Translations under genes and position numbers: made by a program
The notes under the pieces: generated by a model
The model's database searches: none
Told to the model about the DNA's origin: nothing
What the model saw: the letters and a program-made list of their open reading frames with translations, nothing else
Shown here: one piece after another, positions 1-55,602 of the stretch
How the letters are laid out: every line of letters begins with the position of its first letter
How positions within the stretch are numbered: the first letter of the stretch is position 1
IMG/VR virus record: IMGVR_UViG_2923286960_000003
Coordinates: 1 to 55,602 of that record
Source: a virus
Lineage: Duplodnaviria; Heunggongvirae; Uroviricota; Caudoviricetes
Reading direction: 5' to 3' (one strand)
DNA length: 55,602 nt

Positions 1-1131
1 TCAAATGACCAGTTTTTTCCATTCCTTACCGCGTGCGTCGTTGTAAATATCGGTCATTTTTTGATTCGAATGGCCTAGCAAAATTTTGGTATCAACCCCC
101 TGCTCTCTGAACAATCGCTCTGATAAAGATCTCTGCTCATGGAAAGAGGGTGGGGTGCCATTAGCACGCCAGTTGTAATCCACAGAATCCCGGGCTTTTT
201 TAAATGCAACGGTTAATGTTGCTGGCTTAACCATCCCGCCGCGCTTAGCTGTCCCTTTCGCGTGATGGTGGTGCAATAGCCACGGACTAAGAACGCAATC
301 GCGGCAGGATGACACTACATCATCCAGGGTGAGATTTAATTTATCGCAACGCAGAGCCAGAGGGATGGCAATCCGGGTTCCTGTTTTTTGCTGTTCGACA
401 TGAAGATAACCATCCCGGATATCCGAAAATTGCATTTTGCAAATATCTGAAAGGCGCTGGCCTGTCATCAGTGCCAGCAGCATACCGCGCTGTAAAAAGT
501 AACCATTCTTTTCCGCTGCGTTATAAATCATCATCCACTCATCAAAAGTCAGTCGCTGTCTTGATATCCGCACCTGCGGTTTTTTTGCTGATTCTGCAGG
601 GTTAAAGCCTGGCGGGACATCGCCCGTTTGCTGAGCTTCCCGGAAAACATCGATCAGTACTTTCCTGAAAATTTGTCCCATTCTGTTATGTCCTCTGGCC
701 TTGTACTCTTCCAGTACTGATACCACATCTTTTACGGTTATGGCATCTAACGGTCTGGTGCCAAAACGTTCATCAAATACCCTGAGAGGGGCCGCTTTCT
801 GTTTCAGCGTGTTGAGTTTGATCTCGCCGTTTTCATATCTTTCCTGTTGAATTTTTCTGTAATTATTCAGAAAAATGGTAACGGTTGATGAACCGCCGGT
901 ATCACTAATAATTTTCTCCTGCAGACTGAGCATTTGTTCCATTTGCTGCCGGGCAAGACGGCTGTTCGCTTCTGCTGCAATAGTTTCTGCCAGTTTCTGG
1001 TCAATACTGCCGAGACCGTGATTTTTGCCTGTTATGGGATGCCTGTAACGCCAGTAAACTTTGTTATTTCTTTTGTCAAAATACGGAGATAATCCCGGAA
1101 CATCGGTTTTATATTTTCGCGGGCGCGCCAT
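1..1131 (-). CDS. int: phage integrase (tyrosine recombinase)
   Basis: 376-aa ORF with tyrosine-recombinase-like C-terminal region (R...H...Y spacing, LGHSNQKMTDIY); overlaps a small xis-like ORF upstream; sits at prophage edge. Confidence 0.85.
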   Translation of the reverse strand: MARPRKYKTDVPGLSPYFDKRNNKVYWRYRHPITGKNHGLGSIDQKLAETIAAEANSRLARQQMEQMLSLQEKIISDTGGSSTVTIFLNNYRKIQQERYENGEIKLNTLKQKAAPLRVFDERFGTRPLDAITVKDVVSVLEEYKARGHNRMGQIFRKVLIDVFREAQQTGDVPPGFNPAESAKKPQVRISRQRLTFDEWMMIYNAAEKNGYFLQRGMLLALMTGQRLSDICKMQFSDIRDGYLHVEQQKTGTRIAIPLALRCDKLNLTLDDVVSSCRDCVLSPWLLHHHHAKGTAKRGGMVKPATLTVAFKKARDSVDYNWRANGTPPSFHEQRSLSERLFREQGVDTKILLGHSNQKMTDIYNDARGKEWKKLVI

Positions 1132-1357
1132 CTTCCAGTATCCTCTTCAAAGCAGGGTGATCTGTGGCGATCACCTCCGGCTTGTTTACCATTCCGACAA
1201 AGCGAGCTTGCGGATCCACTCGCCAGCGTCTTCCAACTTTTTTGGGGAGAGGAAATATCATTCCGGCTTTAGCGTATTTACTTAACGTACTCGGAGTAGG
1301 GACCGGTTCACTGAATTCCTCTTTTGCCCACTCAGTGAGCAGAATAAGTCTTGCCAT
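1109..1357 (-). CDS. xis: excisionase-like small DNA-binding protein
   Basis: 82-aa basic ORF overlapping int start by 23 nt, the position and size typical of lambdoid Xis. Confidence 0.6.
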   Translation of the reverse strand: MARLILLTEWAKEEFSEPVPTPSTLSKYAKAGMIFPLPKKVGRRWRVDPQARFVGMVNKPEVIATDHPALKRILEDGAPAKI

Positions 1358-1421
1358 GAGCGTCGTTCGCTAATCATGGTCGCCGCCACTATAGCTGGTG
1401 GGCAACGACCGGGGTTGAACA

Positions 1422-3914
1422 TTAAAAATCAGCCTGATTTGGGATCAGTTTTTGCCAGATAGCTGAAACGTATTTTGCCTGGTAACGGGCGTCATCAAGT
1501 GCATTATGGCGCTCACCTTCGAATGGAATAGCCGTTCTGGCATCGAAGTCTATGGCTTTCCCCAGCTCAACGATTGTGCGTACATCGCGATCGTTGTAGT
1601 AACGCCACGGGCAGGGGATCCCCTGCCGTTCGTATGAACGGCGCAAAATCGTGTTGTCGAAGTTGGCTCCATTTCCCCAAACCTGAACAAAAAATTCACC
1701 GGAGTTTTCGTCGATAAATTCCCGCAATTGTAACAGTGCATCATCTAACGGGATTTCATCGGTCATAATGGCAGATTGCGCTTCGCGTGATTGCTTAAGC
1801 CACCATTTAATGGTGTCCCGATCAATGACTCCGCCAGCAGTTTCCAGATCGATAGTCTTACTAAATTCCGGTCCCATATCTCCGGTTTGCGGATCGAAAA
1901 ATATTGCACCTATTGAGATGATCGGGGCATCAGGATTTTTTCCCATGGTTTCAAGGTCGATCATTAGATGGTCACACGTCCTGCTGGTGGATGTGATTTC
2001 TTGATGACCGTTCACCTTAATTGAGTGATCTGCCGTCTCGCCAGTTTCATTATCGCTATCGTGATGCTGATTGCCGCCAGTGTTCTCCTTGTGTGGATGT
2101 TCAGCGCCTTCCATTTCCTCCGGATCATCTTCCTGAACTTCAGGCTGATACTCTTCATCGAATGTTTCCTGGTATGTTGCGTCGCCCATTACCGCGCCAC
2201 AATCAGGGCAGTTGCCGCCGCCGGTCTGACCGCAGGCGGTGCAGACTTTTTCCACTTCCTGTTGCGCCACTGATTCAGGCTGTTTCGTTTCTGGCTCGTT
2301 TTGTAACGCATTTGGGCTGTTTTGTAACGCATTTGGGCTGTTTTGTTCCGCTTTCTGGTCGTTCTGTTCCGTTTCTTGCTGGTTCTGGTTCACAGAATCG
2401 CGGGTCTGGTTCCCCTTAACCCATTTCGGATCATTCGGGTCGCTAATCCCTTCAACAAATTCACCACGTGATACTGCAAGCAGTTCATCGGCGTCAGGCT
2501 GGCTGATATTGGCTGCCTGCATAATTTTGTTTACTTCGTCAGCGGTAACTTTTACTGACCCTGGTTGTGCGGTCGTGTCAGATGCACCAGTATTTTGTTG
2601 TGAACCTGAGTATGTACCGTTTTTGCGGGCGAAATATTCTTCTTTCGTGATTTCAGTAGCCCCAGCAGACAGCGCCTTATCCAGACCAGAAAGTTTGTTT
2701 GCGCGACCGTATTTTTCGCCATCCTTGTCGGTGAAGAGGAAGTAGAACGGCCCCTCACGTTCTACAGATGGTTCGACTTCCACTTTGCATTCGGTTTTTT
2801 CGTTGTCCGGAATTGCCGTTTCCACTGCATCAGTTTCTGGTACTGGCGACGAGAGAGTATCAGTTGCGCTCTGATTTGTTCCTTCATCTTCAAACACGCC
2901 CTTTGTAGTCAGGTATTCAGTAATGTATTTGTTCAGTGCCACAGGGTCTTTGTGAATGTCGATCGGACGTTCACGGACAAGGCCAAAAATAGTCTGGCGG
3001 TCGTAGCGAAGGGCATCAGGCTGTTTGCGCATTGATGCCGAGATACGCTTCCAGTCTTCGCGGTCGTTGTCGATAACTTCATTTTTTGCCCAGCGATGGA
3101 TGCTGCCGTCAATGTTTCCGGCATCCACATCACCAGGCCAGAGAGCGTAGGCCAGTTCGTCATCCAGTGTTTTCCATGTCTGCTTGTATTCGCGATGAAT
3201 GGCAGCAATGACCGGGTTGATTTTTCCTGTTGAATTTTCAGTGTGCTGTTGATTGGCTCTGGCGCGGGCGAGATCAACAACAGACGTGTATTTTCCGGCT
3301 TCCTTGCGTTCACCTTCGCGACGTTTTTTCCAGATGCGCATCTCTGCCTGAATTTCGGGCCATTTGGCACCAGGCTTACATTTATGCTTAACCCACCCGA
3401 TGGCATGCAGCTTAAGCTCCGGATACATGGCGTTAACTTCTGGCATTTTCATTAACGCTTCAACGATATGTCCGTCGAATGTTGCCATGTCTTCCTGCAA
3501 CAGTTCCTGCGCGCTAATCACCATATCAACGGTGATGTTTTCACATGTGTCGAACTTAACCATGACAGCGTTCTGTACTTCAGGGGCCAGCTTGTCAAAA
3601 GTGACGTTCATCGGATCTGATTCAGTCTCAACCGGGACAAAGGAAGCAGACGCCTCATCCCAGCGGTTTTCCTGCATATATTCAGCATCCCAGGAATCTA
3701 GGGCAGGGCGGGGTATACCGGGTTTATCCTCGCAGACAAGAAATTTATAAGCGCAGTCCTGAGCAGCCGGATAATGTTCCAGGAATTGCCAGTGAAATTT
3801 TGCGCGGGCGCGACGTTCATCACCGGCTTCAATGGCAGTGGCTACAGCGACGGCACCTTCTTCCTTTATTGCCTGTTCGTCCGGAATGGCGGCGCAAATA
3901 AAGACTTTACTCAT
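1422..3914 (-). CDS. large early protein with C-terminal DnaQ-like 3'-5' exonuclease domain (DEDDh)
   Basis: 830 aa; C-terminal DLETMG...H..NALDDA motifs; central CxxC...CxxC zinc-ribbon-like segment; low-complexity Q/N/E-rich linker. Confidence 0.7.
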   Translation of the reverse strand: MSKVFICAAIPDEQAIKEEGAVAVATAIEAGDERRARAKFHWQFLEHYPAAQDCAYKFLVCEDKPGIPRPALDSWDAEYMQENRWDEASASFVPVETESDPMNVTFDKLAPEVQNAVMVKFDTCENITVDMVISAQELLQEDMATFDGHIVEALMKMPEVNAMYPELKLHAIGWVKHKCKPGAKWPEIQAEMRIWKKRREGERKEAGKYTSVVDLARARANQQHTENSTGKINPVIAAIHREYKQTWKTLDDELAYALWPGDVDAGNIDGSIHRWAKNEVIDNDREDWKRISASMRKQPDALRYDRQTIFGLVRERPIDIHKDPVALNKYITEYLTTKGVFEDEGTNQSATDTLSSPVPETDAVETAIPDNEKTECKVEVEPSVEREGPFYFLFTDKDGEKYGRANKLSGLDKALSAGATEITKEEYFARKNGTYSGSQQNTGASDTTAQPGSVKVTADEVNKIMQAANISQPDADELLAVSRGEFVEGISDPNDPKWVKGNQTRDSVNQNQQETEQNDQKAEQNSPNALQNSPNALQNEPETKQPESVAQQEVEKVCTACGQTGGGNCPDCGAVMGDATYQETFDEEYQPEVQEDDPEEMEGAEHPHKENTGGNQHHDSDNETGETADHSIKVNGHQEITSTSRTCDHLMIDLETMGKNPDAPIISIGAIFFDPQTGDMGPEFSKTIDLETAGGVIDRDTIKWWLKQSREAQSAIMTDEIPLDDALLQLREFIDENSGEFFVQVWGNGANFDNTILRRSYERQGIPCPWRYYNDRDVRTIVELGKAIDFDARTAIPFEGERHNALDDARYQAKYVSAIWQKLIPNQADF
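2298..2339. repeat. 2 x 21-bp perfect tandem repeat (gttttgtaacgcatttgggct) inside exonuclease gene
   Basis: direct read; encodes NSPNALQ NSPNALQ in the minus-strand protein. Confidence 0.8.
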
Positions 3915-3993
3915 TTTGTTTTACCTCATTACAGATTTAAGGGTGAACAAATCCCTGCCATTGCTGGCATATAAAAATGAAACTGGATATTAA

Positions 3994-4197
3994 TTACGGC
4001 GCTGTTTTTAATCCTGCCGGGATTTCGTTATTGTCCATGTGAATAACTTTATCGACCGGATAACAGTTGCCGGGAATTTTCTGTTCCGCTGCGGCAGCCA
4101 TGCATTCTTTCATTGAGTTGTACATGCCGGTGATTGCATCAAGCGACTCACCAGTATTGAGATGTACAGTCAGAATGAGTACGAATAATGTGTTCAT
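3994..4197 (-). CDS. small hypothetical protein with hydrophobic N-terminus
   Basis: 67-aa ORF directly downstream of dicB homolog; GGAGAG RBS; position matches ydfD slot of Qin-type prophages, identity not verified. Confidence 0.35.
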   Translation of the reverse strand: MNTLFVLILTVHLNTGESLDAITGMYNSMKECMAAAAEQKIPGNCYPVDKVIHMDNNEIPAGLKTAP

Positions 4198-4382
4198 CGC
4201 CACTCTCCGAAAATACCGAGTTTAAGAAGGGCAATTCTGGAGAGTATGGAATTGTCATTCAGCAGGTAGGGTTCATATTTTCTCATATTGATTGCATCCT
4301 CGGTGAAATCCCTGTTACTGAGCAGAACACCAATATTAAAGCACCCGTCAGACGTATTAACGTTTGGTAGTGACGTTTCCAT
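4194..4382 (-). CDS. dicB: DicB-like cell division inhibitor
   Basis: 62 aa; LPNVNTSDGCFNIGVLLSN..FTEDAINMRK matches my recollection of K-12 DicB (LPNVNTSEGCFEIGV...FTEDAINKRK). Confidence 0.75.
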   Translation of the reverse strand: METSLPNVNTSDGCFNIGVLLSNRDFTEDAINMRKYEPYLLNDNSILSRIALLKLGIFGEWR

Positions 4383-4392
4383 TATCGCGTCC

Positions 4393-4950
4393 TCAACAAT
4401 GAATTTTTAGCAATTGCTCCACAGTCATATTTTTAATTGCGCTCCGGTTTACAAGAGTCCATCCTTGTTTCTCCAGATAAAACCGGAAGGTATCCAGGGT
4501 GCAGACCATTGCGTCGTCAGGAACGGTTTCAGTGAATTTGATATTGCCGTGTTCGTCGAGACGGATAACCAGGGTGCGTCCGTCCCCGTGAATCATTTTG
4601 TCGGGAGACGGGGCGTTATTCTGGCGCAGTTCTGCTTCCATGCGGTCGAACTCAGCAATGTATGCCTCTTTAAATGCAGCGGCTTTTTTGCCAGTGAAGC
4701 CCATCACCAGGAAAACGAAGCCGTTTTTGGTGATTTGGTACATTGGGAGTTTGCGCCCGGTTGAGTCGGTGTATTCGCTTGACACAAAATTGTGCTCAGT
4801 GAATTTTGCTGAACAGTCCAGATTGCGAATTTTATCCAACACTCGTTCGTGGCGTTTGCCAAAGAACTCGGCGATCGCAACAGACGTAGTGACAGCGCGA
4901 CCATTTTCGATGGTTACGTCAGGGTGAGAAAGGGTAAGGATAGTAGCCAT
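4393..4950 (-). CDS. Rha family phage regulatory protein
   Basis: 185 aa from internal ATG (MATILTLSHPDV...); SVAIAEFFGKRHERVLDKIRNL motif typical of Phage_pRha; ORF-track upstream extension to 5247 judged non-coding. Confidence 0.65.
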   Translation of the reverse strand: MATILTLSHPDVTIENGRAVTTSVAIAEFFGKRHERVLDKIRNLDCSAKFTEHNFVSSEYTDSTGRKLPMYQITKNGFVFLVMGFTGKKAAAFKEAYIAEFDRMEAELRQNNAPSPDKMIHGDGRTLVIRLDEHGNIKFTETVPDDAMVCTLDTFRFYLEKQGWTLVNRSAIKNMTVEQLLKIHC

Positions 4951-5430
4951 GATGGCAGCCTCCGCGATGAATTTGATTAACTCACCACCGAGGTTTTCCA
5001 CGACCATAAGGGTGGTGAGACGTACAGGGGTGGAAATACCGGTCATCACGGAACCCGGCCAGCCTTGCGGCTGCCCTGCACGCCCCACCATAATGCGAAT
5101 GTGGCTGTGCTTAACGCATAAAAAAACCGCCTGAGCGCGGTTATGCGCCGTGAATGATTTCGGGTTTCCACGCCCGGCACCCGTTTTATGAGGTGCAGGT
5201 GCACTATAATTCCACCCGTTCTGGTTTTCAATAGCTACATTCAACATTTTCTCTACCTTTCATCACCGAAGTGAACTTTGTTGATGCGGTGCCTGGTGCC
5301 TCCAGGTGACGTTAACCAGTTAACAATTAACGTCGGATACAGAGCATTCCCGTTACGCCCGTAAAAGACCGCTTGTTTTAACTGTTCCGCGTGCGCTCAG
5401 CCGCATTCACCGCATCACAAAATTCACTTT

Positions 5431-5488
5431 AAAAACGGCGGCAGAGCAGTCACGGAGTAAAACTGATACCGCCAAACGTCACCAGAAA
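5431..5488 (-). ncRNA. dicF: DicF small regulatory RNA
   Basis: minus-strand sequence TTTCTGGTGACGTTTGGCGGTATCAGTTTTACTCCGTGACTGCTCTGCCGCC followed by T-run; matches remembered DicF with GGCGG/CCGCC terminator stem. Confidence 0.85.
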
Positions 5489-5822
5489 ATTGATAACAGA
5501 GGGCGTTGCAGCGGGGTTGTCACTTAAGCGTATGGTCAACCTGACAACCCGGTGTCCTCAACGGGGAAGGAATAACCCCGCCATACTTACCGCCGCGCCA
5601 TTTCGCGGATTGCCACAACCGGAAGCGCACGGTCGACGAAAATTTAACGACAGGCTATCTATGAACCAGCTACCTCGCCGAGCGCTTTCGCGTTATGGTC
5701 TGACTTTTCAGGGAAATATCCTTTCAGTAAACTGTCAGTGCCGGATGCTCACCCGTGTCCGGCGCACGCACTCCACCTCACCCGTGGAGAACTCCTTAAT
5801 CACCAACCCTCAGGAGGGTGAA

Positions 5823-6098
5823 ATGTCGACTGAAAATGATGAAATCATTAACTCCCTGATACGCCAGATTAATAATTTTGATAAAGCATTGCAGCATGCT
5901 GCGGCGCGTAGTGATATAACTCTTTTAGCAATTTCATTTCTTGCATCTGTTATGGATAAAAATGAAGTCGTACGACAGAGTCTTGTTGATTATATCGACT
6001 CGCTTCAACCCGGCACTTTCAATCATGAGAGCTTCAATCATGAGAAAGAGCATGTTAAGTCTGTAATTAATTCTCTTATTTTGAATCAAAAGAATTAA
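5823..6098 (+). CDS. hypothetical protein (91 aa), AT-rich
   Basis: strong RBS (caggagggtgaaATG); convergent with the early-left operon; contains FNHESFNHE tandem repeat. Confidence 0.35.
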   Translation: MSTENDEIINSLIRQINNFDKALQHAAARSDITLLAISFLASVMDKNEVVRQSLVDYIDSLQPGTFNHESFNHEKEHVKSVINSLILNQKN

Positions 6099-6396
6099 TG
6101 CTTTTTGTTGCAAAGTAATTTTCAAGGGGTTCTATTCGAATCCCTTTCTTTTTCATTAACAAGCCAAACCCCTTATCAATGATGTCCATTAGATCCAGGA
6201 AGTATTTTTCATGTAAATCCTGGTTATCAGAGAGCTGCTTCTCTTCGTACAGACCGATAAAGGCACGACGCACGTTACCGGATATAGTATCGATGGTTTC
6301 TTTTTCTACGGTACTCAGGTCAAGAGTCGCCAGTTGGGAACGAACTATATTCGCTGCCATTTCCTGGAATGGCATTGGTAAATCTTTAAATTCCAT
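6076..6396 (-). CDS. hypothetical protein (106 aa)
   Basis: ORF with GAGG RBS between ydfC-like gene and DicF; no recognisable motif. Confidence 0.4.
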   Translation of the reverse strand: MEFKDLPMPFQEMAANIVRSQLATLDLSTVEKETIDTISGNVRRAFIGLYEEKQLSDNQDLHEKYFLDLMDIIDKGFGLLMKKKGIRIEPLENYFATKSINSFDSK

Positions 6397-6418
6397 TATT
6401 AGCCTCGTTGGTTAGCTA

Positions 6419-6637
6419 TTAACGTGGGTATGTAACCATTCTGGCAATGCTTAATGCCGCTGCTTTTTCCAGCCTGGTGATATCCTGCTCCAGAGCGGAC
6501 AGATTTTCAGCCTGCTTAGTCCTGGCTTCATTGGCCCATTTCAGATCCTGCACTGCATTAATTTTCTGGCGCATCCACTCATAAAGTTCATCATCGGTAT
6601 AGTCTGGCGCGATGATGACGGGTTCTCGTTTCTGCAT
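6419..6637 (-). CDS. YdfC-like small protein
   Basis: 72 aa, GAGGA RBS, third small ORF of the ydfA-B-C-like series upstream of DicF as in Qin prophage; identity from synteny and size. Confidence 0.5.
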   Translation of the reverse strand: MQKREPVIIAPDYTDDELYEWMRQKINAVQDLKWANEARTKQAENLSALEQDITRLEKAAALSIARMVTYPR

Positions 6638-6666
6638 ACTGATTCCTCGCGGTGCTGTTTCGCTTA

Positions 6667-6795
6667 TCAGCCGTTAGATTTTCCCGAACTGGAAAGCGCC
6701 TGTTTAAATTCACTGAAGCTGAGAGCTTCTTCGCCTTCGGCAAGACCATCGAAGTATTCTTCGTAAGCCTTTTCCATGATTGTGTCGAAATCCAT
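6667..6795 (-). CDS. YdfB-like small protein (42 aa)
   Basis: hand-translated MDFDTIMEKAYEEYFDGLAEGEEALSFSEFKQALSSSGKSNG; start overlaps ydfA-like stop (coupled); not in ORF track because under 60 aa. Confidence 0.5.
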   Translation of the reverse strand: MDFDTIMEKAYEEYFDGLAEGEEALSFSEFKQALSSSGKSNG

Positions 6796-6796
6796 A

Positions 6797-6952
6797 TCAC
6801 TCACCTGAGTTTCTTTCCAGCCAGCGACGGGCACCATTTTCGGTTTTAAACGTTTTGCTTTTGGTATACGTCATCGCGGTGAATGTGCCGTCCTGGTTGG
6901 GAAACACGCCGTACACCAGAGATTCGTTGTTGCCAAGCTCGATAGTATCCAT
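6797..6952 (-). CDS. YdfA-like small protein (51 aa)
   Basis: hand-translated MDTIELGNNESLVYGVFPNQDGTFTAMTYTKSKTFKTENGARRWLERNSGE; first gene of leftward operon. Confidence 0.5.
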   Translation of the reverse strand: MDTIELGNNESLVYGVFPNQDGTFTAMTYTKSKTFKTENGARRWLERNSGE

Positions 6953-7148
6953 GCTGACCTCATTTCCCCTTAACGCCGGGTGGCGGAACTAAAACCTACA
7001 GCGCCGTGCTGTTCTTGATAGAAATATTAGTAACGCGGATATTTTAAGTCAACAGTATGGCGTATGATATTTTTGATTTGGTAACTATGTAAATGTTTTT
7101 TCAAGGGAAAAATATTAGTTATACAGCTGATTTGCAGAAGTTATGGCA

Positions 7149-7179
7149 CAAAAAAACCGACTAAGACGTCGGTTTTTTT
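7149..7179. terminator. bidirectional rho-independent terminator
   Basis: aaaaaaaccgac-taaga-cgtcggttttttt: GC stem flanked by A-run and T-run; lies between repressor gene end and early-left operon. Confidence 0.55.
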
Positions 7180-7205
7180 GTTGTGGATGGGGTAGTGAGC
7201 GGTGG

Positions 7206-7667
7206 CTACTGGTTACGTTTCTTTAGTGCCAGCATGTTCTCGAAGGCTTCCTCGTAGAGCTTGTTTAGTCCACGTAGCTGGTTAAGGAGTTTGGCTTTTT
7301 CTGACGCAGGTAGAATCTCGAAGAGGTTAAGTAACTCTGCCTGTTCTTCATTGACCAGCCTCCATCCTTTGCCTGAAAAGTTATCATCATAAGTATCTGA
7401 TGATCTTACATAATTCATTAAGTCTTTAAGGTCTTCTCGAATGTCCTCTGGTTTTACCTTTAACAGAGCCGCAAATTTTAGCGCAGCGTCGGTATTTACC
7501 GGTATCTTGCCGTTCAGATACTGGCTAACGGTGCCTTGAGATTCGAATCCCAACAACTCAGCCGCCAGCTCTTGAGTCAGCTTCAGCTCTTTTTTTCTTG
7601 CATTCCATGCGGCTTTTAAATTCTTGCTCGCTTCTGGAGTTGCAATCACTTCGCGTGTTTTTTTCAT
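7206..7667 (-). CDS. DicA/CI-like prophage repressor (HTH XRE N-terminus, no S24 peptidase)
   Basis: 153 aa; HTH LTQELAAELLGFESQGTVSQYLNG; C-terminal ELLNLFEILPASEKAKLL resembles remembered DicA C-terminus; divergent from cro-like gene. Confidence 0.7.
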   Translation of the reverse strand: MKKTREVIATPEASKNLKAAWNARKKELKLTQELAAELLGFESQGTVSQYLNGKIPVNTDAALKFAALLKVKPEDIREDLKDLMNYVRSSDTYDDNFSGKGWRLVNEEQAELLNLFEILPASEKAKLLNQLRGLNKLYEEAFENMLALKKRNQ

Positions 7668-7715
7668 ACATAGAGTTTATTTGTTTTACCAATATTATCA
7701 AAGATAGTCTGGCTA

Positions 7716-7744
7716 TTGATCTTTAAAATTAGCGGGGCTAATAT
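7716..7744 (+). promoter_or_regulatory. PR-like sigma70 promoter for cro-like gene
   Basis: TTGATC (7716-7721), 17-bp spacer, TAATAT (7739-7744), about 30 nt upstream of cro-like ATG; TTGATC recurs 30 bp downstream (possible operator half-sites). Confidence 0.45.
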
Positions 7745-7774
7745 TTGATCGAGGCATAACGTAGAAGGTTGGCT

Positions 7775-8048
7775 ATGAACTTAAGAGACTATTTAAAAGA
7801 GAAACATATCACCCAGCTACAGTTTGGGAAGCTAACGGGTTTATCTCAGGTGCATGTAAGTCGAGTGCTGGGGGCTATGAAAGATTCAGCCCTGAAAAAG
7901 CATTACGTGTTGCTGAAGTAACGAATTTCGAGGTTCCACCTCATGAACTCCGGCCTGATATTTACCCGAATCCAACCGACGGCTTACCTGTTGGATTCAA
8001 GGCTAACACACCAAATGCATCGGAGTTGATTCATGAAAATCAGGCATG
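7775..8048 (+). pseudogene. Cro/YdaS-like HTH regulator with apparent 1-nt frameshift
   Basis: ATG 7775 ORF stops at 7921 after 48 aa; the adjacent frame continues as GYERFSPEKALRVAEVTNFEVPPHELRPDIYPNPTDG... to 8048; frames join at a G5 run (7870-7874). Confidence 0.45.
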
Positions 8049-8458
8049 AGCACATCCGCATGGCGATGAATGCCTGGGCGCATCCGGACGGTGAAAAAGT
8101 TCCGGCAGCTGAAATAACCCGGGCTTATTTTGAGCTTGGTATGACGTTCCCGGAATTATATGACGACAGCCATCCGGAAGCCCTGGCTCGCAATACCCAG
8201 AAAATTTTCCGCTGGGTGGAGAAAGACACTCCTGATGCGGTTAAAAAAATTCAGGCGTTGTTACCAGCGATCGAAAAAGCAATGCCGCCTCTGCTGGTGG
8301 CCCGAATGCGCAGCCACAGTTCAGCTTATTTTCGGGAGCTGGTGGAGACGCGGGAACGACTGGTGAGAGACGCTGATGATTTTGTCGCAGTGGCGATCGC
8401 TGGTTTCAACCAGATGAATCGTGGTGGCCCTGCAGGAAATATTGTGGCTGTGCATTGA
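8033..8458 (+). CDS. YdaT-like protein (CII-position regulator/toxin family)
   Basis: 141 aa beginning MKIRHEHI, ending VAVH; resembles Rac YdaT from memory; follows cro-like gene. Confidence 0.6.
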   Translation: MKIRHEHIRMAMNAWAHPDGEKVPAAEITRAYFELGMTFPELYDDSHPEALARNTQKIFRWVEKDTPDAVKKIQALLPAIEKAMPPLLVARMRSHSSAYFRELVETRERLVRDADDFVAVAIAGFNQMNRGGPAGNIVAVH

Positions 8459-8529
8459 CTCGCAATATTCATACCGGATCACTTCCGGCAATTTGTGAGT
8501 AAAAAGATTCGGTATCAGAAGAGGTGAGT

Positions 8530-9570
8530 ATGGCTAACGCCTGGCTCAGATTATGGCATGACATGCCAAATGACCCTAAGTGGCGAACAATTGCCAGGGT
8601 GTCAGGGCAGCCAATTGCAACAGTGATGGCAGTGTATATCCACCTTCTGGTGAGCGCGTCACGAAATGTCACGACATGTCACGGCGTGTCACTACGTGGT
8701 CACATTGATGTCACGACGGAAGATTTAGCAAGTGCGCTTGATGTGACGGAAGAAGTAATTGATTCAATTTTACAGGCAATGCAGGGGCGGGTACTTGATG
8801 GAGATTTAATCACCGGATGGGAAAAACGCCAGGTACTGAAAGAGGACAATGGCAACGTTTCACAAACCGCGAAATCCCCGGCAGAGCGCAAGAGAGCGCA
8901 GCGCGAGAGGGAAAAATTACGAAAACAGAATGAGGGGTGTCACGACGAGTCACGCATATGTCACGACATGTCACGACGAGTCACGACAGATAAAGATACA
9001 GATAAAGAATTAAACCCCACACATAACGCGCACGTGCGCGAGAGTGCTCCGACCAGTGAGTCGAGTGGTACGCCGTTGCAGGCAGCAGAACCTGCATCCC
9101 TGGATGGACTGAGCGAACCCATCGGGAAATTTCCGATGGTCGATGACTGGCATCCGTCGCCGGATTTTCGACGACGGGCTGCGTTGTGGGGGATGGCTTT
9201 GCCGGAGCCGGAATTTACACCTGCTGAACTTGCCGCTTTCCGGGACTACTGGGCAGCGGAGGGGAAAGTTTTCACGCAGGTTCAGTGGGAGCAGAAATTC
9301 GCCCGTCACGTAAATCACGTCAGGGCGCAGGTTAAGCCAGTCAGCAAGGGGGTAAACCATGCAGCAGCACCAGGTGGCACCGCATCACGGGCAGTTCAGG
9401 AAATTCGGGCAGCACGTGAGCAGTGGGAACGTGAAAACGGATTTATCAGCGACGGAAACGGTCTGGAAGCTGTGGGAACTCATGGGGGAGGTTTATTCGA
9501 ACCGCTGGACCCAGAAGAACGGGGCCGCACCTTCGAAGCTCTGGATTGCACAGATTGGCGCGATGACTGA
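8530..9570 (+). CDS. replication initiation protein (replisome-organizer-like N-terminus)
   Basis: N-terminal WLRLWHDMPNDPKWRTIARVSG...HLLVSAS pattern typical of phage replication initiators; two phased GTCAC iteron arrays inside the gene; RBS agaggtga. Confidence 0.55.
   Translation: MANAWLRLWHDMPNDPKWRTIARVSGQPIATVMAVYIHLLVSASRNVTTCHGVSLRGHIDVTTEDLASALDVTEEVIDSILQAMQGRVLDGDLITGWEKRQVLKEDNGNVSQTAKSPAERKRAQREREKLRKQNEGCHDESRICHDMSRRVTTDKDTDKELNPTHNAHVRESAPTSESSGTPLQAAEPASLDGLSEPIGKFPMVDDWHPSPDFRRRAALWGMALPEPEFTPAELAAFRDYWAAEGKVFTQVQWEQKFARHVNHVRAQVKPVSKGVNHAAAPGGTASRAVQEIRAAREQWERENGFISDGNGLEAVGTHGGGLFEPLDPEERGRTFEALDCTDWRDD
8658..8714. repeat. iteron-like array 1: six GTCAC(G) repeats at 10-11 bp phasing
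   Basis: GTCAC at 8658, 8668, 8678, 8688, 8699, 8710. Confidence 0.6.
8949..9030. repeat. iteron-like array 2 (five ATGTCACGAC-type repeats) plus adjacent AT-rich tract; candidate replication origin
   Basis: GTCAC at 8949, 8959, 8970, 8980, 8990, followed by gataaagatacagataaagaattaaa. Confidence 0.55.
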
Positions 9571-10024
9571 GCAGCAAATCCGACAGGTCTGCCGCCAGTG
9601 CATGGACCGCTGCCGGGCGGGTGAAACATGGCCTCCGGACCTGGCTGAGTTTGTGGCGCTGATTTCAGAAAGCGGGGCCAATCCATTTGGCCTGACGGTG
9701 GATGCTGTGATGGAGGAGTACCGCCGCTGGCGTGATGAGTCCTGGCGATATGACGGAAGCGACAAATATCCGTGGCCTCAGCCTGTGCTGTACCACATCT
9801 GCCTCGAAATGCGTACCAGAGGGATTGAGCGCCAGATGACGCAGGGTGAGTTAAAACGACTTGCGGAACGGCAACTGACGAAATGGGCAAAGCATGTTGG
9901 TAACGGGATGAGTGTTCCGCCAGTGCGACGACAACTGGAAGGGGCGAAACACCCGCAAGGGCCAACGCCAATTGAACGGCTGAAACAGGAATACGAACGC
10001 CGGAAGGCAGCTGGTTTTATTTGA
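9563..10024 (+). CDS. hypothetical replication-associated protein
   Basis: ATG overlaps initiator stop (ATGACTGA coupling); 153 aa; no Walker motif; longer ORF from 9359 is possible. Confidence 0.4.
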   Translation: MTEQQIRQVCRQCMDRCRAGETWPPDLAEFVALISESGANPFGLTVDAVMEEYRRWRDESWRYDGSDKYPWPQPVLYHICLEMRTRGIERQMTQGELKRLAERQLTKWAKHVGNGMSVPPVRRQLEGAKHPQGPTPIERLKQEYERRKAAGFI

Positions 10025-10057
10025 ATCTGAGAAACGATTTTGTCGGAGGAAATTTTA

Positions 10058-10828
10058 ATGGAAACCGTATTTGACGCACTGAAAGCAATGGGAAAAGCCA
10101 CATCGGTAGAACTGGCCGCGCGACTTGATATCAGTCGTGAAGAGGTTCTCAACGAGCTGTGGGAACTCAAAAGAAATGGCGTCGTTGATAAAACTGGTCA
10201 CACCTGGTTTCTGGCTGGCGAAGGTGAATCCCGGGTAACCGAAGAGCGGCCAGTAAAATCTGAAGCACAGGATATGCTGACCGGGGAGGTCGAACAAAAA
10301 GTTACCGCAGACATGATGATTGAGTTTATCGGTCAGGATGGTGCTAAAACGTGTGAGGAACTGGCGGGTAAGTTCGGCGTCAGTACTCGCAAGGTTGCCT
10401 CCACGCTGGCGGTGGTAACCGCAACGGGGCGGCTGGCACGCGTTAATCAGAACGATAAATTTCGTTACTGCATGCCGGGCGATAATTTACCAGCAGAGCC
10501 GAAAGCCGCGCTGGTAACGGAAAGTGATGGTAAGGCCTTTCCTCAGCCAGCAGGTGCTGCGTTACCAGTCCGGGAAGCCGCAACACAGGAAGAAATTAAA
10601 ACAGAAACTGTGGCGGACATTGTGCAGCCGTTGCCATCGTTTACCGAAACGCAAGCAGATGAGCTGATTTTTCCGTCCCTTCGCAGGGCAAACCTGGCGC
10701 TGCGCAGGGCGAAAAGTGATGTTCAGAAGTGGGAGCGAGTCTGCGCCGCGCTGCGGGAGGTGAACAAGCACCGGGATATTGTTCGACAGATTACTGATTC
10801 TTCCCGCCGTGTTGTATCGGAAAAGTGA
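10058..10828 (+). CDS. hypothetical protein with two winged-helix-like repeats (DUF1627-like)
   Basis: GGAGGA RBS 8 nt before ATG 10058; two similar segments ([26 protein letters not shown] and [23 protein letters not shown]). Confidence 0.5.
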
Positions 10829-10843
10829 TTGCCGGAGGCGCTT

Positions 10844-11236
10844 ATGGCAAAAGTATTTACACCAGAAGAGCGGGAAGAAGTGAAGGCGCGCATTGTGGAA
10901 TTCGTGCGCCTGAGCGGACGAGAAACTTTTCGACAACTGGCAGATAAAACGGGTGTCAGTAAGACCGCTATTCGTCGTTTATCTGGTGCGCTTGCGGCCA
11001 GTGGTGATGTCTGGCTCTCTGGTTGCGGGGTATTTCCATCAGAGCAGGCGTATCGCGTATGGCGTAAGACACCGGAGAAGGCTGCTGACCCGACACTGAT
11101 TCGAAAGTTACCTGACGGAGAAATACGTCGTTACAACAGACGGCAGAACATAATTTGTCGTGAGTGCCGCCAGAGCGAAGTTATGCAGCGTGTGCTGGCG
11201 TTCTATCGGGGAAACTTTCAGGAGGTGATGGAGTGA
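10844..11236 (+). CDS. hypothetical protein
   Basis: ORF with RBS ggaggcgcttATG; function unknown. Confidence 0.45.
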   Translation: MAKVFTPEEREEVKARIVEFVRLSGRETFRQLADKTGVSKTAIRRLSGALAASGDVWLSGCGVFPSEQAYRVWRKTPEKAADPTLIRKLPDGEIRRYNRRQNIICRECRQSEVMQRVLAFYRGNFQEVME

Positions 11237-11529
11237 GGGTCAGAGTTTATATTGCCGGTCCAATGACGGGATATGAAAATTTCAACCGTGAGGCGTTTCA
11301 CAAGGCGGAAGAGGAACTGAAACGGGAAGGGCATACCGTCTTAAACCCGGCAGTACTTCCGGACGGGCTGACACAGCCGCACTACATGGATATTTGCATG
11401 GCAATGATTCGTTGTGTGGATGCGATTTACATGCTGAATGGCTGGCAGCGGTCAGCGGGCGCTAAGGCAGAGCTGGCACTGGCGGAGAAACTGGGGCATG
11501 CAGTGATTTATCAGGAGGTGGCTCAATGA
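11233..11529 (+). CDS. DUF4406-like protein (nucleoside 2-deoxyribosyltransferase-like fold)
   Basis: GTG start overlapping upstream stop (GTGA); VYIAGPMTGYENFN motif. Confidence 0.5.
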   Translation: MRVRVYIAGPMTGYENFNREAFHKAEEELKREGHTVLNPAVLPDGLTQPHYMDICMAMIRCVDAIYMLNGWQRSAGAKAELALAEKLGHAVIYQEVAQ

Positions 11530-11987
11530 GAGAGGTTAACTATGAGGCGCTTCGTGAGGCAGCACAAAACTATCAGTCGACGCTGGCGTGGTATCAGGCT
11601 ATCCCGGACAGCCCAAATGCTGAACGGGATTGTGATGCGGCTCTTGCTGCGTTTAAGCGTCACATCCGTCATCGGGAAGCGGATATTATCGCTGATTTGC
11701 TGGATGGACTGGAAGAAGCAAAATCACAACTCAAAGAGCAGCGTGAGTATTACGAAGGCGTTATCTCTGATGGGAGCAAGCGTATTGCTGAACTGGAAGC
11801 GCGGGAAGTTCAATTACCGACTCGCTACGACCTTCGATATGGACACCCGATAAATGCAGATGAGCGACATGTCATGATACCTAAAGAAAATGGCAGTTGG
11901 CTTTACCTGATTGACTTAGAACACGCATTACGCGTCGCTGGCATTCGCATCAAAGGAGAGGAGCATGGAAATAAAACCAGAGGATGA
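11526..11987 (+). CDS. hypothetical coiled-coil protein (Ea22-like)
   Basis: 153 aa; translationally coupled; central coiled-coil-like segment. Confidence 0.4.
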   Translation: MREVNYEALREAAQNYQSTLAWYQAIPDSPNAERDCDAALAAFKRHIRHREADIIADLLDGLEEAKSQLKEQREYYEGVISDGSKRIAELEAREVQLPTRYDLRYGHPINADERHVMIPKENGSWLYLIDLEHALRVAGIRIKGEEHGNKTRG

Positions 11988-12321
11988 GTTAAGCAATATC
12001 GTTTTATTTCCGGTAAAAGAGGATGACCCTCGTAATCAGGTTAATTTTCTTTATGAGCCATCGGAAAGACCATATTGTCATCACGCCTCTGTTCGGGTTG
12101 ACGAAAAAGAGCGTCAGGTCCGCTGTAAAATCTGCGGTGCAGTTGTGGAGCCGTTTGACTGGATGCTCTCTGTGGCGAAAAGAGAAACCAGACTGGCAGA
12201 TGATGTAAGGCTATTGCGCCAGGAGGAACAGGAAAGGCGGAAAAATATAGAAAAGTTAATTCAGATTGAGCGTAACGCGAAAGCGCGGATATGCAGGGCG
12301 ACAAAATCCAGAACTGAATAA
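11965..12321 (+). CDS. hypothetical protein with zinc-ribbon-like CxxH...CxxC
   Basis: 118 aa ORF; PYCHH...CKICG. Confidence 0.4.
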   Translation: MEIKPEDELSNIVLFPVKEDDPRNQVNFLYEPSERPYCHHASVRVDEKERQVRCKICGAVVEPFDWMLSVAKRETRLADDVRLLRQEEQERRKNIEKLIQIERNAKARICRATKSRTE

Positions 12322-12416
12322 TTAAATTTAGCACTGTAAATAAAATCAAATCCTTAACCGGAGGGATTTCTGCACCCTCAGAACATCAGGAGGCCGTCCG
12401 AAAGGGCGGTAGTGAA

Positions 12417-12599
12417 ATGCGAAAATTCAAAATAATTATTGAAACGGGAATAGCCGGTGGAGATTTCGAGGATGAATTCGAAGTGGATGATGATGCAACA
12501 CCAGATGAAATACAGGATGAAGCTAAAGATATTTTCTTTAACTACTGCAATTACTCATACCACGAAATAAAAGACGAAGAGGAAGAACAAAATGGCTGA
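12417..12599 (+). CDS. small acidic hypothetical protein
   Basis: 60 aa, highly acidic. Confidence 0.35.
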   Translation: MRKFKIIIETGIAGGDFEDEFEVDDDATPDEIQDEAKDIFFNYCNYSYHEIKDEEEEQNG

Positions 12600-12768
12600 T
12601 TTTGGTTCAACTAAATATAACGCCAGTTTTGAAGAATGGCATGAACTGTTAATGGATTATGCAGAGTTACGCGGTGGAAGTGCCGCTGATGCTGAAGCAT
12701 GGCGTGATGATTATGAAGCAGGGAAAACACCGGTCGAAGCATATTGTGATGAGTGGGGCGATGAATGA
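12592..12768 (+). CDS. small hypothetical protein (58 aa)
   Basis: hand-found ORF MADFGSTKYNASFEEWHELLMDYAELRGG...; stop overlaps next ATG (ATGA). Confidence 0.3.
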   Translation: MADFGSTKYNASFEEWHELLMDYAELRGGSAADAEAWRDDYEAGKTPVEAYCDEWGDE

Positions 12769-13124
12769 GCGAGATTAATTATCAGGAAGGGCATGAAAAG
12801 GTAGGGCAGGCAAAACCAGTGGCATGGCGATATCGCTACGTGAAAAAAGGCGTTACAGACTTTCAGGGGAAGCAGTGGGTTGGTGACTGGAAATATGTCC
12901 CGACAAAAGAGGATTGTAACGACAGACCAAACTATGAAATTCAGGCGTTATTCACGGCCCCGCCAGCTTCGGTGACATCAGAAGGACTGGTTAAAGCTGT
13001 GCGCTTTTATGAACAGGTACGGCGTGAGGATCCGCCAGTTGAAACCGGAGCATGGAAAGACGCTATTGACTGGGTACTCAAGGAGGCCTGCCTGGTTGTA
13101 AACACGGGCATCAAAGGAGGCTGA
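12765..13124 (+). CDS. hypothetical protein
   Basis: 119 aa, coupled to neighbours. Confidence 0.45.
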   Translation: MSEINYQEGHEKVGQAKPVAWRYRYVKKGVTDFQGKQWVGDWKYVPTKEDCNDRPNYEIQALFTAPPASVTSEGLVKAVRFYEQVRREDPPVETGAWKDAIDWVLKEACLVVNTGIKGG

Positions 13125-13340
13125 ATGGGTATTGCCGCAAGTTATACCATGCATCTCTATTGTGATTGCCGCCAGTGTACGGATGGCAAATATCAGTCGC
13201 CAGATTTTGGTGAGTATATCGGTACGTCATGGGCTGGCTGTGCAAAAGAGGCACGTAAAGATGGGTGGCGAATAAGTGCCGACAAAACGCGTGCTTTTGC
13301 GCCAGGGCATAAAATTTTGAGGAGCAACAAAGGAGAGTGA
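13125..13340 (+). CDS. small Cys-rich hypothetical protein
   Basis: 71 aa; CDCRQC...C. Confidence 0.4.
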   Translation: MGIAASYTMHLYCDCRQCTDGKYQSPDFGEYIGTSWAGCAKEARKDGWRISADKTRAFAPGHKILRSNKGE

Positions 13341-13341
13341 T

Positions 13342-13560
13342 GTGCCTACATTATTCAGAAAAGAATATCCGCGAAAAAGTAGAGCGACAGAATTTTTGTT
13401 TCTCATTCTGTTTATCGTGTTGATGATACCGATATCCCCGTTAATTCTGGTATGGGGAATCGGAAAAATAATTGAGCCAGTTATTGAATTGTATAACGAC
13501 GTGGTATGGGCTCCGTTCAACACACTGCACAATAAAATTAATCCGTATAAGGAAAACTGA
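13342..13560 (+). CDS. small membrane protein
   Basis: GTG start; hydrophobic stretch FLFLILFIVLMIPISPLILVWGIG. Confidence 0.35.
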   Translation: MPTLFRKEYPRKSRATEFLFLILFIVLMIPISPLILVWGIGKIIEPVIELYNDVVWAPFNTLHNKINPYKEN

Positions 13561-13561
13561 T

Positions 13562-13825
13562 ATGGCAACTTTGACAAAAAAAGAACAGGCATGGTTGAAC
13601 GAATTACAGGACGTTCTTGATCGCTGTCCATCACCGAAAAAAATTGGTTTTTACACCATTGGCGATAAAAGCATTTACCTGTATGACCTGCGCCGCATGG
13701 ATGAAATCATGGAGGCTCTTGATAATCGTTCGTCAATGGATTGGTGTGTTGCTGTCCATGATATGAATGCAGGGTTTGATGAAAAGATTTTGTTCCCCTC
13801 ATCAGTTGAAAGCACTGCGGGTTAA
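13562..13825 (+). CDS. hypothetical protein (87 aa)
   Basis: internal ATG of listed ORF 13472-13825 chosen (MATLTKKEQ); tight packing. Confidence 0.4.
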   Translation: MATLTKKEQAWLNELQDVLDRCPSPKKIGFYTIGDKSIYLYDLRRMDEIMEALDNRSSMDWCVAVHDMNAGFDEKILFPSSVESTAG

Positions 13826-13835
13826 GGAGTAACAC

Positions 13836-14003
13836 ATGACCACTATTACCAAAGAACGTATTGAATTGTTCATTAAAAACCCGCTTGAAAACGGGCTTAC
13901 CCGTGGTGAACAAATGGAACTGGCACGGATTGCGCTGGCATCGCTGGAAGCAGAGCCGGTTGTGTTCTGGTTTGAAAAATATCAAGAAGGGGCTACGGCA
14001 TGA
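13836..14003 (+). CDS. small hypothetical protein (55 aa)
   Basis: RBS aaggagtaacacATG; stop overlaps next start. Confidence 0.35.
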
Positions 14004-14344
14004 CGACTTTTACCAGAGAGCAGTTAATAGCTCACGCAGAGGAGACTATTGAAGCACAGAGACTGTGCATACCGGGCACAATCGACCATGACATCATCCG
14101 CACATATAAGATGGATATTGCTGTTCTGGAAATCGCACTGGTATCGCTGGCAGCAGAGCCAGCCGGTAAATTGCATGAATACAAACCAGTGGGATATCAG
14201 CGTCTGGTCGATGAGTTAACCATGCTGGTAAAGCAGTTAACCTGGCAACTGAGGAAAGCGAAGCCAGACTGCAAATTACCGGATAAGGCGATGAGTTATC
14301 TGGAGCGGAACGGACTGATAAGCGTGGAGGATATTTTACGATGA
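14000..14344 (+). CDS. hypothetical protein
   Basis: 114 aa; ATGA overlap with upstream gene. Confidence 0.45.
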
Positions 14345-14635
14345 CCTGGCCTGAAGCATTAACAACGGTAGGAATTGCGATGGCGGTGGCGCTGGTGGTG
14401 TATTCGATTTGCCGCTGGGGATAAAAACGGTTTGCGGGAAAAGGAGAGTTAAGTAGAATTGCAGCGGGTGCTTGAGGCTATCTGTCTCAGGCATGAACAC
14501 CAAAAGGCAGATAGAGAAAAGCCCCAGTTAACATTACGCGTCCGGCAAGACGCTTAACATTAATCTGAGGCCATATCTATGCTCTACACACGTAGGTTAG
14601 CCTCTTACGTGCCGAAAGGCAAGGAGAAGCAGGCT

Positions 14636-14791
14636 ATGAAGCAGCAAAAGGCGATGCTAATCGCCCTGATCGTCATCTGTTTAACCGTCATTGTGACGGC
14701 ACTGGTAACGAGGAAAGACCTCTGCGAGGTACGAATCCGAACCGGCCAGACGGAGGTCGCTGTCTTCACAGCTTACGAACCTGAGGAGTAA
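14636..14791 (+). CDS. hokD: Hok/Gef family membrane toxin
   Basis: 51 aa MKQQKAMLIALIVICLTVIVTALVTRKDLCEVRIRTGQTEVAVFTAYEPEE matches my memory of HokD/RelF; strong RBS aaggagaag. Confidence 0.85.
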   Translation: MKQQKAMLIALIVICLTVIVTALVTRKDLCEVRIRTGQTEVAVFTAYEPEE

Positions 14792-14860
14792 GAGACCCGG
14801 CGGGGGAGTAATCTCCCGCCACCTCTGATGTGCCAGGCATCCTCAACGCACCCGCACTTA

Positions 14861-14880
14861 ACCCGCTTCGGCGGGTTTTT
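14861..14880 (+). terminator. rho-independent terminator after hok; left copy of 20-bp direct repeat
   Basis: acccgcttcggcgggttttt; identical 20-mer recurs at 16696-16715. Confidence 0.6.
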
Positions 14881-14892
14881 GCATTAGTCTGG

Positions 14893-14921
14893 TTGACAAA
14901 AATAGAAAAATGCGAAAATAT
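14893..14921 (+). promoter_or_regulatory. putative sigma70 promoter of the moron cassette
   Basis: consensus TTGACA (14893-14898), 17-bp spacer, AAATAT. Confidence 0.4.
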
Positions 14922-14956
14922 GTGGTTTACGAATTCTAAAAAAAGCGAAACTTGAA

Positions 14957-15607
14957 ATGAATGAAAATCAGTTAGCTCCTTGTTGGGAATTTCAACCTTA
15001 TCTTGCTGAAAACTATGTTCGCCACTTGTTGGCGGAGATCGCTAACGTACTTGAGCAGCTGTACTATCATAAGCACGCATTAGACAGCAACTGGTCTGAA
15101 GGTGTAAGGGCTTATGATTGGGTCAGAAATCATCTTATTCAAAATGAAGATGCAATTCCTGGCCTTGAGATGATTTCCAAGGGGTTGGACTATGTAGTTG
15201 CTTTAAATAAAGTTCCGCTACAATTTACCAAAGATTGCATTAATAACCCCAAAAAGAAACATCGTCTGCGTCGAAATAAAGTAGAGTATGAGCAGCTCTC
15301 ATTGTTTGGTGATGTTGAGGCTGAGCAAGATATTACATGGCGAGTCATAGCTGAGCCTTTTTTATCCGAAGAGGGCGATGGTGAATTAGAGTCCACACTG
15401 CCTCGTTGGGAGGTAGCTCTTGTTGGATTTAATACTTATGGTGCTCAGATTAGTATAGTTTCTCATCAATCTACAGCATCGATGCCGCTTATGCCTCTTG
15501 ATTATAACACACTCCCTGACGAAGCGGAGATTAATAAGGTGCCTCTTCGTCGGCGTACGAAGGATAAAGATTTGGATGTGAGCAGTGATGGAACATCAGG
15601 TGAATAA
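14957..15607 (+). CDS. hypothetical protein, cassette gene A (216 aa, no recognisable domain)
   Basis: AT-rich ORF; overlaps gene B start by about 20 nt; acidic C-terminal half. Confidence 0.6.
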   Translation: MNENQLAPCWEFQPYLAENYVRHLLAEIANVLEQLYYHKHALDSNWSEGVRAYDWVRNHLIQNEDAIPGLEMISKGLDYVVALNKVPLQFTKDCINNPKKKHRLRRNKVEYEQLSLFGDVEAEQDITWRVIAEPFLSEEGDGELESTLPRWEVALVGFNTYGAQISIVSHQSTASMPLMPLDYNTLPDEAEINKVPLRRRTKDKDLDVSSDGTSGE

Positions 15608-16691
15608 CTTCACTGAGTATCGGGGTGATAAGCTCAAACTAGCGAGAATGGCTGTTGGGCTTTCTTGTGAAGAGTTAGCCGAAAAAATTGGCAAGACAAA
15701 GCAATTCGTTAGCAAACTGGAGAAGGGGTGCAGGCCATCGGAGCAATGTCTTGAGTTAATATCTTCAGCGCTTATGATTAAGTCCAGTTTTCTTTTTACT
15801 GAACGAAAATACGCTCTGGAAAGTGATGTCTGCCATTTTCGGAGTAAGAAGTCCAGGACTCAAACGCTGACTAATAGTGTATTGGCCAGGGCTGAGATTC
15901 TTAATATTATAATTTCTGCTGTTGAAGGTGAAATCGAATTTCCTGACGTTAACATACCGGAGCACCCAGGGGCTGAATTACTTACTCCGAATGATATTGA
16001 GCGAGTGGCAGAAGATTGTCGCCGCGCCTGGAATTTAGGTCTTGGCCCTATATCATCAATGGTTAAATTGGCGGAGAGTTTAGGGGTAATCGTTGCGCAT
16101 GTTACGGGAGTCGATGATCGTGTTGATGCTTTTACTGTTCACAATAACAGGCCTGTTATCATCAGGAACAATGTTAAAAAAAGCATATGTAGATTTCGCT
16201 CTGATTTAGGTCATGAATTAGGGCATTTAGTAATGCATGAGGGCATAACGACAGGTGATAAACTTACGGAATCACAAGCCGATCACTTTTCGAGCGCCTT
16301 ATTAGTTCCCAGGTTATCTTTCATTAAAGAATTTCCACGAATACGAGGTAAGCAATTCGACTGGAATGCTCTGGTTGAATTTAAACTTAGATGGAAAATC
16401 AGCCTTAAAATGTGTATTTATCGAGCCAGCGCATTAGGCTTATTGACCCAGGAACAGGCAAGAACTGGCTATATGCATCTTAATTCCAGAGGGTATACGA
16501 GAGTTGAACCTGGTGATGAACTTTTGCGCCCTGAAGAACCCGGCATGCTGGCCGAGGCGATTGAAATGCTGGATGATGCAACCTGGCTAAGAATTCTTAT
16601 GAAAACTGGCTTGAGCCAAGATTTAATTCGTGAGTTGTTCTCCATCAACAGACCTATTACAAATCCAAGAAATATTTTCCAGATTGTTTGA
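15588..16691 (+). CDS. XRE-family HTH fused to ImmA/IrrE-type zinc metallopeptidase (COG2856-like), cassette gene B
   Basis: N-terminal HTH (LSCEELAEKIGKTKQFVSKLEKG); HEXXH motif DLGHELGHLVMHEG; 367 aa. Confidence 0.7.
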   Translation: MEHQVNNFTEYRGDKLKLARMAVGLSCEELAEKIGKTKQFVSKLEKGCRPSEQCLELISSALMIKSSFLFTERKYALESDVCHFRSKKSRTQTLTNSVLARAEILNIIISAVEGEIEFPDVNIPEHPGAELLTPNDIERVAEDCRRAWNLGLGPISSMVKLAESLGVIVAHVTGVDDRVDAFTVHNNRPVIIRNNVKKSICRFRSDLGHELGHLVMHEGITTGDKLTESQADHFSSALLVPRLSFIKEFPRIRGKQFDWNALVEFKLRWKISLKMCIYRASALGLLTQEQARTGYMHLNSRGYTRVEPGDELLRPEEPGMLAEAIEMLDDATWLRILMKTGLSQDLIRELFSINRPITNPRNIFQIV

Positions 16692-16695
16692 GTAT

Positions 16696-16715
16696 ACCCG
16701 CTTCGGCGGGTTTTT
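16696..16715 (+). terminator. rho-independent terminator; right copy of 20-bp direct repeat
   Basis: acccgcttcggcgggttttttgttttt. Confidence 0.6.
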
Positions 16716-16848
16716 TGTTTTTATTTTCAACGTGTTTGAAGTTTTGGACGGTGCCAGAATAGAATCAAAAATACTTAAGTAGCGCGCAGGGAGAAGAGGG
16801 ATGGACCCCGAACAGGGGGAGTGCTATTTATCTGGAAGGATTCTGTTG

Positions 16849-17022
16849 ATGAAAATCGAAGAATTACGTGAAATTTTTAGTGAAGATGGCCTCTATGCTG
16901 TGCGCGTTGAGAATGGGGGTATTACCTACACAGCGTTAATTCCTGATGATCATGTAGTGTTATCTGTTGAGGCATTCATTGAATACTTGGAAAGACTCGG
17001 TTTCAAGGTAGTTCGGGAATAA
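16849..17022 (+). CDS. small hypothetical protein (57 aa)
   Basis: ATG with GGAAGGA RBS; AT-rich. Confidence 0.3.
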   Translation: MKIEELREIFSEDGLYAVRVENGGITYTALIPDDHVVLSVEAFIEYLERLGFKVVRE

Positions 17023-17081
17023 GTTATAATACGTGAGCCAGCCTGAACAACTGGCAACCTGCAGCGCCATTGGAGATGACA

Positions 17082-17354
17082 ATGGCGCATAATTTCAAAT
17101 TTCGCAATTCTGATTCTGCCTTTGCCAGCAGGCACGGGTGGCGTTCTCACGCATTCAAATATGACTGGTATCAGCACGATCCCTGTACTGAAGAACAGGC
17201 CGAATGGCTGATTCATAACTACCGCAGACGTGGATATGAGTTTAGGAAAGCCCTCACCCTCGATTATCGTCACTGGATAATCTACGTCAGACTCCCTTAT
17301 TCCGAACGCCCACCGCGTCCGTCCCGCACATTCCAGCAACGCATCTGGAGGTAA
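17082..17354 (+). CDS. hypothetical protein (90 aa), Rem-position
   Basis: RBS ggagatgacaATG; sits between hok region and DUF968 gene. Confidence 0.4.
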   Translation: MAHNFKFRNSDSAFASRHGWRSHAFKYDWYQHDPCTEEQAEWLIHNYRRRGYEFRKALTLDYRHWIIYVRLPYSERPPRPSRTFQQRIWR

Positions 17355-17355
17355 C

Positions 17356-18402
17356 GTGCGGGTATTACTTCGACCTGTTCTGGTACCGGAACTCGGGCTG
17401 GTGATCGTTAAGCCGGGCCGTGAATCCATGCCGGTATTCCACAATACCCGGGTACTGGTGGAGCCGGAACCGAAAAGCATGCGTAATCTGCCGTCCGGGG
17501 TCGTTCCTGCCGTTCGCCAGCCGCTGGCGGAGGATAAATCATTACTGCCATTTTTCAGCGACGAACGAGTGATTCGTGCTGCTGGTGGCGCTGGCGCATT
17601 GTCTGATTGGTTACTGCGCCATGTTAAATCCTGCCAGTGGCCACACGGCGATTATCACCACAGTGAAACCGTCATTCACCGTTATGGTACCGGCGCAATG
17701 GTGTTGTGCTGGCACTGCGACAACCAGCTGCGCGACCAGACCTCCGAATCACTCGGGCAACTTGCTCACCAAAACCTGTCTGCATGGATGATTGACGTCA
17801 TACGCCATGCAATGAATGGCTCGCAGGAACGGGAATTATCGCTGGCTGAATTATCCTGGTGGGCGGTCCGCAATCAGGTGGCGGACGCGCTACCGGAAGC
17901 GGTATTACGTCGTTCGCTGGGGTTGCGTGCGGAAAAAATCCGCTCAATGTACCGTGAAAGCGACATCGTACCGGGAGAGCAGACCGCCACCAGCATACTG
18001 AAGCAGCGCACAAAAAATCTTGCGCCGCTGCCTCACGCCCACCAGCAAAACCCGCCACAGGAAGAGACGGTGGTCAGCATTGCCGTTGATCCTGAGTCTC
18101 CGGAATCTTTCATGAAACGACCTAAACGTCGCCGCTGGGTTAACGAGAAATACACACGCTGGGTGAAGACACAGCCGTGTGCGTGTTGTGGTAAGCCAGC
18201 CGACGATCCCCATCACCTGATTGGTCATGGTCAGGGCGGAATGGGGACAAAATCTCACGATATTTTCACGCTACCGCTGTGTCGGGAGCATCACAACGAG
18301 CTTCATGCGGATCCTCTGGCGTTCGAAGAAAAGCATGGTTCTCAGGTTGATTTAATTTTTCGTTTTCTTGATCACGCCTTTGCAACTGGCGTGCTTGGGT
18401 AA
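17356..18402 (+). CDS. DUF968 (YdfU-like) protein with C-terminal HNH-like Cys/His cluster
   Basis: GTG start with GGAGG RBS; C-terminal CACCGK...HHLIGHG...CREHHNELH. Confidence 0.6.
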   Translation: MRVLLRPVLVPELGLVIVKPGRESMPVFHNTRVLVEPEPKSMRNLPSGVVPAVRQPLAEDKSLLPFFSDERVIRAAGGAGALSDWLLRHVKSCQWPHGDYHHSETVIHRYGTGAMVLCWHCDNQLRDQTSESLGQLAHQNLSAWMIDVIRHAMNGSQERELSLAELSWWAVRNQVADALPEAVLRRSLGLRAEKIRSMYRESDIVPGEQTATSILKQRTKNLAPLPHAHQQNPPQEETVVSIAVDPESPESFMKRPKRRRWVNEKYTRWVKTQPCACCGKPADDPHHLIGHGQGGMGTKSHDIFTLPLCREHHNELHADPLAFEEKHGSQVDLIFRFLDHAFATGVLG

Positions 18403-18414
18403 AAGAGGTGACTG

Positions 18415-18789
18415 ATGCTCATAGATTTGGTTTTACCTTACCCGCCGACGGTGAACACTTACTGGCGACGCCGTGGCAGCACATATTTTATCTCGGAGGA
18501 GGGAAAGCGTTATCGCCGGGCTGTGGCGCTTATTGTTCGCCAGCAGCGGCTGAAATTAAGCCTGTCCGGAAGGCTGGCGATAAAGGTGATTGCAGAGCCA
18601 CCGGATAAGCGTCGTCGCGACCTGGACAATATCCTGAAAGCACCGCTGGATGCGCTGACGCATGCGGGAGTGTTAATGGACGATGAGCAGTTTGATGAAA
18701 TCAATATCGTTCGTGGTCAGCCAGTATCTGGTGGACGTATGGGGGTGAAGATTTACCCCATAATGCATGAAGAGCAGGTCAAAAAATGA
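18415..18789 (+). CDS. rusA: RusA Holliday junction resolvase
   Basis: 124 aa; LPYPPTVNTYW...DKRRRDLDNILKAPLDALTHAGVLMDD matches RusA signature. Confidence 0.85.
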   Translation: MLIDLVLPYPPTVNTYWRRRGSTYFISEEGKRYRRAVALIVRQQRLKLSLSGRLAIKVIAEPPDKRRRDLDNILKAPLDALTHAGVLMDDEQFDEINIVRGQPVSGGRMGVKIYPIMHEEQVKK

Positions 18790-19607
18790 AACTGGAAGAT
18801 TTACCGAAATACTACTCCCCAAAATCCCCTGGCCTGACCGATGCATCGGCCTCAACGTCAAAAGATGCGCTGAGTATCACTGATGTGATGGCCGCGCAGG
18901 GCATGACACAGAATCGGGCTGAGATGGGGTTTTCTGCGTTCCTGGGGAAAATGGGCATCAGTATGAATGACAGGGCGCGGGCAACAGAATTACTGGCAGA
19001 TTATGCACTCAGTCGGTGCGATCGTGTGGCGGCGTTGAGAAAACTTCCGGCAGAAATAAAACCGGTAGTGATGCGCATTATGGCTTCGTATGCGTTTGAA
19101 GATTATGCCCGTAGCGCGGCGAGCAAAAAACAGTGCCCCTGCTGTCACGGAAAAAAATTTATTGAAAGCGAGGTTTTTACAAACAAGATCCAGTATCCGG
19201 ATGGTAAGCCACCAGTGTGGGCAAAGTGCACAAAAGGCGTGTATCCGTCTTACTGGGAAGAATGGAAAAAAGTCAGGGAGGTGGTAAAAGTTGCCTGTCC
19301 GGAGTGTGGCGGAAAGGGTGAGGTTTCCACCGCCTGTAAGGATTGCCGTGGGCGTGGTGTCGCCATTCATCGTGAAGAGTCGGTAAAACGTGGTATGCCT
19401 GTTATCAGAGATTGCCAGCGTTGTGGTGGTCGTGGCTGTGAAAGGCTGCCATCAACGGAGGCATTTAATGCCATATGCAAAGTGACGAGTGCTATCACGC
19501 TTGATACGTGGAAAAAATCAGTGAAACGCTTTTACGATACGTTGGTGGTTCGGTTTGACATTGAAGAGGCATGGGCGGAGCGGCAGTTAAAGAGGGTAAC
19601 GCGATAG
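18786..19607 (+). CDS. late gene antitermination protein Q
   Basis: 273 aa, translationally coupled to rusA; multiple CxxC zinc-finger pairs; precedes terminator and late genes. Confidence 0.75.
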   Translation: MKLEDLPKYYSPKSPGLTDASASTSKDALSITDVMAAQGMTQNRAEMGFSAFLGKMGISMNDRARATELLADYALSRCDRVAALRKLPAEIKPVVMRIMASYAFEDYARSAASKKQCPCCHGKKFIESEVFTNKIQYPDGKPPVWAKCTKGVYPSYWEEWKKVREVVKVACPECGGKGEVSTACKDCRGRGVAIHREESVKRGMPVIRDCQRCGGRGCERLPSTEAFNAICKVTSAITLDTWKKSVKRFYDTLVVRFDIEEAWAERQLKRVTR

Positions 19608-19689
19608 TGTTGTTGATTTTTCCCGAATCTGTGGTAAATTTGCTCTAACGATGGGCGTTTTATGCCTGACGTTAGAAGATTTTTTACAC

Positions 19690-19711
19690 CCCGCCGCCTG
19701 GCGGGTTTTTT
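19690..19711 (+). terminator. tR'-like rho-independent terminator downstream of Q
   Basis: cccgccgcctggcgggtttttt. Confidence 0.6.
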
Positions 19712-19833
19712 ATGACTGAAATCGCGTCAGTACAGTAAACGCGCTGGTGGCGGTGAATACCTGTCTTTCAGCTTGCTGGCTTTTTCGACAAGAGTTATTG
19801 GTGTGTCACGTTAACCGGAAAAGGGAAAAAGAC

Positions 19834-20031
19834 ATGCTAAAACAGCAGGATATGACAGAAACCGCCAGAGTGGTGTTTAATGAATTAAGCGTTACCGAAC
19901 CGGCGACAGTCGGGGAGATAGCGCAGAATACTTACCTTTCACGCGAACGCTGCCAGTTAATACTGACCCAGCTGGTTATGGCGGGTCTGGCAGACTATCA
20001 GTTCGGTTGTTACAGACGCCTTCCGCAGTGA
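19834..20031 (+). CDS. small hypothetical protein (65 aa)
   Basis: internal ATG of ORF 19747-20031. Confidence 0.35.
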   Translation: MLKQQDMTETARVVFNELSVTEPATVGEIAQNTYLSRERCQLILTQLVMAGLADYQFGCYRRLPQ

Positions 20032-20181
20032 AGGCTTTTTTATTTGTGGTAAATGGGCGGCTGGTGGGTGTTAGGGGCACCCACCAGCCATCTGCTCATG
20101 CGTTGGGTTCACAAGCAAACCTCAGGCCCACTGCTTTGCGCAAAAGCAGAATGAGCCTATCAGAGACAGGCTTAATGATCC

Positions 20182-21231
20182 ATGCTTAATACTGTAAAAA
20201 TATCCAGTTGTGAGTTAATCAACGCCGACTGCCTGGAATTTATCCGGTCGTTACCCGAAAATTCTGTTGACCTGATAGTCACGGACCCGCCGTACTTTAA
20301 AGTGAAGCCTGAGGGCTGGGATAACCAGTGGAAGGGCGACGATGATTACCTGAAGTGGCTGGACCAGTGTCTGGCGCAGTTCTGGCGGGTGCTGAAACCT
20401 GCCGGAAGTCTTTACCTGTTCTGTGGTCATCGCCTGGCATCTGATATCGAAATCATGATGCGTGAACGCTTCAGTGTGCTGAACCATATTATCTGGGCGA
20501 AGCCGTCCGGACGCTGGAACGGATGCAACAAGGAAAGCCTGCGGGCGTATTTCCCCGCCACAGAGCGCATTCTGTTCGCGGAACATTATCAGGGGCCGTA
20601 TCGTCCGAAAGATGCCGGGTATGCGGCGAAGGGCAGTGCACTGAAACAGCATGTGATGGCCCCGCTGATTTCTTACTTTCGTGATGCGCGCGCGGCCCTG
20701 GGGATAACGGCAAAACAGATTGCAGATGCCACAGGAAAGAAAAACATGGTGTCGCACTGGTTCAGTGCCAGTCAGTGGCAGCTACCGAACGAAAGCGATT
20801 ATCTGAAATTACAGTCGCTGTTTGCCCGGGTGGCAGAAGAGAAACATCAGCGCGGTGAACTGGAAAAGCCCCACCACCAGCTGGTGGATACGTATACGTC
20901 ACTGAACCGGCAGTATGTGGAGCTGCAGAGTGAATATAAGCATCTGCGGCGGTATTTTGGTGTGACGGCGCAGGTGCCGTACACGGATGTGTGGACACAT
21001 AAACCGGTGCAGTTCTATCCCGGGAAACATCCGTGCGAAAAACCGGCAGAAATGCTGCAGCAGATAATCAGCGCAAGCAGTCGTCCGGGTGACCTGGTTG
21101 CAGATTTTTTTATGGGCTCAGGTTCAACGGTAAAAGCTGCACTGGCGCTCGGGCGTCGTGCGATTGGCGTTGAACTGGAGACCGGACGTTTTGAGCAGAC
21201 AGTCAGGGAAGTTCAGGATTTAATCGTTTGA
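20182..21231 (+). CDS. DNA methyltransferase (N6-adenine/N4-cytosine type, beta class), orphan
   Basis: DPPY motif (VTDPPYF) near N-terminus and FxGxG SAM motif (DFFMGSGST) near C-terminus; no adjacent restriction gene. Confidence 0.85.
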   Translation: MLNTVKISSCELINADCLEFIRSLPENSVDLIVTDPPYFKVKPEGWDNQWKGDDDYLKWLDQCLAQFWRVLKPAGSLYLFCGHRLASDIEIMMRERFSVLNHIIWAKPSGRWNGCNKESLRAYFPATERILFAEHYQGPYRPKDAGYAAKGSALKQHVMAPLISYFRDARAALGITAKQIADATGKKNMVSHWFSASQWQLPNESDYLKLQSLFARVAEEKHQRGELEKPHHQLVDTYTSLNRQYVELQSEYKHLRRYFGVTAQVPYTDVWTHKPVQFYPGKHPCEKPAEMLQQIISASSRPGDLVADFFMGSGSTVKAALALGRRAIGVELETGRFEQTVREVQDLIV

Positions 21232-21280
21232 AACGGATGAGATTGCAGAATTAATTACGCACCATTATTATTCTGCTTCC

Positions 21281-21356
21281 GGCCCTTTAGCTCAGTGGTG
21301 AGAGCGAGCGACTCATAATCGCCAGGTCGCTGGTTCAAATCCAGCAAGGGCCACCA
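21281..21356 (+). tRNA. tRNA with CAT anticodon (Met or Ile2/lysidine type)
   Basis: hand-folded cloverleaf: acceptor GGCCCTT/AAGGGCC, D-stem GCTC/GAGC, anticodon loop CTCATAA, T-stem GCTGG/CCAGC, encoded CCA. Confidence 0.8.
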
Positions 21357-21363
21357 TCACATA

Positions 21364-21440
21364 CCGCCATTAGCTCATCGGGATAGAGCGCCAGCCTTCG
21401 AAGCTGGCTGCGCGGGGTTCAAGTCCCCGATGGCGGTCCA
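21364..21440 (+). tRNA. tRNA-Arg (anticodon TCG by hand fold)
   Basis: acceptor CCGCCAT/ATGGCGG, D-arm TAGCTC...GAGC, anticodon loop CTTCGAA, T-stem CGGGG/CCCCG, CCA; C1-G72 and U73 are unusual. Confidence 0.65.
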
Positions 21441-21453
21441 TTATCTGTATCCT

Positions 21454-21510
21454 GCGTTGTTAGCTCAGCCGGACAGAGCAATTGCCTTCTAAGCAGCTGT
21501 GGTTGCACTC
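21454..21510 (+). pseudogene. 3'-truncated tRNA-Arg (TCT) remnant
   Basis: acceptor 5' half, D-arm and anticodon arm (loop CTTCTAA) intact, but no T-arm and no 3' acceptor complement downstream. Confidence 0.45.
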
Positions 21511-21696
21511 CTGTTGTTTCTGGTGGTGATGGTGGACTTCAGCAGCCGGATAATGTCGGTGCTGTCTGATGGTGTTTTGGTGGCGGGTGTGTGGTTGTTG
21601 CTTTCCCGTTGCTGAAAAAGAAAGCATCAGGCGATTAGCAGGGTATCAGTTACCCGTTGAAATTTTTAAATACCTCACAATTCCACAGCTTGATGA

Positions 21697-21893
21697 TTGT
21701 CTGGCTGCCGGAGAATTTGTTAAAAATTACATCGCATGGTGAATCCCCCTCAGCGGCGGGGCATCTGGCAAAGTGTATGATCCAGAGAACATGCAAATTC
21801 AGTAGACAGGCTGAATTTACCGGGAGGCCCCTGGCACCATGCGACAGACAGAAATTAGGCTATACTTCAGCCCCTCTCCGGAGGGGCTTTTCT
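21697..21893 (+). ncRNA. structured ncRNA-like element, copy 1
   Basis: promoter-like TTGTCT-17-TTAAAA, 8-bp closing helix GCATGGTG(21734)/CACCATGC(21835) enclosing several hairpins, then terminator agcccctctccggaggggcttttct. Confidence 0.4.
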
Positions 21894-22156
21894 GTGCAGG
21901 ATGTGTCACAGTTTCCTGAATTCTGAGTACTGTCCTGTTACTCAGGGTGCTATATTTTCTGACGTGATGAAAGTCTGCCGGAAGGCGGAACGTATCGGAA
22001 ATGACCCAGTAGAGAAAACGTTGACTCAGATACCGATGCTGAGTTACCGGGAAACCGGCATCACATGACCGCTATCCTTCCAGGCTCGCTCCGGCGGGCC
22101 TTTTTACTGCAGAAAACAGTTTTCCCGTAAAATGCCACGTTGCTCATAATTCAGGC

Positions 22157-22350
22157 TGGCGATTATTGTCTGGCCGGCGGGAAGTTTGTTAAAAAATTTC
22201 GCATGGTGAATCCCCCTGTGCGGAGGGGTAATCAGCGAGTAGGTATATGGGATAATCGCGGATTCAGGTGCTGGTACTGAATTCACCGGGAGGCACCCGG
22301 CACCATGCAATGGCACATAGCGCCACTCTCCAGCCCCTCTCCGGAGGGGC
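22157..22350 (+). ncRNA. structured ncRNA-like element, copy 2
   Basis: same architecture as copy 1 (closing helix 22192/22292; terminator 22324-22341); stems conserved, loop sequences diverged. Confidence 0.4.
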
Positions 22351-22386
22351 TGTTTATATTGATTTTGTCAGATGTGAGTAAACTGC

Positions 22387-22722
22387 TTATGGACTTTGTT
22401 GTTTTAGCCCATAAGGACATATTTGCAGAGTGCAACGGTTATTAAAGCATTCATTCAATACGTTATCTGTATTTGTAGGGCATTCCTGGCTGTTTTTGAT
22501 TAAATTCCAGAATGTTTTATTGAATGGTACTACGTTGTAAATGGTTACAGGTAGCACTTTGTTATTGAGCATGATGCCTGTGTGAGTCAGTGTAAATATA
22601 CTTTCAGGAGGTAAGAAAGCATCCGATTGATACCAGATTATTAATTTTATTTTACTCCATATGACTGAAAAAGATATTCCGCATGATGGCTGGATAACTG
22701 TATCAATCACAATCCACTTCAT
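22387..22722 (-). CDS. hypothetical protein (111 aa) in AT-rich island
   Basis: ORF with AAGGAAA RBS; very AT-rich; no recognisable motif. Confidence 0.3.
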
Positions 22723-22967
22723 TTAGTTTCCTTGTTTATGCCTTGCTGGTGATGTTCTGAAAAGTATAAATGATATTTTTGATTGTAAACCATAGAGCAG
22801 AATTATTTTTCTGATGTTGTTTATTGTTTATTTAAATGCAGGGTGGTTTATATCTCGTCTTGTAGTTTATCCATGCATATCTGCTTGATGATGAGGTTTT
22901 TATTTAAGGTATGGTTTTGTGTTTTTTCTGTATTACATGTCAGGTATTTTAAAGAATCATTTTTCAG

Positions 22968-24836
22968 ATGGTGGAAAGAACCATGGCATTTAAACACTAT
23001 GATGTTGTCAGGGCGGCGTCGCCGTCAGATCTTGCGGAAAAGCTGACACATAAACTGAAAGAGGGCTGGCAGCCGTTTGGTAGTCCGGTGGCCATAACCC
23101 CTTATACCCTGATGCAGGCGATTGCAGCAGAAGGTGATGTGGTCGTCAGTGGTGCAACTGAGCCGGAGTGGTACTACGTCATCGTACTGGCCGGGCAGTC
23201 CAATGCCATGGCTTACGGTGAAGGGCTTCCGCTGCCGGATTCATACGATGCTCCGGATCCGCGCATTAAACAGCTGGCGCGCCGCAGTACAGTGACGCCG
23301 GGTGGGGCTGCCTGCAGATATAACGATATTATTCCGGCCGACCACTGCCTGCATGATGTGCAGGATATGAGTACGCTGAATCATCCGAAGGCAGACCTGA
23401 GCAAAGGGCAGTACGGCTGTGTCGGCCAGGGCTTACATATTGCCAAAAAACTGCTTCCGTATATCCCGAATAACGCGGGGATCCTGCTGGTACCATGCTG
23501 TCGTGGTGGTTCGGCATTCACCCAGGGCGCGGAGGGGACATTCAGTGCGGACACGGGGGCCAGCCAGGATTCGGCACGCTGGGGTGTGGGTAAACCGTTA
23601 TATCAGGACCTGATTGCGCGCACTAAAGCTGCATTACAGAAGAACCCGAAAAATGTGTTGCTGGCGGTGTGCTGGATGCAGGGAGAGTTTGACATGAGCG
23701 CCGCCACCTACGCACAGCAACCTGCGCTGTTTACAGCCATGCTGAAGCAGTTTCGTGCTGACCTCACTGTGTTTAACGCGCAGTGTCATGGTGGCAGTGC
23801 TGCAGATGTGCCGTGGATTTGTGGTGACACGACGTATTACTGGAAAAATACATACGCTACCCAGTACGACACCGTGTACGGAGGGTATAAAAACAGGGAG
23901 AGTGAGGGCGTTTATTTTGTGCCCTTCATGACAGACGGTAACGGCGTCAATACCGCCACTAACGCACCGGCAGAAGATCCGGATATTCCGGCATCAGGAT
24001 ATTACGGTGCGGCATCGAGAACGAATGGAAACCAGGTATCATCAAACCGCCCGACACATTTCAGTTCATGGGCGCGCAGGAGCATTATTCCGGATCGTAT
24101 GGCAACTGCTATTCTGAACGTAGCCGGTCGCACCTCAGCCTTCATCAGTGGTAAGGCACCGGAAATCAAACCCTCGCCCGGCGGCGACACGCCATCGGGG
24201 CCGTCTGAAGATGCATCCGTACGCACAATCTCCCTGTTGCCGACAGCCGGAGATGCTGCTGCGCAGGGCTGGAGCATTAAGAATGGCGGAATTCAGTTGT
24301 CAGATGGTGTATTTAAGATCGCCAAGCAGAGCAATAAAGCCTGGTCCCTGACGCGCCCGGTGGATGACGCAGTCTCCCTGCTGACACGGGGTGGCAGACT
24401 GAGCTGTAAGTTTCGACTGTCAGGCGCACTGACCAACAACCAGTTCGGTCTGGGAATTTATCTGTATACCGATGTAGCGTTACCTGACGTCGTGGCGATG
24501 ACCGGGACTGGTAACCCGTTCCTGATGTCGTTCTTCACCCAGACCACAGACGGCAAACTGAATCTGATGCATCACAAGAAAGCCGGAAACACAAAGTTGG
24601 GCGAGTTCGGGAATTACAGTAACGACTGGCAGACGCTGGAGCTGGTGTTCACCGCCGGCAGTGCCACGGTTACTCCGAAACTGAATGGACTGGTTGGCCC
24701 GGCATTCCAGGTCATAAAAGACAGTCTGACACTGGGGCTGAATGCGCTGACGCTGACGGATGTTACAAAAAATGCAGCGTATGGCGTTGAGATAGAAAGT
24801 CTGGTGCTGGAGATAAATGCACCGGCATCATCATAA
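22968..24836 (+). CDS. prophage sialate O-acetylesterase, NanS-p-like (SASA/SGNH hydrolase)
   Basis: 622 aa; VLAGQSNAMAYGEGLP (GQSN block) and N-terminal KHYDVV segment; sits upstream of lysis genes as in Stx-type phages; start may be ATG 22983. Confidence 0.7.
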   Translation: MVERTMAFKHYDVVRAASPSDLAEKLTHKLKEGWQPFGSPVAITPYTLMQAIAAEGDVVVSGATEPEWYYVIVLAGQSNAMAYGEGLPLPDSYDAPDPRIKQLARRSTVTPGGAACRYNDIIPADHCLHDVQDMSTLNHPKADLSKGQYGCVGQGLHIAKKLLPYIPNNAGILLVPCCRGGSAFTQGAEGTFSADTGASQDSARWGVGKPLYQDLIARTKAALQKNPKNVLLAVCWMQGEFDMSAATYAQQPALFTAMLKQFRADLTVFNAQCHGGSAADVPWICGDTTYYWKNTYATQYDTVYGGYKNRESEGVYFVPFMTDGNGVNTATNAPAEDPDIPASGYYGAASRTNGNQVSSNRPTHFSSWARRSIIPDRMATAILNVAGRTSAFISGKAPEIKPSPGGDTPSGPSEDASVRTISLLPTAGDAAAQGWSIKNGGIQLSDGVFKIAKQSNKAWSLTRPVDDAVSLLTRGGRLSCKFRLSGALTNNQFGLGIYLYTDVALPDVVAMTGTGNPFLMSFFTQTTDGKLNLMHHKKAGNTKLGEFGNYSNDWQTLELVFTAGSATVTPKLNGLVGPAFQVIKDSLTLGLNALTLTDVTKNAAYGVEIESLVLEINAPASS

Positions 24837-24986
24837 AAAGTGAGCCAGTCAAATGGAAGGTATCGTTAAACTCACCGGTAGTGTCAGTGGGTCGTCTGAG
24901 ACGCCTGCATGAGTTATCAGAGCCATCAGTACTTAACTGGTGGCTTTTTTTATTGTTGTCAGCTTCCGGATAACGGGAGACGGGGT

Positions 24987-25202
24987 ATGTACCAGATGGA
25001 AAAAATCACAACAGGTGTGTCATACACCACGTCAGCGGTGGGAACGGGCTACTGGTTCCTGCAGTTGCTGGACAGGGTTTCCCCGTCTCAGTGGGCGGCA
25101 ATAGGCGTGCTGGGGAGTCTGCTGTTTGGGCTGCTGACATATCTGACTAACCTGTATTTCAAAATCAGAGAGGACCGTCGTAAGGCGGCACGGGGAGAGT
25201 AA
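24987..25202 (+). CDS. holin (class with dual-start motif MYQM)
   Basis: 71 aa from ATG 24987; two hydrophobic helices, charged C-terminus ([13 protein letters not shown]); directly upstream of endolysin. Confidence 0.75.
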
Positions 25203-25206
25203 TTCA

Positions 25207-25551
25207 ATGACTCAAAACTATGAACTGATTGTGAAAGGGATCCGCAATTTTGAGAATAAAGTTACGGTAACTTTAGCGTTACGGGACAAAAAACGCTTTG
25301 ACGGTGAAATTTTTGACCTGGACATCTCGCTGGACCGTGTTGAAGGTGCCGCGCTGGAGTTTTATGAGGCAGCAGCCAGAAGGAGCATCAGACAGGTCTT
25401 CCTGGATGTTGCTGCCGGGTTATGTGAAGGGGATGAGCAGTCGCCGGAAAAGCGCCCCGTAATTTTAGAGGCGCAGGATGTGTTGATAACCTACAGAGGA
25501 AAACTACCGGGAATAATTACGGGTTCTCTGAAGAGTCCGCCGAAATGGTAA
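25207..25551 (+). CDS. hypothetical protein between holin and endolysin (YdfR-position)
   Basis: 114 aa ORF. Confidence 0.45.
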   Translation: MTQNYELIVKGIRNFENKVTVTLALRDKKRFDGEIFDLDISLDRVEGAALEFYEAAARRSIRQVFLDVAAGLCEGDEQSPEKRPVILEAQDVLITYRGKLPGIITGSLKSPPKW

Positions 25552-25789
25552 TTTTACCAGCATATTTTTCATCCAGTAATACAGCAAGCCGCCTGAAAGA
25601 GTCTTGTTGTTCCTGAGACCATTTGGGATTGCATGATTCAAACTGGATTGATGCCAGCGTTGATTGCATCTGTTCCCTTGGAATTGAGAATGCCAGATAT
25701 GAGAAGGCGACGGTAAGGGTATTCACGTCTTCCCGAAGCCTGGAAATGCTGTCGAGCAACTCCTGTAGAGAAATGGTGTTATTGTCCAT
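25517..25789 (-). CDS. hypothetical protein (90 aa), antisense within lysis cassette
   Basis: GAGGA RBS 8 nt upstream of ATG; fills a 340-bp plus-strand gap. Confidence 0.3.
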   Translation of the reverse strand: MDNNTISLQELLDSISRLREDVNTLTVAFSYLAFSIPREQMQSTLASIQFESCNPKWSQEQQDSFRRLAVLLDEKYAGKITISADSSENP

Positions 25790-25894
25790 AAATAATCCTC
25801 ATGATTGTATTGACCTGTTAGCAGCCTGAGGCAACAGGCTGGAACTGATAAACATATCCAGGGCTCAGAAACCGATAAATCCTGATAAATATCC

Positions 25895-26428
25895 ATGAAC
25901 GCAAAAATCAGATACGGCCTGTCGGCTGCCGTTCTGGCGCTGATTGCCGCTGGTGCGCCTGCGCCTGACATTCTCGACCAGTTTCTGGATGAAAAGGAAG
26001 GTAACCACACCACGGCATACCGTGATGGCGCGGGTATCTGGACCATCTGCCGCGGTGCCATCCTGGTGGATGGCAAACCTGTCGTTCCGGGCATGAAGTT
26101 GTCGAAGGAAAAATGCGACCGGGTTAACGCCATTGAGCGTGATAAGGCGCTGGCATGGGTGGAGAAAAACATCAAAGTGCCATTGAGCGAACCCCAGAAA
26201 GCGGGGATCGCGTCATTCTGTCCGTACAACATTGGTCCCGGTAAGTGTTTCCCGTCGACGTTTTATAAACGAATTAATGCAGGTGATCGCAGGGGAGCGT
26301 GTGAGGCGATTCGCTGGTGGATTAAGGACGGTGGCAGAGACTGCCGTATTCGTTCAAACAACTGCTACGGTCAGGTATCCCGTCGTGACCAGGAGAGCGC
26401 GCTGGCGTGCTGGGGTATCGACAGATAA
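25895..26428 (+). CDS. SAR endolysin (T4-type lysozyme, GH24)
   Basis: catalytic E-8aa-D-5aa-T (EGNHTTAYRDGAGIWT); N-terminal signal-anchor YGLSAAVLALIAAGA. Confidence 0.85.
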   Translation: MNAKIRYGLSAAVLALIAAGAPAPDILDQFLDEKEGNHTTAYRDGAGIWTICRGAILVDGKPVVPGMKLSKEKCDRVNAIERDKALAWVEKNIKVPLSEPQKAGIASFCPYNIGPGKCFPSTFYKRINAGDRRGACEAIRWWIKDGGRDCRIRSNNCYGQVSRRDQESALACWGIDR

Positions 26429-26517
26429 GCAGAATATTTTGCTGAAAAATGCGGTTTGCTTACACGGACGGATAACACGAAATCCTGCGAACTGACAAAA
26501 ACTAAGTGAATAAAAGT

Positions 26518-26556
26518 AAAAACCCCGTTTGTTGGCAGCAAGCGGGGTTTTGTTTT
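26518..26556 (+). terminator. rho-independent terminator after endolysin
   Basis: aaaaaccccgtttgttggcagcaagcggggttttgttttt. Confidence 0.5.
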
Positions 26557-27070
26557 TATGGCAGTAAGCTATGGGAGGCTGCCTTGATTGATTTTAGCAA
26601 ACTGATTAGGGAGTTGCGACTCATGATTAGTCAATTACCAAACTGGAAATTTTTGCTGGTCTGGAGCATCCCTTTTTTATGGGTAGTATCCCAGTTAATT
26701 GTGGCAATTAAGGGGTAGCTATGTCAGACAAACTCATAACGCCGGCAAAGGTCCTGTGTGTGATTGTCGGTATTTCATTTTCACTAATGCTGGTTGCTCT
26801 TTTTCTGTCCCTCGCCTGGGTGATGTTGTCTTCGTCGGGGCTGCTGGGGTGACAGTGACTGATGACATCAGCAGAGCGCTGGCTTTTGCTATTAAGTGGG
26901 TGGCTGTTGGTATTGCTGTGTCTCCGATGCTGTATGGGCTGGCAAAACTGGTCATTGCGCTGAAATCGTGAACTTTAAAAAGATGAGTGCTGAACTTATT
27001 CGGGCAATGGCATTTGCCATTCGTATTGTGGCCATTGCTGTTCTGGTCTGGGCAATCCGTTGGTGGTGAT

Positions 27071-37433: not shown

Positions 37434-38150
37434 ATGTCTGCTTTGTATGAACGCTCACAGCTGACGCAGGTGATGATTTCATCTGCCCCGGCGACTGCTG
37501 AAACTATGGATAAGGCGGAATATCTGCGCCTGGATTGCACCATCAAGGAAGTCCAGTTCACCGCCGGTCAGAAACAGGATATTGATGTGACCACGCTCTG
37601 CTCCACCGAGCAGGAGAACATCAACGGTCTGGGGGCGTCGTCTGAGATTTCCATGTCGGGTAATTTTTATCTGAATCAGGCCCAGAACGCCCTGCGTGAT
37701 GCCTATGACAATGACGCGTTGTATGCGTTTAAGGTGCTGTTTCCGTCCGGTAAGGGCTTTAAGTTCCTGGCGGAAGTGCGTCAGCACACCTGGTCATCCG
37801 GTACCAACGGCGTGGTGGCAGCAACGTTTTCACTGCGTATGAAAGGCAAACCGGTGTCCTTTGTGGTACCGCTGGCGTTTGTGAAAAATCTGGATAAAAC
37901 ACTTACCGTGAATACAGGTGCGCTGCTGACAATGTCAGTCAGTGCCAACGGGGGAACGCCGCCGTATAAATACGCCTGGAAGAAGGATGGTCAGCCGGTT
38001 GACGGGCAGACGACAGACACCTTCAGTAAGCCAGGTGCGCAGTCCGCTGATGCGGGGAAATATACCTGCGTGGTGACCGATTCGGCAGAGAAAGCACAGA
38101 GTGTGACGTCTGTTGAATGCACCGTGACAGTGAGCGCAGCCGCCGGATAA
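37434..38150 (+). CDS. major tail protein with C-terminal Ig-like domain
   Basis: RBS caggaggcagaATG; position before chaperone and tape measure genes. Confidence 0.7.
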   Translation: MSALYERSQLTQVMISSAPATAETMDKAEYLRLDCTIKEVQFTAGQKQDIDVTTLCSTEQENINGLGASSEISMSGNFYLNQAQNALRDAYDNDALYAFKVLFPSGKGFKFLAEVRQHTWSSGTNGVVAATFSLRMKGKPVSFVVPLAFVKNLDKTLTVNTGALLTMSVSANGGTPPYKYAWKKDGQPVDGQTTDTFSKPGAQSADAGKYTCVVTDSAEKAQSVTSVECTVTVSAAAG

Positions 38151-38164
38151 GGGGATGGGTCATC

Positions 38165-38539
38165 ATGAAAAAGGATCTGAAAACGCTGGCGCTGGCCAGA
38201 CTGTCAGGGTTTCGTCATAAAACGGTGAAGGTGCCGGAATGGGGTAATGTCAGCGTGGTGCTGCGGGAGCCTTCGGCAGAGGCCTGGTATCTGTGGCAGG
38301 AAGTGCTCAATGGTGATGGAGAGGATGACGATACCCTGTCGGTGGTGGCGAAAACCCGCCGTAACCTGGAAGCGGATGTGACGCTGTTCTGCGATGTCCT
38401 GTGTGATACGGATCTGCAGCGGGTGTTCGCTCCGGACGACCGTGAGCAGGTGCTGGCCGTCTATGGTCCGGTACATGCCCGGTTGCTGCGTCAGGCACTG
38501 GAACTGATCGCTGATGCAGAGTCGGCCAGAAAAAAGTAG
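38165..38539 (+). CDS. tail assembly chaperone (G-like)
   Basis: acidic ~125-aa protein ending at slippery site. Confidence 0.65.
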   Translation: MKKDLKTLALARLSGFRHKTVKVPEWGNVSVVLREPSAEAWYLWQEVLNGDGEDDDTLSVVAKTRRNLEADVTLFCDVLCDTDLQRVFAPDDREQVLAVYGPVHARLLRQALELIADAESARKK

Positions 38540-38844
38540 CCCGCCCGGAAATTCGCTTTCTGATGCGACTTGCGCTCCGTCTGGGGCGCACCTTATCCGA
38601 ACTGCGGCACAGCCTGAGTGTGAGCGAGGCGATGATGTGGATGGAGTTCGACAGGGTATCCCCGCTGGGTGATGAGCGCGGGGATATCCGTAATGCACAG
38701 ATCGTGAAAGCGGTTTTTGGGGCACAGGGGATGAATGTTGCACTGAAGGACGCCATGCTCTGCTGGGGCGAGGATGAGGATAAGCCGGAGGTGGATCCGT
38801 TTGCGGCGCTGGAAGACGCGCTGAGCTTTGCAGCACAGTCATGA
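38165..38844 (+). CDS. tail assembly chaperone GT-like fusion via programmed -1 frameshift
   Basis: slippery heptamer A AAA AAG at 38530-38536 just before G stop; -1 frame continues open to 38844. Confidence 0.55.
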
Positions 38845-38891
38845 ATGATGAGAACCGCTGAGGCGGTTTTTTTACGCCCGGAGAAAGGTGA

Positions 38892-41800
38892 ATGGCGACG
38901 TTACGTGAACTGATTATCAAAATTTCGGCAAATTCGCAGTCATTCCAGTCGGAGATCCAGCGGGCTTCCCGCATGGGCAGTGAATATTACCGGACCCTGC
39001 AGAATGGCGGGCGTCAGGCTGCCGCAGTCGCCCGGGAGCAGCGACGCGCCCTGGCTGAGCTGAACAGCCAGTTGACGGAAATCCGCGCTTCAGCTGCCGG
39101 AACGGCGGGGGCATTTGCAGGTGCCTTTGCCACCGGACACCTGATTTCTCTGGCCGATGAATGGAGTTCCGTGAATGCCCGACTGAAACAGGCGTCGCAG
39201 TCATCCGATGAATTTTCGTCATCACAGAAAGTGCTGATGGATATCAGCCAGCGGACGGGCACGGCATTTTCAGATAATGCGGCCCTGTTTGCCCGCTCGG
39301 CAGCCTCAATGCGTGAATATGGTTACAGTGCTGATGATGTGCTGAAGGTGACGGAGGCCATTTCCACGGGGCTGAAAATCTCCGGTGCCAGTACGGCAGA
39401 GGCGGGCTCGGTGATCACCCAGTTCAGCCAGGCGCTGGCACAGGGTGTGTTACGCGGTGAGGAATTTAATTCGGTCAATGAAAGCGGAGACCGGATCGTA
39501 CGTGCACTGGCTGCGGGTATGGGCGTGGCCCGTAAAGACCTTAAGGCGATGGCGGACGACGGCAAACTGACGGCGGATAAAGTCGTTCCTGCGTTAATCA
39601 GCCAGCTGGGGGTATTGCGTGATGAATATGCCGCCATGCCGGAAACGGTCTCTGACGGGATCACAAAGGTGGAAAACGCCTTTATGGCCTGGGTGGGTGG
39701 CGCGAATGAAGCCAGCGGAGCGACGAAAACGCTCTCCGGCGTGCTGAACGGTGTTGCCGGTAATATTGATAATGTGGCAACAGCCGCGGGGGCGCTGGTT
39801 GCCGTCGGGGTTGCCCGGTACTTTGGCAATATGGCCTCCGGAGCGGTGTCTGCCACGGCAGGACTTGTGACGGCAGCACGTAATGAAGTGGCACTGGCGG
39901 AAGCACAGCTCAGGGGGACGCAGATTGCCACGGCGCGGGCAAGGGCAGCCGTGTACCGTGCACAGCAGGCTGTGGCGGCAGCCCGCGGGACGGAGATGCA
40001 GATTGCTGCAGAAGCCCGTCTGGCGGCCACACAGGAACGCCTGAACAGAAATATTGCTGCCAGAACCGCAGCCCAGAATGCGCTGAACAGTACAACGGCG
40101 GTGGGCTCACGTCTGATGACTGGTGCGTTGGGACTGGTTGGTGGCGTACCCGGACTGGTGATGCTGGGGGCAGCAGCATGGTATACGCTGTACCAGAATC
40201 AGGAGCAGGCCAGGGAGTCAGCGCGCCAGTATGCACTGACGATAGATGAAATCGCGCATAAAACGCCGTCAATGTCTTTGCCTGAAGCCTCAGATAATGA
40301 AGGACGAACACGGGCGGCGCTGGCAGAGCAGAACCGGCTGATTGATGAACAGGCCAGCCGGGTGAAATCCCTGCAGGAAAAAATCGCTGGATATCAGTAT
40401 GTTCTGGCTAACCCTGGCTGGACAACCGGTGACGGATTCATGATAAACCATCTGACATCGGTGAAGACCGTGACGGAAGGGCTTTCTCAGGCAACAGAGC
40501 AGCTTGCCGTTGAGCAGTCCCGTCTGGCACAGATGCAGGAAAAAGCGCAGTCCATTCAGGATGTGCTTGCCGGGCTGGAAGACCGTCGTGTGGCGTTAAT
40601 TCGTCAGCAGGCGGCAGAGCAGAATAAGGTGTACCAGTCCATGCTGGTTATGAACGGTCAGCATACGGAATTCAACCGTCTGCTGGGGCTGGGTAATGAA
40701 CTGCTTCAGCAGCGGCAGGGACTGGTGAATGTGCCGTTACGGCTGCCACAGGCCACTCTGGATGATAAACAGCAGAGTGCCCTGACAAAAACAGAGCGTG
40801 AGCTGGCCCTGTCCAGACTGAAAGGGGAAGAAAAAGAGCGTGTCCGACTGGGGTATGCGGCGGATGACCTCGGTTTTGTGGGTGAACCGTATCAGGAGGC
40901 GAGACAACGTTATATCAGTAATGCCCTGGAAGCCTGGCGCAATAACGAGGCGAATAAACCCAAATCCCGGGGTGGAAAATCAGAGACGGAAAAAGCGGAA
41001 GACAGTTTTTCCCGGCTGCTGAAGCAGCAGAAAGAGCAATTGGCACTTGCGGGGCAGAATACAGAGCTGGCGAAGCTGAAATACCAGACTGCGCAGGGCG
41101 AACTGAAAACCCTGACGGAGATGCAGAAGCAGGAACTGCTGCGCAATGCGGCCCTGATTGACCAGCAAAAAATCCGGGAGCAGTTGCGGTCCCGGGAAGA
41201 GACCCTGAAGAATGATAATGTGGCTGCGCGTGCATCAAATGAAGCGGAACTGCTGGGGTACGGGCAGGGAGAGCGGCTCCGTGAACGCATGCGGGAGTTG
41301 CAGCAGATCCGCGACAGTTTCCGCCAGAAGGATGCGGACCTTCAGTCTCAGTATCAGACCGGGGATATCAGTGAGGATTTTTACAGACAGGCTCTGGCAC
41401 AGAACGCGCAGTATCTGAGTGAACGTCTGAAAGAGCAGGAAGCCTTTTATGCCGAATCGGATGTGCAGCGTGCGGACTGGCAGAAAGGGCTGCAGGAGGG
41501 ATTCAGTAACTGGGTGGATAATGCGTCCGATTACGCCTCACAGGCAGCACAGCTGGCGACGGAGGGTATCTCAGGGATGGTGAATAACATCACGGAGATG
41601 CTGAACGGAAATAAAGTGGAATGGCGCAGCTGGGCCTCATCAGTGCTGCAGGAAATATCAAAAGTTCTTATGAATGCCGCGATTGTCAACGGGATCAAGA
41701 CGGCGGCAAACAGTATGTCCGGAGCGGGAGGATTTATCGGCAGTATTGGTAGCTGGCTGGGCGGTGCGGTGGCCAATGCAAAAGGCGGGGTGTATACCTC

Positions 41801-42134
41801 GGCAAACCTGAGTGCGTACAGCAACAGTATTGTGGATACGCCCACGTACTTTGCCTTTGCAAAAGGGGCGGGACTGATGGGGGAGGCCGGTCCTGAAGCC
41901 ATTATGCCCCTGACCCGGGCGGCGGATGGCTCGCTGGGTGTGCGAGCGGTGGGCAGTATGAACGGCAGTGCAGGTCTGGTGTATTCCCCGGTCTACCATA
42001 TCGCCATTCAGAATGACGGGACTAATGGCCAGATAGGGCCGGAAGCTGCGGGCAGCCTTGTGCAACTGATTGACCAGCGGGTGCAGGCGGTGATGCTGTC
42101 CATGCGACGTGACGGAGGAATGCTGAGTGGCTGA
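38892..42134 (+). CDS. tail tape measure protein
   Basis: 1080 aa, largely helical/coiled-coil, between chaperone and M/L genes. Confidence 0.9.
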   Translation: MATLRELIIKISANSQSFQSEIQRASRMGSEYYRTLQNGGRQAAAVAREQRRALAELNSQLTEIRASAAGTAGAFAGAFATGHLISLADEWSSVNARLKQASQSSDEFSSSQKVLMDISQRTGTAFSDNAALFARSAASMREYGYSADDVLKVTEAISTGLKISGASTAEAGSVITQFSQALAQGVLRGEEFNSVNESGDRIVRALAAGMGVARKDLKAMADDGKLTADKVVPALISQLGVLRDEYAAMPETVSDGITKVENAFMAWVGGANEASGATKTLSGVLNGVAGNIDNVATAAGALVAVGVARYFGNMASGAVSATAGLVTAARNEVALAEAQLRGTQIATARARAAVYRAQQAVAAARGTEMQIAAEARLAATQERLNRNIAARTAAQNALNSTTAVGSRLMTGALGLVGGVPGLVMLGAAAWYTLYQNQEQARESARQYALTIDEIAHKTPSMSLPEASDNEGRTRAALAEQNRLIDEQASRVKSLQEKIAGYQYVLANPGWTTGDGFMINHLTSVKTVTEGLSQATEQLAVEQSRLAQMQEKAQSIQDVLAGLEDRRVALIRQQAAEQNKVYQSMLVMNGQHTEFNRLLGLGNELLQQRQGLVNVPLRLPQATLDDKQQSALTKTERELALSRLKGEEKERVRLGYAADDLGFVGEPYQEARQRYISNALEAWRNNEANKPKSRGGKSETEKAEDSFSRLLKQQKEQLALAGQNTELAKLKYQTAQGELKTLTEMQKQELLRNAALIDQQKIREQLRSREETLKNDNVAARASNEAELLGYGQGERLRERMRELQQIRDSFRQKDADLQSQYQTGDISEDFYRQALAQNAQYLSERLKEQEAFYAESDVQRADWQKGLQEGFSNWVDNASDYASQAAQLATEGISGMVNNITEMLNGNKVEWRSWASSVLQEISKVLMNAAIVNGIKTAANSMSGAGGFIGSIGSWLGGAVANAKGGVYTSANLSAYSNSIVDTPTYFAFAKGAGLMGEAGPEAIMPLTRAADGSLGVRAVGSMNGSAGLVYSPVYHIAIQNDGTNGQIGPEAAGSLVQLIDQRVQAVMLSMRRDGGMLSG

Positions 42135-42468
42135 GATAAAAACGCTGCATCTGGTCCCGCGTGAAGGGATGCAGGTGAGTGAGAAACCGTCGGTGGCGAG
42201 GGTACGGTTTGGTGACGGTTATGAACAGCGCCGCCCGACGGGACTTAATGCCCGACTGAAGACGTTTCAGGCGGTGTTCCGGGTGACGGATGAGGCGACC
42301 CGGCGATGGCTGGAAGAGTTTTTATCGTGGCATGGTGGTTACCGTGCCTTTTTGTGGCGACCGCCGAAACATAACCGGACGGTGAGGGTGGTATGCCGGG
42401 AGTGGAGCGTCACAGATAACGCCAGGTACAGTGATTTCAGTTGTACGATTGAGCAGGTGGTGAACTGA
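42127..42468 (+). CDS. minor tail protein M-like
   Basis: 113 aa, lambda gene order. Confidence 0.75.
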   Translation: MAEIKTLHLVPREGMQVSEKPSVARVRFGDGYEQRRPTGLNARLKTFQAVFRVTDEATRRWLEEFLSWHGGYRAFLWRPPKHNRTVRVVCREWSVTDNARYSDFSCTIEQVVN

Positions 42469-43166
42469 TGCAGGATATTCACGAAGAAAGTCTGAACGAG
42501 TCGGTTAAATCAGAGCAGTCACCGCGGGTGGTACTCTGGGAAATCGACCTGACGGTACAGGGCGGTGAGCGGTATTTTTTCTGTAATGAGCTGAATGAAA
42601 AAGGGGAGCCGGTCACCTGGCAGGGGCGTAAGTATGAGGCGTACCCGATTGATGGCAGCGGCTTTGAAATGAACGGGAAAGGCAGCAGTGCCAGACCGTC
42701 GCTGACGGTGTCCAATCTGTTCGGCCTTGTCACCGGGATGGCGGAAGACCTGCAGAGTCTGGTGGGGGCCACGGTGGTCCGCCGCCGGGTGTATGCCCGT
42801 TTTCTGGATGCGGTGAATTTTGTGGCGGGCAATCCGGAAGCGGACCCGGAGCAGGAGCTGAGCGACCGCTGGGTGGTGGAGCAGATGTCGCAGCTGACAG
42901 CCATGACGGCCTCGTTTGTGCTGGCCACACCGACCGAGACGGACGGAGCGCAGTTTCCCGGTCGTATCATGCTGGCGAACACCTGTATGTGGACCTACCG
43001 CTCTGATGAGTGTGGTTACACGGGCGGGGCTGTGGCGGATGAGTTCGATAAACCCACCACGGATATCCGTAAGGACAGATGCAGCAAGTGCATGCGCGGG
43101 TGTGAACTGCGCAGGAATGTCGGCAATTTTGGCGGTTTCCTTTCCATTAATAAACTTTCGCAGTAA
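42468..43166 (+). CDS. minor tail protein L-like
   Basis: 232 aa with C-terminal Cys cluster; gene order. Confidence 0.75.
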   Translation: MQDIHEESLNESVKSEQSPRVVLWEIDLTVQGGERYFFCNELNEKGEPVTWQGRKYEAYPIDGSGFEMNGKGSSARPSLTVSNLFGLVTGMAEDLQSLVGATVVRRRVYARFLDAVNFVAGNPEADPEQELSDRWVVEQMSQLTAMTASFVLATPTETDGAQFPGRIMLANTCMWTYRSDECGYTGGAVADEFDKPTTDIRKDRCSKCMRGCELRRNVGNFGGFLSINKLSQ

Positions 43167-43176
43167 ATCCCGGTTT

Positions 43177-43920
43177 ATGACACAGACTGAATCAGCGATT
43201 CTGGCGCATGCCCGGCGGTGTGCGCCTGCGGAGTCGTGCGGCTTCGTGATAAGCACGCCGGAGGGGGAGCGGTATATCCCTTGTGTGAATATTTTCGCAG
43301 AGCCGGAGGCGTATTTTCGTATCGCACCGGAAGACTGGCTGCGGGCAGAGATGCAGGGGGAGATTGTGGCACTGGTCCACAGTCATCCCGGTGAGCTGCC
43401 CTGGCTGAGCGAGGCTGACCGGCGGCTGCAGATAAAAAGCGCACTGCCCTGGTGGCTGGTCTGCCGGGGGGAAATTCATAAATTCCGCTGTGTGCCACAT
43501 CTGACAGGACGGCGCTTTGAGCACGGGGTGACGGACTGTTACACGCTGTTCCGGGATGCATACCATCTGGCGGGAATTGATATGCCGGATTTTCATCGCG
43601 AGGATGACTGGTGGCGCAACGGCCAGAACCTGTACCTGGACAATATGGCGGTCACCGGCTTTTACCGGGTGCCCCTGTCCTCTGCACAGCCGGGCGATAT
43701 CCTGCTGTGCTGCTTCGGCGCATCGGTGGCTAATCATGCCGCCATTTACTGCGGCAACGGTGAACTGCTTCACCATATTCCTGAACAACTGAGTAAACGG
43801 GAGAGGTATTCCGAAAAATGGCAACGACGAACGCATTCTGTCTGGCGTCACCGCCACTGGCACACATCTGCCTTCACGGGGATTTACAACGATTTGGCCG
43901 CCGCCTCAGCCTGTATGTGA
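43177..43920 (+). CDS. tail assembly protein K-like (JAB/MPN + NlpC/P60-like)
   Basis: HSHP motif (ALVHSHPGE) and later Cys/His residues; gene order. Confidence 0.7.
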   Translation: MTQTESAILAHARRCAPAESCGFVISTPEGERYIPCVNIFAEPEAYFRIAPEDWLRAEMQGEIVALVHSHPGELPWLSEADRRLQIKSALPWWLVCRGEIHKFRCVPHLTGRRFEHGVTDCYTLFRDAYHLAGIDMPDFHREDDWWRNGQNLYLDNMAVTGFYRVPLSSAQPGDILLCCFGASVANHAAIYCGNGELLHHIPEQLSKRERYSEKWQRRTHSVWRHRHWHTSAFTGIYNDLAAASACM

Positions 43921-44498
43921 ACACGGCAGCGGAAGCCATTCGCGCCCTGTCGATGCAGATGCCGGGCTTTCGCCTTCAGATGAACGAAGGCTGGTACCAG
44001 ATACGTATTGCCGGTGAAGACACGGCACCGGAGGTGGTGTACGCCCGCCTTCACGAACAGCTGGGTGAGGGAACGGTCATCCACATTGTGCCGCGACTGG
44101 CCGGGGCCGGAAAGGGTGGACTGCAGATTGTGTTGGGGGCGGCAGCCATCGTGGGCTCTTTCTTCACTGCCGGGGCATCAATGGCGTTATGGGGTTCAGC
44201 CCTGGCAGCCGGTGGTTTTTCTGCCACCACGATGCTGTTTTCACTTGGAGCCAGCATGATTCTGGGCGGTGTGGCCCAGATGCTGGCCCCGAAGGCAAAA
44301 ACACCGGATTACCGCGCAACGGATAACGGCAGACAGAACACGTACTTTTCCTCGCTGGATAACATGATTGCCCAGGGGAACCCGATGCCGGTGCCTTACG
44401 GGGAAATGCTGGTTGGCTCCCGCCGTATATCCCAGGACATCAGCACCCGTGATGAAGGCGGGGGCGGAAAGGTCGTGGTTATCGGGCGACAGGGATAA
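43818..44498 (+). CDS. tail assembly protein I-like
   Basis: overlaps K 3' end; hydrophobic Gly/Ala-rich C-terminal half. Confidence 0.65.
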   Translation: MATTNAFCLASPPLAHICLHGDLQRFGRRLSLYVNTAAEAIRALSMQMPGFRLQMNEGWYQIRIAGEDTAPEVVYARLHEQLGEGTVIHIVPRLAGAGKGGLQIVLGAAAIVGSFFTAGASMALWGSALAAGGFSATTMLFSLGASMILGGVAQMLAPKAKTPDYRATDNGRQNTYFSSLDNMIAQGNPMPVPYGEMLVGSRRISQDISTRDEGGGGKVVVIGRQG

Positions 44499-44738
44499 AA
44501 CATAAAAAAATCCCGCAGTGATCGCGGAGCTGCGGGGACAGACAAATGAAGATCAATGTGAAGGAGTTGTTTTTGTTACTCGGGCAAAAAAACACTAACG
44601 CAGCGAAATTATAAGCGCCACAGTCAGTGTGTGAAAATGTGAAGATATTCAGAAATTTTATTCCGTCATGACGCAGGCACCCGGTGAGGTGCCTGTTGTT
44701 TTTGTGAGTGAACAATTATCACGGTAAGAGGTGATGTA

Positions 44739-47700
44739 ATGGGCAAAGGTGGCGGCAAGGCGCACACACCGCGTGAGGCGAAAGACAATCTCAAATCCAC
44801 GCAGATGATGAGCGTGATTGATGCGATTGGTGAGGGACCGATAGAAGGCCCGGTGAAAGGCCTGCAGAGTATTCTGGTGAACAAAACCCCGCTGACGGAC
44901 ACGGACGGTAATCCCGTGATACACGGTGTGACGGCGGTCTGGCGCGCCGGGGAGCAGGAGCAGACACCACCGGAAGGCTTTGAGTCCTCCGGAGCTGAAA
45001 CCGGACTGGGCGTGGAAGTGACGAAGGCAAAACCGGTGACGCGCACCATTACGTCCGCGAACATTGACCGCCTGCGGGTTACCTTCGGGGTGCAGTCACT
45101 GGTGCAGACCACGTCAAAGGGCGACCGTAATCCTTCCTCTGTCCGGATTCTGATTCAGTTACAGCGTAATGGCCGCTGGGTGACGGAAAAGGACGTCACC
45201 ATTAACGGCAAGACCACCTCACAGTTCCTGGCCTCGGTGATTCTGGATAATCTGCCTCCCCGGCCCTTTAACATCCGGATGGTCAGGGAGACGGCGGACA
45301 GCACCACGGACCAGCTGCAGAATAAGACGCTGTGGTCGTCATACACCGAAATCATCGATGTGAAACAGTGCTACCCGAACACGGCCATTGTGGGGCTGCA
45401 GGTGGATGCGGAGCAGTTCGGCGGCCAGCAGATGACGGTGAACTACCATATCCGCGGTCGCATCATCCAGGTGCCGTCAAACTATGACCCGGAAAAACGC
45501 ACGTACAGTGGTATCTGGGACGGCAGTCTGAAACCGGCATACAGCAACAACCCGGCCTGGTGCCTGTGGGACATGCTGACTCACCCGCGCTACGGCATGG
45601 GAAAACGTCTGGGGGCGGCGGATGTGGACAAGTGGGCGCTGTATGCCATCGGGCAGTACTGCGACCAGACGGTCCCGGATGGTTTCGGGGGGACAGAGCC
45701 GCGGATGACCTTTAATGCGTACCTGGCACAACAGCGTAAGGCGTGGGACGTTCTCAGTGATTTCTGCTCTGCGATGCGCTGTATGCCGGTATGGAACGGT
45801 CAGACGCTGACGTTCGTTCAGGACCGCCCGTCGGATGTGGTGTGGCCGTACACCAACAGCGATGTGGTGGTGGATGATAACGGCGTGGGATTCCGCTACA
45901 GCTTCAGTGCCCTGAAGGACCGGCACACGGCGGTGGAGGTGAATTACACCGACCCGCAGAACGGCTGGCAGACCTCCACGGAACTGGTGGAAGACCCGGA
46001 AGCCATACTGCGCTACGGACGCAACCTGCTGAAGATGGACGCGTTCGGCTGTACCAGCCGCGGTCAGGCCCACCGTGCCGGACTGTGGGTGATAAAGACC
46101 GAACTGCTGGAAACGCAGACGGTGGATTTCACGCTCGGGTCTCAGGGGCTGCGGCACACACCCGGTGACATCATTGAAATCTGTGATAACGACTATACCG
46201 GGACCCTGACCGGCGGACGTGTCCTGTCCATTGATGCTGCCACCCGCACCCTGACGCTGGACCGTGAAGTGACACTTCCGGAGACCGGTGCCGCCACGGT
46301 GAACCTGATTAACGGCAGCGGTAAGCCGGTGAGTGTGGGCATCACCGAACACCCCGCGCCGGACCGGATACAGGTCAGTACCCTGCCTGATGGTGTGGAG
46401 ACATACGGGGTGTGGGGACTCTCCCTGCCGTCACTGCGCCGTCGCCTGTTCCGCTGTGTCTCCGTCCGGGAAAACACGGACGGCACCTTTGCCATCACGG
46501 CGGTGCAGCACGTACCGGAAAAAGAAGCCATCGTGGATAACGGTGCCCGCTTTGAGCCGCAGTCAGGTTCCCTGAACAGCGTCATCCCACCGGCAGTGCA
46601 GCACCTGACGGTGGAGGTGAGCGCAGCTGACGGCCAGTATCTGGCGCAGGCGAAATGGGACACGCCGCGGGTGGTGAAGGGTGTGCGCTTCAGTCTGCGC
46701 CTGACCAGTGGTAAGGGAACGGATGCCAGACTGGTGACCACCGCCATCACCGCAGACACGGAGCACCGTTTCAGCGGCCTGCCGCTCGGGGAATACACCC
46801 TGACGGTGCGGGCGATAAACAGCTATGGCCAGCAGGGTGAACCTGCCACCACCACCTTCCGGATTGCCGCACCGGCAGCACCGTCGCGGATTGAGCTGAC
46901 GCCGGGCTATTTTCAGATAACCGCCACGCCGCATCTTGCCGTTTATGACCCGACGGTACAGTTTGAGTTCTGGTTCTCGGAAAAGCGGATTGCGGATATC
47001 AGGCAGGTTGAAACCGCAGCCCGCTATCTTGGCTCGGCGCTGTACTGGATAGCTGCCAGTATCAATATCAAGCCGGGCCATGATTATTACTTTTATATCC
47101 GCAGTGTGAATACTGTTGGCAAATCGGCATTCGTGGAGGCTGTCGGTCGGGCGAGCGATGATGCGGAAGGTTACCTGGATTTTTTCAAAGGAGAGATAGG
47201 GAAAACCCATCTGGCTCAGGAGCTGTGGACGCAGATTGATAACGATCAGCTTGCGCCTGACCTGGCTGAAATCAGGACGTCCATTACGGATGTCAGCAAT
47301 GAAATCACGCAGACTGTCAATAAGAAACTGGAAGACCAGAGTGCGGCAATCCAGCAGATACAGAAGGTTCAGGTTGATACAAATAATAACCTGAACAGCA
47401 TGTGGGCTGTGAAGCTGCAGCAGATGCAGGACGGACGCCTTTATATCGCGGGTATTGGTGCCGGTATTGAGAATACGCCAGCAGGAATGCAGAGTCAGGT
47501 GCTGCTGGCGGCAGACAGGATTGCGATGATTAATCCTGCGAATGGCAACACAAAGCCGATGTTTGTTGGTCAGGGCGATCAGATATTCATGAACGACGTG
47601 TTCCTGAAACGCCTGACGGCTCCCACCATTACCAGCGGCGGTAATCCTCCGGCATTTTCCCTGACACCGGACGGGCGGCTGACGGCGAAAAATGCCGATA

Positions 47701-48212
47701 TCAGCGGTAACGTGAATGCGAACTCCGGGACGCTCAACAACGTCACGATTAACGAGAACTGTCGGGTTCTGGGAAAACTGTCCGCCAACCAGATTGAAGG
47801 CGATCTCGTTAAAACAGTGGGCAAAGCTTTCCCCCGGGACTCCCGTGCACCGGAGCGGTGGCCATCAGGGACCATTACCGTCAGGGTTTATGACGATCAG
47901 CCGTTTGACCGGCAAATTGTTATTCCGGCGGTGGCATTCAGTGGCGCTAAGCATGAGAGAGAGCATACTGATATTTACTCCTCATGCCGTCTGATAGTGC
48001 GGAAAAACGGTGCTGAAATTTATAACCGTACCGCGCTGGATAATACGCTGATTTACAGTGGTGTTATTGATATGCCTGCCGGTCACGGTCACATGACGCT
48101 GGAGTTTTCGGTGTTAGCATGGCTGGTGAATAACTGGTATCCCACAGCAAGCATCAGCGATTTGCTGGTTGTGGTGATGAAGAAAGCCACCGCAGGCATC
48201 AGTATCAGCTGA
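44739..48212 (+). CDS. host specificity protein J-like (central tail fiber)
   Basis: 1157 aa, lambda J size and position. Confidence 0.9.
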
Positions 48213-48230
48213 ATTTTATAACCCATATAC

Positions 48231-48256
48231 GGGCGCCAGAAATGGCGCCTTTTTTA
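48231..48256 (+). terminator. rho-independent terminator after J
   Basis: gggcgccagaaatggcgccttttttatt. Confidence 0.6.
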
Positions 48257-48279
48257 TTGCAGAAAAGCGAGAGGTAATT

Positions 48280-48879
48280 ATGCGTAAAGTTTGTGCAGCC
48301 ATTTTGTCCGCAGCCATCTGTCTGTCCGTATCCGGTGCGCCTGCATGGGCGTCTGAACATCAGTCCACACTGAGCGCGGGGTATCTTCATGCCCGTACGA
48401 ACGCTCCCGGCAGCGATAATCTGAACGGGATTAACGTGAAATACCGTTATGAGTTTACGGACGCGCTGGGGCTGATTACGTCCTTCAGTTATGCCAATGC
48501 TGAGGATGAGCAAAAAACGCACTACAGCGATACCCGCTGGCATGAAGATTCCGTGCGTAACCGCTGGTTCAGCGTGATGGCGGGGCCGTCTGTGCGCGTG
48601 AATGAATGGTTCAGCGCGTATGTGATGGCGGGTATGGCTTACAGCCGTGTGTCGACTTTCTCCGGGGATTATCTCCGCGTAACTGACAACAAGGGGAAAA
48701 CGCACGACGTGCTGACCGGAAGTGATGACGGTCGCCACAGCAACACGTCTCTGGCGTGGGGAGCTGGCGTGCAGTTTAACCCGACCGAATCCGTGACCAT
48801 TGACCTTGCTTATGAAGGTTCCGGTAGTGGCGACTGGCGAACGGATGCATTTATTGTTGGTATCGGATACCGTTTCTGA
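48280..48879 (+). CDS. lom: Lom-like outer membrane protein (Ail/OmpX family)
   Basis: signal peptide; ends in aromatic residue (GYRF); position after J. Confidence 0.85.
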   Translation: MRKVCAAILSAAICLSVSGAPAWASEHQSTLSAGYLHARTNAPGSDNLNGINVKYRYEFTDALGLITSFSYANAEDEQKTHYSDTRWHEDSVRNRWFSVMAGPSVRVNEWFSAYVMAGMAYSRVSTFSGDYLRVTDNKGKTHDVLTGSDDGRHSNTSLAWGAGVQFNPTESVTIDLAYEGSGSGDWRTDAFIVGIGYRF

Positions 48880-48984
48880 CAACAGACGCCGATTTATCTT
48901 CTGTAAATATTGTTATGATACGCAGGTTCATCCACCTTATGGGGTGAACTGCGTTTGAGGAAACGTAAAGTTACACTGTCCTGA

Positions 48985-49017
48985 AGCCCGTGGCGTCACT
49001 GCTGCGGGCTTTTTTTA
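48985..49017 (+). terminator. rho-independent terminator after lom
   Basis: gaagcccgtggcgtcactgctgcgggctttttttatt. Confidence 0.5.
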
Positions 49018-49030
49018 TTGGTGGAAAAGT

Positions 49031-51835
49031 ATGACAGTAAAAATTTCTGGCGTGCTTAAAGATGGCACAGGAAAACCAGTACAGAACTGCACCATTGTGC
49101 TGAAGGCCAGACGAACCAGCAGCACGGTGGTGGTGAACACGGTGGCCTCTGAAAATCCGGATGAAGCCGGACGTTACAGCATGGATGTTGAGCATGGTCA
49201 GTACAGCGTCACCCTGCTGGTTGAAGGTTTTCCGCCTTCACATGCCGGGACCATTACCGTCTATGAAGGTTCCAGACCAGGTACGCTGAATGATTTTCTC
49301 GGTGCCATGACGGAGGATGATGTCCGACCGGAGGCACTGCGCCGTTTTGAAGTGATGGTGGAAGAGGTGGCGCGTAACGCGTCCGCAGTGGCACAGAACA
49401 CGGCAGCCGCGAAGAAGTCAGCCGGCGATGCCAGCACATCAGCCCGTGAGGCGGCAACCCATGCGACTGATGCTGCAGGCTCAGCACGTGCAGCCAGCAC
49501 GTCAGCCGGACAGTCCGCGACGTCGGCTCAGGAGGCTTTTTCCAGCGCAGGAACGGCATCAGCAAAAGCCTCTGAGGCATCAAAAAGTGCTGCTGCTGCA
49601 GAGTCATCAAAAAGCGCGGCAGCTACCAGTGCCAGTGCCGCGAAAACGTCAGAAACGAATGCCGCAGCATCACAAAAATCGGCAGCCACTTCTGCATCCA
49701 CAGCGACCACGAAGGCGTCAGAAGCTGCCACCTCGGCACGGGGTGCGGCGGCCTCAAAAGAGGCAGCGAAATCTTCAGAAACGAATGCATCATCAAGTGC
49801 CAGTAGTGCAGCTTCCTCGGCAACGGCGGCAGGAAATTCCGCGAAGGCGGCAAAAACGTCCGAGACGAACGCTAAGTCTTCTGAAACAGCAGCGGGACAG
49901 AGCGCCTCAGCTGCGGCAGGTTCAAAAACAGCGGCTGCATTATCTGCCAGTGCCGCGTCAACAAGTGCCGGGCAGGCCTCAGCCAGTGCCACCGCCGCCG
50001 GAAAATCGGCAGAAAGCGCCGCATCATCCGCTTCAACAGCCACAACGAAGGCTGGCAAAGCCACTGAGCAAGCCACTGCAGCAGCGAGGTCTGCTTCTGC
50101 AGCAAAAACCTCTGAAACAAATGCAAAGACTTCAGCAGACAATGCTGCTTCCTCTAAGGCGGCAGCCGCATCGTCAGCCAGTTCAGCGGCGTCATCGGCA
50201 TCATCGGCGTCTGCTTCAAAAGATGAGGCGACCAGACAGGCGTCAGCAGCGAAAGGTAGTGCCACGACAGCAACAACGAAAGCATCAGAGGCGGCAGGCA
50301 GTGCGACGGCTGCATCTCAGAGCAAAGTTGCTGCTGAATCCGCGGCAACGCGCGCCGAGACAGCAGCAAAACGGGCAGAGGATATTGCATCCGCCGTGGC
50401 GCTGGAGGATGCGAGCACGACGAAAAAGGGGATAGTACAGCTCAGCAGTGCGACCAACAGCACTTCCGAGTCACTGGCGGCAACGCCAAAAGCGGTTAAG
50501 GCGGTAATGGGTGAAACGAACAAGAAAGCGCCCTTAAATAGTCCTGCACTGACCGGAACGCCAACAACACCAACTGCGCGACAGGGAACGAATAATACCC
50601 AAATCGCAAGCACGGCTTTCGTTATGGCTGCGATTGCCGCCCTTGTAGATTCGTCACCTGATGCACTGAACACGCTGAACGAGCTGGCTGCGGCGCTGGG
50701 CAACGACCCGAATTTTGCGACCACCATGACTAACGCGCTTGCGGGTAAGCAACCGAAAGATGCCACCCTGACGGCGCTGGCCGGACTTACTACTGCGGCA
50801 GGCAAGTTTCCGTATTTTACGGGGAATGATGTCGCCAGCCTGGCAACCCTGACAAAAGTCGGGCGGGATATTCTTGCGAAATCGACCGTTGCTGCCGTTA
50901 TCGAATACCTCGGTTTACGAGAACTCGGCACAAGAGGGGAGAAAATACCGTTACTCAGTACAGCGAATACCTGGACTAATCGACAAACATTCAGCGGTGG
51001 CCTTTCTGGTGAACTATCCGGCAATGCTTCTACAGCTGCAAAATTAAAAACTGCCAGGAAAATAAGCAATGTGGCTTTTGATGGTTCCTCCGATATCACA
51101 TTAAAAGCAAGTCATGTTGGTGCGTTTGCCTTAGGGAAAACAGGAAGCACCGTTGCGAATGATAAAGCAGTTGGATGGAACTGGAGTAGCGGAGCCTATA
51201 ACGCAACTATTAGTGGTGCATCAACGTTAATTATTCATTTTTATATGGGAGAAGGAAGTTGTCCTGCAGCTCAGTTTCGGATTAATTATAAAAATGGCGG
51301 TATTTTTTATCGTTCAGCCCGTGATGGTTATGGTTTTGAAGCCGACTGGTCCGAATTTTACACCACCACCAGAAAACCTTCAGCAGGAGATGTTGGTGCA
51401 CTGCCGTTATCTGGTGGTCAACTGAATGGTGCACTGGGTATCGGAACATCCAGTGCTCTTGGCGGTAATTCGATTGTATTGGGTGATAATGACACGGGCT
51501 TTAAACAAAATGGCGATGGTAATCTGGATGTTTATGCTAATAACGTCCATGTTATGCGCTTTGTCTCCGGCGGCATTCAAAGTAATAAAACCATAAATAT
51601 TACAGGGCGTGTTAACCCCTCGGATTACGGTAACTTTGATTCCCGCTATGTGAGAGATGTCAGACTTGGCACACGAGTTGTTCAGACCATGAAGAAAGGC
51701 GTGATGTATGAAAAATCAGGCCATGTAATCACGGGGCTTGGTATTATCGGTGAAGTCGATGGTGATGATCCGGCAGTATTCAGACCAATACAAAAGTTAA
51801 TTAACGGAACATGGTATAACGTATCGCAGGTATAA
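49031..51835 (+). CDS. side tail fiber protein with Ala/Ser-rich repetitive shaft and switchable C-terminus
   Basis: 934 aa; low-complexity shaft with KTSETNA repeats; C-terminal region lies inside invertible segment. Confidence 0.85.
50898..50923. other. invertase crossover site, left (gix/cix-like)
   Basis: TTATCGAATACCTCGGTTTACGAGAA; inverted partner at 53862-53887; resembles remembered Gin gix site. Confidence 0.6.
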
Positions 51836-51837
51836 TC

Positions 51838-52371
51838 ATGCAGCATTTAAAAAACATTGTCGCAGGTAATCCAAAAACCGTTGAACAATACCAGCTAACA
51901 AAGAATTTTGATGTTATCTGGTTATGGTCCGAAGATGGAAAAAATTGGTATGAGGAATTAAAAAACTTTCAGGAGGATACAATAAAACTGGCTTACACAG
52001 TTGAGGGAATAATTATTGCTATAGACAAGGATGTATCAGCAATTAATCCAGAAGGTTTAAGTGTCGTTGAGTTGCCTGATATTACAGCAAATCGCCGGGC
52101 TGATATTTCGGGCAACTGGATGTTCAAAGATGGTGCGGTGATAAAGCGAACTTATACCGAGGAAGAGCAAAGGCAACAAGCGGAAAATGAAAAGCAGAGC
52201 CTGCTGCAGCTCGTCAGGGATAAAACCCAGCTGTGGGACTCTCAGCTACGGCTGGGCATCATTTCCGATGAGAATAAACAAAAATTAACCGAGTGGATGC
52301 TCTATGCGCAGAAGGTTGAATCCACAGACACCTCCAGACTGCCAGTAACGTTTCCAGAACAACCAGAATGA
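51838..52371 (+). CDS. tail fiber assembly protein
   Basis: 177 aa; N-terminal MQHLKNI...[13 protein letters not shown] pattern; directly after stf. Confidence 0.8.
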
Positions 52372-52399
52372 GAGAAGGCCCGCTATCGGGCCTTAATTT

Positions 52400-52927
52400 T
52401 TATTCAGGCTTTTGTGGCCATTCAGGATTTGCCGTATCCACACGGCTGACCAGAACACTGTAGCGTTCCCATGCTTCCAGTCGTGTGCGTTCCTCGTCTG
52501 TTGCCATATTCAGCCTGACAGCGCGTTCCAGCGGCTGGATGACTGATTCAGCTTCGGAAAGCAATGCGGCCTTTTGTGATTCGGCCTGTTGTTGCTGTTC
52601 GTCAGCCGTATAAATCCGTTTAACCACAGCTCCGTCCTTAAACATCCACTTACCGGAATCATCGGTCCGACGATTGGCCGTTATATCGGGAACCTCGACG
52701 ACGCTAAAACCTTCGGGATTAAGCGTGGAGGCATCTCTGGTGATGGCGACAATAATATTATTTGCATCGTAAACAATCTTTATGGTGTCTGGCTGAAAGT
52801 TTTTCACTTCCTCATACCAGTTTTTTCCGTCCTCAGAGTAAAGCCAGATAACTCCGTGTTTCTTTGTTAACTGATACTGTTCCAGTGTTTTAGCATTACC
52901 CGCTTTTATGTTCTTTAAGTGCATCAT
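52400..52927 (-). CDS. alternative tail fiber assembly protein
   Basis: 175 aa paralog of the plus-strand assembly protein on the opposite strand inside the invertible segment. Confidence 0.8.
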
Positions 52928-52928
52928 A

Positions 52929-53861
52929 TTAAACGCTCGCTACATTATACCAGGTGCCATTTATATACTTTTGAACGGGTCTGTAATAAACGCCCGCTAT
53001 ATTATCGGCAGAGTTAGACCCTGTATCCTGAACATTAATACCAGACAATACATGACCTGAAGGGCACTGGAAATTCCATGTTTGCCAGTTGTTCACTCCA
53101 TAATATTGCTGTGAACCAAGTCGAACATCTTTCACATAACGGGAATCAAAGTTACCGTAATCCGAGGGGTTAACACGCCCTGTAATATTTATGGTTTTAT
53201 TACTTTGAATGCCGCCGGAGACAAAGCGCATAACATGGACGTTATTAGCATAAACATCCAGATTACCATCGCCATTTTGTTTAAAGCCCGTGTCATTATC
53301 ACCCAATACAATCGAATTACCGCCAAGAGCACTGGATGTTCCGATACCCAGTGCACCATTCAGTTGACCACCAGATAACGGCAGTGCACCAACATCTCCT
53401 GCTGAAGGTTTTCTGGTGGTGGTGTAAAATTCGGACCAGTCGGCTTCAAAACCATAACCATCACGGGCTGAACGATAAAAAATACCGCCATTTTTATAAT
53501 TAATCCGAAACTGAGCTGCAGGACAACTTCCTTCTCCCATATAAAAATGAATAATTAACGTTGATGCACCACTAATAGTTGCGTTATAGGCTCCGCTACT
53601 CCAGTTCCATCCAACTGCTTTATCATTCGCAACGGTGCTTCCTGTTTTCCCTAAGGCAAACGCACCAACATGACTTGCTTTTAATGTGATATCGGAGGAA
53701 CCATCAAAAGCCACATTGCTTATTTTCCTGGCAGTTTTTAATTTTGCAGCTGTAGAAGCATTGCCGGATAGTTCACCAGAAAGGCCACTGCTGAATGTTT
53801 GTCGATTAGTCCAGGTATTCGCTGTACTGAGTAACGGTATTTTCTCCCCTCTTGTGCCGAG
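52929..53861 (-). CDS. alternative side tail fiber C-terminal segment (expressed only after inversion)
   Basis: reads in frame from crossover site; N-terminal part near-identical to stf 50924-51680, last ~60 aa differ. Confidence 0.7.
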
Positions 53862-53887
53862 TTCTCGTAAACCGAGGTTTTAGATAA
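53862..53887. other. invertase crossover site, right
   Basis: TTCTCGTAAACCGAGGTTTTAGATAA; its reverse complement matches the left site except the central 4-5 bp. Confidence 0.6.
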
Positions 53888-53940
53888 TGGCGGTTTCTGG
53901 CCTGCATGGCATGATTTGTGCTTTTGGACGGGAGATTCAG

Positions 53941-54124
53941 CGTGCTGATTGGCTATGTAAGGGTATCAACAAATGACCAGAATACAGATCTGCAACGAAA
54001 CGCTCTTGTTTGTGCAGGATATGAACAAATATTTGAAGATAAATTAAGCGGAACAAGGACAGGCCGACCTGGATTAAAACGTGCTTTAAAGCGCCTTCAA
54101 AAAGGTGACGCACTGGTTGTCTGA
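53941..54124 (+). pseudogene. Gin/Pin-family DNA invertase, decayed
   Basis: LIGYVRVSTNDQNTDLQRNALVCAGYEQIFEDKLSGTRTGRPGLKRALKRLQKGD matches invertase N-terminus; then in-frame TGA codons and loss of the remaining ~130 codons. Confidence 0.7.
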
Positions 54125-54322
54125 AAACTGGACTGACTGGGTCACTGTATGCGGCATCTTGTCGTGCTGGTGGTGGAAGCCTAGAAAAAGTATCGGGTGT
54201 TGCTGAACCGTGTTGATACATCAACTGCACCTGATATTGAGTGGCCTACGAACCCTGTCAGGGAGTAATCATTGGGATTATGCCGCAGCACGTCTTAAGC
54301 AAGAACGTGCTGCGGTTGGATG

Positions 54323-54979
54323 CTATTTTTTCCCTGAAGCGGAAAACATTACTACAGTACCTTGAACCTTGGTTTTAACATTCTCGAAATGCTCTGAGAG
54401 TATATGTGTTAAGCCTTCTTCGGAATCTTTTGTGTTTGAAAAGATGCCTTTCTGATTGTAAATGCGCATCAGTTTTTGACCGAAGCTATTGTGCACAACT
54501 CCATCGCCAAGAATTGTGGCTCCGTATAGAGTTCCATCGTCAGTTAAGGCCTGCGCCGCATTGCGTATTACACAGCTTTTTGTAGATATATTTCCAGGCA
54601 GGCAGTGAAGAAGGTAAAACATGGAAATGGAATCAAATTGACCATGTAACGCCGCGGGATAAGGTTCAAAAACATCATGGCTAATTTTATGTTTAATTCT
54701 TGATTCCCCAGCCCTTGTAGATGCCGCGTTCAGACTAGCTTCGTTCAAATCCATTAAAGATATCAGACTACTCTCAGGTACGTGAGTAAGGTAAAACCCA
54801 GTTCCAACACCAATATCCAGATGGTTGTTACCTACATGTTCCAGAAAGTGTGGAAGAAGGTGTTCCTTTGTAGGACATCCCCATGCAAGCCGATTTGATA
54901 CTCCCAAAACCCACCAGTCATAAAGCTTTAGGGTAAGTGGTGTGTAAATTTTAGCCCCATCATCTGTGTTTTTTTTCAT
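54323..54979 (-). CDS. class I SAM-dependent methyltransferase, AT-rich cargo gene
   Basis: motif I LDIGVGTGFY; RBS GGTGA; AT-rich relative to tail genes. Confidence 0.55.
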   Translation of the reverse strand: MKKNTDDGAKIYTPLTLKLYDWWVLGVSNRLAWGCPTKEHLLPHFLEHVGNNHLDIGVGTGFYLTHVPESSLISLMDLNEASLNAASTRAGESRIKHKISHDVFEPYPAALHGQFDSISMFYLLHCLPGNISTKSCVIRNAAQALTDDGTLYGATILGDGVVHNSFGQKLMRIYNQKGIFSNTKDSEEGLTHILSEHFENVKTKVQGTVVMFSASGKK

Positions 54980-55047
54980 TGATTTCACCATGTTATAGTT
55001 TTATTTGTGAATTAAATCAATTATGGCGATGAATTACAAGGGGTTAA

Positions 55048-55317
55048 ATGCTGCCGCAGCATAGCGATATTGAAATAGCCTGGTATGCTTCGATACAGCA
55101 GGAGCCGAATGGCTGGAAGACCGTCACCACACAGTTCTACATCCAGGAATTCAGTGAGTATATTGCGCCACTGCAGGATGCTGTAGATCTGGAAATCGCA
55201 ACGGAGGAAGAAAGATCGTTGCTGGAGGCATGGAATAAATATCGGGTATTGTTGAATCGTGTTGATACATCAACTGCACCTGATATTGAGTGGCCTGCAA
55301 ATCCTGTCAGGGAGTAA
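55048..55317 (+). pseudogene. tail fiber assembly protein C-terminal remnant
   Basis: C-terminus [25 protein letters not shown] is a tail-fiber-assembly-type tail; N-terminal half missing; same 3' fragment and hairpin at 54180-54320. Confidence 0.45.
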
Positions 55318-55602
55318 TCATTGGGATTATGCCGCAGACACGTCGTATGCAGGAACGTGCTGCGGTTAGTTTGTGAGCTTTCGATAGTGGTTGTTATTTT
55401 TGCCCTTATTTGTTCCGGAGGCCATGGTTCAATGGTCCGTCTGCCCCCTGTGGTGATGTCAGCAAAATCAGCCACTGCGCGAACCACAATAGCCCGGGAA
55501 GATACTGAAGATCACCAGGTAAAGCTGTCAGCGCAGAAACTGGAAGAACTGCTCGCATCAATGGTTAAGGATGAGGTTGATCGCAATGATGGGATTTATT
55601 GA

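Follow-up and report, generated by a model that had tools for sequence, protein, structure and literature searches.

An IsrK–C4–ant cassette, probably an RNA-gated antirepressor module, lies between DicF and dicB in an Escherichia coli lambdoid prophage

In phages P1 and P7, the immI region (c4–icd–ant1/2) is formed by an a1/b1 element with a terminator, the C4 RNA, the b2/a2 boxes and the antirepressor, in this order. The P1 C4 RNA is processed by RNase P, and Rho-dependent polarity takes part in the system. In phages P4 and N15, the related RNA causes premature transcription termination, which controls replication or anti-immunity genes; the N15 CA RNA/antA is a further relevant system. The c4 RNA of P1 represses the synthesis of Ant (PMC8546580). 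The small RNA IsrK of Gifsy-1 is transcribed from a promoter of its own and ends in a leaky terminator; induction requires it, and it turns on the antirepressor encoded downstream (PMC4825925). The authors of that study read IsrK as a direct activator acting via the upstream orf45, not as a decoy for C4, and over-expression of the C4 equivalent did not relieve toxicity (PMC4825925).

The window, which is the whole stretch of 55,602 nucleotides analysed here, is 100% identical to a lambdoid prophage adjoining ompW in NCTC86-type E. coli. This prophage appears to be complete rather than cryptic, judged on the int, xis and replication genes annotated in the identical NCTC86 locus and on Q, which was identified in the window. 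Open reading frames together with Pfam/PHROG and Rfam matches revealed the Qin-type dicBF order ydfA-ydfB-ydfC-DicF-dicB-ydfD, with all members on the same strand and a divergent repressor/cro pair ahead of them. The earlier note had assigned ydfA/B/C, DicF and dicB to the minus strand, and Pfam, PHROG and Rfam matches place all of them there, as follows:

7206–7667, minus strand: prophage repressor, 153 aa (Pfam HTH_3)
7024–7093, minus strand: dicBp-like promoter region of the early-left operon, ahead of ydfA, with two sigma-70-like sites that overlap
6797–6952, minus strand: ydfA, 51 aa, DUF1391 (PF07151, E 7e-28)
6667–6795, minus strand: ydfB, 42 aa (phrog_2061, E 7e-27; RefSeq annotation of the identical NCTC86 locus)
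6419–6637, minus strand: ydfC, 72 aa (phrog_1744, E 3e-39; RefSeq annotation)
5436–5487, minus strand: DicF sRNA, ending in a terminator of its own (Rfam RF00039, 72.5 bits, gathering threshold 48, E 4e-14)
5277–5424, minus strand: structured spacer, STnc100/PasD-like (Rfam RF02076, 38 bits, below the gathering threshold of 47)
4194–4382, minus strand: dicB, 62 aa, cell-division inhibitor (PF05358, E 1e-32)
3994–4203, minus strand: ydfD-like gene, 69 aa, DUF1482, overlapping the end of dicB (PF07358, E 2e-19)

The two sites predicted by the promoter scan in the dicBp-like region, TTTACA-18-TATCAT (10/12) and TTGACT-17-TAATAT (9/12), are matches to the consensus only. The early-left operon of this Qin-like prophage reads repressor | dicBp-ydfABC-DicF-dicB-ydfD-exonuclease, with two mosaic cassettes in relation to K-12, where the Qin operon is ydfABC-dicF-dicB-ydfDE under DicA.

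The description of this region as a remodelled Qin-type operon was borne out by a BLAST alignment with the K-12 Qin prophage, which is colinear at 94–96% identity and broken by exactly two extra blocks. These blocks, which have clean breakpoints in blastn, occupy positions 6398–5809 (590 bp) and 5271–4408 (864 bp). The genes ydfA (96% identical in DNA), ydfB and ydfC, the ydfC–dicF spacer, DicF and the spacer after DicF are all within the 94–96% range, and DicF differs from that of K-12 by one base. The structured spacer at 5277–5424 is the ordinary DicF–dicB spacer, also present in K-12, and has about 80% identity to a P7/D6 spacer. On the other hand, dicB and ydfD are only about 75% identical to their K-12 Qin counterparts. 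The distance from DicF to dicB is about 175 nt in K-12 Qin; in the window it is 1,053 nt, from the DicF 3′ end (5436) to the dicB ATG (4382), with a second terminator and a second promoter-like site between them. The earlier note was right about an intervening terminator, while its figure of 0.5 kb for this separation has to be replaced. The repressor is heteroimmune in relation to K-12 Qin: DicA aligns over its C-terminal 42 aa only (38% identity, BLASTP), the NCBIfam DicA match is weak (35 bits against a cutoff of 101), and the protein is an HTH_3 domain alone in Pfam, with no S24 peptidase domain. Judged from its sequence, the window repressor has a DicA-like architecture with a different N-terminal domain and a different predicted specificity.

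The first extra block contains the two open reading frames, one of 106 aa and a convergent one of 91 aa, that had been noticed between ydfC and DicF, and both were confirmed there:

5809–6398, strand not assigned: cassette 1, 590 bp, absent from K-12 Qin (blastn breakpoints; K-12 positions 3562 and 3563 are contiguous)
6076–6396, minus strand: 106-aa gene (phrog_6937, E 1e-68)
5823–6098, plus strand: 91-aa convergent orphan gene, Shine-Dalgarno (SD) AGGAGGGTGAA-ATG, its 3′ end overlapping the 106-aa gene by 23 nt
6124–6146, plus strand: terminator-like hairpin followed by a T-run (terminator scan), 26 nt past the stop of the 91-aa ORF

Cassette 1 is an AT-rich (35–41% G+C in the composition profile), moron-like pair of small genes, found with both flanks in 197 of 5,426 genomes. 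The 106-aa gene has homologues in Escherichia and Salmonella, grouped into 234 clusters; the alignment shows a conserved N-terminal part of ~53 aa and a C-terminus that varies between relatives. AF2 models the 106-aa protein as a helical bundle (pLDDT 68), for which the fold search was uninformative. Relatives of the 91-aa protein are restricted to 15 clusters, exclusively from E. coli, and at 76–79% identity they differ by in-frame indels and conservative substitutions. This protein has no match in Pfam, PHROG, NCBIfam or PADLOC, its AF2 model (a four-helix protein, pLDDT 67) found no fold match, and the promoter scan gave no good candidate for a promoter of this ORF alone. Given its strong SD, the terminator-like hairpin downstream and the in-frame indels in relatives, this ORF appears to be a genuine gene.

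The second extra block contains a predicted sigma-70-like promoter, the IsrK sRNA, a C4 antisense RNA and, directly next to dicB, an antirepressor gene of the Rha type. The Rha-family gene between DicF and dicB had been recognized (PF09669, E 1e-30), but the IsrK–C4–ant cassette as such was missed by the earlier note and by the public annotation. Its components are:

4408–5271, strand not assigned: cassette 2, 864 bp, absent from K-12 Qin (blastn breakpoints; AAA(A/G)TTCA flanks on both sides)
5203–5231, minus strand: predicted PisrK-like promoter, TTGAAA-17-TATAGT (promoter scan, 10/12)
5120–5196, minus strand: IsrK sRNA (Rfam RF01394, 67.7 bits against 50, model positions 1–77 of 77)
5008–5095, minus strand: C4-type antisense RNA (Rfam RF01695, 81.9 bits against 45, model positions 1–87 of 87, E 1e-14)
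4960–5001, minus strand: ant leader targets, b2 GUGGAAA (5001–4995) and a2 UCAUCGCGGAG (4970–4960)
4393–4950, minus strand: ant, 185 aa, antirepressor family (N-terminal Rha: PF09669, E 5e-31; TIGR02681)

With Rfam E-values of 1e-12 to 1e-14 over the whole window, chance matches are excluded for IsrK, C4 and DicF. The PisrK-like site stops 7 nt short of the IsrK 5′ end, and relatives have a differently spelled site, TTGATT-17-TACACT, at this position. IsrK, whose region overlaps a weak Rfam match to c4-a1b1, carries the boxes b1 GUGGAAA (5171–5165) and a1 UCAUUCACGG (5157–5148), followed by an intrinsic terminator at 5142–5125 and a U-run in the terminator scan. The earlier note had reported this second minus-strand hairpin as a terminator following DicF. 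The hairpin and its T-run are indeed present; because the block is a full IsrK–C4–ant cassette, however, they form the 3′ end of a putative decoy or activator sRNA, the IsrK terminator, and not an insulator between DicF and dicB. The C4 RNA, whose minimum free energy fold (−47.3 kcal/mol) agrees with the Rfam model, exposes an a′ loop UUCCGUGAUGA (5053–5043) and a single-stranded b′ box UUUCCAC (5036–5030). These a′ and b′ boxes are complementary both to the upstream a1 and b1 and to the downstream a2 and b2 of the same transcript. The ant SD, GGAGG (4963–4959), lies 8 nt before the ATG at 4950 and is covered by a2, so that this target in the leader reaches into the ribosome-binding site of the operon's first ORF.

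In the whole 55.6-kb window, only IsrK and the ant leader present the b..a arrangement of targets. The a′–a2 duplex has 11 bp and −19.3 kcal/mol, a value that 0.6% of shuffled boxes reach, while a′–a1 (−13.8 kcal/mol) and b′–b2 (−10.2 kcal/mol), two of the four window duplexes, are no better than shuffled boxes. The case for the predicted C4 pairing rests on comparative data, from 84 distinct related modules with 32 different a′ loops and 16 b′ boxes. In these modules, 91.8% of the IsrK–C4 positions are paired, against 62.7% in shuffles and 31–51% with the partners slid, and compensatory changes occur at 15 of the 16 pairs; the covariation score is 0.648 against 0.176, reached by none of 500 shuffles. 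For C4 and the leader, 77.2% are paired against 59.7%, with a score of 0.321 against 0.135, which again none of 500 shuffles reached. Boxes match the flanks of their own module much more often than those of another; for example, a b2 run of at least 7 is present in 100% of the cognate and 20% of the non-cognate combinations.

The comparison with the described systems showed the same arrangement of parts. P1/P7 immI has the order seen in cassette 2, with the IsrK element as the counterpart of the P1 a1/b1 target element and of the P4 seqA, and direct inspection of a P1-like phage revealed an IsrK-like element, C4, and a2 covering the first ORF's SD. In Gifsy-1 (isrK–orf45 (STnc1160)–anrP), the IsrK and C4-family RNAs share the order and spacing of the window, covariation of the a and b boxes extends to all three sites, and the SD of the antirepressor gene is covered by a2, as in the window. 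The P4 immunity region (seqA–CI RNA–seqC) has an IsrK-like element (60.8 bits) and a C4-family RNA (74.9 bits) in the same order, and its target covers the SD of the first ORF. The start region of ant is homologous to both P1 icd, over the first ~12 codons and the SD, and the P4 leader, which is 89% identical to the 45 nt around the ant start. P1 has a separate icd ORF, whereas the window has no separate leader ORF between C4 and ant, the icd-like start being fused directly to a Rha-type antirepressor; likewise, orf45 of Gifsy-1 is a separate frame of 45 codons, with its ...TTATGA over the anrP ATG, and the equivalent frame of the window is fused in-frame to ant. The Ant of P1 is a different protein, P4 has no Rha antirepressor downstream, and Gifsy-1 AnrP has an ORF6N N-domain where the window Ant has Rha, so Ant is not an AnrP orthologue; its C-terminal ~75–80 aa are weakly similar to AnrP (24% identity, E 0.001). 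Finally, immI is on a plasmid prophage under C1 control and the module of Gifsy-1 comes after the late antiterminator Q, whereas cassette 2 is in a lambdoid early-left operon.

The cassette arrangement is not rare: of 5,426 complete E. coli genomes, 384 have DicF–IsrK–C4 adjacency, 266 have ant next to dicB and 38 have the arrangement as a whole. Rac-like prophages carry the same block ahead of kilR. On these sequence comparisons, cassette 2 is probably a self-contained module of the P1 immI/Gifsy-1 isrK/P4 CI type, in which RNAs gate the antirepressor gene ant; we give this reading a probability of about 60%.

The public annotation offers another reading, as RefSeq has here a single 284-aa 'Rha family regulatory protein' (5247–4393) with an N-terminal 'Ash' domain, which would make the IsrK and C4 matches incidental. 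The frame is open from 5247, PF10554 (Phage_ASH) matches residues 14–109, phrog_995 spans all 284 aa, and even longer ORFs, of 383 aa, are annotated in related phages. In relatives, moreover, the frame from the C4 AUG reaches the ant start in 69%, against 17% and 0% for the other frames. However, in comparison with three relatives, the 246 nt upstream of the ATG at 4950 have substitutions flat by codon position (18/16/18), whereas the Rha domain, which matches Phage_pRha well above the required scores (PF09669, 107.6 bits against 29.9; TIGR02681, 108.7 against 45.95), has a strong third-position excess (25/22/62). The upstream changes are concentrated in the RNA loops and compensate one another in the RNA, and the ORF would have to include a promoter and an intrinsic terminator. 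Gifsy-1 reads the same conserved nucleotides in another frame, Salmonella phage sal3 has an interrupted upstream frame, and PF10554 also matches the obsolete 'cI protein' ORF of P4, exactly at the CI RNA. EHEC EDL933 has a C4 RNA that ranks with its most abundant RNAs and shows a very low ribosome coverage (value 0.06; PMC5331693). We consider the 284-aa protein highly improbable. Since the RefSeq ORF has no codon-position bias in the stretch over both RNA genes, ant most likely starts at 4950; still, a conserved AUG inside C4 reads through in-frame into ant, with no separate orf45/icd ORF in the window, and a longer Ant isoform may be made from it.

The same parts may also work by the logic of P4 and N15, in which C4 would mainly make transcription end early, either at the IsrK terminator or within the leader. 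P4 shares the IsrK-like (seqA) and C4-family (CI) layout, the possibility was raised by the Gifsy-1 authors (PMC4825925), the IsrK–C4 pairing is better conserved than that of C4 with the leader (91.8% against 77.2% paired), and the C4 3′ strand can pair with a conserved GGUGGUGAG that follows b2, which would give alternative structures. Yet a2 is precisely on the ant SD, or its equivalent, in the window, Gifsy-1, mEp460-type phages and the P1-like phage, and the terminator scan revealed no terminator-like hairpin between C4 and ant. As this placement is what a translational block needs, we favour such a block and regard a mainly terminating C4 as unlikely, although the two are not mutually exclusive. 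It could instead be argued that cassette 2 was brought by recombination and has no present regulatory role in the prophage. Lambdoid early-left regions are highly mosaic, the cassette is elsewhere in other phages (after cII in the mEp460 type, after Q in Gifsy-1), and K-12 Qin manages without it. Against an inert remnant, every part is of full length with intact cognate boxes, ant is under purifying selection, and the block, which is 99–100% conserved in several lineages and present in 384 genomes, recurs directly ahead of a division-inhibitor gene in prophages of two families; this explanation seems to us quite improbable.

As an RNA-gated antirepressor module, cassette 2 would make IsrK from its own promoter, and most transcription would stop at the IsrK terminator. 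Read-through from this promoter, and from dicBp once derepressed, would produce the C4 RNA and then an ant–dicB–ydfD message, the ant stop codon being 10 nt upstream of the dicB ATG. The a′ loop and b′ tail of C4 would pair with a2 and b2 of the ant leader, covering the SD and leaving ant untranslated; by analogy with P1, the untranslated message would be prone to Rho-dependent polarity, which may limit transcription into dicB too. Free IsrK, which has the same b and a boxes, would compete for C4 or remodel the long transcript, as in Gifsy-1, and so turn the translation of ant on. Ant, with its Rha N-domain and AnrP-like C-domain, would inactivate a short, non-self-cleaving repressor of the DicA type, most plausibly the prophage's own. 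This target is suggested by the family annotation and by a repressor with no self-cleavage domain; the Ant C-domain occurs together with the repressor type of the window in 2 of 16 loci, many of which are too short to judge. Short repressors of the DicA type are described as being under antirepressor control (bioRxiv 10.1101/2023.04.14.536235). Inactivation of the repressor would derepress dicBp and thus reinforce the switch. Devices of this kind are already known; what is new is its place, between DicF and dicB.

The segment 4194–6952 is 100% identical to sequence in Escherichia coli NCTC86, B-2207 and two other genomes. In NCTC86 the counterpart is a lambdoid prophage integrated beside ompW, which carries int, xis, an exonuclease gene, a divergent repressor/cro pair and replication genes. 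The minus-strand region is the early-left operon, which corresponds to lambda PL and to the dicBF operon of K-12 Qin. All the genes that an earlier note had listed from the sequence alone were recovered by ORF, Pfam/PHROG and Rfam searches. Two further RNA genes that it had overlooked, IsrK and C4, lie between DicF and the Rha domain and score above the curated Rfam thresholds.

Features of the early-left operon and the repressor gene
7667–7206, minus strand, repressor, 153 aa, HTH domain, without peptidase domain
6952–6797, minus strand, ydfA, DUF1391
6795–6667, minus strand, ydfB
6637–6419, minus strand, ydfC
6396–6076, minus strand, 106-aa ORF
5823–6098, plus strand, 91-aa ORF, convergent
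5487–5436, minus strand, DicF, Rfam 72.5 bits (gathering score 48)
5196–5120, minus strand, IsrK, Rfam 67.7 bits (50)
5095–5008, minus strand, C4 antisense RNA, Rfam 81.9 bits (45)
4950–4393, minus strand, ant, 185 aa, Rha-family
4382–4194, minus strand, dicB, PF05358
4203–3994, minus strand, ydfD-like gene

The BLAST comparison of the minus strand with K-12 gave three colinear blocks and two extra ones, which bears out the description of the locus as a remodelled Qin-type operon. The colinear blocks are ydfABC (6990–6399, 96% match), the ydfC-dicF spacer with DicF and the post-DicF spacer (5808–5272, 94%), and dicB with ydfD (4407–3900, 75%). Since the K-12 coordinates run on without a gap across both joints, two clean indels account for the differences, cassette 1 (6398–5809, 590 bp) and cassette 2 (5271–4408, 864 bp). 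DicF lies 1,053 nt from dicB, and not the 0.5 kb previously estimated. Cassette 2 is flanked on either side by AAA(A/G)TTCA, and the ant stop codon falls in sequence shared with K-12, directly before the dicB Shine-Dalgarno (SD) sequence; the position of the stop would be accounted for by an insertion through this short repeat as well as by a deletion. DicF differs from its K-12 homolog at one base. The repressor aligns with DicA over its C-terminal 42 residues only, which indicates the same architecture with a different immunity specificity.

The spacer between DicF and dicB contains a structured STnc100/PasD-like element (5277–5424, minus strand), which includes CACCUGGAGGCACCAGGCACC and is sub-threshold (38 bits against 47). 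K-12 Qin has the element too, so that it is outside the remodelling; a spacer behind the tRNA genes of the ban operon in phages P7 and D6 is ~80% identical to it. A function as an HK022 put-like antiterminator was rejected, since STnc100 had no match in the HK022 PL/PR region, even with the E threshold at 10. At 21281–22361 (plus strand), downstream of the Q antiterminator gene (18786–19607) and a DNA methylase gene, two tRNA genes precede a tandem pair of full-length STnc100 sRNA copies (138 and 132 bits).

Cassette 1 is AT-rich (35–41% G+C) and can only be called a moron-like gene pair. The 106-aa protein belongs to phrog_6937, with 234 homologous clusters in Escherichia and Salmonella, in which the N-terminal ~53 aa are conserved and the C-termini are swapped. 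For the 91-aa protein, an orphan, a search of 5.8 billion proteins yielded 15 clusters, exclusively from E. coli. Its ORF has a strong SD (AGGAGGGTGAA-ATG); a terminator-like hairpin lies 26 nt past the stop codon, and relatives (76–79% identity) show in-frame indels, so that it is probably a real gene. The 330 nt preceding it contain no plus-strand sigma-70 match of 9/12 or better that could serve as its own promoter; its RNA, if transcribed, would run antisense to the 106-aa gene at its 3′ end. Searches of Pfam, PHROGs, NCBIfam and PADLOC gave nothing useful on the function of either protein, and the AF2 models (pLDDT 67 for the 91-aa and 68 for the 106-aa protein) had no Foldseek match at E <= 0.001 in PDB and BFVD.

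In cassette 2, the promoter scan revealed a sigma-70-like site (TTGAAA-17-TATAGT, 5231–5203, 10/12) that stops 7 nt before the IsrK 5′ end. IsrK carries box b1 (GUGGAAA, 5171–5165) in its second hairpin loop and box a1 (UCAUUCACGG, 5157–5148), after which comes an intrinsic terminator. The hairpin that the earlier note had placed at about 5126–5150 is real, located by the terminator scan at 5142–5125 with a T-run behind it; it does stand between DicF and dicB, but it is the terminator of IsrK rather than a mere terminator after DicF. The 24-nt gap between IsrK and C4 contains no promoter-like site. C4 folds into the conserved long stem around two hairpins, the loop of the second being box a′ (UUCCGUGAUGA, 5053–5043), and box b′ (UUUCCAC, 5036–5030) is single-stranded after the a′ hairpin. 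The ant leader contains b2 (GUGGAAA, 5001–4995) and a2 (UCAUCGCGGAG, 4970–4960), which covers the GGAGG located 8 nt before ATG 4950. In a search of the whole window, this b..a target arrangement was confined to IsrK and the ant leader. The ant stop codon is 10 nt upstream of the dicB ATG, and the terminator scan found no terminator in the interval.

In the pairing scheme, a′ pairs with a1 and a2, and b′ with b1 and b2. The a′-a2 duplex (11 bp, −19.3 kcal/mol) is reached by 0.6% of shuffled boxes and the b′-b1 duplex (−15.3 kcal/mol) by 2.2%; the other two duplexes, taken singly, are no better than shuffled boxes. Since just two of the four energies stand out, covariation carries the argument. 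In an initial alignment with three phages, changes in the a′ loop are mirrored by a1 and a2: the window has UCCGUGAUGA, Salmonella phage sal3 has UCUAUGUUGA, and mEp460 and Stx2a_1447 have UCUUUGGUGA. The b boxes of Gifsy-1 differ (UUGGCGU) in all three places. Scanning viral contigs for the pattern added 120 loci; from these and the others came 84 distinct modules, in which the a′ loop takes 32 different forms and the b′ box 16. Between IsrK and C4, 91.8% of cells are paired, against 62.7% when shuffled and 31–51% when the partners are slid, and the covariation score is 0.648 (0.176 shuffled). For C4 and the leader the corresponding values are 77.2%, 59.7% and 40–54%, with a score of 0.321 (0.135 shuffled), lowered by alignment gaps around b2. 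None of 500 shuffles reached the observed score in either case. The shuffle control leaves relatedness in, but the slid-partner control removes it and agrees. In addition, compensatory changes occur in 15 of the 16 IsrK-C4 pairs, and cognate boxes find their own flanks far more often than foreign boxes do. We regard the a/b pairing scheme as established for the family, of which the window copy is an intact member. The many co-varying box types look like specificity (heteroimmunity) classes that could be typed from sequence.

A conserved GGUGGUGAG right after b2 (columns ~241–249 of the module alignment; about 4989–4981 in the window) complements CUCACCACC, the 3′ strand of the stem that closes C4. 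The unprocessed transcript can thereby adopt an alternative long-range structure, which is probably the 'structure A/B' switch described for Gifsy-1.

The N-terminal ~105 aa of Ant form a Rha domain (PF09669, TIGR02681), and the C-terminal ~80 aa are unlike those of the mEp460-type relatives. The C-terminus of Gifsy-1 AnrP is weakly similar to that of Ant (24% identity, E 0.001), whereas its N-terminal domain is ORF6N. In a comparison of 16 loci, many of them short, the C-domain of Ant occurred together with the repressor type of this prophage in two. The SD and first ~12 codons of ant (MATILTLSHPD) are homologous to the icd start of a P1-like phage and to the P4 leader, so that the 'icd' start serves the antirepressor directly here; such a direct fusion with a Rha-type antirepressor was not found in the literature searched.

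RefSeq annotates 5247–4393 as a single 'Rha family' protein of 284 aa, which in these genomes runs across two sRNA genes, and PF10554 (Phage_ASH) matches its part over IsrK and C4 (4951–5247, minus strand). That this protein is genuinely made is very unlikely. It would span a promoter and a terminator, and in comparison with three relatives the substitutions in the 246 nt that precede ATG 4950 are spread 18/16/18 over codon positions 1/2/3, against 25/22/62 in the Rha domain; the upstream changes are compensatory RNA changes. The conserved nucleotides are read in a different frame in Gifsy-1, and the upstream frame is broken in sal3. In P4 (569–985, minus strand, of comparison locus L130), PF10554 falls exactly on the C4-family CI RNA, within an obsolete CDS named 'cI gene product'. 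In EHEC EDL933, RNA-seq and Ribo-seq showed an extremely abundant C4 RNA with a ribosome coverage value of 0.06 (PMC5331693). On the other side, a conserved AUG inside C4 has a frame open to the ant start in 69% of relatives, against 17% and 0% for the other frames, which fits the finding in Gifsy-1 that ribosome transit through 'orf45' matters (PMC4825925). This frame is fused in-frame to ant here, and a longer Ant isoform may thus exist. The 284-aa ORF is probably an annotation artefact and PF10554 probably models translated C4/CI ncRNA genes, an error inherited by RefSeq 'Rha family' ORFs of 284–383 aa; we found no account of this recurrent misannotation in the literature searched. In mEp460- and Stx2a-type phages (mEp460, L006 2141–2500, and loci L007 and L005), the annotated antirepressor ORF reaches another ~360 nt beyond IsrK on the upstream side. 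The corresponding part of sal3 is an ORF by itself and frame-broken, suggesting that this stretch, too, is non-coding leader.

We propose, with a probability of about 0.6, that IsrK and C4 form an RNA switch on ant that feeds dicB and repressor control. IsrK would be produced from the promoter-like site PisrK, and read-through together with dicBp transcription after derepression would yield C4 and an ant-dicB-ydfD message. C4 paired to b2 and a2 would occlude the ant SD. In P1, Rho-dependent polarity occurs when translation is lacking; from this we infer that untranslated ant would also keep dicB low. IsrK, bearing the same boxes, would compete for C4 or remodel the long RNA and turn ant on, as shown experimentally for the Gifsy-1 antirepressor (PMC4825925). 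Ant would then inactivate a short, non-cleavable DicA-type repressor, a kind known to be antirepressor-controlled (bioRxiv 10.1101/2023.04.14.536235), with positive feedback if the target is the prophage's own repressor. The anatomy, family memberships, pairing scheme and limits of the ant coding region are observed, whereas promoter activity, the direction of control, polarity and the target of Ant are deduced. Premature termination in the style of P4 and N15, which is compatible with a translational block, is unlikely as the main mode, and it is quite improbable that cassette 2 is an inert remnant. A fuller version of the RNA switch, self-reinforcing and SOS-independent, in which Ant inactivates the prophage's own short DicA-type repressor and C4 repression of ant blocks transcription into the division inhibitor by polarity, is put forward only tentatively.

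SOS control of the cassette was also considered and rejected: the LexA-box scan of the window found no box near it. The best LexA-box-like site of the window, TACTGTAAAAATATCCAGTT (20190–20209, plus strand, 16/20 to consensus), is at the very start of the DNA methylase gene (20182–21231), with no antirepressor nearby. Other loci on the plus strand include a hok/sok-type toxin-antitoxin locus (14466–14791; sok RNA 117 bits, 70-aa Hok-like ORF) and, at 14957–16691, a 216-aa ORF without family match that overlaps the start of a 368-aa HTH and Peptidase_M78 (ImmA/IrrE-like) protein; the two may act as a protease-type anti-repressor or make up a defence pair.

A search of 5,426 complete E. coli genomes located DicF-spacer-IsrK-C4 (with 80% or more of 5500–5000) in 384, ant-dicB in 266, cassette 1 with both flanks in 197 and the entire 2,759-bp arrangement in 38. 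Of the C4 modules in the sample of viral contigs, only about 4% are in a DicF or dicB context. In Gifsy-1 the module follows the late antiterminator, and in mEp460-, Stx2a_1447- and sal3-type phages it follows cII. E. coli OkiPb01693 has a Rac-like prophage (L129, 2990–4332) in which DicF, IsrK, C4 and ant are directly upstream of kilR, the Rac FtsZ inhibitor gene, and viral contig L039 has the same DicF-containing block before kilR. Four further loci (L019, L052, L075 and L109) have IsrK-C4-ant directly upstream of kilR, and DicF was not found there. Thus, the module recurs immediately upstream of two unrelated division inhibitors. Its components are all of known kinds (Qin dicBF operon, P1 immI, Gifsy-1 isrK and P4 CI); a literature search for DicF with IsrK, C4 or an antirepressor returned no account of a cassette between DicF and the division inhibitor.

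DicF and DicB attract study as prophage products that act on the host, and K-12 Qin is the usual model for their control. Of the complete E. coli genomes, about 5–7% have DicF and dicB split by a full RNA switch with its own promoter-like site and an antirepressor. Such strains may differ in the rules that govern dicB expression, the stoichiometry of DicF to DicB and prophage induction. The interest would grow if the RNA switch gates both induction and division arrest: one sRNA decision would then release prophage derepression and host division arrest together, through dicB here and through kilR in the Rac-like relatives.

Follow-up and report, generated by a model that had tools for sequence, protein, structure and literature searches.

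A probable one-nucleotide deletion in the cro-like ydaS gene of an otherwise complete-looking Escherichia coli lambdoid prophage

The split ydaS-type gene and its intact orthologs

The ydaS-type cro-like gene of the prophage described here has very probably been inactivated by a genuine, lineage-specific deletion of one nucleotide, which shortened a run of six guanines (G6) to five (G5). The analysed stretch of 55,602 nt (hereafter the window) carries a lambdoid prophage that is inserted next to ompW and otherwise looks complete, with integrase, excisionase, replication, antiterminator, lysis, terminase, portal, capsid and tail genes all annotated as intact. Of the essential-looking genes in the window, only ydaS, with its frameshift, was seen to be clearly disrupted.

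The pseudogene occupies positions 7775 to 8049 of the plus strand and measures 275 nt, compared to 276 nt (91 codons) in the orthologs. In agreement with the initial annotation, the ATG at 7775 opens an ORF of only 48 codons, which stops at the TAA at 7919-7921. This remaining translatable ORF (7775-7921, plus strand) encodes MNLRDYLKEKHITQLQFGKLTGLSQVHVSRVLGAMKDSALKKHYVLLK, i.e. 33 native residues followed by 15 out-of-frame residues. The frame starting at 7777 is open before and through the G-run and reads ...GGYERFSPEKALRVAEVTNFEVPPHELRPDIYPNPTDGLPVGFKANTPNASELIHENQA up to its stop. The two frames indeed join at the GGGGG of 7870-7874 (plus strand), the site of the deletion, where the ancestral G6 encodes Gly33-Gly34 (GGG GGC). 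That the adjacent frame continues open was also right, but its end had been placed one base too early, as its TGA lies at 8047-8049 and its last base is 8049, not 8048. It overlaps the ydaT start codon (ATG at 8033), as proposed, by 17 nt. The stranded native-frame 3' part (7873-8049, plus strand) corresponds to ortholog codons 34-91 and is no longer translated. In the window sequence, no ATG, GTG or TTG was found in the downstream native frame before the TTG at 8026, and the ORF list of the window contains no ORF of at least 25 aa ending at 8049. Since TTG 8026 is the only start in its frame, the C-terminal half cannot be made alone, and re-initiation was ruled out. The PGAP annotation of strain B-2207 marks only 7930-8049, as a pseudogene 'transcriptional regulator, missing N-terminus'; this RefSeq label names the missing N-terminus only, while the actual lesion is a frameshift.

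Aligned to the window at 99.3% DNA identity, the closest sister strain, NCTC86, differs by a sixth G in the run (G6) and by a single substitution, at 7936. NCTC86 has the gene as one uninterrupted ORF of 276 nt, whose 91-aa product is annotated as a 'YdaS family helix-turn-helix protein' (WP_001053425.1). Because the orthologs have G6, the lesion in the window is a 1-nt deletion (G6 to G5). The substitution, C for A at 7936 (plus strand), corresponds to T55P in the dead frame and is private to the lineage. Repairing the frame gives a 91-aa protein that differs only by T55P from one present on more than 1000 contigs in a public protein collection. A relative with only 65% protein identity is likewise 91 aa long, and its C-terminal half is almost the same. 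The split is therefore not a chance juxtaposition of ORFs, which bears out the earlier proposal of a gene divided by a 1-nt frameshift: the orthologs are single ORFs of 91 aa rather than about 48 aa, and conservation of the downstream frame is strong. A G4 version of the gene would read CTG GGG CTA TGA and stop immediately.

The nearest known counterpart, WP_001053425.1, occurs in NCTC86 and many other E. coli and shares its neighbours and prophage type with the window gene, differing in the tract (G6 against G5) and in T55P. The gene named 'dicC' in phage Rac-SA53 has the same neighbours in the same type of prophage and is an 82-aa variant with an earlier stop. In E. coli RM11911 (locus L028, 490-765), comparison with window 7775-8049 shows the Cro-like genes to be mosaic. 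Across the C-terminal half and the ydaT junction their DNA is almost the same, and the divergence lies in the N-terminal HTH half. The divergent HTH half suggests a different immunity specificity.

The assignment as a cro-like gene of the YdaS type is supported by ortholog annotation, an HTH_3 match, structural matches to Cro and its position. The repaired 91-aa protein matches Pfam HTH_3 with 29.2 bits (cut-off 23) over residues 3-51, while the 48-aa product, with 20.5 bits, falls below this cut-off. YdaS-family or Cro-superfamily HTH regulators are covered by Pfam PF15943 and COG4197; the repaired protein reaches 27.3 bits against PF15943 (YdaS_toxin; cut-off 30), and the RefSeq G6 ortholog is named YdaS family. 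Neither the Cro-like protein nor YdaT reached the threshold of any NCBIfam family. The best matches among solved structures are 8c7k/8co2, 'Phage antirepressor protein Cro' (E ~0.01), over residues 1-72 including the ELRP motif. The gene diverges from the prophage repressor and lies directly upstream of ydaT and replication genes, an order equal to the cI / cro / cII / O-P layout.

As described in Jobling's letter (PMC5917428), YdaS and YdaT of Rac are regarded as the equivalents of Cro and CII. According to PMC8630535, YdaS of prophage CP-933P (E. coli O157:H7), the Cro analogue of the PaaR2/YdaS/YdaT switch, binds intergenic operators and represses a PRM-like promoter more than its own; with stop mutations in ydaS, the 'ydaST-on' population of this bistable switch disappears. 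Like the window protein, it is a small XRE-type HTH protein whose gene is oriented away from the prophage repressor and directly precedes ydaT and replication genes. In sequence, however, the two are only distantly related (E ~0.01). The CP-933P repressor is PaaR2, whereas that of the window is DicA-like, without embedded toxin-antitoxin genes, and the window gene is frameshifted, unlike ydaS of CP-933P.

Rarity of the G5 allele and its place in the B-2207 lineage

A megablast search with positions 7700-8100 against 5,426 complete E. coli genomes returned one 401-nt match with 100% identity, in NZ_CP117959.1 (strain B-2207), and the other full-length matches listed all span 402 nt. An 86-nt probe with the G-run at its centre served to count alleles in RefSeq complete E. 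coli records. Only one of the 180 matching records, again B-2207, has the 86-nt G5 form; the remaining 179 have identities in the range that a single gap would produce, and all 59 listed among them span 87 nt (G6). The allele family is present in 179 of the 5,426 complete genomes. A G4-G7 pattern matched 10 metagenome and 50 IMG/VR contigs, of which 60/60 are G6 and 0/60 G5. Judged by these counts, G5 is a derived, rare state.

The initial annotation had left two options, a homopolymer sequencing error or genuine inactivation. Genuine inactivation is favoured, because the window, CP117959.1 and an assembly of run ERR2910149 agree on G5 yet differ elsewhere. Between the window and CP117959.1, four SNPs and two other homopolymers differ (15163, 23978, 51238, 54596, 54969 and 55081), the latter being T5 against T4 at 51238 and T8 against T11 at 54969. 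Because of the T4 at 51238, the tail-fibre gene is a 'frameshifted' pseudogene in CP117959.1, while the corresponding ORF (49031-51835, 934 aa) is intact in the window. The Logan assembly of ERR2910149 matches window positions 1-17921 (17,921 nt) with a single SNP (9503) and has the same G5.

The three available assemblies of NCTC86 are all G6 at the tract, though mutually discordant at other homopolymers. As they come from different data, the G-tract is not intrinsically miscalled. Between the window and NCTC86 there are about four SNPs, three homopolymer length differences and an IS3 insertion. None of the RefSeq complete genomes equals the window exactly; the window is closest to B-2207, with some sites instead in common with NCTC86. 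Most simply, the G5 mutation would have been fixed in the B-2207 lineage once this had separated from NCTC86. The substitution at 7936 fits this history: T55 is invariant among the listed variants that extend to residue 55, and the repaired P55 protein is absent from a collection of 15 billion proteins in which the T55 version occurs on more than 1000 contigs. Such a private change in a dead frame, although one event only, is in line with drift following the inactivation.

That the strain is truly G6 and that an undercalled homopolymer produced G5 is unlikely, although several observations point that way. The lesion is a 1-nt homopolymer deletion, which is the classic type of long-read error, and B-2207 has often been sequenced by nanopore. 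Of seven small differences that separate the window from the best NCTC86 assembly, three concern the length of a homopolymer, the assemblies compared disagree at such runs (the portal gene is 'frameshifted' in two of three NCTC86 assemblies, as is the tail fibre in CP117959.1), and several other G5 carriers look error-prone. On the other hand, a pure sequencing error would have to recur in three non-identical sequences, in a window assembly that is right where CP117959.1 is broken, and at a tract read as G6 in every NCTC86 assembly. Most contigs encoding the 48-aa product are moreover short, as in short-read assemblies.

According to the literature, the ZymoBIOMICS D6331 standard includes five E. 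coli strains, B-2207 among them; the literature found on B-2207 concerns that membership only, with nothing on this prophage. The three G5 datasets of the lineage may stem from one widely distributed stock and hence be re-sequencings. With one shared stock, the mutation could be a culture-collection event. The practical value of the finding lies in annotation, and for users of NRRL B-2207 as a component of the D6331 gut standard.

Some further differences within the lineage were recorded. Across 54500-55200 the window is identical to NCTC86 and not to CP117959.1. NCTC86 carries an IS3-family insertion in this prophage at about 14086 (loci L004, L016 and L017), which the window lacks. The 'frameshifted' portal gene in two of the three NCTC86 assemblies reflects two homopolymer differences, at window positions 33865 and 35787; since the third NCTC86 assembly and the window have neither, these are probably assembly errors in those two records. 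At two intergenic runs, G8 at 28601-28608 and T7 at 31144-31150, the window and B-2207 have an additional base relative to all three NCTC86 assemblies; these may represent further lineage-specific slippage events.

Recurrence in other prophages and alternative readings of the G tract

The exact 48-aa product occurs on 24-29 contigs in NCBI, ENA and Logan, mostly contigs of 2-10 kb, and two single-substitution variants of it also exist in the public collection. Among the loci fetched, G5 lies on four ydaS nucleotide haplotypes, in prophages at three attachment sites: ompW (the window and loci L021-L024), yebY/copD (L018 and L019) and ttcA, the Rac site (L020). Abundant intact G6 counterparts exist for the three non-window G5 haplotypes, on more than 1000 (P0004), 566 (P0029) and 108 (P0030) contigs. 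Locus L022 shares the ompW site, but 37 changes in 12.6 kb separate it from the window. Because NCTC86, with G6, is far closer to the window than L022 is, parsimony indicates that the G5 of L022 would have arisen independently. The G7 (+1) product was found once and the G4 (-2) product never, counts that are softened by gene-calling bias, and the product of an A5-to-A4 frameshift was found once. Part of the recurrence may be artefactual, because some G5 carriers (L023, L024 and L026) contain numerous split genes and are not part of the RefSeq set.

As the tract lost one G in several unrelated prophage backgrounds, with at least three other ydaS haplotypes also hit, these data suggest that the G6 tract behaves as a mutational hot spot. 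A stronger form of this idea, in which selection in E. coli hosts has favoured the -1 deletion time and again, as a single step that locks an intact lambdoid prophage into lysogeny in a form of domestication, possibly revertible by a +1 change, is considered quite unlikely. The recurrence of an identical lesion is a small example of short homopolymers channelling prophage decay.

A reversible contingency locus, with the G tract as a phase-variable on/off switch of the lytic regulator, is exceedingly improbable. The recurrence of the G6-to-G5 change in different prophages and the excess of -1 over +1 products (24-29 contigs against one) would be in line with such a switch. However, OFF alleles are very rare, with 1/180 in RefSeq and 0/60 in metagenome and IMG/VR contigs, and T55P, located in the dead frame, points to an inactivation of long standing and not to a reversible one. 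The 65%-identical RM11911 allele reads V-A-T-G-R at the tract position, without a G-run, so the tract is not a conserved device. A tract of 6 nt is also shorter than known phase-variable tracts. Phase variation was rejected on the allele frequencies together with this divergent relative.

Very improbable, too, is that the G5 allele still yields the full-length protein by programmed -1 frameshifting or transcriptional slippage. In favour of recoding, a tRNA-Gly bound in the P site to GGG 7871-7873 can shift to 7870-7872 with perfect pairing (CUG GGG G), and an A-AAG-type shifty site (G AAA AAG, 7894-7900) lies 24 nt downstream in the shifted frame and would return the ribosome to the native frame. 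The two-frame split is nevertheless not conserved, since the gene is a single ORF in 179 of the 180 RefSeq records and in all 60 metagenome and IMG/VR relatives. A canonical X XXY YYZ heptamer is absent at the G-run, and the downstream RNA structure is not significant (fold of 7860-7960, z = -1.54; 12 of 200 shuffles were as good). A G5 run is too short for efficient slippage of RNA polymerase. Programmed frameshifting was rejected on the non-conserved arrangement and the lack of both RNA structure and canonical heptamer. Speculatively, spontaneous low-level -1 slippage on CUG-GGG-G might regenerate traces of wild-type protein, and slippage at G-AAA-AAG 7894-7900 might yield a protein of full length in which a patch of 9 residues is out of frame.

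With these alternatives weighed, a genuine inactivating deletion remains the preferred explanation. The locus belongs to a known gene family and is a pseudogene of an ordinary type, caused by a homopolymer frameshift; it is no new kind of system. Homopolymer frameshift pseudogenes of decaying (domesticated) prophages likewise rest on a single-base indel in a short mononucleotide run, with one gene lost in a prophage that is otherwise complete; the sole extra feature here is that the same lesion recurs across several prophage backgrounds.

Predicted effect on the lysis-lysogeny switch

Replication slippage in the homopolymer is the most likely origin of the change from G6 to G5. In a single-sequence AlphaFold model of the intact protein, helices are predicted at residues 3-10, 14-21, 25-34 and 40-50 (pLDDT 73-83 for residues 1-50). 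The native frame is lost after Gly33, at the end of the predicted recognition helix, and the stop follows 15 codons on. According to this model, the 48-aa product keeps the predicted HTH helices 1-3 and lacks helix 4 and the '...EVTPHELRPDIYPNP...' C-terminal half. The lost C-terminal segment is the most conserved part among relatives.

By analogy with CP-933P YdaS and lambda Cro, the truncated protein would no longer act as a Cro-type antagonist of the repressor. Once derepression begins, the repressor would remain uncounteracted, and the bistable switch would lose its 'lytic' state. The prophage would then be biased or locked toward lysogeny, with impaired productive induction. We infer from this comparison that Cro-like function is lost, that the switch is biased to lysogeny and that induction is impaired. 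A prophage with this lesion in its Cro-like regulator is predicted to induce poorly. An effect on inducibility, which the initial annotation had raised, is plausible given the published work on YdaS and Cro. A similar situation is expected for cro-defective mutants of lambda: a CI/Cro-type bistable switch is again without its lytic-side regulator, repressor synthesis is not shut off and the lytic transition is poor (for the role of Cro, see PMC8630535). Lambda Cro has no sequence homology to the window protein, however, and unlike those mutants, the window lesion is a natural mutation in a resident prophage.

The divergent prophage repressor in the cI position (7206-7667, minus strand) has 153 aa, an HTH_3 domain and weak similarity to the DicA family. 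It is separated from ydaS by a 107-bp intergenic control region (7668-7774) with candidate operators and a promoter-like site on the repressor strand. Pattern matching located three operator-like half-palindromes 22 nt apart, at 7697-7705, 7719-7727 and 7741-7749. The related 9-nt elements ATCAAAGAT, ATCTTTAAA and ATATTTGAT within 7697-7749 are candidate OR-type operators. No LexA/S24-type autocleavage domain was detectable in the repressor, and a Rha/Ash-family regulator is encoded at 4393-5247 (minus strand), on the same side as the repressor. Given this missing domain and this neighbour, induction may proceed via an antirepressor rather than by RecA-mediated cleavage.

The CII-like ydaT gene (PF06254; 8033-8458, plus strand) is followed by DnaT-like and P-like replication genes at 8530-10024. 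It has its own GGAG at 8022-8025 and in the orthologs overlaps the ydaS stop by 17 nt. In the window, ydaT would keep its own ribosome-binding site and lose its translational overlap with ydaS. Since ribosomes now stop 112 nt upstream and the overlap is lost, ydaT expression may drop somewhat. The ydaT start is spanned by a YdaT-operator-like element, TTGATTcatgaaAATCAg (8026-8043, plus strand), with one mismatch from the consensus TTGATTN6AATCAA, as given in PMC9986795. It is the only such match in the window, but 21 of 100 shuffles also yield one, so that statistically the match by itself is weak. The element is conserved in four aligned alleles. As a candidate, TTGATTCATGAAAATCAG at 8026-8043 could be an autoregulatory or PRE-like site.

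Elsewhere in the prophage, a 781-nt inverted repeat, 99% complementary (50894-51674 and 53111-53891), brackets about 1.4 kb of tail-fibre and assembly genes. A truncated 'recombinase family protein' fragment lies near it, at about 53940-54120. The segment looks like a Pin/Gin-type invertible host-range segment with a degraded invertase.

Follow-up and report, generated by a model that had tools for sequence, protein, structure and literature searches.

The DNA analysed here (the window, a stretch of 55,602 nt) is an E. coli lambdoid prophage whose initiator stretch recurs with 100% identity in strains 042, ABU 83972 and others. The same prophage carries the DicF, C4, isrK and sok RNAs. The genes around the locus are arranged in the order of an HTH repressor-like gene (7206-7667, minus strand), a cro-like gene, a YdaT/CII-like gene (8033-8458), the initiator gene, the gene for a helicase loader and a DUF1627 gene. 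The 346-aa product of the initiator gene matches PHROG 1408 and PHROG 3729 ('replication initiation protein') and, together with the early-operon context in which the gene adjoins a P-like loader, these matches bear out the view of the initial annotation that the gene is a replication initiator. The PGAP annotation of E. coli 042 has a 'DnaT-like ssDNA-binding domain-containing protein' at the same coordinates. The start of the loader gene is uncertain, being placed at 9359 in the long ORF and at ~9563 by PGAP, and its product matches lambda P with a BLASTP E value of 2e-6. The features that enter into the discussion are the following:

8530..9570, plus strand: replication initiator gene, 346 aa (ORF; PHROG 1408/3729; PF17948; AlphaFold2 model)
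8530..8829, plus strand: coding sequence of the winged-helix N-domain (aa 1-100), the presumed iteron-binding domain
8658..8715, plus strand: iteron array 1, six GTCAC(G) copies, coding for aa 43-62 in the loop/hairpin between winged-helix helices 1 and 2
8743..8747, minus strand: single inverted GTCAC copy, 33 nt past array 1
8939..8985, plus strand: iteron array 2, five GTCACG copies, coding for aa 137-152 in a disordered linker
8985..9014, no strand: AT-rich tract, the presumed DNA unwinding element, GACAGATAAAGATACAGATAAAGAATTAAA, containing ACAGATAAAGAT twice
9027..9040, no strand: perfect 14-bp GC-rich palindrome, CGCGCACGTGCGCG, just past the AT-rich tract
9130..9330, plus strand: coding sequence of the DnaT-like ssDNA-binding domain (aa 201-267; Pfam PF17948, E 9.6e-18)
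9359..10024, plus strand: lambda-P-like helicase loader gene (PF06992, E 5.2e-16; PHROG 109, P-like helicase loader)

The AlphaFold2 model of the initiator begins with a winged-helix-like N-domain (aa 1-100) that is predicted mostly with confidence, its pLDDT exceeding 90 except in the first ten residues, the loop at aa 41-60 and aa 91-100. It is followed by a basic helix (aa 117-133), then by a segment from aa 137 to ~193 that is disordered, and last by the DnaT-like domain, and the residues encoded by array 2 and the AT-rich tract (aa 137-162) have pLDDT values below 50. The C-domain matches the C-domain of DnaT in both sequence and fold. The N-domain gave no match past any Pfam threshold; the nearest solved fold is that of the DnaD-NTD, and PHROG families of the replisome organizer and DnaD-like kinds are matched weakly (E 4.5e-5 and 4.8e-7).

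The words of array 1 start on the plus strand at 8658, 8668, 8678, 8688, 8699 and 8710 (spacings of 10, 10, 10, 11 and 11), and those of array 2 at 8939, 8949, 8960, 8970 and 8980 (10, 11, 10 and 10). Nine of these eleven copies read GTCACG and all eleven lie inside the initiator ORF (8530-9570), in agreement with the initial annotation, which had described six plus five GTCAC(G) repeats, 10-11 bp apart, within the coding sequence of an initiator. Taken over the entire window, GTCAC as such is not enriched (107 matches vs 99.6 expected). A search of the 55.6 kb for 5-mers recurring at least four times in succession at 10-11 nt spacing found only these two arrays, and the longest run of any 5-mer in 200 block shuffles was three. 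Tandem Repeats Finder assigned a period of 10 to both arrays, and no further cluster of GTCAC or GTCACG was detected elsewhere in the window. The arrays are separated from each other by ~230 bp; phase-locked looping between them is unsupported, as the stretch between the last copy of array 1 and the first of array 2 varies between 219 and 247 nt among loci of the GTCAC class. A DnaA-box-like sequence, TATATCCAC, at about 8640 was likewise set aside, since it agrees at only 7/9 positions and overlaps conserved codons. No promoter or terminator signals were found within the arrays, and a search of positions 7000-10500 for known RNA elements (Rfam, E<=1) returned only two sub-threshold matches, both in 7108-7184.

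There are several indications that it is the DNA of these arrays, rather than the peptide specified by it, that has been conserved. The GTCAC word is translated in all three reading frames (as VT, as CH or GH, and as SR or SL) and thus cannot be a peptide repeat, nor does its period of 10-11 nt correspond to a whole number of codons. Synonymous sites were compared in 23 genes of the GTCAC class, the hosts of which include E. coli, Serratia, Rahnella, Aeromonas, Pseudomonas, Bordetella, Chromobacterium, Acidovorax and others, with fetched loci ranging from 34 to 69% GC. Among these 23 genes, conserved residues inside the arrays are encoded by a mean of 1.8 codons (entropy 0.33), as against 3.5 codons (entropy 1.45) for conserved residues outside of them, and the codon entropies inside and outside differ with a Mann-Whitney p of 1e-6. 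The codons concerned are V47 GTC (23/23), T48 ACG (23/23), G57 GGT (23/23), H58 CAC (22/22) and V61 GTC (23/23) in array 1, and S148 TCA (23/23) and V151 GTC (23/23) in array 2. The inverted copy of the word, which occupies the same offset in most homologues of the GTCAC class, is accompanied by a V72 GTG codon in 20/20 genes. GC-rich hosts, too, retain the codons of the AT-rich tract (D154 GAT in 21/21, K155 AAA in 19/20), and protein alignments show H145, S148, R149, V151, T152 and D154 to be invariant or nearly so in a disordered linker that is otherwise unalignable. Purifying selection acts at the DNA level on both the words and the AT-rich tract, and the GTCAC repeats are, to judge from these comparisons of sequences, DNA-level elements.

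The AT-rich tract, which begins 1 nt past array 2, has the lowest duplex stability of any 30-mer in the gene and ranks in this respect at the 99.8th percentile for the window; the AT-rich segment that the initial annotation had seen behind the second array is thereby confirmed. The same tract is found in phages of P. aeruginosa and Aeromonas, and the GAACG and GTAAC classes of homologues that are described below have a purine-/AT-rich tract of the type GATA(A/C)AGAT after their second array. It is within this tract, at 8988-9008, that the sets of megablast matches for the gene switch from one to another, the N-terminal half being common to phages 689R5, Evi and Tritos and the C-terminal half to ydaU of Rac-SA53 and to PPompW phages. 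The YdaU protein of Rac-SA53 has an unrelated DUF1376 N-domain and its gene is devoid of GTCAC, yet it shares the same AT-rich tract and C-terminal half. These alignments place a mosaic junction between N- and C-terminal modules of the gene in the AT-rich tract. The palindrome at 9027-9040 is part of the C-terminal module that is common to Rac-SA53, where it is imperfect. The only terminator-like matches are on the minus strand at this palindrome, and their count is at the level expected by chance.

Absence of the repeats from homologous genes, which the initial annotation had named as a way in which its reading might fail, is not what was found, for homologues across the Gamma- and Betaproteobacteria possess them. 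Within the GTCAC class, the number of copies ranges from 3 to 6 in array 1 and from 3 to 9 in array 2, and the spacing is constantly 10-11 bp. There are 6+5 copies (array 1 plus array 2) in the window and in E. albertii, 4+5 in phages 689R5, Evi and Tritos, 4+4 in a P. aeruginosa phage, 4+3 in Aeromonas phage pAEv1818 and 3+3 at a Serratia locus, and array 2 has 4-9 copies in 80 close IMG/VR relatives, again always at 10-11 nt from each other. The two extra copies in array 1 of the window amount to an insertion of 21 nt, or 7 codons, relative to most homologues.

More divergent homologues have other words. Among 52 loci that were classed, both arrays carry GTCAC in 29, (C)GAACG(C) in 11 and GTAAC in 4, and the remaining 8 have no obvious array by a simple k-mer test. 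Some ten loci, Betaproteobacterial and other, have the heptamer CGAACGC 3-4 times and then 2-4 times, and in the four loci of the third class GTCAC is replaced by GTAAC(G). The words of the two arrays covary across divergent homologues, and when loci are compared on the residues encoded outside of the arrays, the nearest neighbour belongs to the same word class for 36/44 of them. The predicted recognition helix shows no fixed difference between the iteron classes. Between the GTCAC and GAACG classes, fixed residue differences in the folded N-domain are confined to aa 46, 48 and 58, all in the loop that array 1 encodes, the sole other difference being an indel at aa 108-116.

The genetic surroundings of the N-domain and its arrays are also variable. 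In E. coli the C-domain is DnaT-like, and a YdaT-like gene and a P-like loader accompany the initiator gene; in a 50.9-kb circular P. aeruginosa phage, the C-terminal part is unrelated and the partners are a DnaB-like helicase and an upstream CII-family gene; and in Aeromonas phage pAEv1818, yet another helicase gene is present. Because the partners change around them, the N-domain, the arrays and the AT-rich tract are seen as a unit that stays together, as would be expected of an initiator-and-origin specificity cassette.

The closest precedents for such an arrangement are two origins that have been established experimentally. [quoted passage not shown] The locus described here resembles ori-lambda in that direct repeats, with an AT-rich tract on their 3' side, are embedded in the gene of the initiator; in that the presumed core (array 2 plus the AT-rich tract) lies in the part of the gene that codes for an inter-domain linker; in that the choice of origin would fall to the N-domain and that of the loader to the C-terminal part; in that the gene for a P-like loader comes next, with the whole module in an early operon of the pR type; and in that the number of iterons varies among relatives and thereby adds residues to the protein. 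There are 4 iterons in lambda and 6 in Stx phages (PMC7466680). The likeness to the lambda origin within O that the initial annotation had proposed therefore applies to array 2 and the AT-rich tract in the linker segment; it does not extend to array 1, which lies within the coding sequence of a folded DNA-binding domain and has no counterpart in lambda.

The differences from lambda are considerable in other respects. Each lambda iteron is an inverted repeat (PMC7466680). The lambda iterons are 18 bp long, with start-to-start distances of 20, 24 and 23 bp, whereas those of the prophage consist of an asymmetric core of 5-7 bp that recurs once per helical turn, at 10-11 bp; the initial annotation was thus right in regarding the iteron as a different one. 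It had also judged the N-terminus to be unlike that of O, and this is upheld by profile comparisons, in which the N-domain does not match Phage_rep_O (PF04492) even at E<=10, as compared to 5.7e-36 for lambda O itself, and has an hhalign probability of 0.1% against lambda O. Two arrays and a DnaT-like C-domain further distinguish the present locus from lambda, and its AT-rich tract (~30 bp) is shorter than that of lambda (~40 bp). With SPP1 (G38P/oriL) the locus shares the placement of repeats and an AT-rich element inside the initiator gene, a loader gene downstream and a name, since NCBI refers to the present initiator family as 'phage replisome organizer'. Phage_rep_org_N (PF09681) is below threshold, with 3/47 family members matching it (best E 0.045), no second, distant copy of the origin comparable to oriR is seen in the window, and the hosts are Proteobacteria, unlike those of SPP1 and other phages of Gram-positive bacteria. 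The very short asymmetric core at single-turn spacing, the occurrence of two arrays, one of which overlaps the code for the DNA-binding domain, and the DnaT-like C-domain set the locus apart from ori-lambda and SPP1 oriL alike.

Other replication systems are more remote. The RepA_N plasmid initiators of Firmicutes (PDB 4pta) show no sequence similarity to the N-domain, have a fold score barely above that of generic winged-helix proteins and belong to another type of replicon and host. Plasmid Rep families are absent from the Pfam/NCBIfam matches, and whereas the Rep proteins of iteron plasmids (WH1-WH2) use iterons of 17-22 bp outside of the rep ORF, the sites of the prophage are inside the ORF and have a core of 5-7 bp. 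The DnaT protein of E. coli and Salmonella (primosomal protein I) functions in PriA-dependent restart and lacks an origin-binding domain; in the protein considered here, a DnaT-like domain is fused to an N-domain that would be sequence-specific.

Because the arrays are kept as DNA and not as protein, the region that contains them is very probably a replication origin. We estimate at roughly 0.75 the probability that it is the theta (vegetative) origin of the phage, located in the manner of ori-lambda inside the gene for its own initiator. This reading draws on the location of the arrays in an initiator gene, with a P-like loader gene next to it and a cro/CII-like early operon around it; on the observation that the arrays travel with the N-domain as the neighbours change, with the mosaic break falling in the AT-rich tract; on the fact that the gene is least stable at this tract, which is retained in P. 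aeruginosa; and on the precedent of ori-lambda, with its iterons in mid-O and an AT-rich tract behind them (PMC7466680). Four observations count against it, namely that array 1 has no adjoining AT-rich tract, that an array was not obvious at 8 of the 52 loci classed, that the predicted recognition helix does not differ in any fixed manner between the iteron classes and that the AT-rich tract is shorter than the one in lambda.

The mechanism that we envisage, for which binding by the N-domain, unwinding of the AT-rich tract and the role of the DnaT-like domain are inferred by analogy, would begin with the recognition of GTCAC(G) words by the winged-helix N-domain. With one word per helical turn, all of the sites would be presented on one face of the DNA, and several protomers would consequently be expected to stack head-to-tail in an O-some-like nucleoprotein complex. 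The core of the origin would consist of array 2 (8939-8985) and the AT-rich tract (8985-9014), such that protein loaded onto array 2 would destabilise the tract. The DnaT-like C-domain, tethered by ~60 disordered residues, might then capture the opened strand, contact the P-like loader, or do both, and the loader would deliver the host DnaB. Array 1 (8658-8715) is envisaged as a set of auxiliary sites for the same initiator, which could raise the local concentration of the initiator, stabilise the complex or act in control; such a role would fit the precedent of the Stx phages, where efficient replication requires extra iterons (PMC7466680).

Some of the same observations can be accommodated in other ways. 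One might suppose that the arrays are initiator-binding sites that serve for control only, be it autoregulation by roadblock, titration or handcuffing, and that replication starts elsewhere in the prophage. The position of array 1 early in the gene, away from any AT-rich tract, would suit such sites, as would the variable number of copies, which is what one would expect of titration sites, and the extra iterons of iteron plasmids and Stx phages mainly affect the local concentration of the initiator (PMC7466680). However, a function in control cannot explain why the least stable tract of the gene is found beside array 2 and has synonymous sites that are conserved even in GC-rich hosts, the 55.6-kb window offers no other cluster of the word at which replication might start, and the layout resembles those of the experimentally proven origins of lambda and SPP1 (PMC7466680, PMC6316719). 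We consider this explanation unlikely. It is somewhat less probable still that the repeats are sites for some other factor, whether the repressor, the YdaT/CII-like protein or a protein of the host, or are recombination linkers that have nothing to do with initiation. The coincidence of the mosaic junction with the AT-rich tract, and the presence of the same tract behind the unrelated DUF1376 N-domain of Rac-SA53 ydaU, would agree with the latter idea. A recombination linker, however, has need of neither a one-per-turn phasing nor two arrays of the same word, and a host factor would leave unexplained why three classes of words exist within related hosts. For any factor other than the initiator, it would also have to be accounted for that the word changes with the class of the initiator N-domain (as in the 36/44 loci cited above) and that the regulatory and helicase or loader genes next to it are not the same in those phages of E. 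coli, Aeromonas and P. aeruginosa that have GTCAC in common.

A by-product of protein sequence, in the form of a peptide repeat or codon bias, or else the play of chance, is the least credible source of the periodicity and can practically be dismissed. It is true that the encoded residues SR, VT, GH and CH are conserved in the protein alignment, but a period that is out of step with the codon and runs through three reading frames is not what a peptide would impose, the synonymous codons are fixed only inside the arrays, and array 2 falls in a disordered linker. Chance did not produce a run longer than three in any of the shuffled sequences. The three-frame reading, the shuffles and the fixed synonymous codons together refute both a peptide repeat and chance.

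If the arrays are part of an origin, the position of array 1 allows a further, and doubtful, speculation, which is that the same ~60 bp might be at once a site for the initiator and the code for a loop that helps to read it. What suggests such self-reference is that the fixed class differences of the folded N-domain lie in precisely the loop that array 1 encodes. Were it true, a change in the iteron word would automatically change its reader, a built-in route would exist by which the specificities of origin and initiator could switch jointly, and the location of an array inside the coding sequence of the domain itself would be explained.

The initiator family is widespread, yet uncharacterised, and its N-domain is without a Pfam family. 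Of 5,426 complete E. coli genomes, 2,569 have part of the module, a protein search yielded 1,031 matching proteins (each representing a cluster at 90% identity) from the Gamma- and Betaproteobacteria, and at least 582 IMG/VR stretches encode the initiator. The 24 phage records with the N-domain are all recent ones, and none is that of a classical model phage. An annotation of an origin at the arrays is absent from the public records that were inspected in detail, and our literature searches found no published description of a GTCAC(G) origin for a prophage initiator; an earlier mention is possible. Among 11 matching records labelled as plasmids there was no small plasmid with the initiator as its sole replicon; they comprise chromosome-sized records or large replicons of E. 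coli, an Azospirillum replicon of ~1 Mb and two circular P. aeruginosa records of 50.9 kb, one of which was inspected and is a phage genome.

With the origin defined, many lambdoid and Qin/Rac-like prophages, among them those found in pathogenic E. coli and P. aeruginosa, would have a replicon that can be tested. The three specificity classes that occur naturally (GTCAC, GTAAC and CGAACGC) lend themselves to studies of the co-evolution between initiators and origins. The arrays also offer a clear case of dual coding, in which the phasing of binding sites, the reading frame and the avoidance of stop codons constrain one another, and the fusion of a DnaT-like ssDNA-binding domain to a domain that would bind the origin may give a hint to the role of the former in such a setting.

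The initiator gene of this prophage is a mosaic whose junction, at window positions 8988-9008, falls within its AT tract: the N-terminal half is common to phages 689R5, Evi and Tritos, and the C-terminal half to the ydaU gene of Rac-SA53 (locus L005) and the PPompW phages. Rac-SA53 ydaU encodes a DUF1376-type initiator and has the same AT tract as the window, with an inverted repeat in the place of the GTCAC arrays. A symmetrical element lies near the tract in each of the two.

Window 9027-9040: perfect 14-bp GC-rich palindrome, CGCGCACGTGCGCG, 13 nt past the AT tract
L005 2441-2473: perfect 10-bp inverted repeat, TGTTCAAACA / TGTTTGAACA, ~30 nt upstream of the AT tract

The counterpart of the window palindrome in Rac-SA53 is imperfect, and the Rac-SA53 inverted repeat may be the initiator site proper to the DUF1376-type module. 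Among NCBI entries for the initiator protein, many are labelled "partial" and end at 150-290 aa, which suggests that draft assemblies are frequently broken within or just past the initiator gene, probably because the halves of this gene are common to several prophages within a single genome.

Beyond the initiator, the start of the adjacent lambda-P-like helicase loader gene is placed differently by different lines of evidence. The PGAP start is at ~9563 and gives a product of 153 aa, whereas homology to P by Pfam begins at ~9521 and alignment with lambda P implies a protein of ~220 aa. The loader reading frame is open from 9359, in a frame other than that of the initiator, and overlaps the final 212 nt of the initiator gene (9359-9570), so that a long dual-coding overlap is possible. 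Both proteins are covered by PHROG 15931 (482 positions).

Elsewhere in the prophage, a repeat and several groups of RNA matches were recorded.

34904-35436: 162-nt tandem repeat in the late region, 3.3 copies, 95% identity
5008-5487, 14466-14641 and 21281-22361: Rfam matches above the gathering score

The tandem repeat is presumably a repeated segment of a structural protein. The Rfam matches comprise C4 antisense RNA, isrK and DicF, these three on the minus strand, as well as sok, STnc100 (two copies) and two tRNAs; this set of RNAs marks the early-left region of the prophage as Qin/DicB-like.

Among relatives, the iteron words vary in copy number and in sequence. Array 2 of the close IMG/VR relative L112 has nine GTCAC copies (gene nt ~390-480), as against 4-6 in the others, with the 10-11 nt phasing retained and the frame intact. 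In the divergent homologues that carry GTAAC at both array positions, a class in which L009 was placed on the basis of related TAACG/GTAAC words, frames were counted for L027, L031 and L038: the GTAAC words are confined to two of the three reading frames, and in the third the word would yield a TAA stop. Array-1 copies are spaced 21 nt apart in L027 and L031, with inverted GTTAC copies interleaved among them in L031. In these GTAAC-class homologues, the phasing of the sites appears to be constrained by the reading frame.

Follow-up and report, generated by a model that had tools for sequence, protein, structure and literature searches.

The AT-rich two-gene cassette that follows hokD in this prophage probably encodes a RosmerTA-type toxin-antitoxin/anti-phage module, carried as a self-contained moron in an E. 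coli prophage; we put the probability of this reading at roughly 0.7. The cassette lies in a window of 55,602 nt, the whole stretch of DNA analyzed here (Caudoviricetes record IMGVR_UViG_2923286960_000003). A first-pass annotation of the sequence had proposed a mobile conflict module in which an HTH/ImmA regulator accompanies a toxin or abortive-infection effector. That description matches RosmerTA, and PADLOC profiles identify both genes, but the system is a published one and not unknown: its type has been described already, and defence-finder HMMs recognize both partners. [quoted passage not shown] The system from E. coli OLC-716 has been verified and protects against phages (Millman 2022).

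Both genes are on the plus strand. Gene A (14957-15607, 216 aa) is the putative toxin gene, rmrT, and gene B (15588-16691, 367 aa counted from an ATG that has a GTG just before it at 15585) is the putative antitoxin/regulator gene, rmrA. The two genes share 20 nt, gene B starting before gene A has ended, much as the first-pass annotation had it, and the RefSeq coordinates agree. The gene B product matches the PADLOC RmrA profile PDLC03943 with an E value of 6.2e-105 and, as expected for RosmerTA, joins an Xre HTH and an M78 HExxH peptidase in a single protein. Pfam searches placed HTH_3 (5.1e-07, Xre-type) at residues 16–62, about nt 15624-15797, and Peptidase_M78 (6.5e-11, M78/ImmA-IrrE Zn-peptidase) at residues 176–281, about nt 16113-16430, which bears out the N-terminal HTH and HEXXH motif read earlier from the sequence; a C-terminal region extends beyond the two domains. 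The catalytic motif is intact. HELGH occupies residues 209–213 (codons 16212-16226), and the HExxH residues H209, E210 and H213, like the downstream Glu, E228, do not vary among nine RmrA partners. Gene B is under purifying selection, with a dN/dS of 0.02–0.03.

The HTH and M78 domains are also common to regulators of the ImmR/ImmA and CapH/CapP kind, and gene B matches the capP (1.6e-14) and capH (1.5e-4) profiles as well, as would be expected if it were a protease-gated repressor of prophage induction or of neighboring genes, with gene A as an unrelated passenger. We regard such a switch as extremely unlikely. In ImmR/ImmA (ICEBs1), DdrO/IrrE (Deinococcus) and CapH/CapP (CBASS), an Xre HTH repressor is cleaved by an M78 metallopeptidase on a stress signal, which offers a model for gating, but in those systems two distinct proteins govern integrases, repair genes or CBASS, whereas here the two activities are fused and paired with a putative toxin. 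ImmR/ImmA modules keep repressor and protease in individual genes at the immunity/integration region, from where they control induction of the element itself; the gene B product is a fusion encoded in the nin region. The prophage also carries separate immunity genes of the repressor/cro type near its early region, and otherwise similar phages lack the cassette, which has neither a CBASS nor an integrase partner. Finally, across slots and elements that are unrelated, genes A and B always occur together, overlap and have a conserved promoter in common.

Gene A had been described at first as matching nothing recognizable, which was mistaken. It matches the PADLOC RmrT profile PDLC03929 (E 4.6e-25, residues 7–209 on profile positions 5–195 of 198) and PHROG 5786 (E 8e-85), and as a gene adjacent to and co-oriented with rmrA, it is the partner expected in a RosmerTA locus. 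PDLC03929 was matched by all 55 of the gene A family members tested. The family contains about 65 representatives at 50% identity, and the wider family spans 195–225 aa and includes Vibrio members. No match was found in Pfam or NCBIfam for gene A or for any of 66 family members, nor were sequence relatives found in the PDB with either of two profiles, and the identification of gene A as a known structural or metabolic protein was rejected on these grounds. An initial structure model had a pLDDT of 61; a second, built with a 66-sequence alignment, reached a pLDDT of 75 and a pTM of 0.68, and a Foldseek search of the gene A model against the PDB and BFVD returned nothing significant. A PD-(D/E)xK nuclease fold, defined by an alpha-beta-beta-beta-alpha-beta core and by conserved D and (D/E)xK catalytic residues, was weighed for gene A as a tentative candidate. 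The profile and structure searches proposed for gene A therefore delivered the RmrT assignment, but neither a confident fold nor homology to a known structural or metabolic protein. The protein is acidic (pI 4.9) with a disordered C-terminal tail; these traits are more typical of antitoxins and count against the working of RosmerTA set out below.

A comparison with the verified OLC-716 system, using reference sequences taken from the Millman 2022 supplement, showed the same layout, a two-gene operon in which a small protein is followed by a ~370-aa HTH and Zn-peptidase protein. The RmrA proteins are 29% identical over 300 residues (E 2e-35), but the RmrT proteins have no detectable similarity, and the OLC-716 toxin belongs to profile PDLC03935 rather than PDLC03929. 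Gene A was rejected as a version of that toxin (BLASTP E 7, hhalign probability 0.1%). Because the definition of RosmerTA spans many unrelated RmrT families, the lack of RmrT similarity does not exclude membership. A further RosmerTA, from Gordonia phage Kita, defends against two BASEL phages, and its toxin has predicted membrane segments and depolarizes the membrane (Ernits et al. 2023). The two loci are alike in being phage-borne and in pairing an RmrA-type antitoxin with an orphan toxin, with narrow anti-phage protection in Kita. However, the Kita toxin is of the membrane type, whereas no transmembrane segment was found in gene A (maximum 19-residue hydropathy 0.84), and its product is predicted to be soluble and cytosolic; the absence of a hydrophobic segment led us to reject a Kita-like membrane toxin.

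The cassette is present in 237 of 5426 complete E. coli genomes (4.4%), with NCTC86, 042, ABU 83972 and many clinical isolates among the carriers. The portion of the Millman 2022 instance tables available to us did not have 042, ABU 83972, DEC5E, NCTC86 or BEN2908 among its entries. The pairing of genes A and B was kept in 12/12 loci examined, representing nine species. In every context seen (four in E. coli, and Enterobacter, Serratia, Xenorhabdus, Leclercia, Shewanella and a Desulforhopalus-like contig), the gene A homologue was followed immediately by an HTH_3 and Peptidase_M78 gene of 359–375 aa. An overlap of 14–20 nt between the two genes is conserved within the close subfamily. A scan of species-representative genomes with close alignment recovered E. 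albertii and Xenorhabdus only, and neither megablast nor tblastn found the cassette in deposited phage genomes.

Better characterized relatives suggest which of the two proteins is the toxin. On MGIVmi1 of Vibrio mimicus, the product of the upstream gene, Vmi480 (198 aa), is lethal and is neutralized by Vmi470, a 362-aa HTH and Zn-peptidase protein that is harmless alone (Luo 2015). The E. coli prophage pair E101_02645/02644 has the same configuration; clpP becomes essential in its presence, and a suppressor mutation mapped to its upstream gene (Rousset 2021). Like the putative toxin-antitoxin pair described here, both pairs combine a ~200-aa upstream toxin with a ~360-aa downstream HTH and Zn-peptidase antitoxin, are tightly linked and reside on mobile elements. 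Their protein lengths fit those of the gene A family and its partners, a likeness by description and not by sequence. Cluster look-ups toward Vmi480 and E101_02645 (WP_001179380.1) returned "hypothetical protein" labels only, Vibrio members among them. Across the relatives in the literature, toxicity of the upstream gene, neutralization by the HTH-peptidase partner and, for the OLC-716 and Kita systems, phage defence are documented, and by analogy they may apply to the cassette.

Reversed roles, with the gene B HTH-peptidase as the harmful protein and acidic gene A as its inhibitor or antitoxin, appear quite unlikely. There is a precedent in PD-lambda-2, a system of three genes (HigB-like, Xre-peptidase fusion and P4-antitoxin-like) in which the peptidase fusion is toxic alone and is rescued by the upstream gene (Vassallo et al. 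2022). The soluble, antitoxin-like character of gene A would fit, as would its faster evolution relative to gene B (dN/dS 0.06–0.20, which is again purifying selection). However, neither the gene A nor the gene B protein matched the PADLOC PD-lambda-2 profiles, the cassette has two genes only, and gene A has no HigB/RelE Pfam match. The unobtainable rmrA deletion in the reference RosmerTA, the lethal upstream gene with its harmless partner in Vibrio mimicus and the position of the E101 suppressor all favor gene A as the toxin. Among decayed copies it is gene A that is affected, by a frameshift in Plesiomonas, and this fits the expectation for a toxin; together with the conserved pairing of the two genes, it lends indirect support to a toxic RmrT that RmrA neutralizes. 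As an observation in its own right, the toxicity of the peptidase fusion in PD-lambda-2 counts against the RosmerTA working.

The host element is an ompW-integrated E. coli lambdoid prophage, and the cassette sits in its nin region, directly past the hokD terminator. The window matches E. coli NCTC86. Outside the cassette and upstream of it on the plus strand is a hok/mok/sok type I toxin-antitoxin locus (14466-14791), supported by Pfam, Rfam and the RefSeq annotation of hokD; it comprises the sok region (14466-14641; Rfam RF01794, 117 bits), the mok ORF (14579-14791; Pfam HOK_GEF, 2.9e-23) and hokD (14636-14791). Proximity to hok/sok, the classic stabilization locus, is one reason to consider a plain addiction module, which would stabilize the prophage by post-segregational killing upon loss or excision and have no anti-phage role. 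Several RosmerTA homologues, moreover, give little or no protection, with published activity ranging from protective to inactive and often narrow or absent, and the published accounts of Vmi480/470 and of the E101 pair present them as TA modules only (Luo 2015; Rousset 2021). We nevertheless think it unlikely that addiction is the whole function. Both the OLC-716 system and that of Kita are phage-protective, and members of the RmrT family occur in defence-type neighborhoods (beside a RES-domain gene, in islands with AlpA or an integrase) and in moron slots of prophages, where cargo for defence against superinfection is typically found. An addiction role and an anti-phage role are not mutually exclusive.

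A putative promoter and operator block precedes gene A on the plus strand (14890-14950). Its TTGACA, a candidate −35 element, was correctly placed by the first-pass annotation directly after the left copy of a 20-mer repeat; it lies at 14893-14898, 12 nt past that copy. With a spacer of 17 nt, the best −10 candidate is AAATAT (14916-14921), which is weak, and for this reason no promoter was called by a consensus scan. The weak −10 and the missing promoter call are a further observation that counts against the RosmerTA working. Two 28-nt direct repeats of the form TGGTTkAC...GCGAAA cover 14890-14917 and 14923-14950, spaced 33 nt apart. The block of ~70 nt, with both direct repeats, is kept in the E. 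coli, Enterobacter, Serratia and Xenorhabdus cassettes, and the sequence 5′ of it varies. The repeats are probably binding sites of the RmrA HTH. A search for an operator motif common to distant cassettes gave only a short TTGACAAA-type duplication, which was unconvincing.

If the cassette is a RosmerTA system, a single transcript from the TTGACA promoter would encode RmrT and then a translationally coupled RmrA. The N-terminal Xre HTH of RmrA would bind the two repeats over the promoter and keep the operon low, and RmrA would also neutralize RmrT, whether through direct binding or by cleaving it with the HExxH Zn-peptidase domain. Infection by a sensitive phage might inactivate RmrA, titrate it or cause its self-cleavage, comparable with events in ImmA/ImmR, IrrE/DdrO and CapP/CapH; the soluble, cytosolic RmrT set free would then arrest the cell before the phage cycle ends, an arrest that would protect lysogens and, incidentally, the prophage. 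In this scheme, promoter activity, operator function, the trigger, the part played by the protease and the target of RmrT are our inferences. A more speculative proposal, which we advance tentatively and consider doubtful, is that the PDLC03929 family represents a novel class of cytosolic toxin, which may have a degenerate restriction-endonuclease-like fold and a new active site (D43, R51, Y53, E110, R129 and E133) and would be released when the fused HTH-metallopeptidase RmrA processes itself at a conserved linker (CHFR motif). On the same proposal, terminator hairpins such as that of hokD may act as recombination joints moving cassettes between lambdoid prophages.

As the system type is already known, the value of the locus is practical, and current understanding is unchanged by it. 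It offers a compact, natively regulated RosmerTA with an orphan toxin family in well-studied strains, and would be a handy model for the action of an orphan RmrT, the substrate of the RmrA peptidase and the phage signal that releases the toxin.

Downstream of the cassette is a rem-like ORF of 73 aa (16801-17022, plus strand; PHROG 340, 1.8e-18), annotated in RefSeq as a pseudogene fragment; compared with the mEp460 and K-12 rem, its N terminus is Rem-like and its C terminus has diverged. The gene order in the K-12 Qin prophage is relB-relE-hokD-rem, which places relBE upstream of hokD and the cassette in the hokD-rem spacer. The earlier suggestion that the cassette had been swapped for relBE is therefore wrong, and replacement of relBE is excluded. 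The spacer is occupied by the cassette here and is empty in K-12 and phage mEp460. Relative to these empty sites, the inserted segment is ~1835 bp (14881-16715, plus strand) and comprises the promoter/operator block, rmrT, rmrA and a terminator.

The first-pass annotation had also noted an identical 20-mer on either side of the cassette and a low G+C content between the copies, and both observations held. The 20-mer, ACCCGCTTCGGCGGGTTTTT, has exactly two copies in the window, at 14861-14880 and 16696-16715 (plus strand), compared with an expectation of zero from 100 dinucleotide shuffles. The 1815 bp that they bracket have a GC content of 0.416, compared with 0.517 for the window and 0.475 and 0.518 for the 2-kb flanks, and this is the lowest value among 538 sliding windows of equal size. 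Both copies fold into a G+C-rich hairpin followed by a T run and are ordinary intrinsic terminators, the right copy belonging to the cassette. Cassette-free K-12 Qin and mEp460 have the 20-mer in single copy, in the same place as the left copy; the empty sites read GCGGGTTTTT followed directly by GTTTTTATTTTCAACG, and in the window the GTTTTTATTTTCAACG continuation comes after the right copy. The left copy is the terminator of the hokD transcript and predates the insertion. The first-pass annotation had allowed that ordinary terminators in cassette-free relatives would tell against its interpretation; the repeats are of this kind, and the reading of the cassette is unaffected.

An exact 20-bp direct repeat flanking an insert, with a single copy at the empty sites, is also what would be expected of a target-site duplication, or of attachment sites if the cassette were actively mobile. 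We consider this origin very unlikely. No transposase or recombinase was found among the ORFs of the cassette or by Pfam, and both copies form canonical terminator hairpins. The terminator that closes cassettes away from hok (Enterobacter, KL53) keeps the CCCGC/GCGGG stem but differs in its loop, and these cassettes lack a left copy to match; in a 94% variant of the cassette, the left and right copies are not identical to each other. Common CCCGC-UUCG-GCGGG terminators that recombined or converged account for the repeat pattern, and a transposon was ruled out by the hairpins, the missing transposase and the unmatched copies elsewhere. The cassette does recur in other settings, namely further lambdoid moron slots such as Q-to-holin in Serratia, as the first-pass annotation had thought worth checking.

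The cassette is therefore a typical prophage moron. Like other lambdoid morons, it has its own terminator and a putative promoter of its own, has a GC content below that of its flanks, lies between conserved phage genes and has empty-site relatives, and its filled site, set beside the empty ones, makes a clean pair for a moron that has entered at a terminator. Its only oddity relative to other lambdoid morons is that its terminator is identical to the adjoining hokD terminator.

The two genes of the AT-rich cassette, gene A (14957-15607, 216 aa) and gene B (15588-16691, 367 aa), overlap by 20 nt and are annotated as the same CDSs in RefSeq. PADLOC profiles identified gene A as RmrT (PDLC03929, E 4.6e-25, residues 7-209 covered) and gene B as RmrA (PDLC03943, E 6.2e-105), with matches to 13 further RmrA models. 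Gene A belongs to PHROG 5786, of unknown function (8e-85), and gene B to PHROG 2439 (7.6e-123); gene B carries Pfam HTH_3 and Peptidase_M78 domains and a HELGH motif. RmrT and RmrA together make up RosmerTA, and sequences of the verified pair from E. coli OLC-716 are provided in the supplement of Millman et al. Gene B is 29% identical to OLC-716 RmrA over ~300 residues (E 2e-35), and no similarity was detected between gene A and OLC-716 RmrT (hhalign probability 0.1%), which falls in a separate RmrT profile, PDLC03935. This is the expected pattern because the definition of RosmerTA takes in many unrelated toxin families. Judged by its sequence, the system is already known, since published RosmerTA profiles recognise both genes and the architecture fits the published description. 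The first-pass annotation, which had proposed a toxin or abortive-infection effector paired with an HTH-protease, therefore named the right kind of system, but not a new one.

The best-supported model is that the cassette encodes a RosmerTA toxin-antitoxin or abortive-infection module. Both proteins would be made from an autoregulated bicistronic operon, with RmrT held in check by RmrA; infection by particular phages would inactivate RmrA, and the cytosolic RmrT thus freed would stop growth. The literature behind this mechanism concerns only relatives of the cassette. OLC-716 RosmerTA confers defence, and an rmrA deletion was unobtainable (Millman et al.); Vibrio mimicus Vmi480 is lethal and is neutralised by Vmi470 (Luo 2015); clpP becomes essential in the presence of an E. 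coli prophage pair, and suppression came from a mutation in that pair's upstream gene; and RosmerTA of the Gordonia phage Kita protects against two BASEL phages (Ernits et al. 2023). A purely addictive role for the cassette is less well supported. So is a reversal of roles, with gene B harmful and gene A its restraint, for which there is a precedent in PD-lambda-2, where an Xre-peptidase fusion is the toxic part (Vassallo et al. 2022). The C-terminal third is frameshifted or altered in three gene A homologues, P0016 (Plesiomonas), P0013 and P0014 (Salmonella and another); decay of this sort is expected of a toxin gene and gives a weak, indirect hint that gene A is the toxic partner.

A word-indexed search with gene A returned only Enterobacterales relatives (53-84% identity). 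An exhaustive profile search recovered 65 representatives at 50% identity, mostly of 195-225 aa, with named members in Dickeya, Leclercia, Shewanella, Vibrio, Pseudovibrio and Desulforhopalus. All 55 aligned members match PDLC03929 (best E 3e-72), none has a Pfam match, and no profile found a PDB sequence. Kita RmrT depolarises the membrane, whereas the gene A product is hydrophilic and acidic (pI 4.9) and lacks any transmembrane segment. An AlphaFold2 model of gene A (66-sequence alignment; pLDDT 75, pTM 0.68) predicts two long N-terminal helices, then a beta-beta-beta-alpha-beta core with two further strands, and a tail disordered from approximately residue 175. A Foldseek search of PDB and viral models gave nothing significant, and the polar residues conserved across the family (D43, R51, Y53, E110, R129 and E133) do not form a PD-(D/E)xK motif; a nuclease-like fold is therefore only a lead from the model. 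The profile and structure searches suggested at first pass yielded an RmrT match and no confident fold.

A gene of 359-375 aa encoding HTH_3 and Peptidase_M78 domains lies directly 3' of the gene A homologue in 12/12 loci, drawn from four E. coli contexts, three Serratia contigs, two Leclercia contigs, Enterobacter, Xenorhabdus, Shewanella and a Desulforhopalus-like metagenomic contig. The overlap between the genes is retained at 14-20 nt in the close subfamily, which suggests translational coupling. Purifying selection acts on both genes, with dN/dS of 0.06-0.20 in A and 0.02-0.03 in B. The alternative that gene B is a regulatory switch and gene A an unrelated passenger is less well supported than a RosmerTA pair. 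Nine aligned RmrA partners share invariant H209, E210, H213 and E228, the HTH core and an FR linker motif. The latter is part of CHFR(S/K)(K/R), at gene B residues 80-90 (approximately 15825-15857) between the HTH and peptidase domains, where F84 and R85 are invariant in 9/9 partners, OLC-716 included; it may be a site of processing or docking. In ImmA/ImmR, IrrE/DdrO and CapP/CapH, a peptidase is paired with an HTH-containing protein, and gene B matches the capP and capH profiles; the substrate of the RmrA peptidase may therefore be a protein with an HTH, perhaps RmrA itself.

Upstream of gene A, TTGACA is located at 14893-14898, but a consensus scan called no promoter because the best -10 at 17-nt spacing is no better than AAATAT. 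Approximately 70 nt upstream of gene A are conserved among E. coli, Enterobacter, Serratia and Xenorhabdus, and the sequences 5' of TTGGTTGACA are unrelated among these cassettes. Within the conserved block (14890-14950) a 28-nt direct repeat, TGGTTkAC...GCGAAA, is present twice at a distance of 33 nt, and its first copy overlaps the -35 element. The arrangement is read most simply as a promoter carrying operator sites for RmrA, which would make the operon autoregulated. Distant family members also have a duplicated TTGACAAA-type element upstream (L015 4852-4899; L016 840-899, for example ATGGTTGACAAATAA in L016), possibly a common RmrA operator half-site.

Exactly two copies of the 20-mer ACCCGCTTCGGCGGGTTTTT are present in the 55.6-kb window (14861-14880 and 16696-16715; none expected by chance). 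The 1815 bp between the copies have a GC content of 0.416, compared with 0.517 for the window, and are its most AT-rich stretch of that size (lowest among 538 sliding windows). The repeat, the AT-rich 1.8 kb, TTGACA, the overlapping genes and the HTH and HEXXH of gene B were all described at first pass, and all are seen in the sequence. Both 20-mers are intrinsic terminators, in which a T run comes after a G+C-rich hairpin whose loop is of the UUCG type. In cassette-free phage mEp460 and K-12 Qin there is a single copy, which is the hokD terminator; the repeats are ordinary terminators. In these relatives GTTTTTATTTTCAACG directly follows the single copy, and in the window it directly follows the right copy; the hokD terminator is therefore the site of an insertion of approximately 1835 bp. 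The right copy belongs to the cassette: in the KL53 cassette (80% identical, away from hok) and in the Enterobacter cassette, the closing terminator shares the CCCGC/GCGGG stem and differs in its loop, and both cassettes lack a matching left copy. In the STEC346 cassette (94% identical, also beside hokD) the two copies are unlike each other, so their perfect match in the window lineage is most likely the product of a recombination event at two similar terminators, or of conversion between the two. The repeat is not a target-site duplication. A transposon-like origin for the repeats is less well supported than such recombination, and the cassette contains no recombinase gene.

The region matches E. 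coli NCTC86 with 100% identity. The window is a lambdoid prophage that is integrated next to ompW and has an integrase as its first gene, and it appears to hold the whole prophage (L002, from 5602 onward). Its cargo includes dicB, a YdaT-family gene, a DNA methyltransferase, tRNA-Ile, tRNA-Arg, iraM and a SASA-family esterase, as seen over window positions up to ~37100. The cassette lies in the nin region, in the order hokD, A, B, rem-like ORF, DUF968 protein, RusA and Q. Its upstream neighbour is hok/mok with a sok region; the Rfam sok model RF01794 matches at 14466-14641 on the + strand, the same as hok/mok. The order in K-12 Qin is relB-relE-hokD-rem, with relBE on the opposite side of hokD, which contradicts the idea that the cassette was swapped in for relBE. 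The rem-like ORF (16801-17022) keeps the Rem N-terminus (MKIEELREIF...) and has diverged over the remainder, RefSeq has only a pseudogene fragment there, and rem is absent altogether beside the STEC346 variant; the DNA flanking the cassette on the right thus looks recombinationally unstable.

The cassette was found in 237/5426 complete E. coli genomes (at least 99% identity in 224), nearly always in the hokD context, and in no deposited phage genome. One copy is on a plasmid record bearing the whole prophage: NZ_CP195449.1, a 195-kb record annotated as a plasmid, has the same prophage region, hokD and cassette included, which may reflect insertion of the prophage into a large plasmid or a problem of assembly. 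Among species-representative genomes the close subfamily is confined to E. albertii and one Xenorhabdus. A search for other contexts, also suggested at first pass, placed the cassette between Q and the holin gene in Serratia and in the nin region in Xenorhabdus, Enterobacter and KL53, both classic lambdoid moron slots, and distant members in integrative islands beside other conflict genes. Neighbours of these distant cassettes include a HEPN_RES_NTD1 and RES protein (L016 3054-4280), AlpA, a DCD/dUTPase-like gene and genes of unknown function (L013 6838-10597), and ParE/Phd and HicAB pairs in the Xenorhabdus prophage (L007 9449-11355).

Follow-up and report, generated by a model that had tools for sequence, protein, structure and literature searches.

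The RNA genes described here belong to a family that is already known: its curated form is STnc100 (Rfam RF02076, "Gammaproteobacterial sRNA STnc100"), members have been published as EcOnc05, EcOnc06, EcOnc27 and sRNA103, and PasD is a relative. EDL933 has 11 STnc100 loci, which are transcribed according to RNA-seq with Northern-blot confirmation for one of them (PMC5331693). In at least eight prophages of Sakai, Tree et al. (2014) recovered Hfq-crosslinked sRNAs from the "moron" slot, which lies 3' of the PR' promoter subject to antitermination by Q, and reported Hfq binding of EcOnc05, EcOnc06 and EcOnc27 by CRAC (PMC4104026). In the same work, EcOnc05 of prophage Sp4 ran at ~222 nt on a Northern blot and was the fifth most recovered Hfq-CRAC sRNA in O157 Sakai, while the Hfq-bound EcOnc27 (235/247 nt), which is encoded just 3' of stx2B and converges on AsxR, was probed within the linker between closing helix and terminator (PMC4104026). 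As these CRAC coordinates refer to an older Sakai record, with an offset of ~+139 near Sp5 (estimated from AsxR) and ~0 near Sp4, the placement of the Hfq-CRAC clusters is approximate.

Overexpression of sRNA103, which is the same RNA as EcOnc27, increased the transcript levels of fimZ and espA; the stx2-adjacent STnc100 gene overlaps with sequence features predictive of HUS; and STnc100 has been found in outer-membrane vesicles of STEC. PasD1 and PasD2 of EPEC are Hfq-dependent, as seen on Northern blots with an hfq deletion strain, have RIL-seq targets, and carry the seed UGUGAG in a single-stranded linker. The 5' end of PasD2 (NC_011601:741157) is the first G of GCAUGGUG, 3' of TTGACT-17-TTAAAA, and the RNA ends in the terminator's U-tract. 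PasD1 and PasD2 have been proposed as structural homologues of STnc100 in a 2026 preprint (Zhu, Shabalina and Storz).

Three tandem units of the STnc100 family between Q and the lysis genes

The window analyzed here is the whole 55,602-nt stretch of the virus record IMGVR_UViG_2923286960_000003, and matches a lambdoid prophage of E. coli NCTC86 with 100% identity. A previous reading of the DNA without database searches (the sequence-only reading) had noticed two tandem elements resembling structured noncoding RNAs, along with a weaker third one, and could not match them to a known family. The covariance-model search that it proposed as a check does provide a match: against Rfam 15, both copy 1 (21704-21897, 138 bits) and copy 2 (22173-22361, 132.5 bits) are members of RF02076, each covering model positions 1-206 of 206, with a curated gathering score of 47 bits. 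Moreover, the sequence at window positions 22231-22265, AATCAGCGAGTAGGTATATGGGATAATCGCGGATT, is exactly complementary to the Northern probe that Tree et al. (2014) used for EcOnc05, which makes copy 2 an EcOnc05-type gene. In a permissive Rfam scan, the third unit scored 30 bits with RF02076 (E 2.9e-4), which is under the gathering score, and it reached 37 bits (E 2e-9) with R1, a family covariance model of our own (see below), with which copies 1 and 2 scored 86.5 and 97.9 bits, respectively. Since unit 3 is below the cut-off, yet matches R1 and has kept P1, P4 and the pseudoknot by means of compensatory changes, we regard it as a degenerate relative and not as a curated member. The region thus contains three tandem sRNA genes of the STnc100 family of lambdoid prophages, two intact and one decayed, that most likely encode Hfq-binding RNAs pairing with their targets in trans; we assign this reading as a whole a probability of about 80%.

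The same permissive scan of the region yielded no match at E≤1 to any riboswitch or ribozyme model of Rfam. Likewise, the AgvB/AsxR models RF02702/RF02703 had no match at the gathering score in the window and none at E≤1 in 21200-22800; as a positive control, this search recovered AsxR at 88 bits in Sakai Sp5. A search of genome contigs with a 15-base anchor, TGAATNNACCGGGAGGC, returned 120 matches, mostly due to chance and in unrelated phyla, and was disregarded.

The Q antiterminator gene is followed by a DNA methyltransferase gene, tRNA-Ile2 and tRNA-Arg, a small DUF3927 ORF and the three units, and these in turn by an IraM-like gene on the opposite strand, an esterase of the SASA/NanS-p type, a holin and a lysozyme (Table 1). 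The units (21697-22357) are co-oriented with the late genes and occupy the "moron" slot that separates Q from the lysis genes, ~2.1 kb after Q. As the sequence-only reading had stated, this is the slot of the stx genes: in Stx phages, a family member is located immediately 3' of stx2B. Directly after Q, a PR'-like promoter is followed by a strong terminator. A truncated tRNA-Arg(UCU) also lies upstream of the units. In the PGAP annotation, the units carry no RNA feature, and copy 2 is crossed by a partial minus-strand pseudogene.

Of 5426 complete E. coli genomes, 403 contain at least 80% of a 1.25-kb stretch comprising the tRNAs and the three units. The family as such occurs in 368 sequenced phage records, including Stx1 and Stx2 phages (933W, H-19B, VT1-Sakai) and other phages of Escherichia and Shigella as well as Klebsiella; among the matches listed in these records, none has an RNA annotation. 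Tandem arrays of at least two units were found at 19 of 99 IMG/VR loci, one of which has five units, and some have a period of ~250-260 nt. In addition, the early-left region of the same prophage contains a fourth, divergent family member, beside DicF and isrK, with no terminator directly 3' of it.

Table 1. Features of the three units and their surroundings (positions in the window)
Feature	Position	Strand	Details
Q antiterminator	18786-19607		PF03589
PR'-like promoter and terminator module	~19612-19711		TTGATT-16-TAAATT; strong terminator 19690-19705
tRNAs	21281-21440		ARAGORN
Copy 1, putative promoter	21697..21726	+	-35 TTGTCT 21697-21702; 17-nt spacer; -10 TTAAAA/TAAAAA 21720-21726; TG before -10
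Copy 1, structured core	21734..21842	+	RF02076, R1, RNAfold, pseudoknot test
Copy 1, helices P1-P3	P1 21734-41/21835-42; P2 ~21745-49/21755-60; P3 21761-63/21792-94	+	
Copy 1, helices P4-P5	P4 21795-21802/21811-18; P5 21820-24/21830-34	+	
Copy 1, single-stranded linker	21843-21868	+	GACAGACAGAAAUUAGGCUAUACUUC
Copy 1, intrinsic terminator	stem 21869-21888; linker and terminator 21843..21893	+	stem followed by UUUUCUG; terminator scan and exact stem
Unit 3, degenerate	21933..22108	+	core 21962-22066; terminator 22082-22101, then TTTTT
Copy 2, putative promoter	22166..22195	+	-35 TTGTCT 22166-22171; 17-nt spacer; -10 TTAAAA/TAAAAA 22189-22195
Partial pseudogene (PGAP)	22191-22316	-	
Copy 2, structured core	22201..22308	+	RF02076, R1, RNAfold z -2.56, 7-bp pseudoknot
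Copy 2, helices P1-P3	P1 22201-08/22301-08; P2 ~22212-16/22222-27; P3 22228-30/22257-59	+	
Copy 2, helices P4-P5	P4 22260-67/22277-84; P5 22286-90/22296-22300	+	
Copy 2, pseudoknot	22231-37 with 22269-75	+	AUCAGCG with UGCUGGU
Copy 2, hypervariable insert	22238-22256	+	
Copy 2, linker	22309-22330	+	AAUGGCACAUAGCGCCACUCUC
Copy 2, intrinsic terminator	stem 22331-22352; linker and terminator 22309..22357	+	stem followed by UUUAUAUU
Esterase (SASA/NanS-p type)	22968-24836		

Fold, covariation and pseudoknot

Homologues were collected by an exact-motif scan of IMG/VR, which yielded 120 loci; these comprise 112 unique elements, of which 77 are <93% identical to one another. From a MAFFT alignment of 52 cores of <90% identity, including the three window units, PasD2 and the Sakai EcOnc27, RNAalifold recovered the helices P1, P2, P4 and P5 as well as P3, a short helix formed by GC(R) following P2 and (Y)GC preceding P4; at one of the P3 pairs, 24 sequences have GC, 19 have AU and 4 have UA. 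Paired cells amounted to 88.9% in this alignment, versus 39-44% when the partners were slid, and the covariation score was 0.295, versus 0.05-0.11 for slid partners, a value reached by none of 500 shuffles. We built the covariance model R1 from this alignment and used it to align 87 distinct homologues, with 95.6% paired cells, changes on both sides in 19 of 26 pairs and a covariation score of 0.311 (≤0.082 for slid partners; 0/500 shuffles); being fitted to the model, this second alignment leans towards its structure, and the MAFFT result agrees independently. The covariation is located in P1, P3, P4 and the pseudoknot described below, while the sequences of junctions and loops are nearly invariant (GGUGAAU, and CACCGGGAGGCACCCGGCACC, the latter outside the search anchor). 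The three-unit region therefore consists of structured RNA genes whose fold is backed by covariation across 87 homologues, on the presence of which the sequence-only reading had made its case depend; its view that the elements are not coding agrees with the full-length RF02076 matches, with this covariation and with the lack of Pfam matches in the ORFs.

The fold includes a pseudoknot. Following the 5' strand of P3, 6-9 nt are complementary to the loop of P4, and this complementarity is maintained by many different sequences: AUCAGCG:UGCUGGU in copy 2 (7 bp), UAUCGG:CCGAUG in unit 3 (6 bp), AAUGAUCG:UGAUCAUU in PasD2, and CUGGUG:CACCGG, CCAGUC:GACUGG, CUAGGC:GUCUAG and UGCCAGGUC:GACCUGGCA in other members. 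Because MAFFT splits the P4 loop into two registers, a pseudoknot of fixed register pairs only 60% of the cells, and we therefore used a register-free test. In this test, the mean length with a sequence's own partner was 6.83 bp, compared to 4.87 ± 0.15 bp with permuted partners, and none of 5000 permutations reached it; 44 of the 52 sequences have a pseudoknot of at least 6 bp, and 41 distinct helices are represented. In copy 1 the pseudoknot has nearly been lost (4 bp, UCUG:CAGG), and a local hairpin, UCUGG/CCAGA, is found instead. The family does not conserve a local helix of this type within the insert (complementarity 3.52 with own and 3.68 with permuted partners), so that a conformational switch is without support. 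The RF02076 structure line given by cmscan, a program that cannot display pseudoknots, has none and differs in the middle region. The Zhu et al. preprint on PasD/STnc100 makes no mention of a pseudoknot, a search of titles and abstracts revealed no paper concerned with the structure of the STnc100 family, and we did not find a covarying pseudoknot described for this family in the papers searched.

Between the pseudoknot strand and P3 lies a hypervariable insert, which varies from 11 to 44 nt across the family. Two pairs of internal stems that the sequence-only reading had considered compensatory do not hold up as such: tctgg/ccaga (copy 1) and agcga/tcgcg (copy 2) fall into this insert and are not homologous helices, the latter having only four pairs, and the change from ccggg-N5-cccgg to ccggg-N5-cctgg is a one-sided one from G-C to G-U. 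The 8-bp closing helix GCATGGTG...CACCATGC was found exactly as described (21734-21842 and 22201-22308); it spans 108-109 nt, and thus encloses 92-93 nt where 108 had been supposed. The motif TTGTCT-N17-TTAAAA (21697-21725 and 22166-22194) and the identical 20-nt terminator stem AGCCCCTCTCCGGAGGGGCT (21869-21888 and 22332-22351) are likewise exact, and the promoter, closing-helix and terminator motifs have exactly two occurrences each in the window, compared with an expectation of 0 from 100 shuffles.

The third hairpin-terminator unit, which had been placed at about 21905-22107, is real and is best placed at 21933-22108. Aligned with copies 1 and 2, it has the same architecture with a different sequence and compensatory changes: P1 is GUGAUG/CAUCAC, P4 is ACUCAG/CUGAGU, a hairpin with a GGAA loop takes the place of P2 and one with a GAAA loop that of P5 (CCGGG-N5-CCCGG). 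At the aligned position of this three-unit alignment, the TTGTCT-17-TTAAAA promoter is absent from unit 3.

Proposed transcription units and function, and alternative readings

Many unrelated sequences among 42 non-redundant upstream regions contain TTGAC(A/G/T)-17/18-TAnnnT, a family promoter in which the end of the -10 element is 7 nt upstream of the (U)GGUG of P1; the TTGTCT-17-TTAAAA of the window is at the homologous position, also with respect to the TTGACT-17-TTAAAA of PasD2. Downstream, a stringently defined hairpin with a T-run is present in 70 of 112 elements, for which only ~70 nt or less of flanking sequence was available; the linker from P1 to the terminator has a median length of 24 nt (IQR 22-26), and the family uses 32 different terminator hairpins. 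Given these promoter and terminator positions and the ends of PasD2, the predicted RNAs have lengths of ~160 nt (21734-~21893) and ~157 nt (22201-~22357). Published sizes of EcOnc05 and EcOnc27 exceed the corresponding distances from P1 to the terminator (158 and 172 nt), which means that 5' or 3' ends may differ in some contexts.

The elements at 21697 and 22166 are putative promoters; the -10 hexamers of both window copies (TTAAAA/TAAAAA) are weak, and a generic promoter scan called neither of them on the plus strand. Also, unlike what is typical of strong Hfq binders, the U-tails of the window copies are short or interrupted. A sigma-54 promoter, judged by eye, was not supported. Each intact unit appears to have a promoter and a Rho-independent terminator of its own, as would be expected of a trans-acting sRNA. 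Neither window copy has the PasD seed UGUGAG in its linker; by analogy with PasD, a seed of copy 1 would lie within its linker (21843-21868), which resembles the linker region of EcOnc27 hit by the EcOnc27 Northern probe.

We propose that each intact unit is a separate transcription unit, in which a sigma-70 promoter would start the RNA at the first base of the 8-bp closing helix. The transcript, predicted to be ~157-160 nt long, would begin with a five-helix junction of ~108 nt (P1-P5), which in copy 2 would be locked by the pseudoknot between the post-P3 segment and the P4 loop, continue with a single-stranded linker of ~24 nt and end at the intrinsic terminator. In a lysogen, these RNAs would be made independently of the late promoter, which sits separately just after Q, and would most likely bind Hfq and act in trans on host or prophage mRNAs or on other sRNAs; we infer that in copies 1 and 2 pairing would involve the variable linker, the hypervariable insert or both. 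Probably, the conserved 5' domain keeps the 5' end buried and makes the RNA more stable, interacts with some partner, or does both. During lytic growth, Q-modified polymerase would read through the unit terminators. Expression, Hfq binding and targets have been reported in the literature for homologues. Most likely, the prophage expresses these RNAs in lysogens, and they act as sRNAs that base-pair with the assistance of Hfq.

A compact, pseudoknotted and highly conserved domain of ~108 nt far exceeds what a base-pairing sRNA needs, and base pairing may therefore not be the whole function. This 5' domain exists in >80 distinct variants in phages of Escherichia, Shigella and Klebsiella, often in tandem, and is reused beside DicF and isrK; it is conceivable, though in our view unlikely, that the domain is dedicated to binding a small molecule, RNA polymerase or a protein of phage or host, which would give these abundant prophage RNAs a second function independent of base pairing. 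That binding of a ligand or protein is the main task of the domain, as a sensor similar to a riboswitch aptamer or as a decoy for a protein or polymerase, we consider unlikely: the compact five-helix junction with its pseudoknot, near-invariant junctions and loops and covarying helices, the reuse of the same fold in another operon of the same prophage and the fact that the literature calls the function of the STnc100 family unknown are consistent with such a task, but we found no conserved alternative pairing or expression platform, the terminators of the subfamilies are unrelated (32 distinct hairpins), the next feature is another sRNA unit or a gene on the opposite strand, not a regulated ORF, PasD is a functional Hfq sRNA even without P5, copy 1 does without the pseudoknot, and the Rfam riboswitch and ribozyme models have no match at E≤1. 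Transcription attenuation by a riboswitch was rejected as the pseudoknot has no conserved alternative, the terminators are unrelated and no regulated gene follows. An antiterminator was considered as well, the 3' strand of P2 (GAGGGGC) being that of the terminator; this applies to the E. coli type only, and since the terminators of other subfamilies are unrelated, it is not a feature of the family. Instead of acting in trans, the units might serve mainly in cis, as promoter-terminator insulators that stop non-Q-modified polymerase before the esterase and lysis genes in the lysogen, with the terminated, stable RNAs as by-products or with the conserved domain acting on the transcribing polymerase. 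The units are indeed always co-oriented with the late genes within the interval from Q to lysis, arrays of 2-5 units are common (19/99 IMG/VR loci), Klebsiella phage P7641 has two more terminators between the element and the holins, and there is a precedent in StxS, a short PR' transcript that ends at tR' and doubles as an sRNA. However, a terminator by itself requires neither a conserved promoter set exactly at P1 nor a covarying, pseudoknotted domain of 108 nt, the fourth member in the early-left region lacks a terminator directly after it, PasD has targets in trans according to RIL-seq, and the late promoter and leader of this prophage are located elsewhere; as the main role, insulation in cis is thus quite improbable in our view, and it is possible alongside the sRNA role.

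Two further readings can be given far less weight. A decayed protein-coding gene would account for the partial pseudo-CDS that PGAP places across copy 2, for a similar one over PasD2 in E2348/69, and for two ORFs (21657-21926, plus strand, 89 aa, spanning copy 1, and 22104-22316, minus strand). Its likelihood is next to negligible, as no overlapping ORF matches Pfam, sequence variation obeys the rules of RNA pairing, insert indels are of arbitrary length, the Rfam match is strong, and an AUG in the 3' strand of P1 is not conserved and covaries as part of the helix. Small ORFs starting from a Shine-Dalgarno-like GGAGG and this AUG in P5/P1 (26 aa in copy 1; 46 aa, 22305-22445, in copy 2) were rejected: the AUG covaries with P1 and is missing in most relatives, and together with the lack of Pfam matches this excludes coding for practical purposes. 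It is also very unlikely that the core is derived from, or mimics, a tRNA, for instance as a substrate of RNase P. P5 adjoins the 3' strand of P1 in the manner of a T-arm next to an acceptor stem, tRNA-Ile2, tRNA-Arg and the truncated tRNA-Arg(UCU) are immediately upstream, and C4-type phage RNAs, which are known RNase P substrates, occur elsewhere in the window; but ARAGORN finds no tRNA at the units, the Rfam tRNA model has no match at E≤1, five helices and a pseudoknot are not a cloverleaf, a 3' CCA is lacking, and with the conserved promoter placing the start at P1, processing is not needed. Phages in which the element follows soon after Q led us to consider a late PR' leader of the lambda 6S/StxS type; with a separate PR'-like promoter and terminator right after Q and the three copies ~2.1 kb further on, this is unlikely here.

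Comparison with known systems

For the most part, the reading of these units as prophage sRNA genes rediscovers a curated family, and what novelty there is lies solely in the question of what the conserved 5' domain is for. To the existing family description, our analysis adds a structural model with a five-helix junction, P3, a strongly covarying pseudoknot and a start at the base of P1. It also points to the ~24-nt linker as the part likely to contain the seed, and shows that tandem arrays are frequent and that a fourth, divergent copy exists in the early region. The model could guide mutational and probing experiments. STnc100 genes are omitted by standard annotation, with PGAP and phage records showing "none", "hypothetical protein" or a pseudogene. 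We consider this of modest importance: the family adjoins Shiga-toxin genes and is among the most abundant Hfq-bound RNAs in EHEC, and HUS outcome has been linked in the literature to variation overlapping the stx2-adjacent copy.

AgvB and AsxR share the moron slot, and in Sakai they converge on STnc100-family genes as "dyads"; they are, however, RNAs of 51-60 nt that are encoded on the opposite strand and have no relationship to the family, and none was found at E≤1 in 21200-22800. The late leader RNAs StxS and lambda 6S likewise arise, in the late region of lambdoid prophages, from a constitutive promoter with a terminator close by, which gives a short Hfq-binding RNA in lysogens, whereas the window units are away from PR', are present in multiple tandem copies and have no similarity to these leaders in sequence or structure.

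PasD1 and PasD2 are considerably closer. They have the promoter TTGACT-17-TTAAAA, a start at the first G of GCAUGGUG, helices P1-P4, the pseudoknot (AAUGAUC:GAUCAUU), a linker and a terminator, and are likewise set after a DUF3927 ORF and before the esterase. In contrast to the intact window copies, PasD scores only ~41 bits with both RF02076 and R1, has no P5 hairpin and a shorter P2, and its longer linker (~50 nt) carries the seed UGUGAG.

Compared with the STnc100/EcOnc genes of O157, the window has three tandem units and no stx genes, and its copy 1 lacks the pseudoknot; unlike the Sakai prophages, it has no convergent partner of the AsxR/AgvB type, in place of which an IraM-like gene is found on the opposite strand. 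Nevertheless, the core of copy 2 is the very target of the EcOnc05 probe, the terminator hairpin is that of Sakai Sp4, and the genes of both occupy the same slot, after tRNAs (or stx) and before the NanS-p esterase and lysis genes.

A divergent fourth member of the STnc100 family

On the minus strand, flanked by DicF (5436-5487) and by isrK/C4 (5008-5196), lies a fourth and divergent member of the STnc100-family fold (coordinates in the table), which scores 63 bits with R1, the covariance model that we built from aligned family cores, and only 38 bits with the Rfam model RF02076, below the cut-off of 47 bits. This member carries compensatory changes in two helices of the conserved core (CCUGG/CCAGG in P5 and GCG..CGC in P2), the helices being invariant elsewhere, and its pseudoknot, formed between the segment after P3 and the P4 loop, is a perfect 7 bp (CAGUUAA:UUAACUG). 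As no terminator was found between the fourth member and that of isrK itself, it may constitute the 5' domain of a longer RNA comprising both the core and isrK.

Arrays of three to five family members occur, as in the IMG/VR loci L006, L011, L022 and L056, and in the last three of these the units are regularly spaced at about 250-260 nt. The intact-degenerate-intact order seen in the window is also present in L010, L028, L031, L046, L051, L065, L115 and L119.

Features accompanying the STnc100-family units in the window and, for PasD2, in E2348/69
Feature	Position	Strand	Basis or setting
C4 antisense RNA, isrK and DicF cluster	5008-5487	-	Rfam matches
Fourth STnc100-family member	5280-5419	-	covariance-model scores
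sok antitoxin RNA	14466-14641	+	Rfam match, 117 bits
PR'-like late promoter and terminator	about 19612-19711		immediately 3' of Q
tRNA with CAU anticodon	21281-21356		ARAGORN, RefSeq
Truncated tRNA-Arg(UCU)	about 21446-21495		directly after tRNA-Arg(UCG)
DUF3927 ORF	21499-21615		
Promoter-like sites TTAACA-16-GACAAT	21696-21723, 22165-22192	-	generic promoter scan, 9/12 matches
Partial 'hypothetical protein' pseudogene across copy 2	22191-22316	-	RefSeq annotation
Partial 'hypothetical protein' pseudogene across PasD2	L244 298-539		RefSeq annotation
IraM-like anti-adaptor gene	22387-22722	-	PGAP name

PR'-like late promoter module and tRNAs

The PR'-like promoter that follows Q (TTGATT-16-TAAATT) is succeeded, about 60-70 nt further on, by a strong terminator (CCCGCCGCCTGGCGGG and a T-run), and this module is the counterpart of the StxS / 6S leader module. 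The truncated tRNA-Arg(UCU) is of the argO type, identical to Sakai argO1 through the anticodon loop and divergent beyond it; the DUF3927 ORF begins at the breakpoint. While ARAGORN assigns the tRNA with the CAU anticodon to Met, RefSeq calls it tRNA-Ile; it is probably of the ileZ type, decoded as Ile once lysidine-modified.

Minus-strand features at copies 1 and 2

The minus-strand promoter-like sites overlap the plus-strand promoters of the two intact sRNA genes, copy 1 and copy 2, and could represent either a divergent/antisense promoter or a by-product of partly palindromic sequence. The pseudogenes annotated across copy 2 and across PasD2, the STnc100 relative of EPEC E2348/69, are probably spurious calls on top of an RNA gene. 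The IraM-like gene, which is without a Pfam match, is convergent with the copy 2 terminator and sits at the site at which Sakai prophages have a convergent sRNA of the AsxR/AgvB type.

Follow-up and report, generated by a model that had tools for sequence, protein, structure and literature searches.

Between a group of STnc100 small-RNA elements and a nanS-p-like esterase gene in the late region of a lambdoid prophage lies a segment of 612 bp (22356-22967) that is strongly AT-rich and holds a reading frame of 111 codons on its minus strand. A preliminary description took it to be of foreign origin or a heavily silenced regulatory region at the toxin-cargo position of the late operon, and the question is thus whether the segment is spacer, regulatory DNA or a gene, and how its position relates to that of the toxin genes. 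The DNA analysed, referred to as the window, is the whole stretch of 55,602 nucleotides. The segment is almost certainly the already-described iraL gene with its own promoter, carried as a self-contained cargo ("moron") cassette of the prophage. iraL is a known gene, and its appearance here is a re-discovery of a published one.

The AT-rich segment and its gene

The window has the order of a lambdoid prophage, with Q, methylase, tRNAs, STnc100 copies, AT-rich island, nanS-p, holin and lysozyme following one another:

1-1131, minus strand: integrase
18786-19607: Q antiterminator
20182-21231: DNA methylase
21281-21440: two tRNAs
21704-21897, 21933-22108 and 22173-22361, plus strand: three copies of STnc100 (RF02076, from Rfam), between the tRNAs and iraL
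22331-22352, plus strand: terminator hairpin of the third STnc100 copy (Rfam and terminator scan), left edge of the cassette
22387-22722, minus strand: iraL coding sequence (from the list of open reading frames, ATG start), 111 aa, RssB anti-adaptor of the IraM family, 100% identical to CFT073 IraL
22856-22982, no strand: remaining AT-rich intergenic DNA, 29% GC, ending at the nanS-p start
22983-24836, plus strand: nanS-p-like esterase with DUF1737, SASA and DUF6645 (Pfam), right neighbour of the cassette
beyond nanS-p: holin, DUF1327 and lysozyme (Pfam-based context)

The GC content of the island is 32.5% as compared to 51.7% for the whole window, and the windowed analysis bears out its description as strongly AT-rich: it is the lowest-GC stretch of its size, with 0.016% of all 612-bp windows equally low and the minimum (32.2%) at 22353-22964. 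Both edges are sharp in steps of 50 bp. On the left the GC fraction drops from 0.66 to 0.32 near 22350, directly after the hairpin at 22331-22352, and on the right it rises from 0.32 to 0.50-0.58 near 22975-23000. The coding sequence of iraL has 34.8% GC, the intergenic DNA upstream of it 29.4% and the adjoining nanS-p 54.6%. Runs of A or T of 5 nt or more occur seven times in the island, where about 2.7 would be expected in 612 bp of the window (about 2.6-fold), so that the reported tracts are indeed enriched, but as the longest has 6 nt, calling them long was an overstatement. A position between conserved phage genes, absence from related phages and deviant base composition are the traits of a moron, and the suggested foreign origin holds in the sense of a cargo segment of the late region whose composition is foreign. 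The Rfam search (E≤1) gave no RNA family within 22362-22967, and 22856-22982 contained no convincing repeats.

An 11-nt direct repeat is present on the plus strand at both edges of the cassette (22364-22374, TTTGTCAGATG; 22960-22970, TTTTTCAGATG). No empty site was found in which this repeat could be tested as an insertion scar. The phages YYZ-2008 and JLK-2012 were tried as a source of empty-site junctions, but in both of them unrelated, GC-richer DNA takes up the entire stretch that begins in the 3' part of the STnc100-like element and ends at the nanS-p ATG, and a precise insertion junction cannot be drawn. With neither an empty site nor an exact junction at hand, the repeat is best taken as a probable product of chance.

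Several independent observations identify the minus-strand frame as a real gene. The protein is identical at 111 of 111 positions to CFT073 IraL (WP_000871291.1), and it matches the NCBIfam model NF007393 (anti-adapter protein IraM) over residues 1-110 with 162 bits, the cutoff being 121. Its identity to IraM of K-12 is 62% over 107 aa without gaps, where 58.9% has been published for IraL and IraM (PMC4045071), and four near-identical matching phage records label the frame 'anti-adapter protein'. A search against the PDB with phmmer returned 8twd, the structure of IraM 1-78 bound to RssB (E=9e-32). Homology and structure searches thus both lead to IraL and the IraM family. When the island was shuffled 3000 times by dinucleotides, a frame of at least 111 aa appeared in only 0.7% of cases, and pairwise dN/dS values of 0.09-0.19 among four alleles that are 62-76% identical indicate that the coding sequence is under purifying selection. 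The local Pfam-A scan of IraL gave no family even at E≤1; precomputed annotation assigns PF11183 (PmrD) to 19 of 20 IraL relatives, a discrepancy of library version or threshold.

Of 5426 complete E. coli genomes, 1445 contain the DNA of the cassette at an identity of at least 90%, and a single genome may have as many as three copies. All these copies are annotated as IraM, and each has a complete SASA esterase or a fragment of DUF1737 as its neighbour. The protein family comprises Escherichia sequences down to about 54-60% identity. The frame is thus conserved in related prophages and does not align there as spacer, and the identity to IraL, the published function and the presence of the same DNA in so many genomes together argue for a cassette.

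IraL as an anti-adaptor: function, fold and RssB interface

IraL was described in uropathogenic E. coli CFT073, where it is encoded in the 'potB genomic island' (Hryckowian et al. 2014, mBio; PMC4045071). It stabilises RpoS in log phase as an anti-adaptor of RssB, to which it binds in two-hybrid and pull-down assays; deletion of iraL reduces the log-phase half-life of sigma-S to one half, the gene together with the 100 bp before it brings the half-life back in CFT073, and the same fragment raises sigma-S in K-12 too (PMC4045071). For the identical protein in the window, RssB binding, stabilisation of sigma-S and log-phase expression are taken from this published work. A sigma-70 promoter with its start site at 22755 on the minus strand would give an mRNA with a 33-nt leader that encodes IraL and runs antisense to the late operon. 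IraL would then bind RssB, a response-regulator-type adaptor, and RssB occupied in this manner would be unable to pass sigma-S (RpoS) to the ClpXP protease. With delivery blocked, RpoS would persist longer and the general-stress genes would be switched on, also in exponentially growing lysogens. The prophage of the window would in this way provide its host with a constitutive brake on RpoS proteolysis, a trait that has been linked to uropathogenic E. coli and Shigella (PMC4045071).

The CFT073 locus is the closest known relative of the cassette. Besides the identical protein, the two share about 98% of their DNA, including promoter, leader and downstream spacer, with ten point differences across the aligned 711 bp (22300-23010). 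Both are found in a lambdoid prophage in the same orientation, with Q, tRNAs, iraL on the minus strand, DUF1737/nanS-p and holin. CFT073 differs in having a truncated DUF1737 fragment and an IS200 nearby, whereas in the window nanS-p is of full length and STnc100 is present in three copies. Although the IraL proteins are identical, the integrases of the window and of the CFT073 potB prophage share only 44% identity, which shows the cassette to be common to different lambdoid backbones.

An AlphaFold2 model of IraL built from 12 family members (pLDDT 62) places beta-barrel strands at residues 2-66 and a helix at 69-77, with the tail (82-111) at pLDDT below 50. The only significant Foldseek matches were 8twd_A (TM 0.86 normalised to the target, rmsd 1.5) and PmrD (4hn7, E=6.6e-4, and 2jso). 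For IraM a 'PmrD-like fold' has been described (PMC10844676), with which the model is in accord, and residues 1-78 of IraL are accordingly modelled as a PmrD-like antiparallel beta-barrel with an alpha-helix. Among the 14 residues by which IraM contacts RssB (PMC10844676), 10 are identical in IraL; T13S, L75I and I64V are conservative and H63N is changed. The contacts have been divided into clusters I-III, and all five residues of cluster I are identical. K-12 IraM (YcgW; PDB 8TWD) thus resembles IraL in NF007393 membership, fold, most RssB contacts and a four-cysteine tail, and IraL is distinguished by four extra C-terminal residues (QQSP) and Asn in place of His63. Action in unstressed log phase and RssB contacts different from those of IraM have been reported for IraL (PMC4045071).

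The C-terminal part of IraL, residues 81-111 (22387-22479, minus strand), contains four cysteines, C81, C92, C97 and C102, in the arrangement CP-x9-C-x4-C-x4-CP. These cysteines and P82, I101, P103 and G105 are invariant in 13 of 13 family members down to 60% identity. In the work on the IraM-RssB crystal structure the tail of IraM was removed, and it was described as less conserved and flexible. Judged from this pattern, the tail of IraL and IraM may form a metal or redox site.

Promoter, regulation and the alternatives

The island was described as containing nothing besides the frame and its ribosome-binding site, AAGGAAA. The latter is present, but the mapped promoter and 33-nt leader of iraL are located here as well:

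22723-22755, minus strand: 5' leader of iraL, 33 nt, transcription start site 22755, from the mapped end of the published 5'-RACE
22733-22727, minus strand: Shine-Dalgarno sequence AAGGAAA, read from the sequence, 6 nt between AGGA and ATG, inside the published leader
22763-22768, minus strand: -10 hexamer TATACT, positions -13 to -8
22784-22789, minus strand: probable -35 hexamer TTTACA, positions -34 to -29, spacer 15 nt, uncertain
22723-22855, minus strand: promoter region equivalent to -100 to +33, from the sequence match to the CFT073 construct
22818-22834, plus strand: candidate PhoP-box-like direct repeat TGTTTA-TTGTT-TATTTA, centred at about -71, reverse to iraL

The published 5'-RACE end from CFT073, ACATCACCAGCAAGGCATAAACAAGGAAACCA (PMC4045071), maps to the window with a single mismatch in 32 nt, and the resulting leader of 33 nt agrees with the boundary of the '-100 to +33' construct of the same study. 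That region drives iraL in CFT073 from attTn7 or from a plasmid, and the promoter has been predicted to be of the sigma-70 type (PMC4045071). iraL of the window thus has a promoter of its own, on the strand opposite to the late operon. Within 22723-22855 the window differs from CFT073 at three positions, 22725 in the leader, 22756 (-1) and 22783, the first spacer base after the -35; neither hexamer is altered, and because of these three substitutions the strength of the promoter in the window can only be inferred. The aligned -10 reads TATACT, TATGAT or TATAAT in five diverged alleles. TTTACA is the probable -35, although the spacer of 15 nt is short and makes the assignment uncertain. It is intact in the window and in CFT073 and reads TTTATA in phage vB_EcoS-640R1, which may be the -35 point mutation reported for iraL2 of JJ1886 (PMC4045071). 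A generic sigma-70 scan of 22100-23100 with spacers of 16-18 nt returned three sites, no more than shuffled sequence did, and missed the published promoter, and the scan is for these reasons uninformative.

No canonical terminator was found after iraL on the minus strand. What follows is the shared STnc100 hairpin, which forms on this strand but without a U-tract, so read-through from iraL would be antisense to the STnc100 sRNA. A distance of 26 nt separates the stop of iraL from position 22361, where the convergent third STnc100 copy has its 3' end, and late or sRNA transcription would run antisense to iraL. Late, Q-antiterminated transcription would have to cross iraL in the antisense direction to reach nanS-p and the lysis genes.

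The PhoP-box-like repeat at 22818-22834 is the only match in the whole window with at most one mismatch to the consensus (T/G)GTTTA-N5-(T/G)GTTTA, and 3.5-6% of local shuffles of the island contain such a match. In four alleles (that of the window, with aligned sites in loci L007, L005 and L009) the repeat lies 92-96 bp from the ATG; the aligned site is perfect in the P0005 allele (TGTTTATTCTTTGTTTA) and has one mismatch in Stx2_EH1910 and two in E. albertii. Since iraM is induced through PhoPQ on Mg2+ starvation and belongs, with rssC of Salmonella, to the genes activated by PhoP, control of iraL by PhoP via this candidate repeat is a reasonable but unproven lead. A published test of iraL induction by low Mg2+ or through phoP was not found in the literature. 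IraL levels rise in a fur mutant of CFT073 (PMC7157518). The window contained no match to the 19-bp Fur consensus with three mismatches or fewer, which at this stringency gives no support to a direct Fur site.

AT-rich intergenic DNA is common in the late regions of prophages, and given the empty local Pfam search the segment might be thought a non-coding spacer or regulatory region in which the 111-aa frame arose by chance. This reading is already refuted, with a negligible probability, by the full identity to a characterised protein, the NCBIfam score above cutoff, the match to a solved structure, the low dN/dS and the rarity of frames of this length among shuffles. Hardly more credible is the view that the protein is a PmrD-like connector protecting some other response regulator, such as PmrA, and not RssB. 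PmrD, which connects PhoPQ with PmrAB, has the beta-barrel in common with IraL and is, as IraM, a small protein binding a response-regulator-type protein; both the fold matches and the precomputed PF11183 are in keeping with such a role. However, PmrD belongs to another sequence family with PmrA~P as its target, its identity to IraL is 13-14% versus 58-62% for IraM, 13 of the 14 RssB-contact residues are identical or conservative, and direct binding of IraL to RssB has been published (PMC4045071).

A third possibility, unlikely yet less remote than these, is that iraL is transcriptionally silent in this lysogen, by H-NS or by its promoter substitutions, and acts only after an inducing signal. 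The very low GC content of the cassette (30-35%) would suit such silencing, and the paralogue iraM is reportedly repressed by H-NS in K-12. The PhoPQ induction of iraM, along with a conserved PhoP-like box upstream of iraL, and the substitutions of -1, spacer and leader relative to CFT073 point in the same direction. Against it, the cassette that is about 98% identical shows log-phase activity without stress in both CFT073 and Shigella sonnei, it functions from a plasmid in K-12, which has H-NS (PMC4045071), and the -10 and -35 hexamers are unchanged. H-NS silencing of the island is plausible from its composition, but conflicts with the published log-phase activity (PMC4045071). The term 'heavily silenced regulatory region' does not suit a segment that is mainly a protein-coding cassette with a promoter nearly identical to one active in log-phase CFT073 (PMC4045071). 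By inference, the iraL cassette is expressed in the host of this prophage and is itself silent as regards phage induction.

An address beside the Shiga-toxin slot

A tblastn search found IraM-family genes in 46 phage records, with 60-80% identity in 41. Going by the organism names, 32 of these 46 records belong to Stx2c-, Stx2- or Stx2a-converting phages. The gene has been left unannotated in many of these records. In the Stx2a phage Stx2_EH1910 the order is tRNAs, stx2A, stx2B, an STnc100-like element, an ira allele on the minus strand and nanS-p, and the P0005 allele is arranged likewise. In loci L007 and L008 stx2AB and the ira allele are found side by side, with ira downstream of the STnc100-like element. 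The following alleles of Stx2a and Stx2c phages are located directly downstream of stx2AB:

L005, 4912-5235, minus strand: ira allele
L007, 3206-3541: ira allele
L008, 3173-3508: ira allele

The alleles of Stx2a and Stx2c phages have 72-76% protein identity to IraL and 65% to IraM. Those of Stx2_EH1910, 2851 and 1717 resemble the iraL locus in the STnc100-like terminator, the ira gene on the opposite strand, the AT-rich promoter and nanS-p, as well as in the conserved -10 and PhoP-like box; they differ from it in being directly downstream of stx2AB, the window being without stx. A functional study of the IraM-like alleles of Stx phages was not found in the literature. The Stx1 phage YYZ-2008 has stx1AB and no ira gene, and in both YYZ-2008 and JLK-2012 the STnc100-like element is followed by nanS-p without ira. 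Comparison of stx-positive and stx-negative relatives thereby corrects the placement of the island at the toxin-cargo position, since stx2AB lies between the tRNAs and the STnc100-like element and ira downstream of the latter. As the two occur side by side in the same phages, the ira slot adjoins the toxin slot, just downstream, and is not identical with it.

Diverged alleles with 76, 73, 66 and 60% identity have the same address and orientation as iraL and sit behind Q genes of three Pfam families (PF03589, PF06530 and PF06323). The iraM gene of K-12 is located in a degraded remnant next to e14, and its promoter region cannot be aligned with that of iraL beyond the -10. Taken jointly, these observations allow a tentative reading in which lambdoid and Stx phages carry the whole IraM family as cargo at one constant place, just before nanS-p and antisense to the late operon, with no fewer than three unrelated types of Q in front of it. 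It is equally tentative that a PhoP box in reverse orientation, some 95 bp before the start codon, is a conserved part of this arrangement, and that IraL and the alleles beside stx2AB might link PhoPQ (low Mg2+, acid, host signals) to the stability of RpoS in the lysogen. As speculatively, the CP-x9-C-x4-C-x4-CP tail could tune the stability of the anti-adaptor or its binding to RssB. Three by-products would be of modest importance: RpoS anti-adaptors of the IraM family appear to be standard phage cargo at a fixed address beside the Shiga-toxin slot, Stx2a and Stx2c phages carry a diverged ira allele of their own, and the conserved PhoP-like box is a hint of a remaining response of the 'log-phase' anti-adaptor to PhoPQ.

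E. coli O104:H4 2009EL-2071 has a cassette of the iraL type that is 99.5% identical to the one described here. In an rpoS start-codon mutant of O104:H4 'iraM' was found to be up-regulated (2026 paper). The 'iraM' of that study may in fact be iraL, which would hint at negative feedback by RpoS.

Some differences among the loci concern the neighbouring elements. Near-identical iraL loci elsewhere are shorter on the left side; in FDAARGOS_536, Q and iraL are about 565 bp closer together. Two of the three STnc100 copies in the window are strong (138 and 132 bits) and the copy at 21933-22108 is degenerate, its 30 bits being below the gathering score; STnc100 has been related to the prophage sRNA PasD (2026 preprint). 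Related loci carry a third tRNA (Arg), which is absent from the window. The tRNA at 21281-21356 (plus strand) was called tRNA-Met (CAT) by ARAGORN and is given as tRNA-Ile by RefSeq in near-identical loci, which we take to be the lysidine-modified type. On the right side, the true start of nanS-p is probably 22983 (MAFKHYD...) rather than 22968, where the first ATG stands: in a locus that is 100% identical RefSeq places the start at 22983, the codon at 22968 is ATA in CFT073, and homology to phages without ira resumes just before the ATG at 22983.

Follow-up and report, generated by a model that had tools for sequence, protein, structure and literature searches.

The locus and its invertible segment

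The window, by which we mean the whole stretch of 55,602 nucleotides that was analysed, is a lambdoid prophage integrated at ompW, and it matches E. coli genomes of the NCTC86 type, for which five matching assemblies were found. NCTC86 is a historic E. coli strain. The prophage is full-length, with an apparently complete late operon, an intact portal ORF of 861 aa and no IS insertion within the window. Downstream of gpJ (44739–48212) and Lom (48280–48879, PF06316) lies the side tail fibre gene stf (49031–51835, plus strand), which in the current configuration is a continuous ORF of 934 aa and is annotated as tail fibre in NCTC86. Residues 1–134 at the N-terminus of Stf are matched by PF08400 (E 2e-70), and the gene is followed by a tail fibre assembly chaperone (Tfa) with a PF02413 (Caudo_TAP) match, which is the gene order of a lambdoid side tail fibre module.

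Two 26-bp crossover sites were located from the sequence and by in-silico inversion. The left site, TTATCGAATACC-TC-GGTTTACGAGAA, is found at 50898–50923 on the plus strand, in frame within stf. The right site at 53862–53887 lies on the minus strand, and its reverse complement reads TTATCTAAAACC-TC-GGTTTACGAGAA. The two sites differ by two mismatches, both within the outer half-site, while the central TC is identical, so that they have the build of inverted Din-family sites, with 12-bp half-sites around a shared 2-bp core. Within its outer half-site, the right site also has a TAA in frame, which terminates the silent frame. The left site is identical in 26 of 26 positions to the left site in the P2-like prophage of EC958 and in the lambdoid prophage of JJ1887.

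The segment enclosed by the sites measures 2.97 kb. An inverted repeat that is far beyond chance has these sites at its outer ends, and its arms of 781 nt at 50894–51674 and 53111–53891 are 99% identical (10 mismatches). The core of this repeat, 50907 to 51645, contains a single mismatch in 739 nt. The repeat accounts for about 250 first codons that are common to both alternative fibre C-termini. A sequence-only reading of this DNA had placed the crossover sites at these positions and a near-identical inverted repeat of ~750 bp inside them; the sites hold almost to the base, and the repeat is confirmed at the slightly greater length of its full arms.

The constant part of stf extends over 49031–50909 and the expressed variable C-terminus over 50912–51835. 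The chaperone gene of this C-terminus, tfa, follows directly on the plus strand (51838–52371, 177 aa; PF02413, E 9.6e-34). On the minus strand, tfa' (52400–52927, 175 aa; PF02413, E 6.6e-38) encodes the chaperone of the silent alternative C-terminus, Sv' (52929–53875, minus strand), which lacks its own start codon and matches PF12604 (gp37_C). In-silico inversion at the central TC yields an intact Stf of 941 aa that ends in Sv', compared to 934 aa in the present orientation. With both sites in frame and both tfa genes intact, the segment is a tail fibre switch, as the earlier reading of a Gin/Pin-type invertible segment with two alternative fibre ends and two oppositely oriented assembly genes had proposed. 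In the middle of the segment, where the convergent tfa genes meet, a terminator scan detects a G+C-rich hairpin with a T-run on the plus strand (52375–52394). The fold of 52365–52405, which includes this hairpin, has an energy of -19.2 kcal/mol (z -4.69), and the element could terminate transcription arriving from either side.

In lambdoid phages, primary receptor binding falls to gpJ, and the side tail fibre acts as an accessory adhesin. We take the gpJ encoded at 44739–48212 here to be the primary receptor-binding protein as well. From this general knowledge, the effect of the switch on host range proposed in the sequence-only reading is overstated.

The invertase remnant

The small serine invertase that is expected beside such a segment (~185–200 aa, catalytic domain plus helix-turn-helix) is absent in intact form. 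What adjoins the right site on the plus strand is a stub of 60 codons (53942–54124) with a GTG start and a TGA at 54122–54124, which PGAP annotates as 'recombinase family protein, incomplete'. If translation started at the upstream GTG at 53918, the product would comprise 68 residues. The stub retains the catalytic-serine motif VRVSTNDQ, yet its PF00239 match is restricted to positions 2–69 of 145, and the protein stops at residue 60 (68 from 53918), so it lacks the remaining catalytic domain, the oligomerisation helix and the DNA-binding domain of a functional PF00239 recombinase. Over nt 1–191, it shares 94.8% nucleotide identity with the invertase of EC958, which is intact at 199 aa.

Beyond the first stop, the invertase sequence continues in degenerate form at 54125–54174 (plus strand) as a pinE/pinH-like allele. 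This continuation is 81.6% identical to K-12 pinE over nt 192–229 of the remnant, and 54108–54169 is 85.5% identical to pinH (62 nt). A second in-frame TGA at 54134–54136 falls within it, and a third stop, TAG, follows at 54182–54184. Fused to the remnant is the 3' fragment of a tfa gene (54171–54317, plus strand; 'tail fiber assembly protein, missing N-terminus' in PGAP), which begins at about 54171–54176, is a ~90% identical direct repeat of 55220–55367 and runs into a strong hairpin (54282–54316, -28.5 kcal/mol, z -4.65). The sequence-only reading thus correctly saw an invertase of ~60 codons ending in in-frame TGA codons, although its GTG start lies one base later than the proposed 53941. 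It also correctly saw a tfa 3' end and a hairpin in place of the remainder, although invertase sequence reaches to ~54174, past the proposed boundary at 54124.

Further downstream and outside the switch proper lie a class I SAM-dependent methyltransferase gene (54323–54991, minus strand, 222 aa, assigned from Pfam methyltransferase domains and annotation), a moron flanked by two tfa fragments, and the second of these fragments, a tfa C-terminal part of 89 aa (55048–55317, plus strand; PF02413 positions 75–130 of 131).

The stops are no sequencing errors, since 379 independent records share at least 99% identity across the first 192–230 nt of the stub, a stretch in which the first two stops lie. 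With three in-frame stops and everything past about codon 78 replaced, the cassette's own invertase is irreversibly decayed.

The stub also contains a candidate Fis-dependent recombinational enhancer (53963–54026), whose position and spacing resemble those in hin. The pattern scan finds two G-N13-C 15-mers with A/T-rich centres at 53963–53977 and 54012–54026, 49 bp apart from centre to centre, and the centre of the first lies ~96 bp from the crossover point. In hin, the distance from hixL to the proximal Fis site is ~100 bp and the Fis-site centres are 47 bp apart (PMC3798978). The stub, which is the retained 5' part of the invertase gene, covers the position that the enhancer has in hin, and we infer from position and pattern that it may serve the same role here.

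Orientation in NCTC86-type hosts and in the ST131 sister locus

All five assemblies matching this exact locus show the orientation of the window, an observation that is weak alone because they probably represent only two to three independent strains. The in-silico flipped form of the locus has no end-to-end match among the matching assemblies; as orientation is read here at assembly level, a minority flipped subpopulation could escape. On the NCTC86-type chromosome, no other invertase of the Gin/Pin/Cin or PinR/PinQ type was detected by blastn with N-terminal probes, a DNA-level screen that reaches to ~65–70% identity and would let a more divergent serine recombinase escape. Each NCTC86-type genome holds only two invertase-like places, also with pinR appended to the query, and the second is the pinH fragment; a look for a trans-acting invertase elsewhere in the genome, as suggested in the earlier reading, thus returns this pseudogene fragment only. 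The prophages e14, Rac and Qin are absent from NCTC86-type genomes. The switch appears idle in this host.

A sister locus is present in the ompW lambdoid prophage of ST131 strains (JJ1887 1484393–1490470; EC958), which shares the integration site of the window and has its genes arranged alike as stf/tfa/tfa'/Sv'. Its left crossover site and its stub (100% over 192 nt) are identical to those of the window, and in JJ1887 the right flank, composed of stub, tfa fragment, methyltransferase and tfa fragment, is 99.7% identical over 1736 nt. The fibre expressed from the sister locus is the silent fibre of the window, with 96.9% identity between Sv' and the fibre end that JJ1887 expresses. The silent fibre in ST131 is of a different type, and the inverted repeat there is therefore only 32 nt long compared to 781 nt in the window.

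The same stub occurs in ~380 E. coli records in total, most of them ST131, with 100% identity over 192 nt and 99.6% over 230 nt. Among these, 142 match the native right junction and 239 match the in-silico recombinant at the central TC, many of the latter at 100% over 1601 nt; the 381 records assigned to an orientation in this way close on the 379 that bear the stub. The P2-like module with an intact invertase in cis, which serves as a control, likewise occurs in both orientations (~109 versus 103 records).

These counts bear on the possibility that the cassette is a permanently locked fossil, with no inversion anywhere and with the ST131 orientations dating from before the loss of the invertase and passed on by vertical descent ever since. 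As such a fossil would have it, the NCTC86-type locus is found in one orientation only, and there is no doubt that the cis invertase is dead. However, stub and flank show 100% identity between the two orientation classes, and orientation differs between ST131 genomes, EC958 being flipped and JJ1887 native, and likewise between strain 4/0 (native) and strains 4/1-1 and 4/4 (flipped). Both crossover sites are kept, and each of the two fibre ends, like each of the two chaperone genes, is still an intact ORF. A preprint also reports switching, confirmed by PCR, within a single ST131 isolate for a BP-4795-like prophage, and its authors name only the P88-like and phiE255-like prophages as carrying an invertase (bioRxiv 10.1101/2022.05.07.487787). 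This BP-4795-like prophage probably corresponds to the ST131 sister locus. A fixed fossil is accordingly quite improbable.

A P2-like prophage with an invertible module of its own is also present in EC958 and in JJ1887. In both genomes an invertase gene adjoins this module, and in EC958 the gene reads as an intact ORF of 199 aa. Inversion in trans has precedents in PinQ, PinR and PinE acting on the e14 P segment, Fin on Salmonella H and PinE on Mu G (PMC12529663). As the same stub flanks both orientations in these invertase-bearing ST131-type genomes, any lock is conditional on the absence of a helper invertase, and the comparison of genomes indicates that losing the enzyme in cis is not enough to lock the segment. 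The locked state proposed in the sequence-only reading therefore holds in part: the switch appears idle here, with a single orientation and no helper detected, but not on account of invertase decay alone. That a particular helper invertase drives the flipping in ST131 is suggested by correlation.

It could also be argued that inversion in NCTC86 still takes place without any site-specific invertase, through RecA-dependent recombination of the two 781-nt arms, which are 99% identical. Inverted repeats of such length are known to undergo homologous exchange, the repeat of the window is near perfect throughout its long core, and recA is present in the NCTC86-type genome. However, the single orientation in five of five assemblies means that any RecA exchange is rare, and the ST131 sister locus occurs in both orientations despite its 32-nt repeats, so that homologous recombination is not the driver of flipping there. 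We regard this route as an unlikely explanation.

The cassette is a non-autonomous member of the well-known Gin/Pin/Cin/Hin-type family. Very probably, it is an orphan Din-family tail fibre cassette of an ompW lambdoid prophage whose own invertase is dead, which is flipped in trans and which is parked in NCTC86-type hosts. The sequence shows that the constant part of stf ends at the crossover site and that inversion would join it to either of two C-termini, each followed by its cognate tfa. Because the cassette's own serine invertase is dead, flipping would depend on a Din-family enzyme provided in trans from another prophage, a phage or a plasmid, as the comparative data suggest. The cis elements for such a reaction appear to be retained, namely both crossover sites with their TC cores and the 5' invertase part at the position of the hin enhancer. 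With no helper invertase detectable, the segment would be parked in NCTC86-type hosts with the 934-aa Stf as the expressed form, while rare RecA-mediated exchange across the inverted repeat may still occur.

Conservation of the cassette could alternatively reflect a benefit to the host, with one of the alternative Stf proteins made by the lysogen blocking adsorption of other phages once a helper invertase triggers inversion. In e14, PinQ-driven inversion of the P segment leads to StfE2, which blocks T2 adsorption (PMC12529663), and by analogy the survival of both fibre ends and chaperones despite the loss of the invertase might be read in this way. Here, however, stf is part of an apparently complete late operon in a full-length prophage, so that ordinary virion use explains its conservation, and no helper invertase was detected in the NCTC86-type host. 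Such a role is extremely unlikely.

Under the preferred reading of an orphan cassette flipped in trans, we tentatively consider that the stub has been retained because it carries the Fis-dependent enhancer, which would make the locus a streamlined non-autonomous switch free-riding on the invertases of co-resident P2-like or Mu-like prophages. If so, the choice of the lambdoid side fibre could vary in polylysogens alone and would be fixed in hosts like NCTC86, and unrelated prophages would be linked by a dependency that is testable in the wild, since ~380 sequenced genomes carry the same stub.

Relation to known invertible fibre segments

Known systems of this kind are the G segment of Mu with gin and the C segment of P1 with cin, in which a constant fibre N-terminus is combined, through 26-bp inverted sites, with alternative C-termini and their cognate chaperones. 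A Fis- and enhancer-dependent serine invertase is encoded beside the segment, and the inverted repeats of the P1 C segment measure ~0.6 kb. The roles of Gin and Cin are summarised in PMC12529663 and PMC3575834. The cassette of the window shares the logic of a constant fibre N-terminus, inverted sites and switched C-termini with chaperones. In contrast to Mu G and P1 C, which are autonomous with an intact cis invertase, it needs its enzyme from elsewhere.

Like the window, the e14 P segment of E. coli K-12 combines a fibre C-terminus switch and two convergent tfa genes with an adjoining Pin invertase, and invertases encoded in other prophages are known to flip it (PMC12529663). The e14 segment measures 1.8 kb and is accompanied by an intact pinE, to which the stub is 70.7% identical over nt 1–191, and it belongs to a short cryptic element, whereas the window is a full-length prophage. 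The e14 site differs from that of the window in 6 of 26 positions, with only one e14 site recovered by pattern search. A further decayed Pin-type invertase fragment is pinH of K-12 and NCTC86. Neither its annotation nor the probe match reaches the N-terminal part and no tail fibre genes are annotated alongside it in the K-12 and NCTC86 records, whereas the stub of the window keeps the 5' part and adjoins a complete switch.

Helper invertases and both orientations are found together in ST131 genomes and neither was found in NCTC86-type genomes. The P2-like module of EC958 (958387–962359, with invertase EC958_RS04620) shows ~92% nucleotide identity over 81% of 50700–54400 of the window and shares its order of fibre end, tfa, tfa', silent fibre end and invertase, together with the identical left 26-bp site. 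There, the module carries its intact 199-aa invertase and belongs to a myovirus tail fibre gene in the P2 H position, whereas the window has it joined to a lambdoid stf and ending in the 60-codon stub. Modules related to the P2-like one are also found in Escherichia phages 503458 and 520873 and in Shigella phage SfMu.

The invertible side-tail-fibre segment

The cassette at the end of the side-tail-fibre gene stf is a non-autonomous Gin/Pin-family switch, relatives of which are probably flipped in trans. Full-length matches to window 50700-54400 occur in five complete E. coli chromosomes, with identities of 99.6-100% in four of them and 99.3% in the fifth. The five are LR217818 and LT601384 (both NCTC86, Escherich's original strain), OZ489144, CP117959 (strain B-2207) and OZ040035, and we refer to them as NCTC86-type genomes. 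The segment is bounded by a left crossover site at 50898-50923 (TTATCGAATACC TC GGTTTACGAGAA) and a right site at 53862-53887 (reverse complement TTATCTAAAACC TC GGTTTACGAGAA), which share the central TC and differ at two positions, both in the outer half-site. An inverted repeat of 781 nt (50894-51674 and 53111-53891) has the two sites at its outer ends and carries 10 mismatches: three fall within the outer half-site, one is at 50996 and six are at the inner border. The segment contains the chaperone gene tfa (51838-52371, + strand), a hairpin with a T-run (52375-52394), the convergent gene tfa' (52400-52927, - strand) and an alternative fibre end that lacks a start codon (53875 down to 52929, - strand). 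The sequence-only reading of inverted 26-bp sites bracketing two fibre C-termini and two opposed assembly genes, with about 750 bp of near-identical inverted repeat, is borne out by this arrangement.

The stf gene (49031-51835) is a continuous 934-aa ORF that begins with a prophage tail-fibre N-terminal domain and ends inside the segment, with the left site in frame. In-silico inversion of 50910-53875 keeps the frame and gives a 941-aa Stf with the other C-terminus, so that both states of the switch are coding. As read from sequence, the locus combines a two-state coding design and intact sites with matching cores with a dead invertase in cis. PGAP splits stf in the NCTC86 records into a truncated pseudogene and a 'tail fiber protein' CDS (1332-4136 of L001, one of the sequences compared), and the homologue in ST131 strain JJ1887 is annotated as a single CDS. 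Nothing in the sequence requires this split, which is probably an artefact of annotation where the constant and variable parts meet. The centre of stf (window 49400-50320) carries degenerate Ala/Ser/Thr-rich repeats such as AAKTSETNA, which fall into several families of direct repeats spaced at multiples of 3, and is a typical low-complexity fibre shaft.

The expressed fibre end is chimeric. Its first ~250 codons are shared with the silent fibre. At its end (window 51646-51835, set against 52929-53139 of the silent fibre), the final ~55 residues are similar to the tip of the JJ1887 silent fibre (L005, 4908-5876), which is of a different type. Cassette shuffling therefore went on inside the invertible segment, and the ~250 codons shared as a result account for the 781-nt inverted repeat.

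The invertase remnant

Alignment with the intact 199-aa invertase of the P2-like prophage of ST131 strain EC958 sets the start of the adjacent invertase at GTG 53942. Over its first 191 nt the stub is 94.8% identical to the EC958 gene, and codon 61 (54122-54124), TGG in the EC958 invertase, is TGA in the stub. Past 54132 the stub departs from the P2-like allele and tracks a pinE/pinH-like allele: the next 38 nt are 81.6% identical to K-12 pinE, including a 23-nt exact match, and pinH aligns with the degenerate continuation at 85.5% over 62 nt. Further stops follow in the stub frame (TGA at 54134, TAG at 54182), and the match to the Pfam resolvase catalytic domain covers only the first 69 of 145 positions. 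The decay after about 60 codons that had been proposed from the sequence is thus confirmed by alignment with an intact invertase. The proposed replacement by the 3' end of a tail-fibre-assembly gene and a hairpin needs amending, as the stub is first continued by the pinE/pinH-like invertase stretch and the tfa 3' end with its hairpin begins only at ~54171-54176.

Searching with the stub alone returns 379 records at 99-100% identity, largely from ST131, so the stub is not private to NCTC86. Across these 379 records the first 192-230 nt, a stretch that holds the first two stops, show at least 99% identity, and this recurrence rules out sequencing error as the source of the stops. Rescue by read-through or recoding is ruled out as well, since no invertase sequence exists past about codon 78. 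The stub enzyme is dead beyond rescue by point reversion. Because the junction between the stub and the first tfa fragment (~54171-54176) has no obvious homology, it suggests that an illegitimate deletion or fusion joined the invertase to the tfa fragment and made the stub.

The tfa 3' end with its hairpin is present in two direct copies (54171-54317 and 55220-55367) of ~90% identity, and a SAM-dependent methyltransferase gene (54323-54991, - strand) lies between them. Thousands of E. coli genomes have matches to the block of tfa fragment, methyltransferase and tfa fragment; in K-12 the match lies in the 577-kb region, probably the DLP12 prophage. The block is probably a moron cassette that is widespread at the right end of lambdoid prophages.

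Orientation, helper invertases and proposed inversion in trans

The prophage of JJ1887 is also inserted at ompW and has the order stf, tfa, tfa', silent fibre end, stub, tfa fragment, methyltransferase and tfa fragment. Over 1736 nt, its right flank and the window share 99.7% identity. In contrast to the window, its silent fibre is of a different type, and for this reason its inverted repeat measures only 32 nt compared to 781 nt. To count orientations, a pair of 1.6-kb probes spanning the right-hand junction was used, the first with the native JJ1887 sequence and the second with the predicted recombinant after crossover at the central TC; records with at least 80% of the probe covered were counted. 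The native junction is found in 142 records and the predicted recombinant junction in 239, many of them 100% identical over all 1601 nt; the latter count takes in the five NCTC86-type genomes, which have that type as their silent fibre. Together these 381 records account for the stub-bearing records. Assembled sequences show this design, stub included, in each of the two states, and the junctions fall precisely on the core.

Orientation also differs within ST131. JJ1887 is native and EC958 flipped; strain 4/0 is native, and strains 4/1-1 and 4/4 are flipped. Each of these ST131 genomes carries a P2-like prophage with a module flanked by an invertase gene. The invertase gene of the EC958 P2-like prophage was read and is intact, encoding 199 aa, with the same sites. 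The autonomous P2-like module itself occurs in both orientations about equally (~109 versus 103 records). A preprint on ST131 wound isolates reported reversible inversion between tail-fibre genes of P88-like and BP-4795-like prophages, with PCR and restriction digestion of one ST131 isolate as confirmation, and noted a DNA invertase in P88-like and phiE255-like prophages (10.1101/2022.05.07.487787). We infer that the BP-4795-like prophage of that preprint is the ST131 ompW prophage. The behaviour of the ST131 relative is already partly described, as switching was noted there (10.1101/2022.05.07.487787).

For the search for a helper invertase in NCTC86-type genomes, probes were chosen to rank these genomes first, and matching places were counted per genome. 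A 230-nt stub probe in sensitive mode (E up to 0.01) finds exactly two places in all five NCTC86-type genomes, compared to two to five in ST131 genomes among the matches listed. The NCTC86-type count stays at two when the probe is extended by 270 nt of K-12 pinR, a representative of the divergent PinR/PinQ type, which is likewise able to flip the e14 P segment. A pinH pseudogene fragment between ypjCB and ypjA accounts for the second place; PGAP labels it 'recombinase family protein, missing N- and C-terminus'. In NCTC86, the sites of e14 beside icd, of Rac beside ttcA and of Qin between ydfJ and rspB are empty, and the published genome-features table lists no plasmids. As to a trans-acting invertase elsewhere in the genome, which the sequence-only reading had raised, this DNA-level screen detected only the pinH fragment in the five genomes, and within its sensitivity no enzyme able to flip the switch was found in the NCTC86-type host. 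The in-silico flipped form has an end-to-end match in none of the five assemblies, and all five match the window orientation in one piece. Since the five represent perhaps two or three strains, their uniform orientation agrees with the absence of a helper but is weak evidence alone.

The decay of the invertase had been taken to lock the switch and, with it, host range. The NCTC86-type switch is indeed idle as far as can be tested, but among relatives the same stub is found in both orientations. The claim for host range as a whole does not hold. The primary receptor-binding protein is gpJ, and lambdoid side tail fibres are accessory adhesins; what is frozen in NCTC86 is the choice of side fibre and not the whole host range.

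By sequence comparison the cassette is a Gin/Pin-type module common to myoviruses that was grafted onto a lambdoid stf; tail-fibre mosaicism of this kind has long been known among these phages. P2-like prophages common in ST131 have an invertible tail-fibre module ~92% identical to the whole window module, and the P2-like phages 503458 and 520873 and the Mu-like Shigella phage SfMu match it as well, each with an annotated invertase. In the EC958 P2-like prophage the left site is identical to that of the window at 26 of 26 positions and the right site differs by one base, whereas the single e14 site recovered by pattern search differs from that of the window at 6 of 26 positions.

Inversion by the Din family, cross-complementation within the family and the Fis-dependent enhancer have been known since the 1980s, and the gain here is interpretation rather than discovery. 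We propose that a co-resident Din-family invertase would flip the ST131 segment in trans, and that the NCTC86 segment would flip if given an invertase. Precedents for inversion in trans are PinQ, PinR and PinE acting on the e14 P segment, Fin on the Salmonella H segment and PinE on the Mu G segment (PMC12529663). The stub may still supply the recombinational enhancer. The hin enhancer is situated ~100 bp away from hixL, with a 47-bp spacing between its two Fis sites (PMC3798978). A pattern scan of the stub finds two G-N13-C 15-mers with A/T-rich centres (53963-53977 and 54012-54026) as candidate Fis sites, 49 bp apart and with the first ~96 bp from the crossover point. Homologous recombination is the alternative to a trans-acting invertase. 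With repeats of 32 nt at the ST131 locus, it is not what drives flipping there; the 781-nt repeat would also permit rare RecA-dependent inversion in the NCTC86-type host.

The cassette is a clean natural example of an invertible host-range cassette that can outlive its own recombinase. With the same dead invertase, it is found in one orientation in the host that lacks a helper and in both across ST131 genomes that have helpers, and phase variation of tail fibres can thus be a matter of the whole prophage complement and not of one prophage by itself. For annotation, a pseudogenised invertase should not be equated with a locked switch. Both fibre forms should be considered when prophage host range or receptor use is predicted for the pandemic clone ST131.

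The prophage and its host genomes

By the annotation of LR217818, the window is a nearly complete lambdoid prophage that runs from exonuclease and early genes over terminase, capsid, portal and tail genes to gpJ, lom and stf, and that is inserted at ompW, adjoining yciE-trpA. The NCTC86 genome paper gives 56,936 bp for the yciE-ompW 'bacteriophage lambda' region, and neither paper nor supplements mention invertases (PMC5382810). In its prophage early region LR217818 has an IS3-family insertion of 1.33 kb (12753-14082 of L004) that the window lacks (~14081-14086). The portal gene, flagged by PGAP as frameshifted in LR217818, is a continuous 861-aa ORF in the window (33317-35902). Both are confined to assembly LR217818 and were rejected as defects of the window, which is therefore a near-identical record other than LR217818. 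Genes for tRNA-Ile and tRNA-Arg are annotated at window 21283-21442, 3' of a DNA methyltransferase gene and 5' of the lysis region.

Compared to the K-12 gene order, LR217818 carries a large inversion (NZ_LR217818.1, 1.22-1.26 Mb and 4.09-4.14 Mb) with one end at the rRNA operon beside clpB, where K-12 has rrnG; the inversion is either genuine or a product of how the genome was assembled. Between roxA and phoQ of NCTC86 (NZ_LR217818.1, 2424892-2435351) lies a small element with integrase, primase, capsid and head-decoration genes, which looks like a phage satellite of the P4/PICI-like kind.
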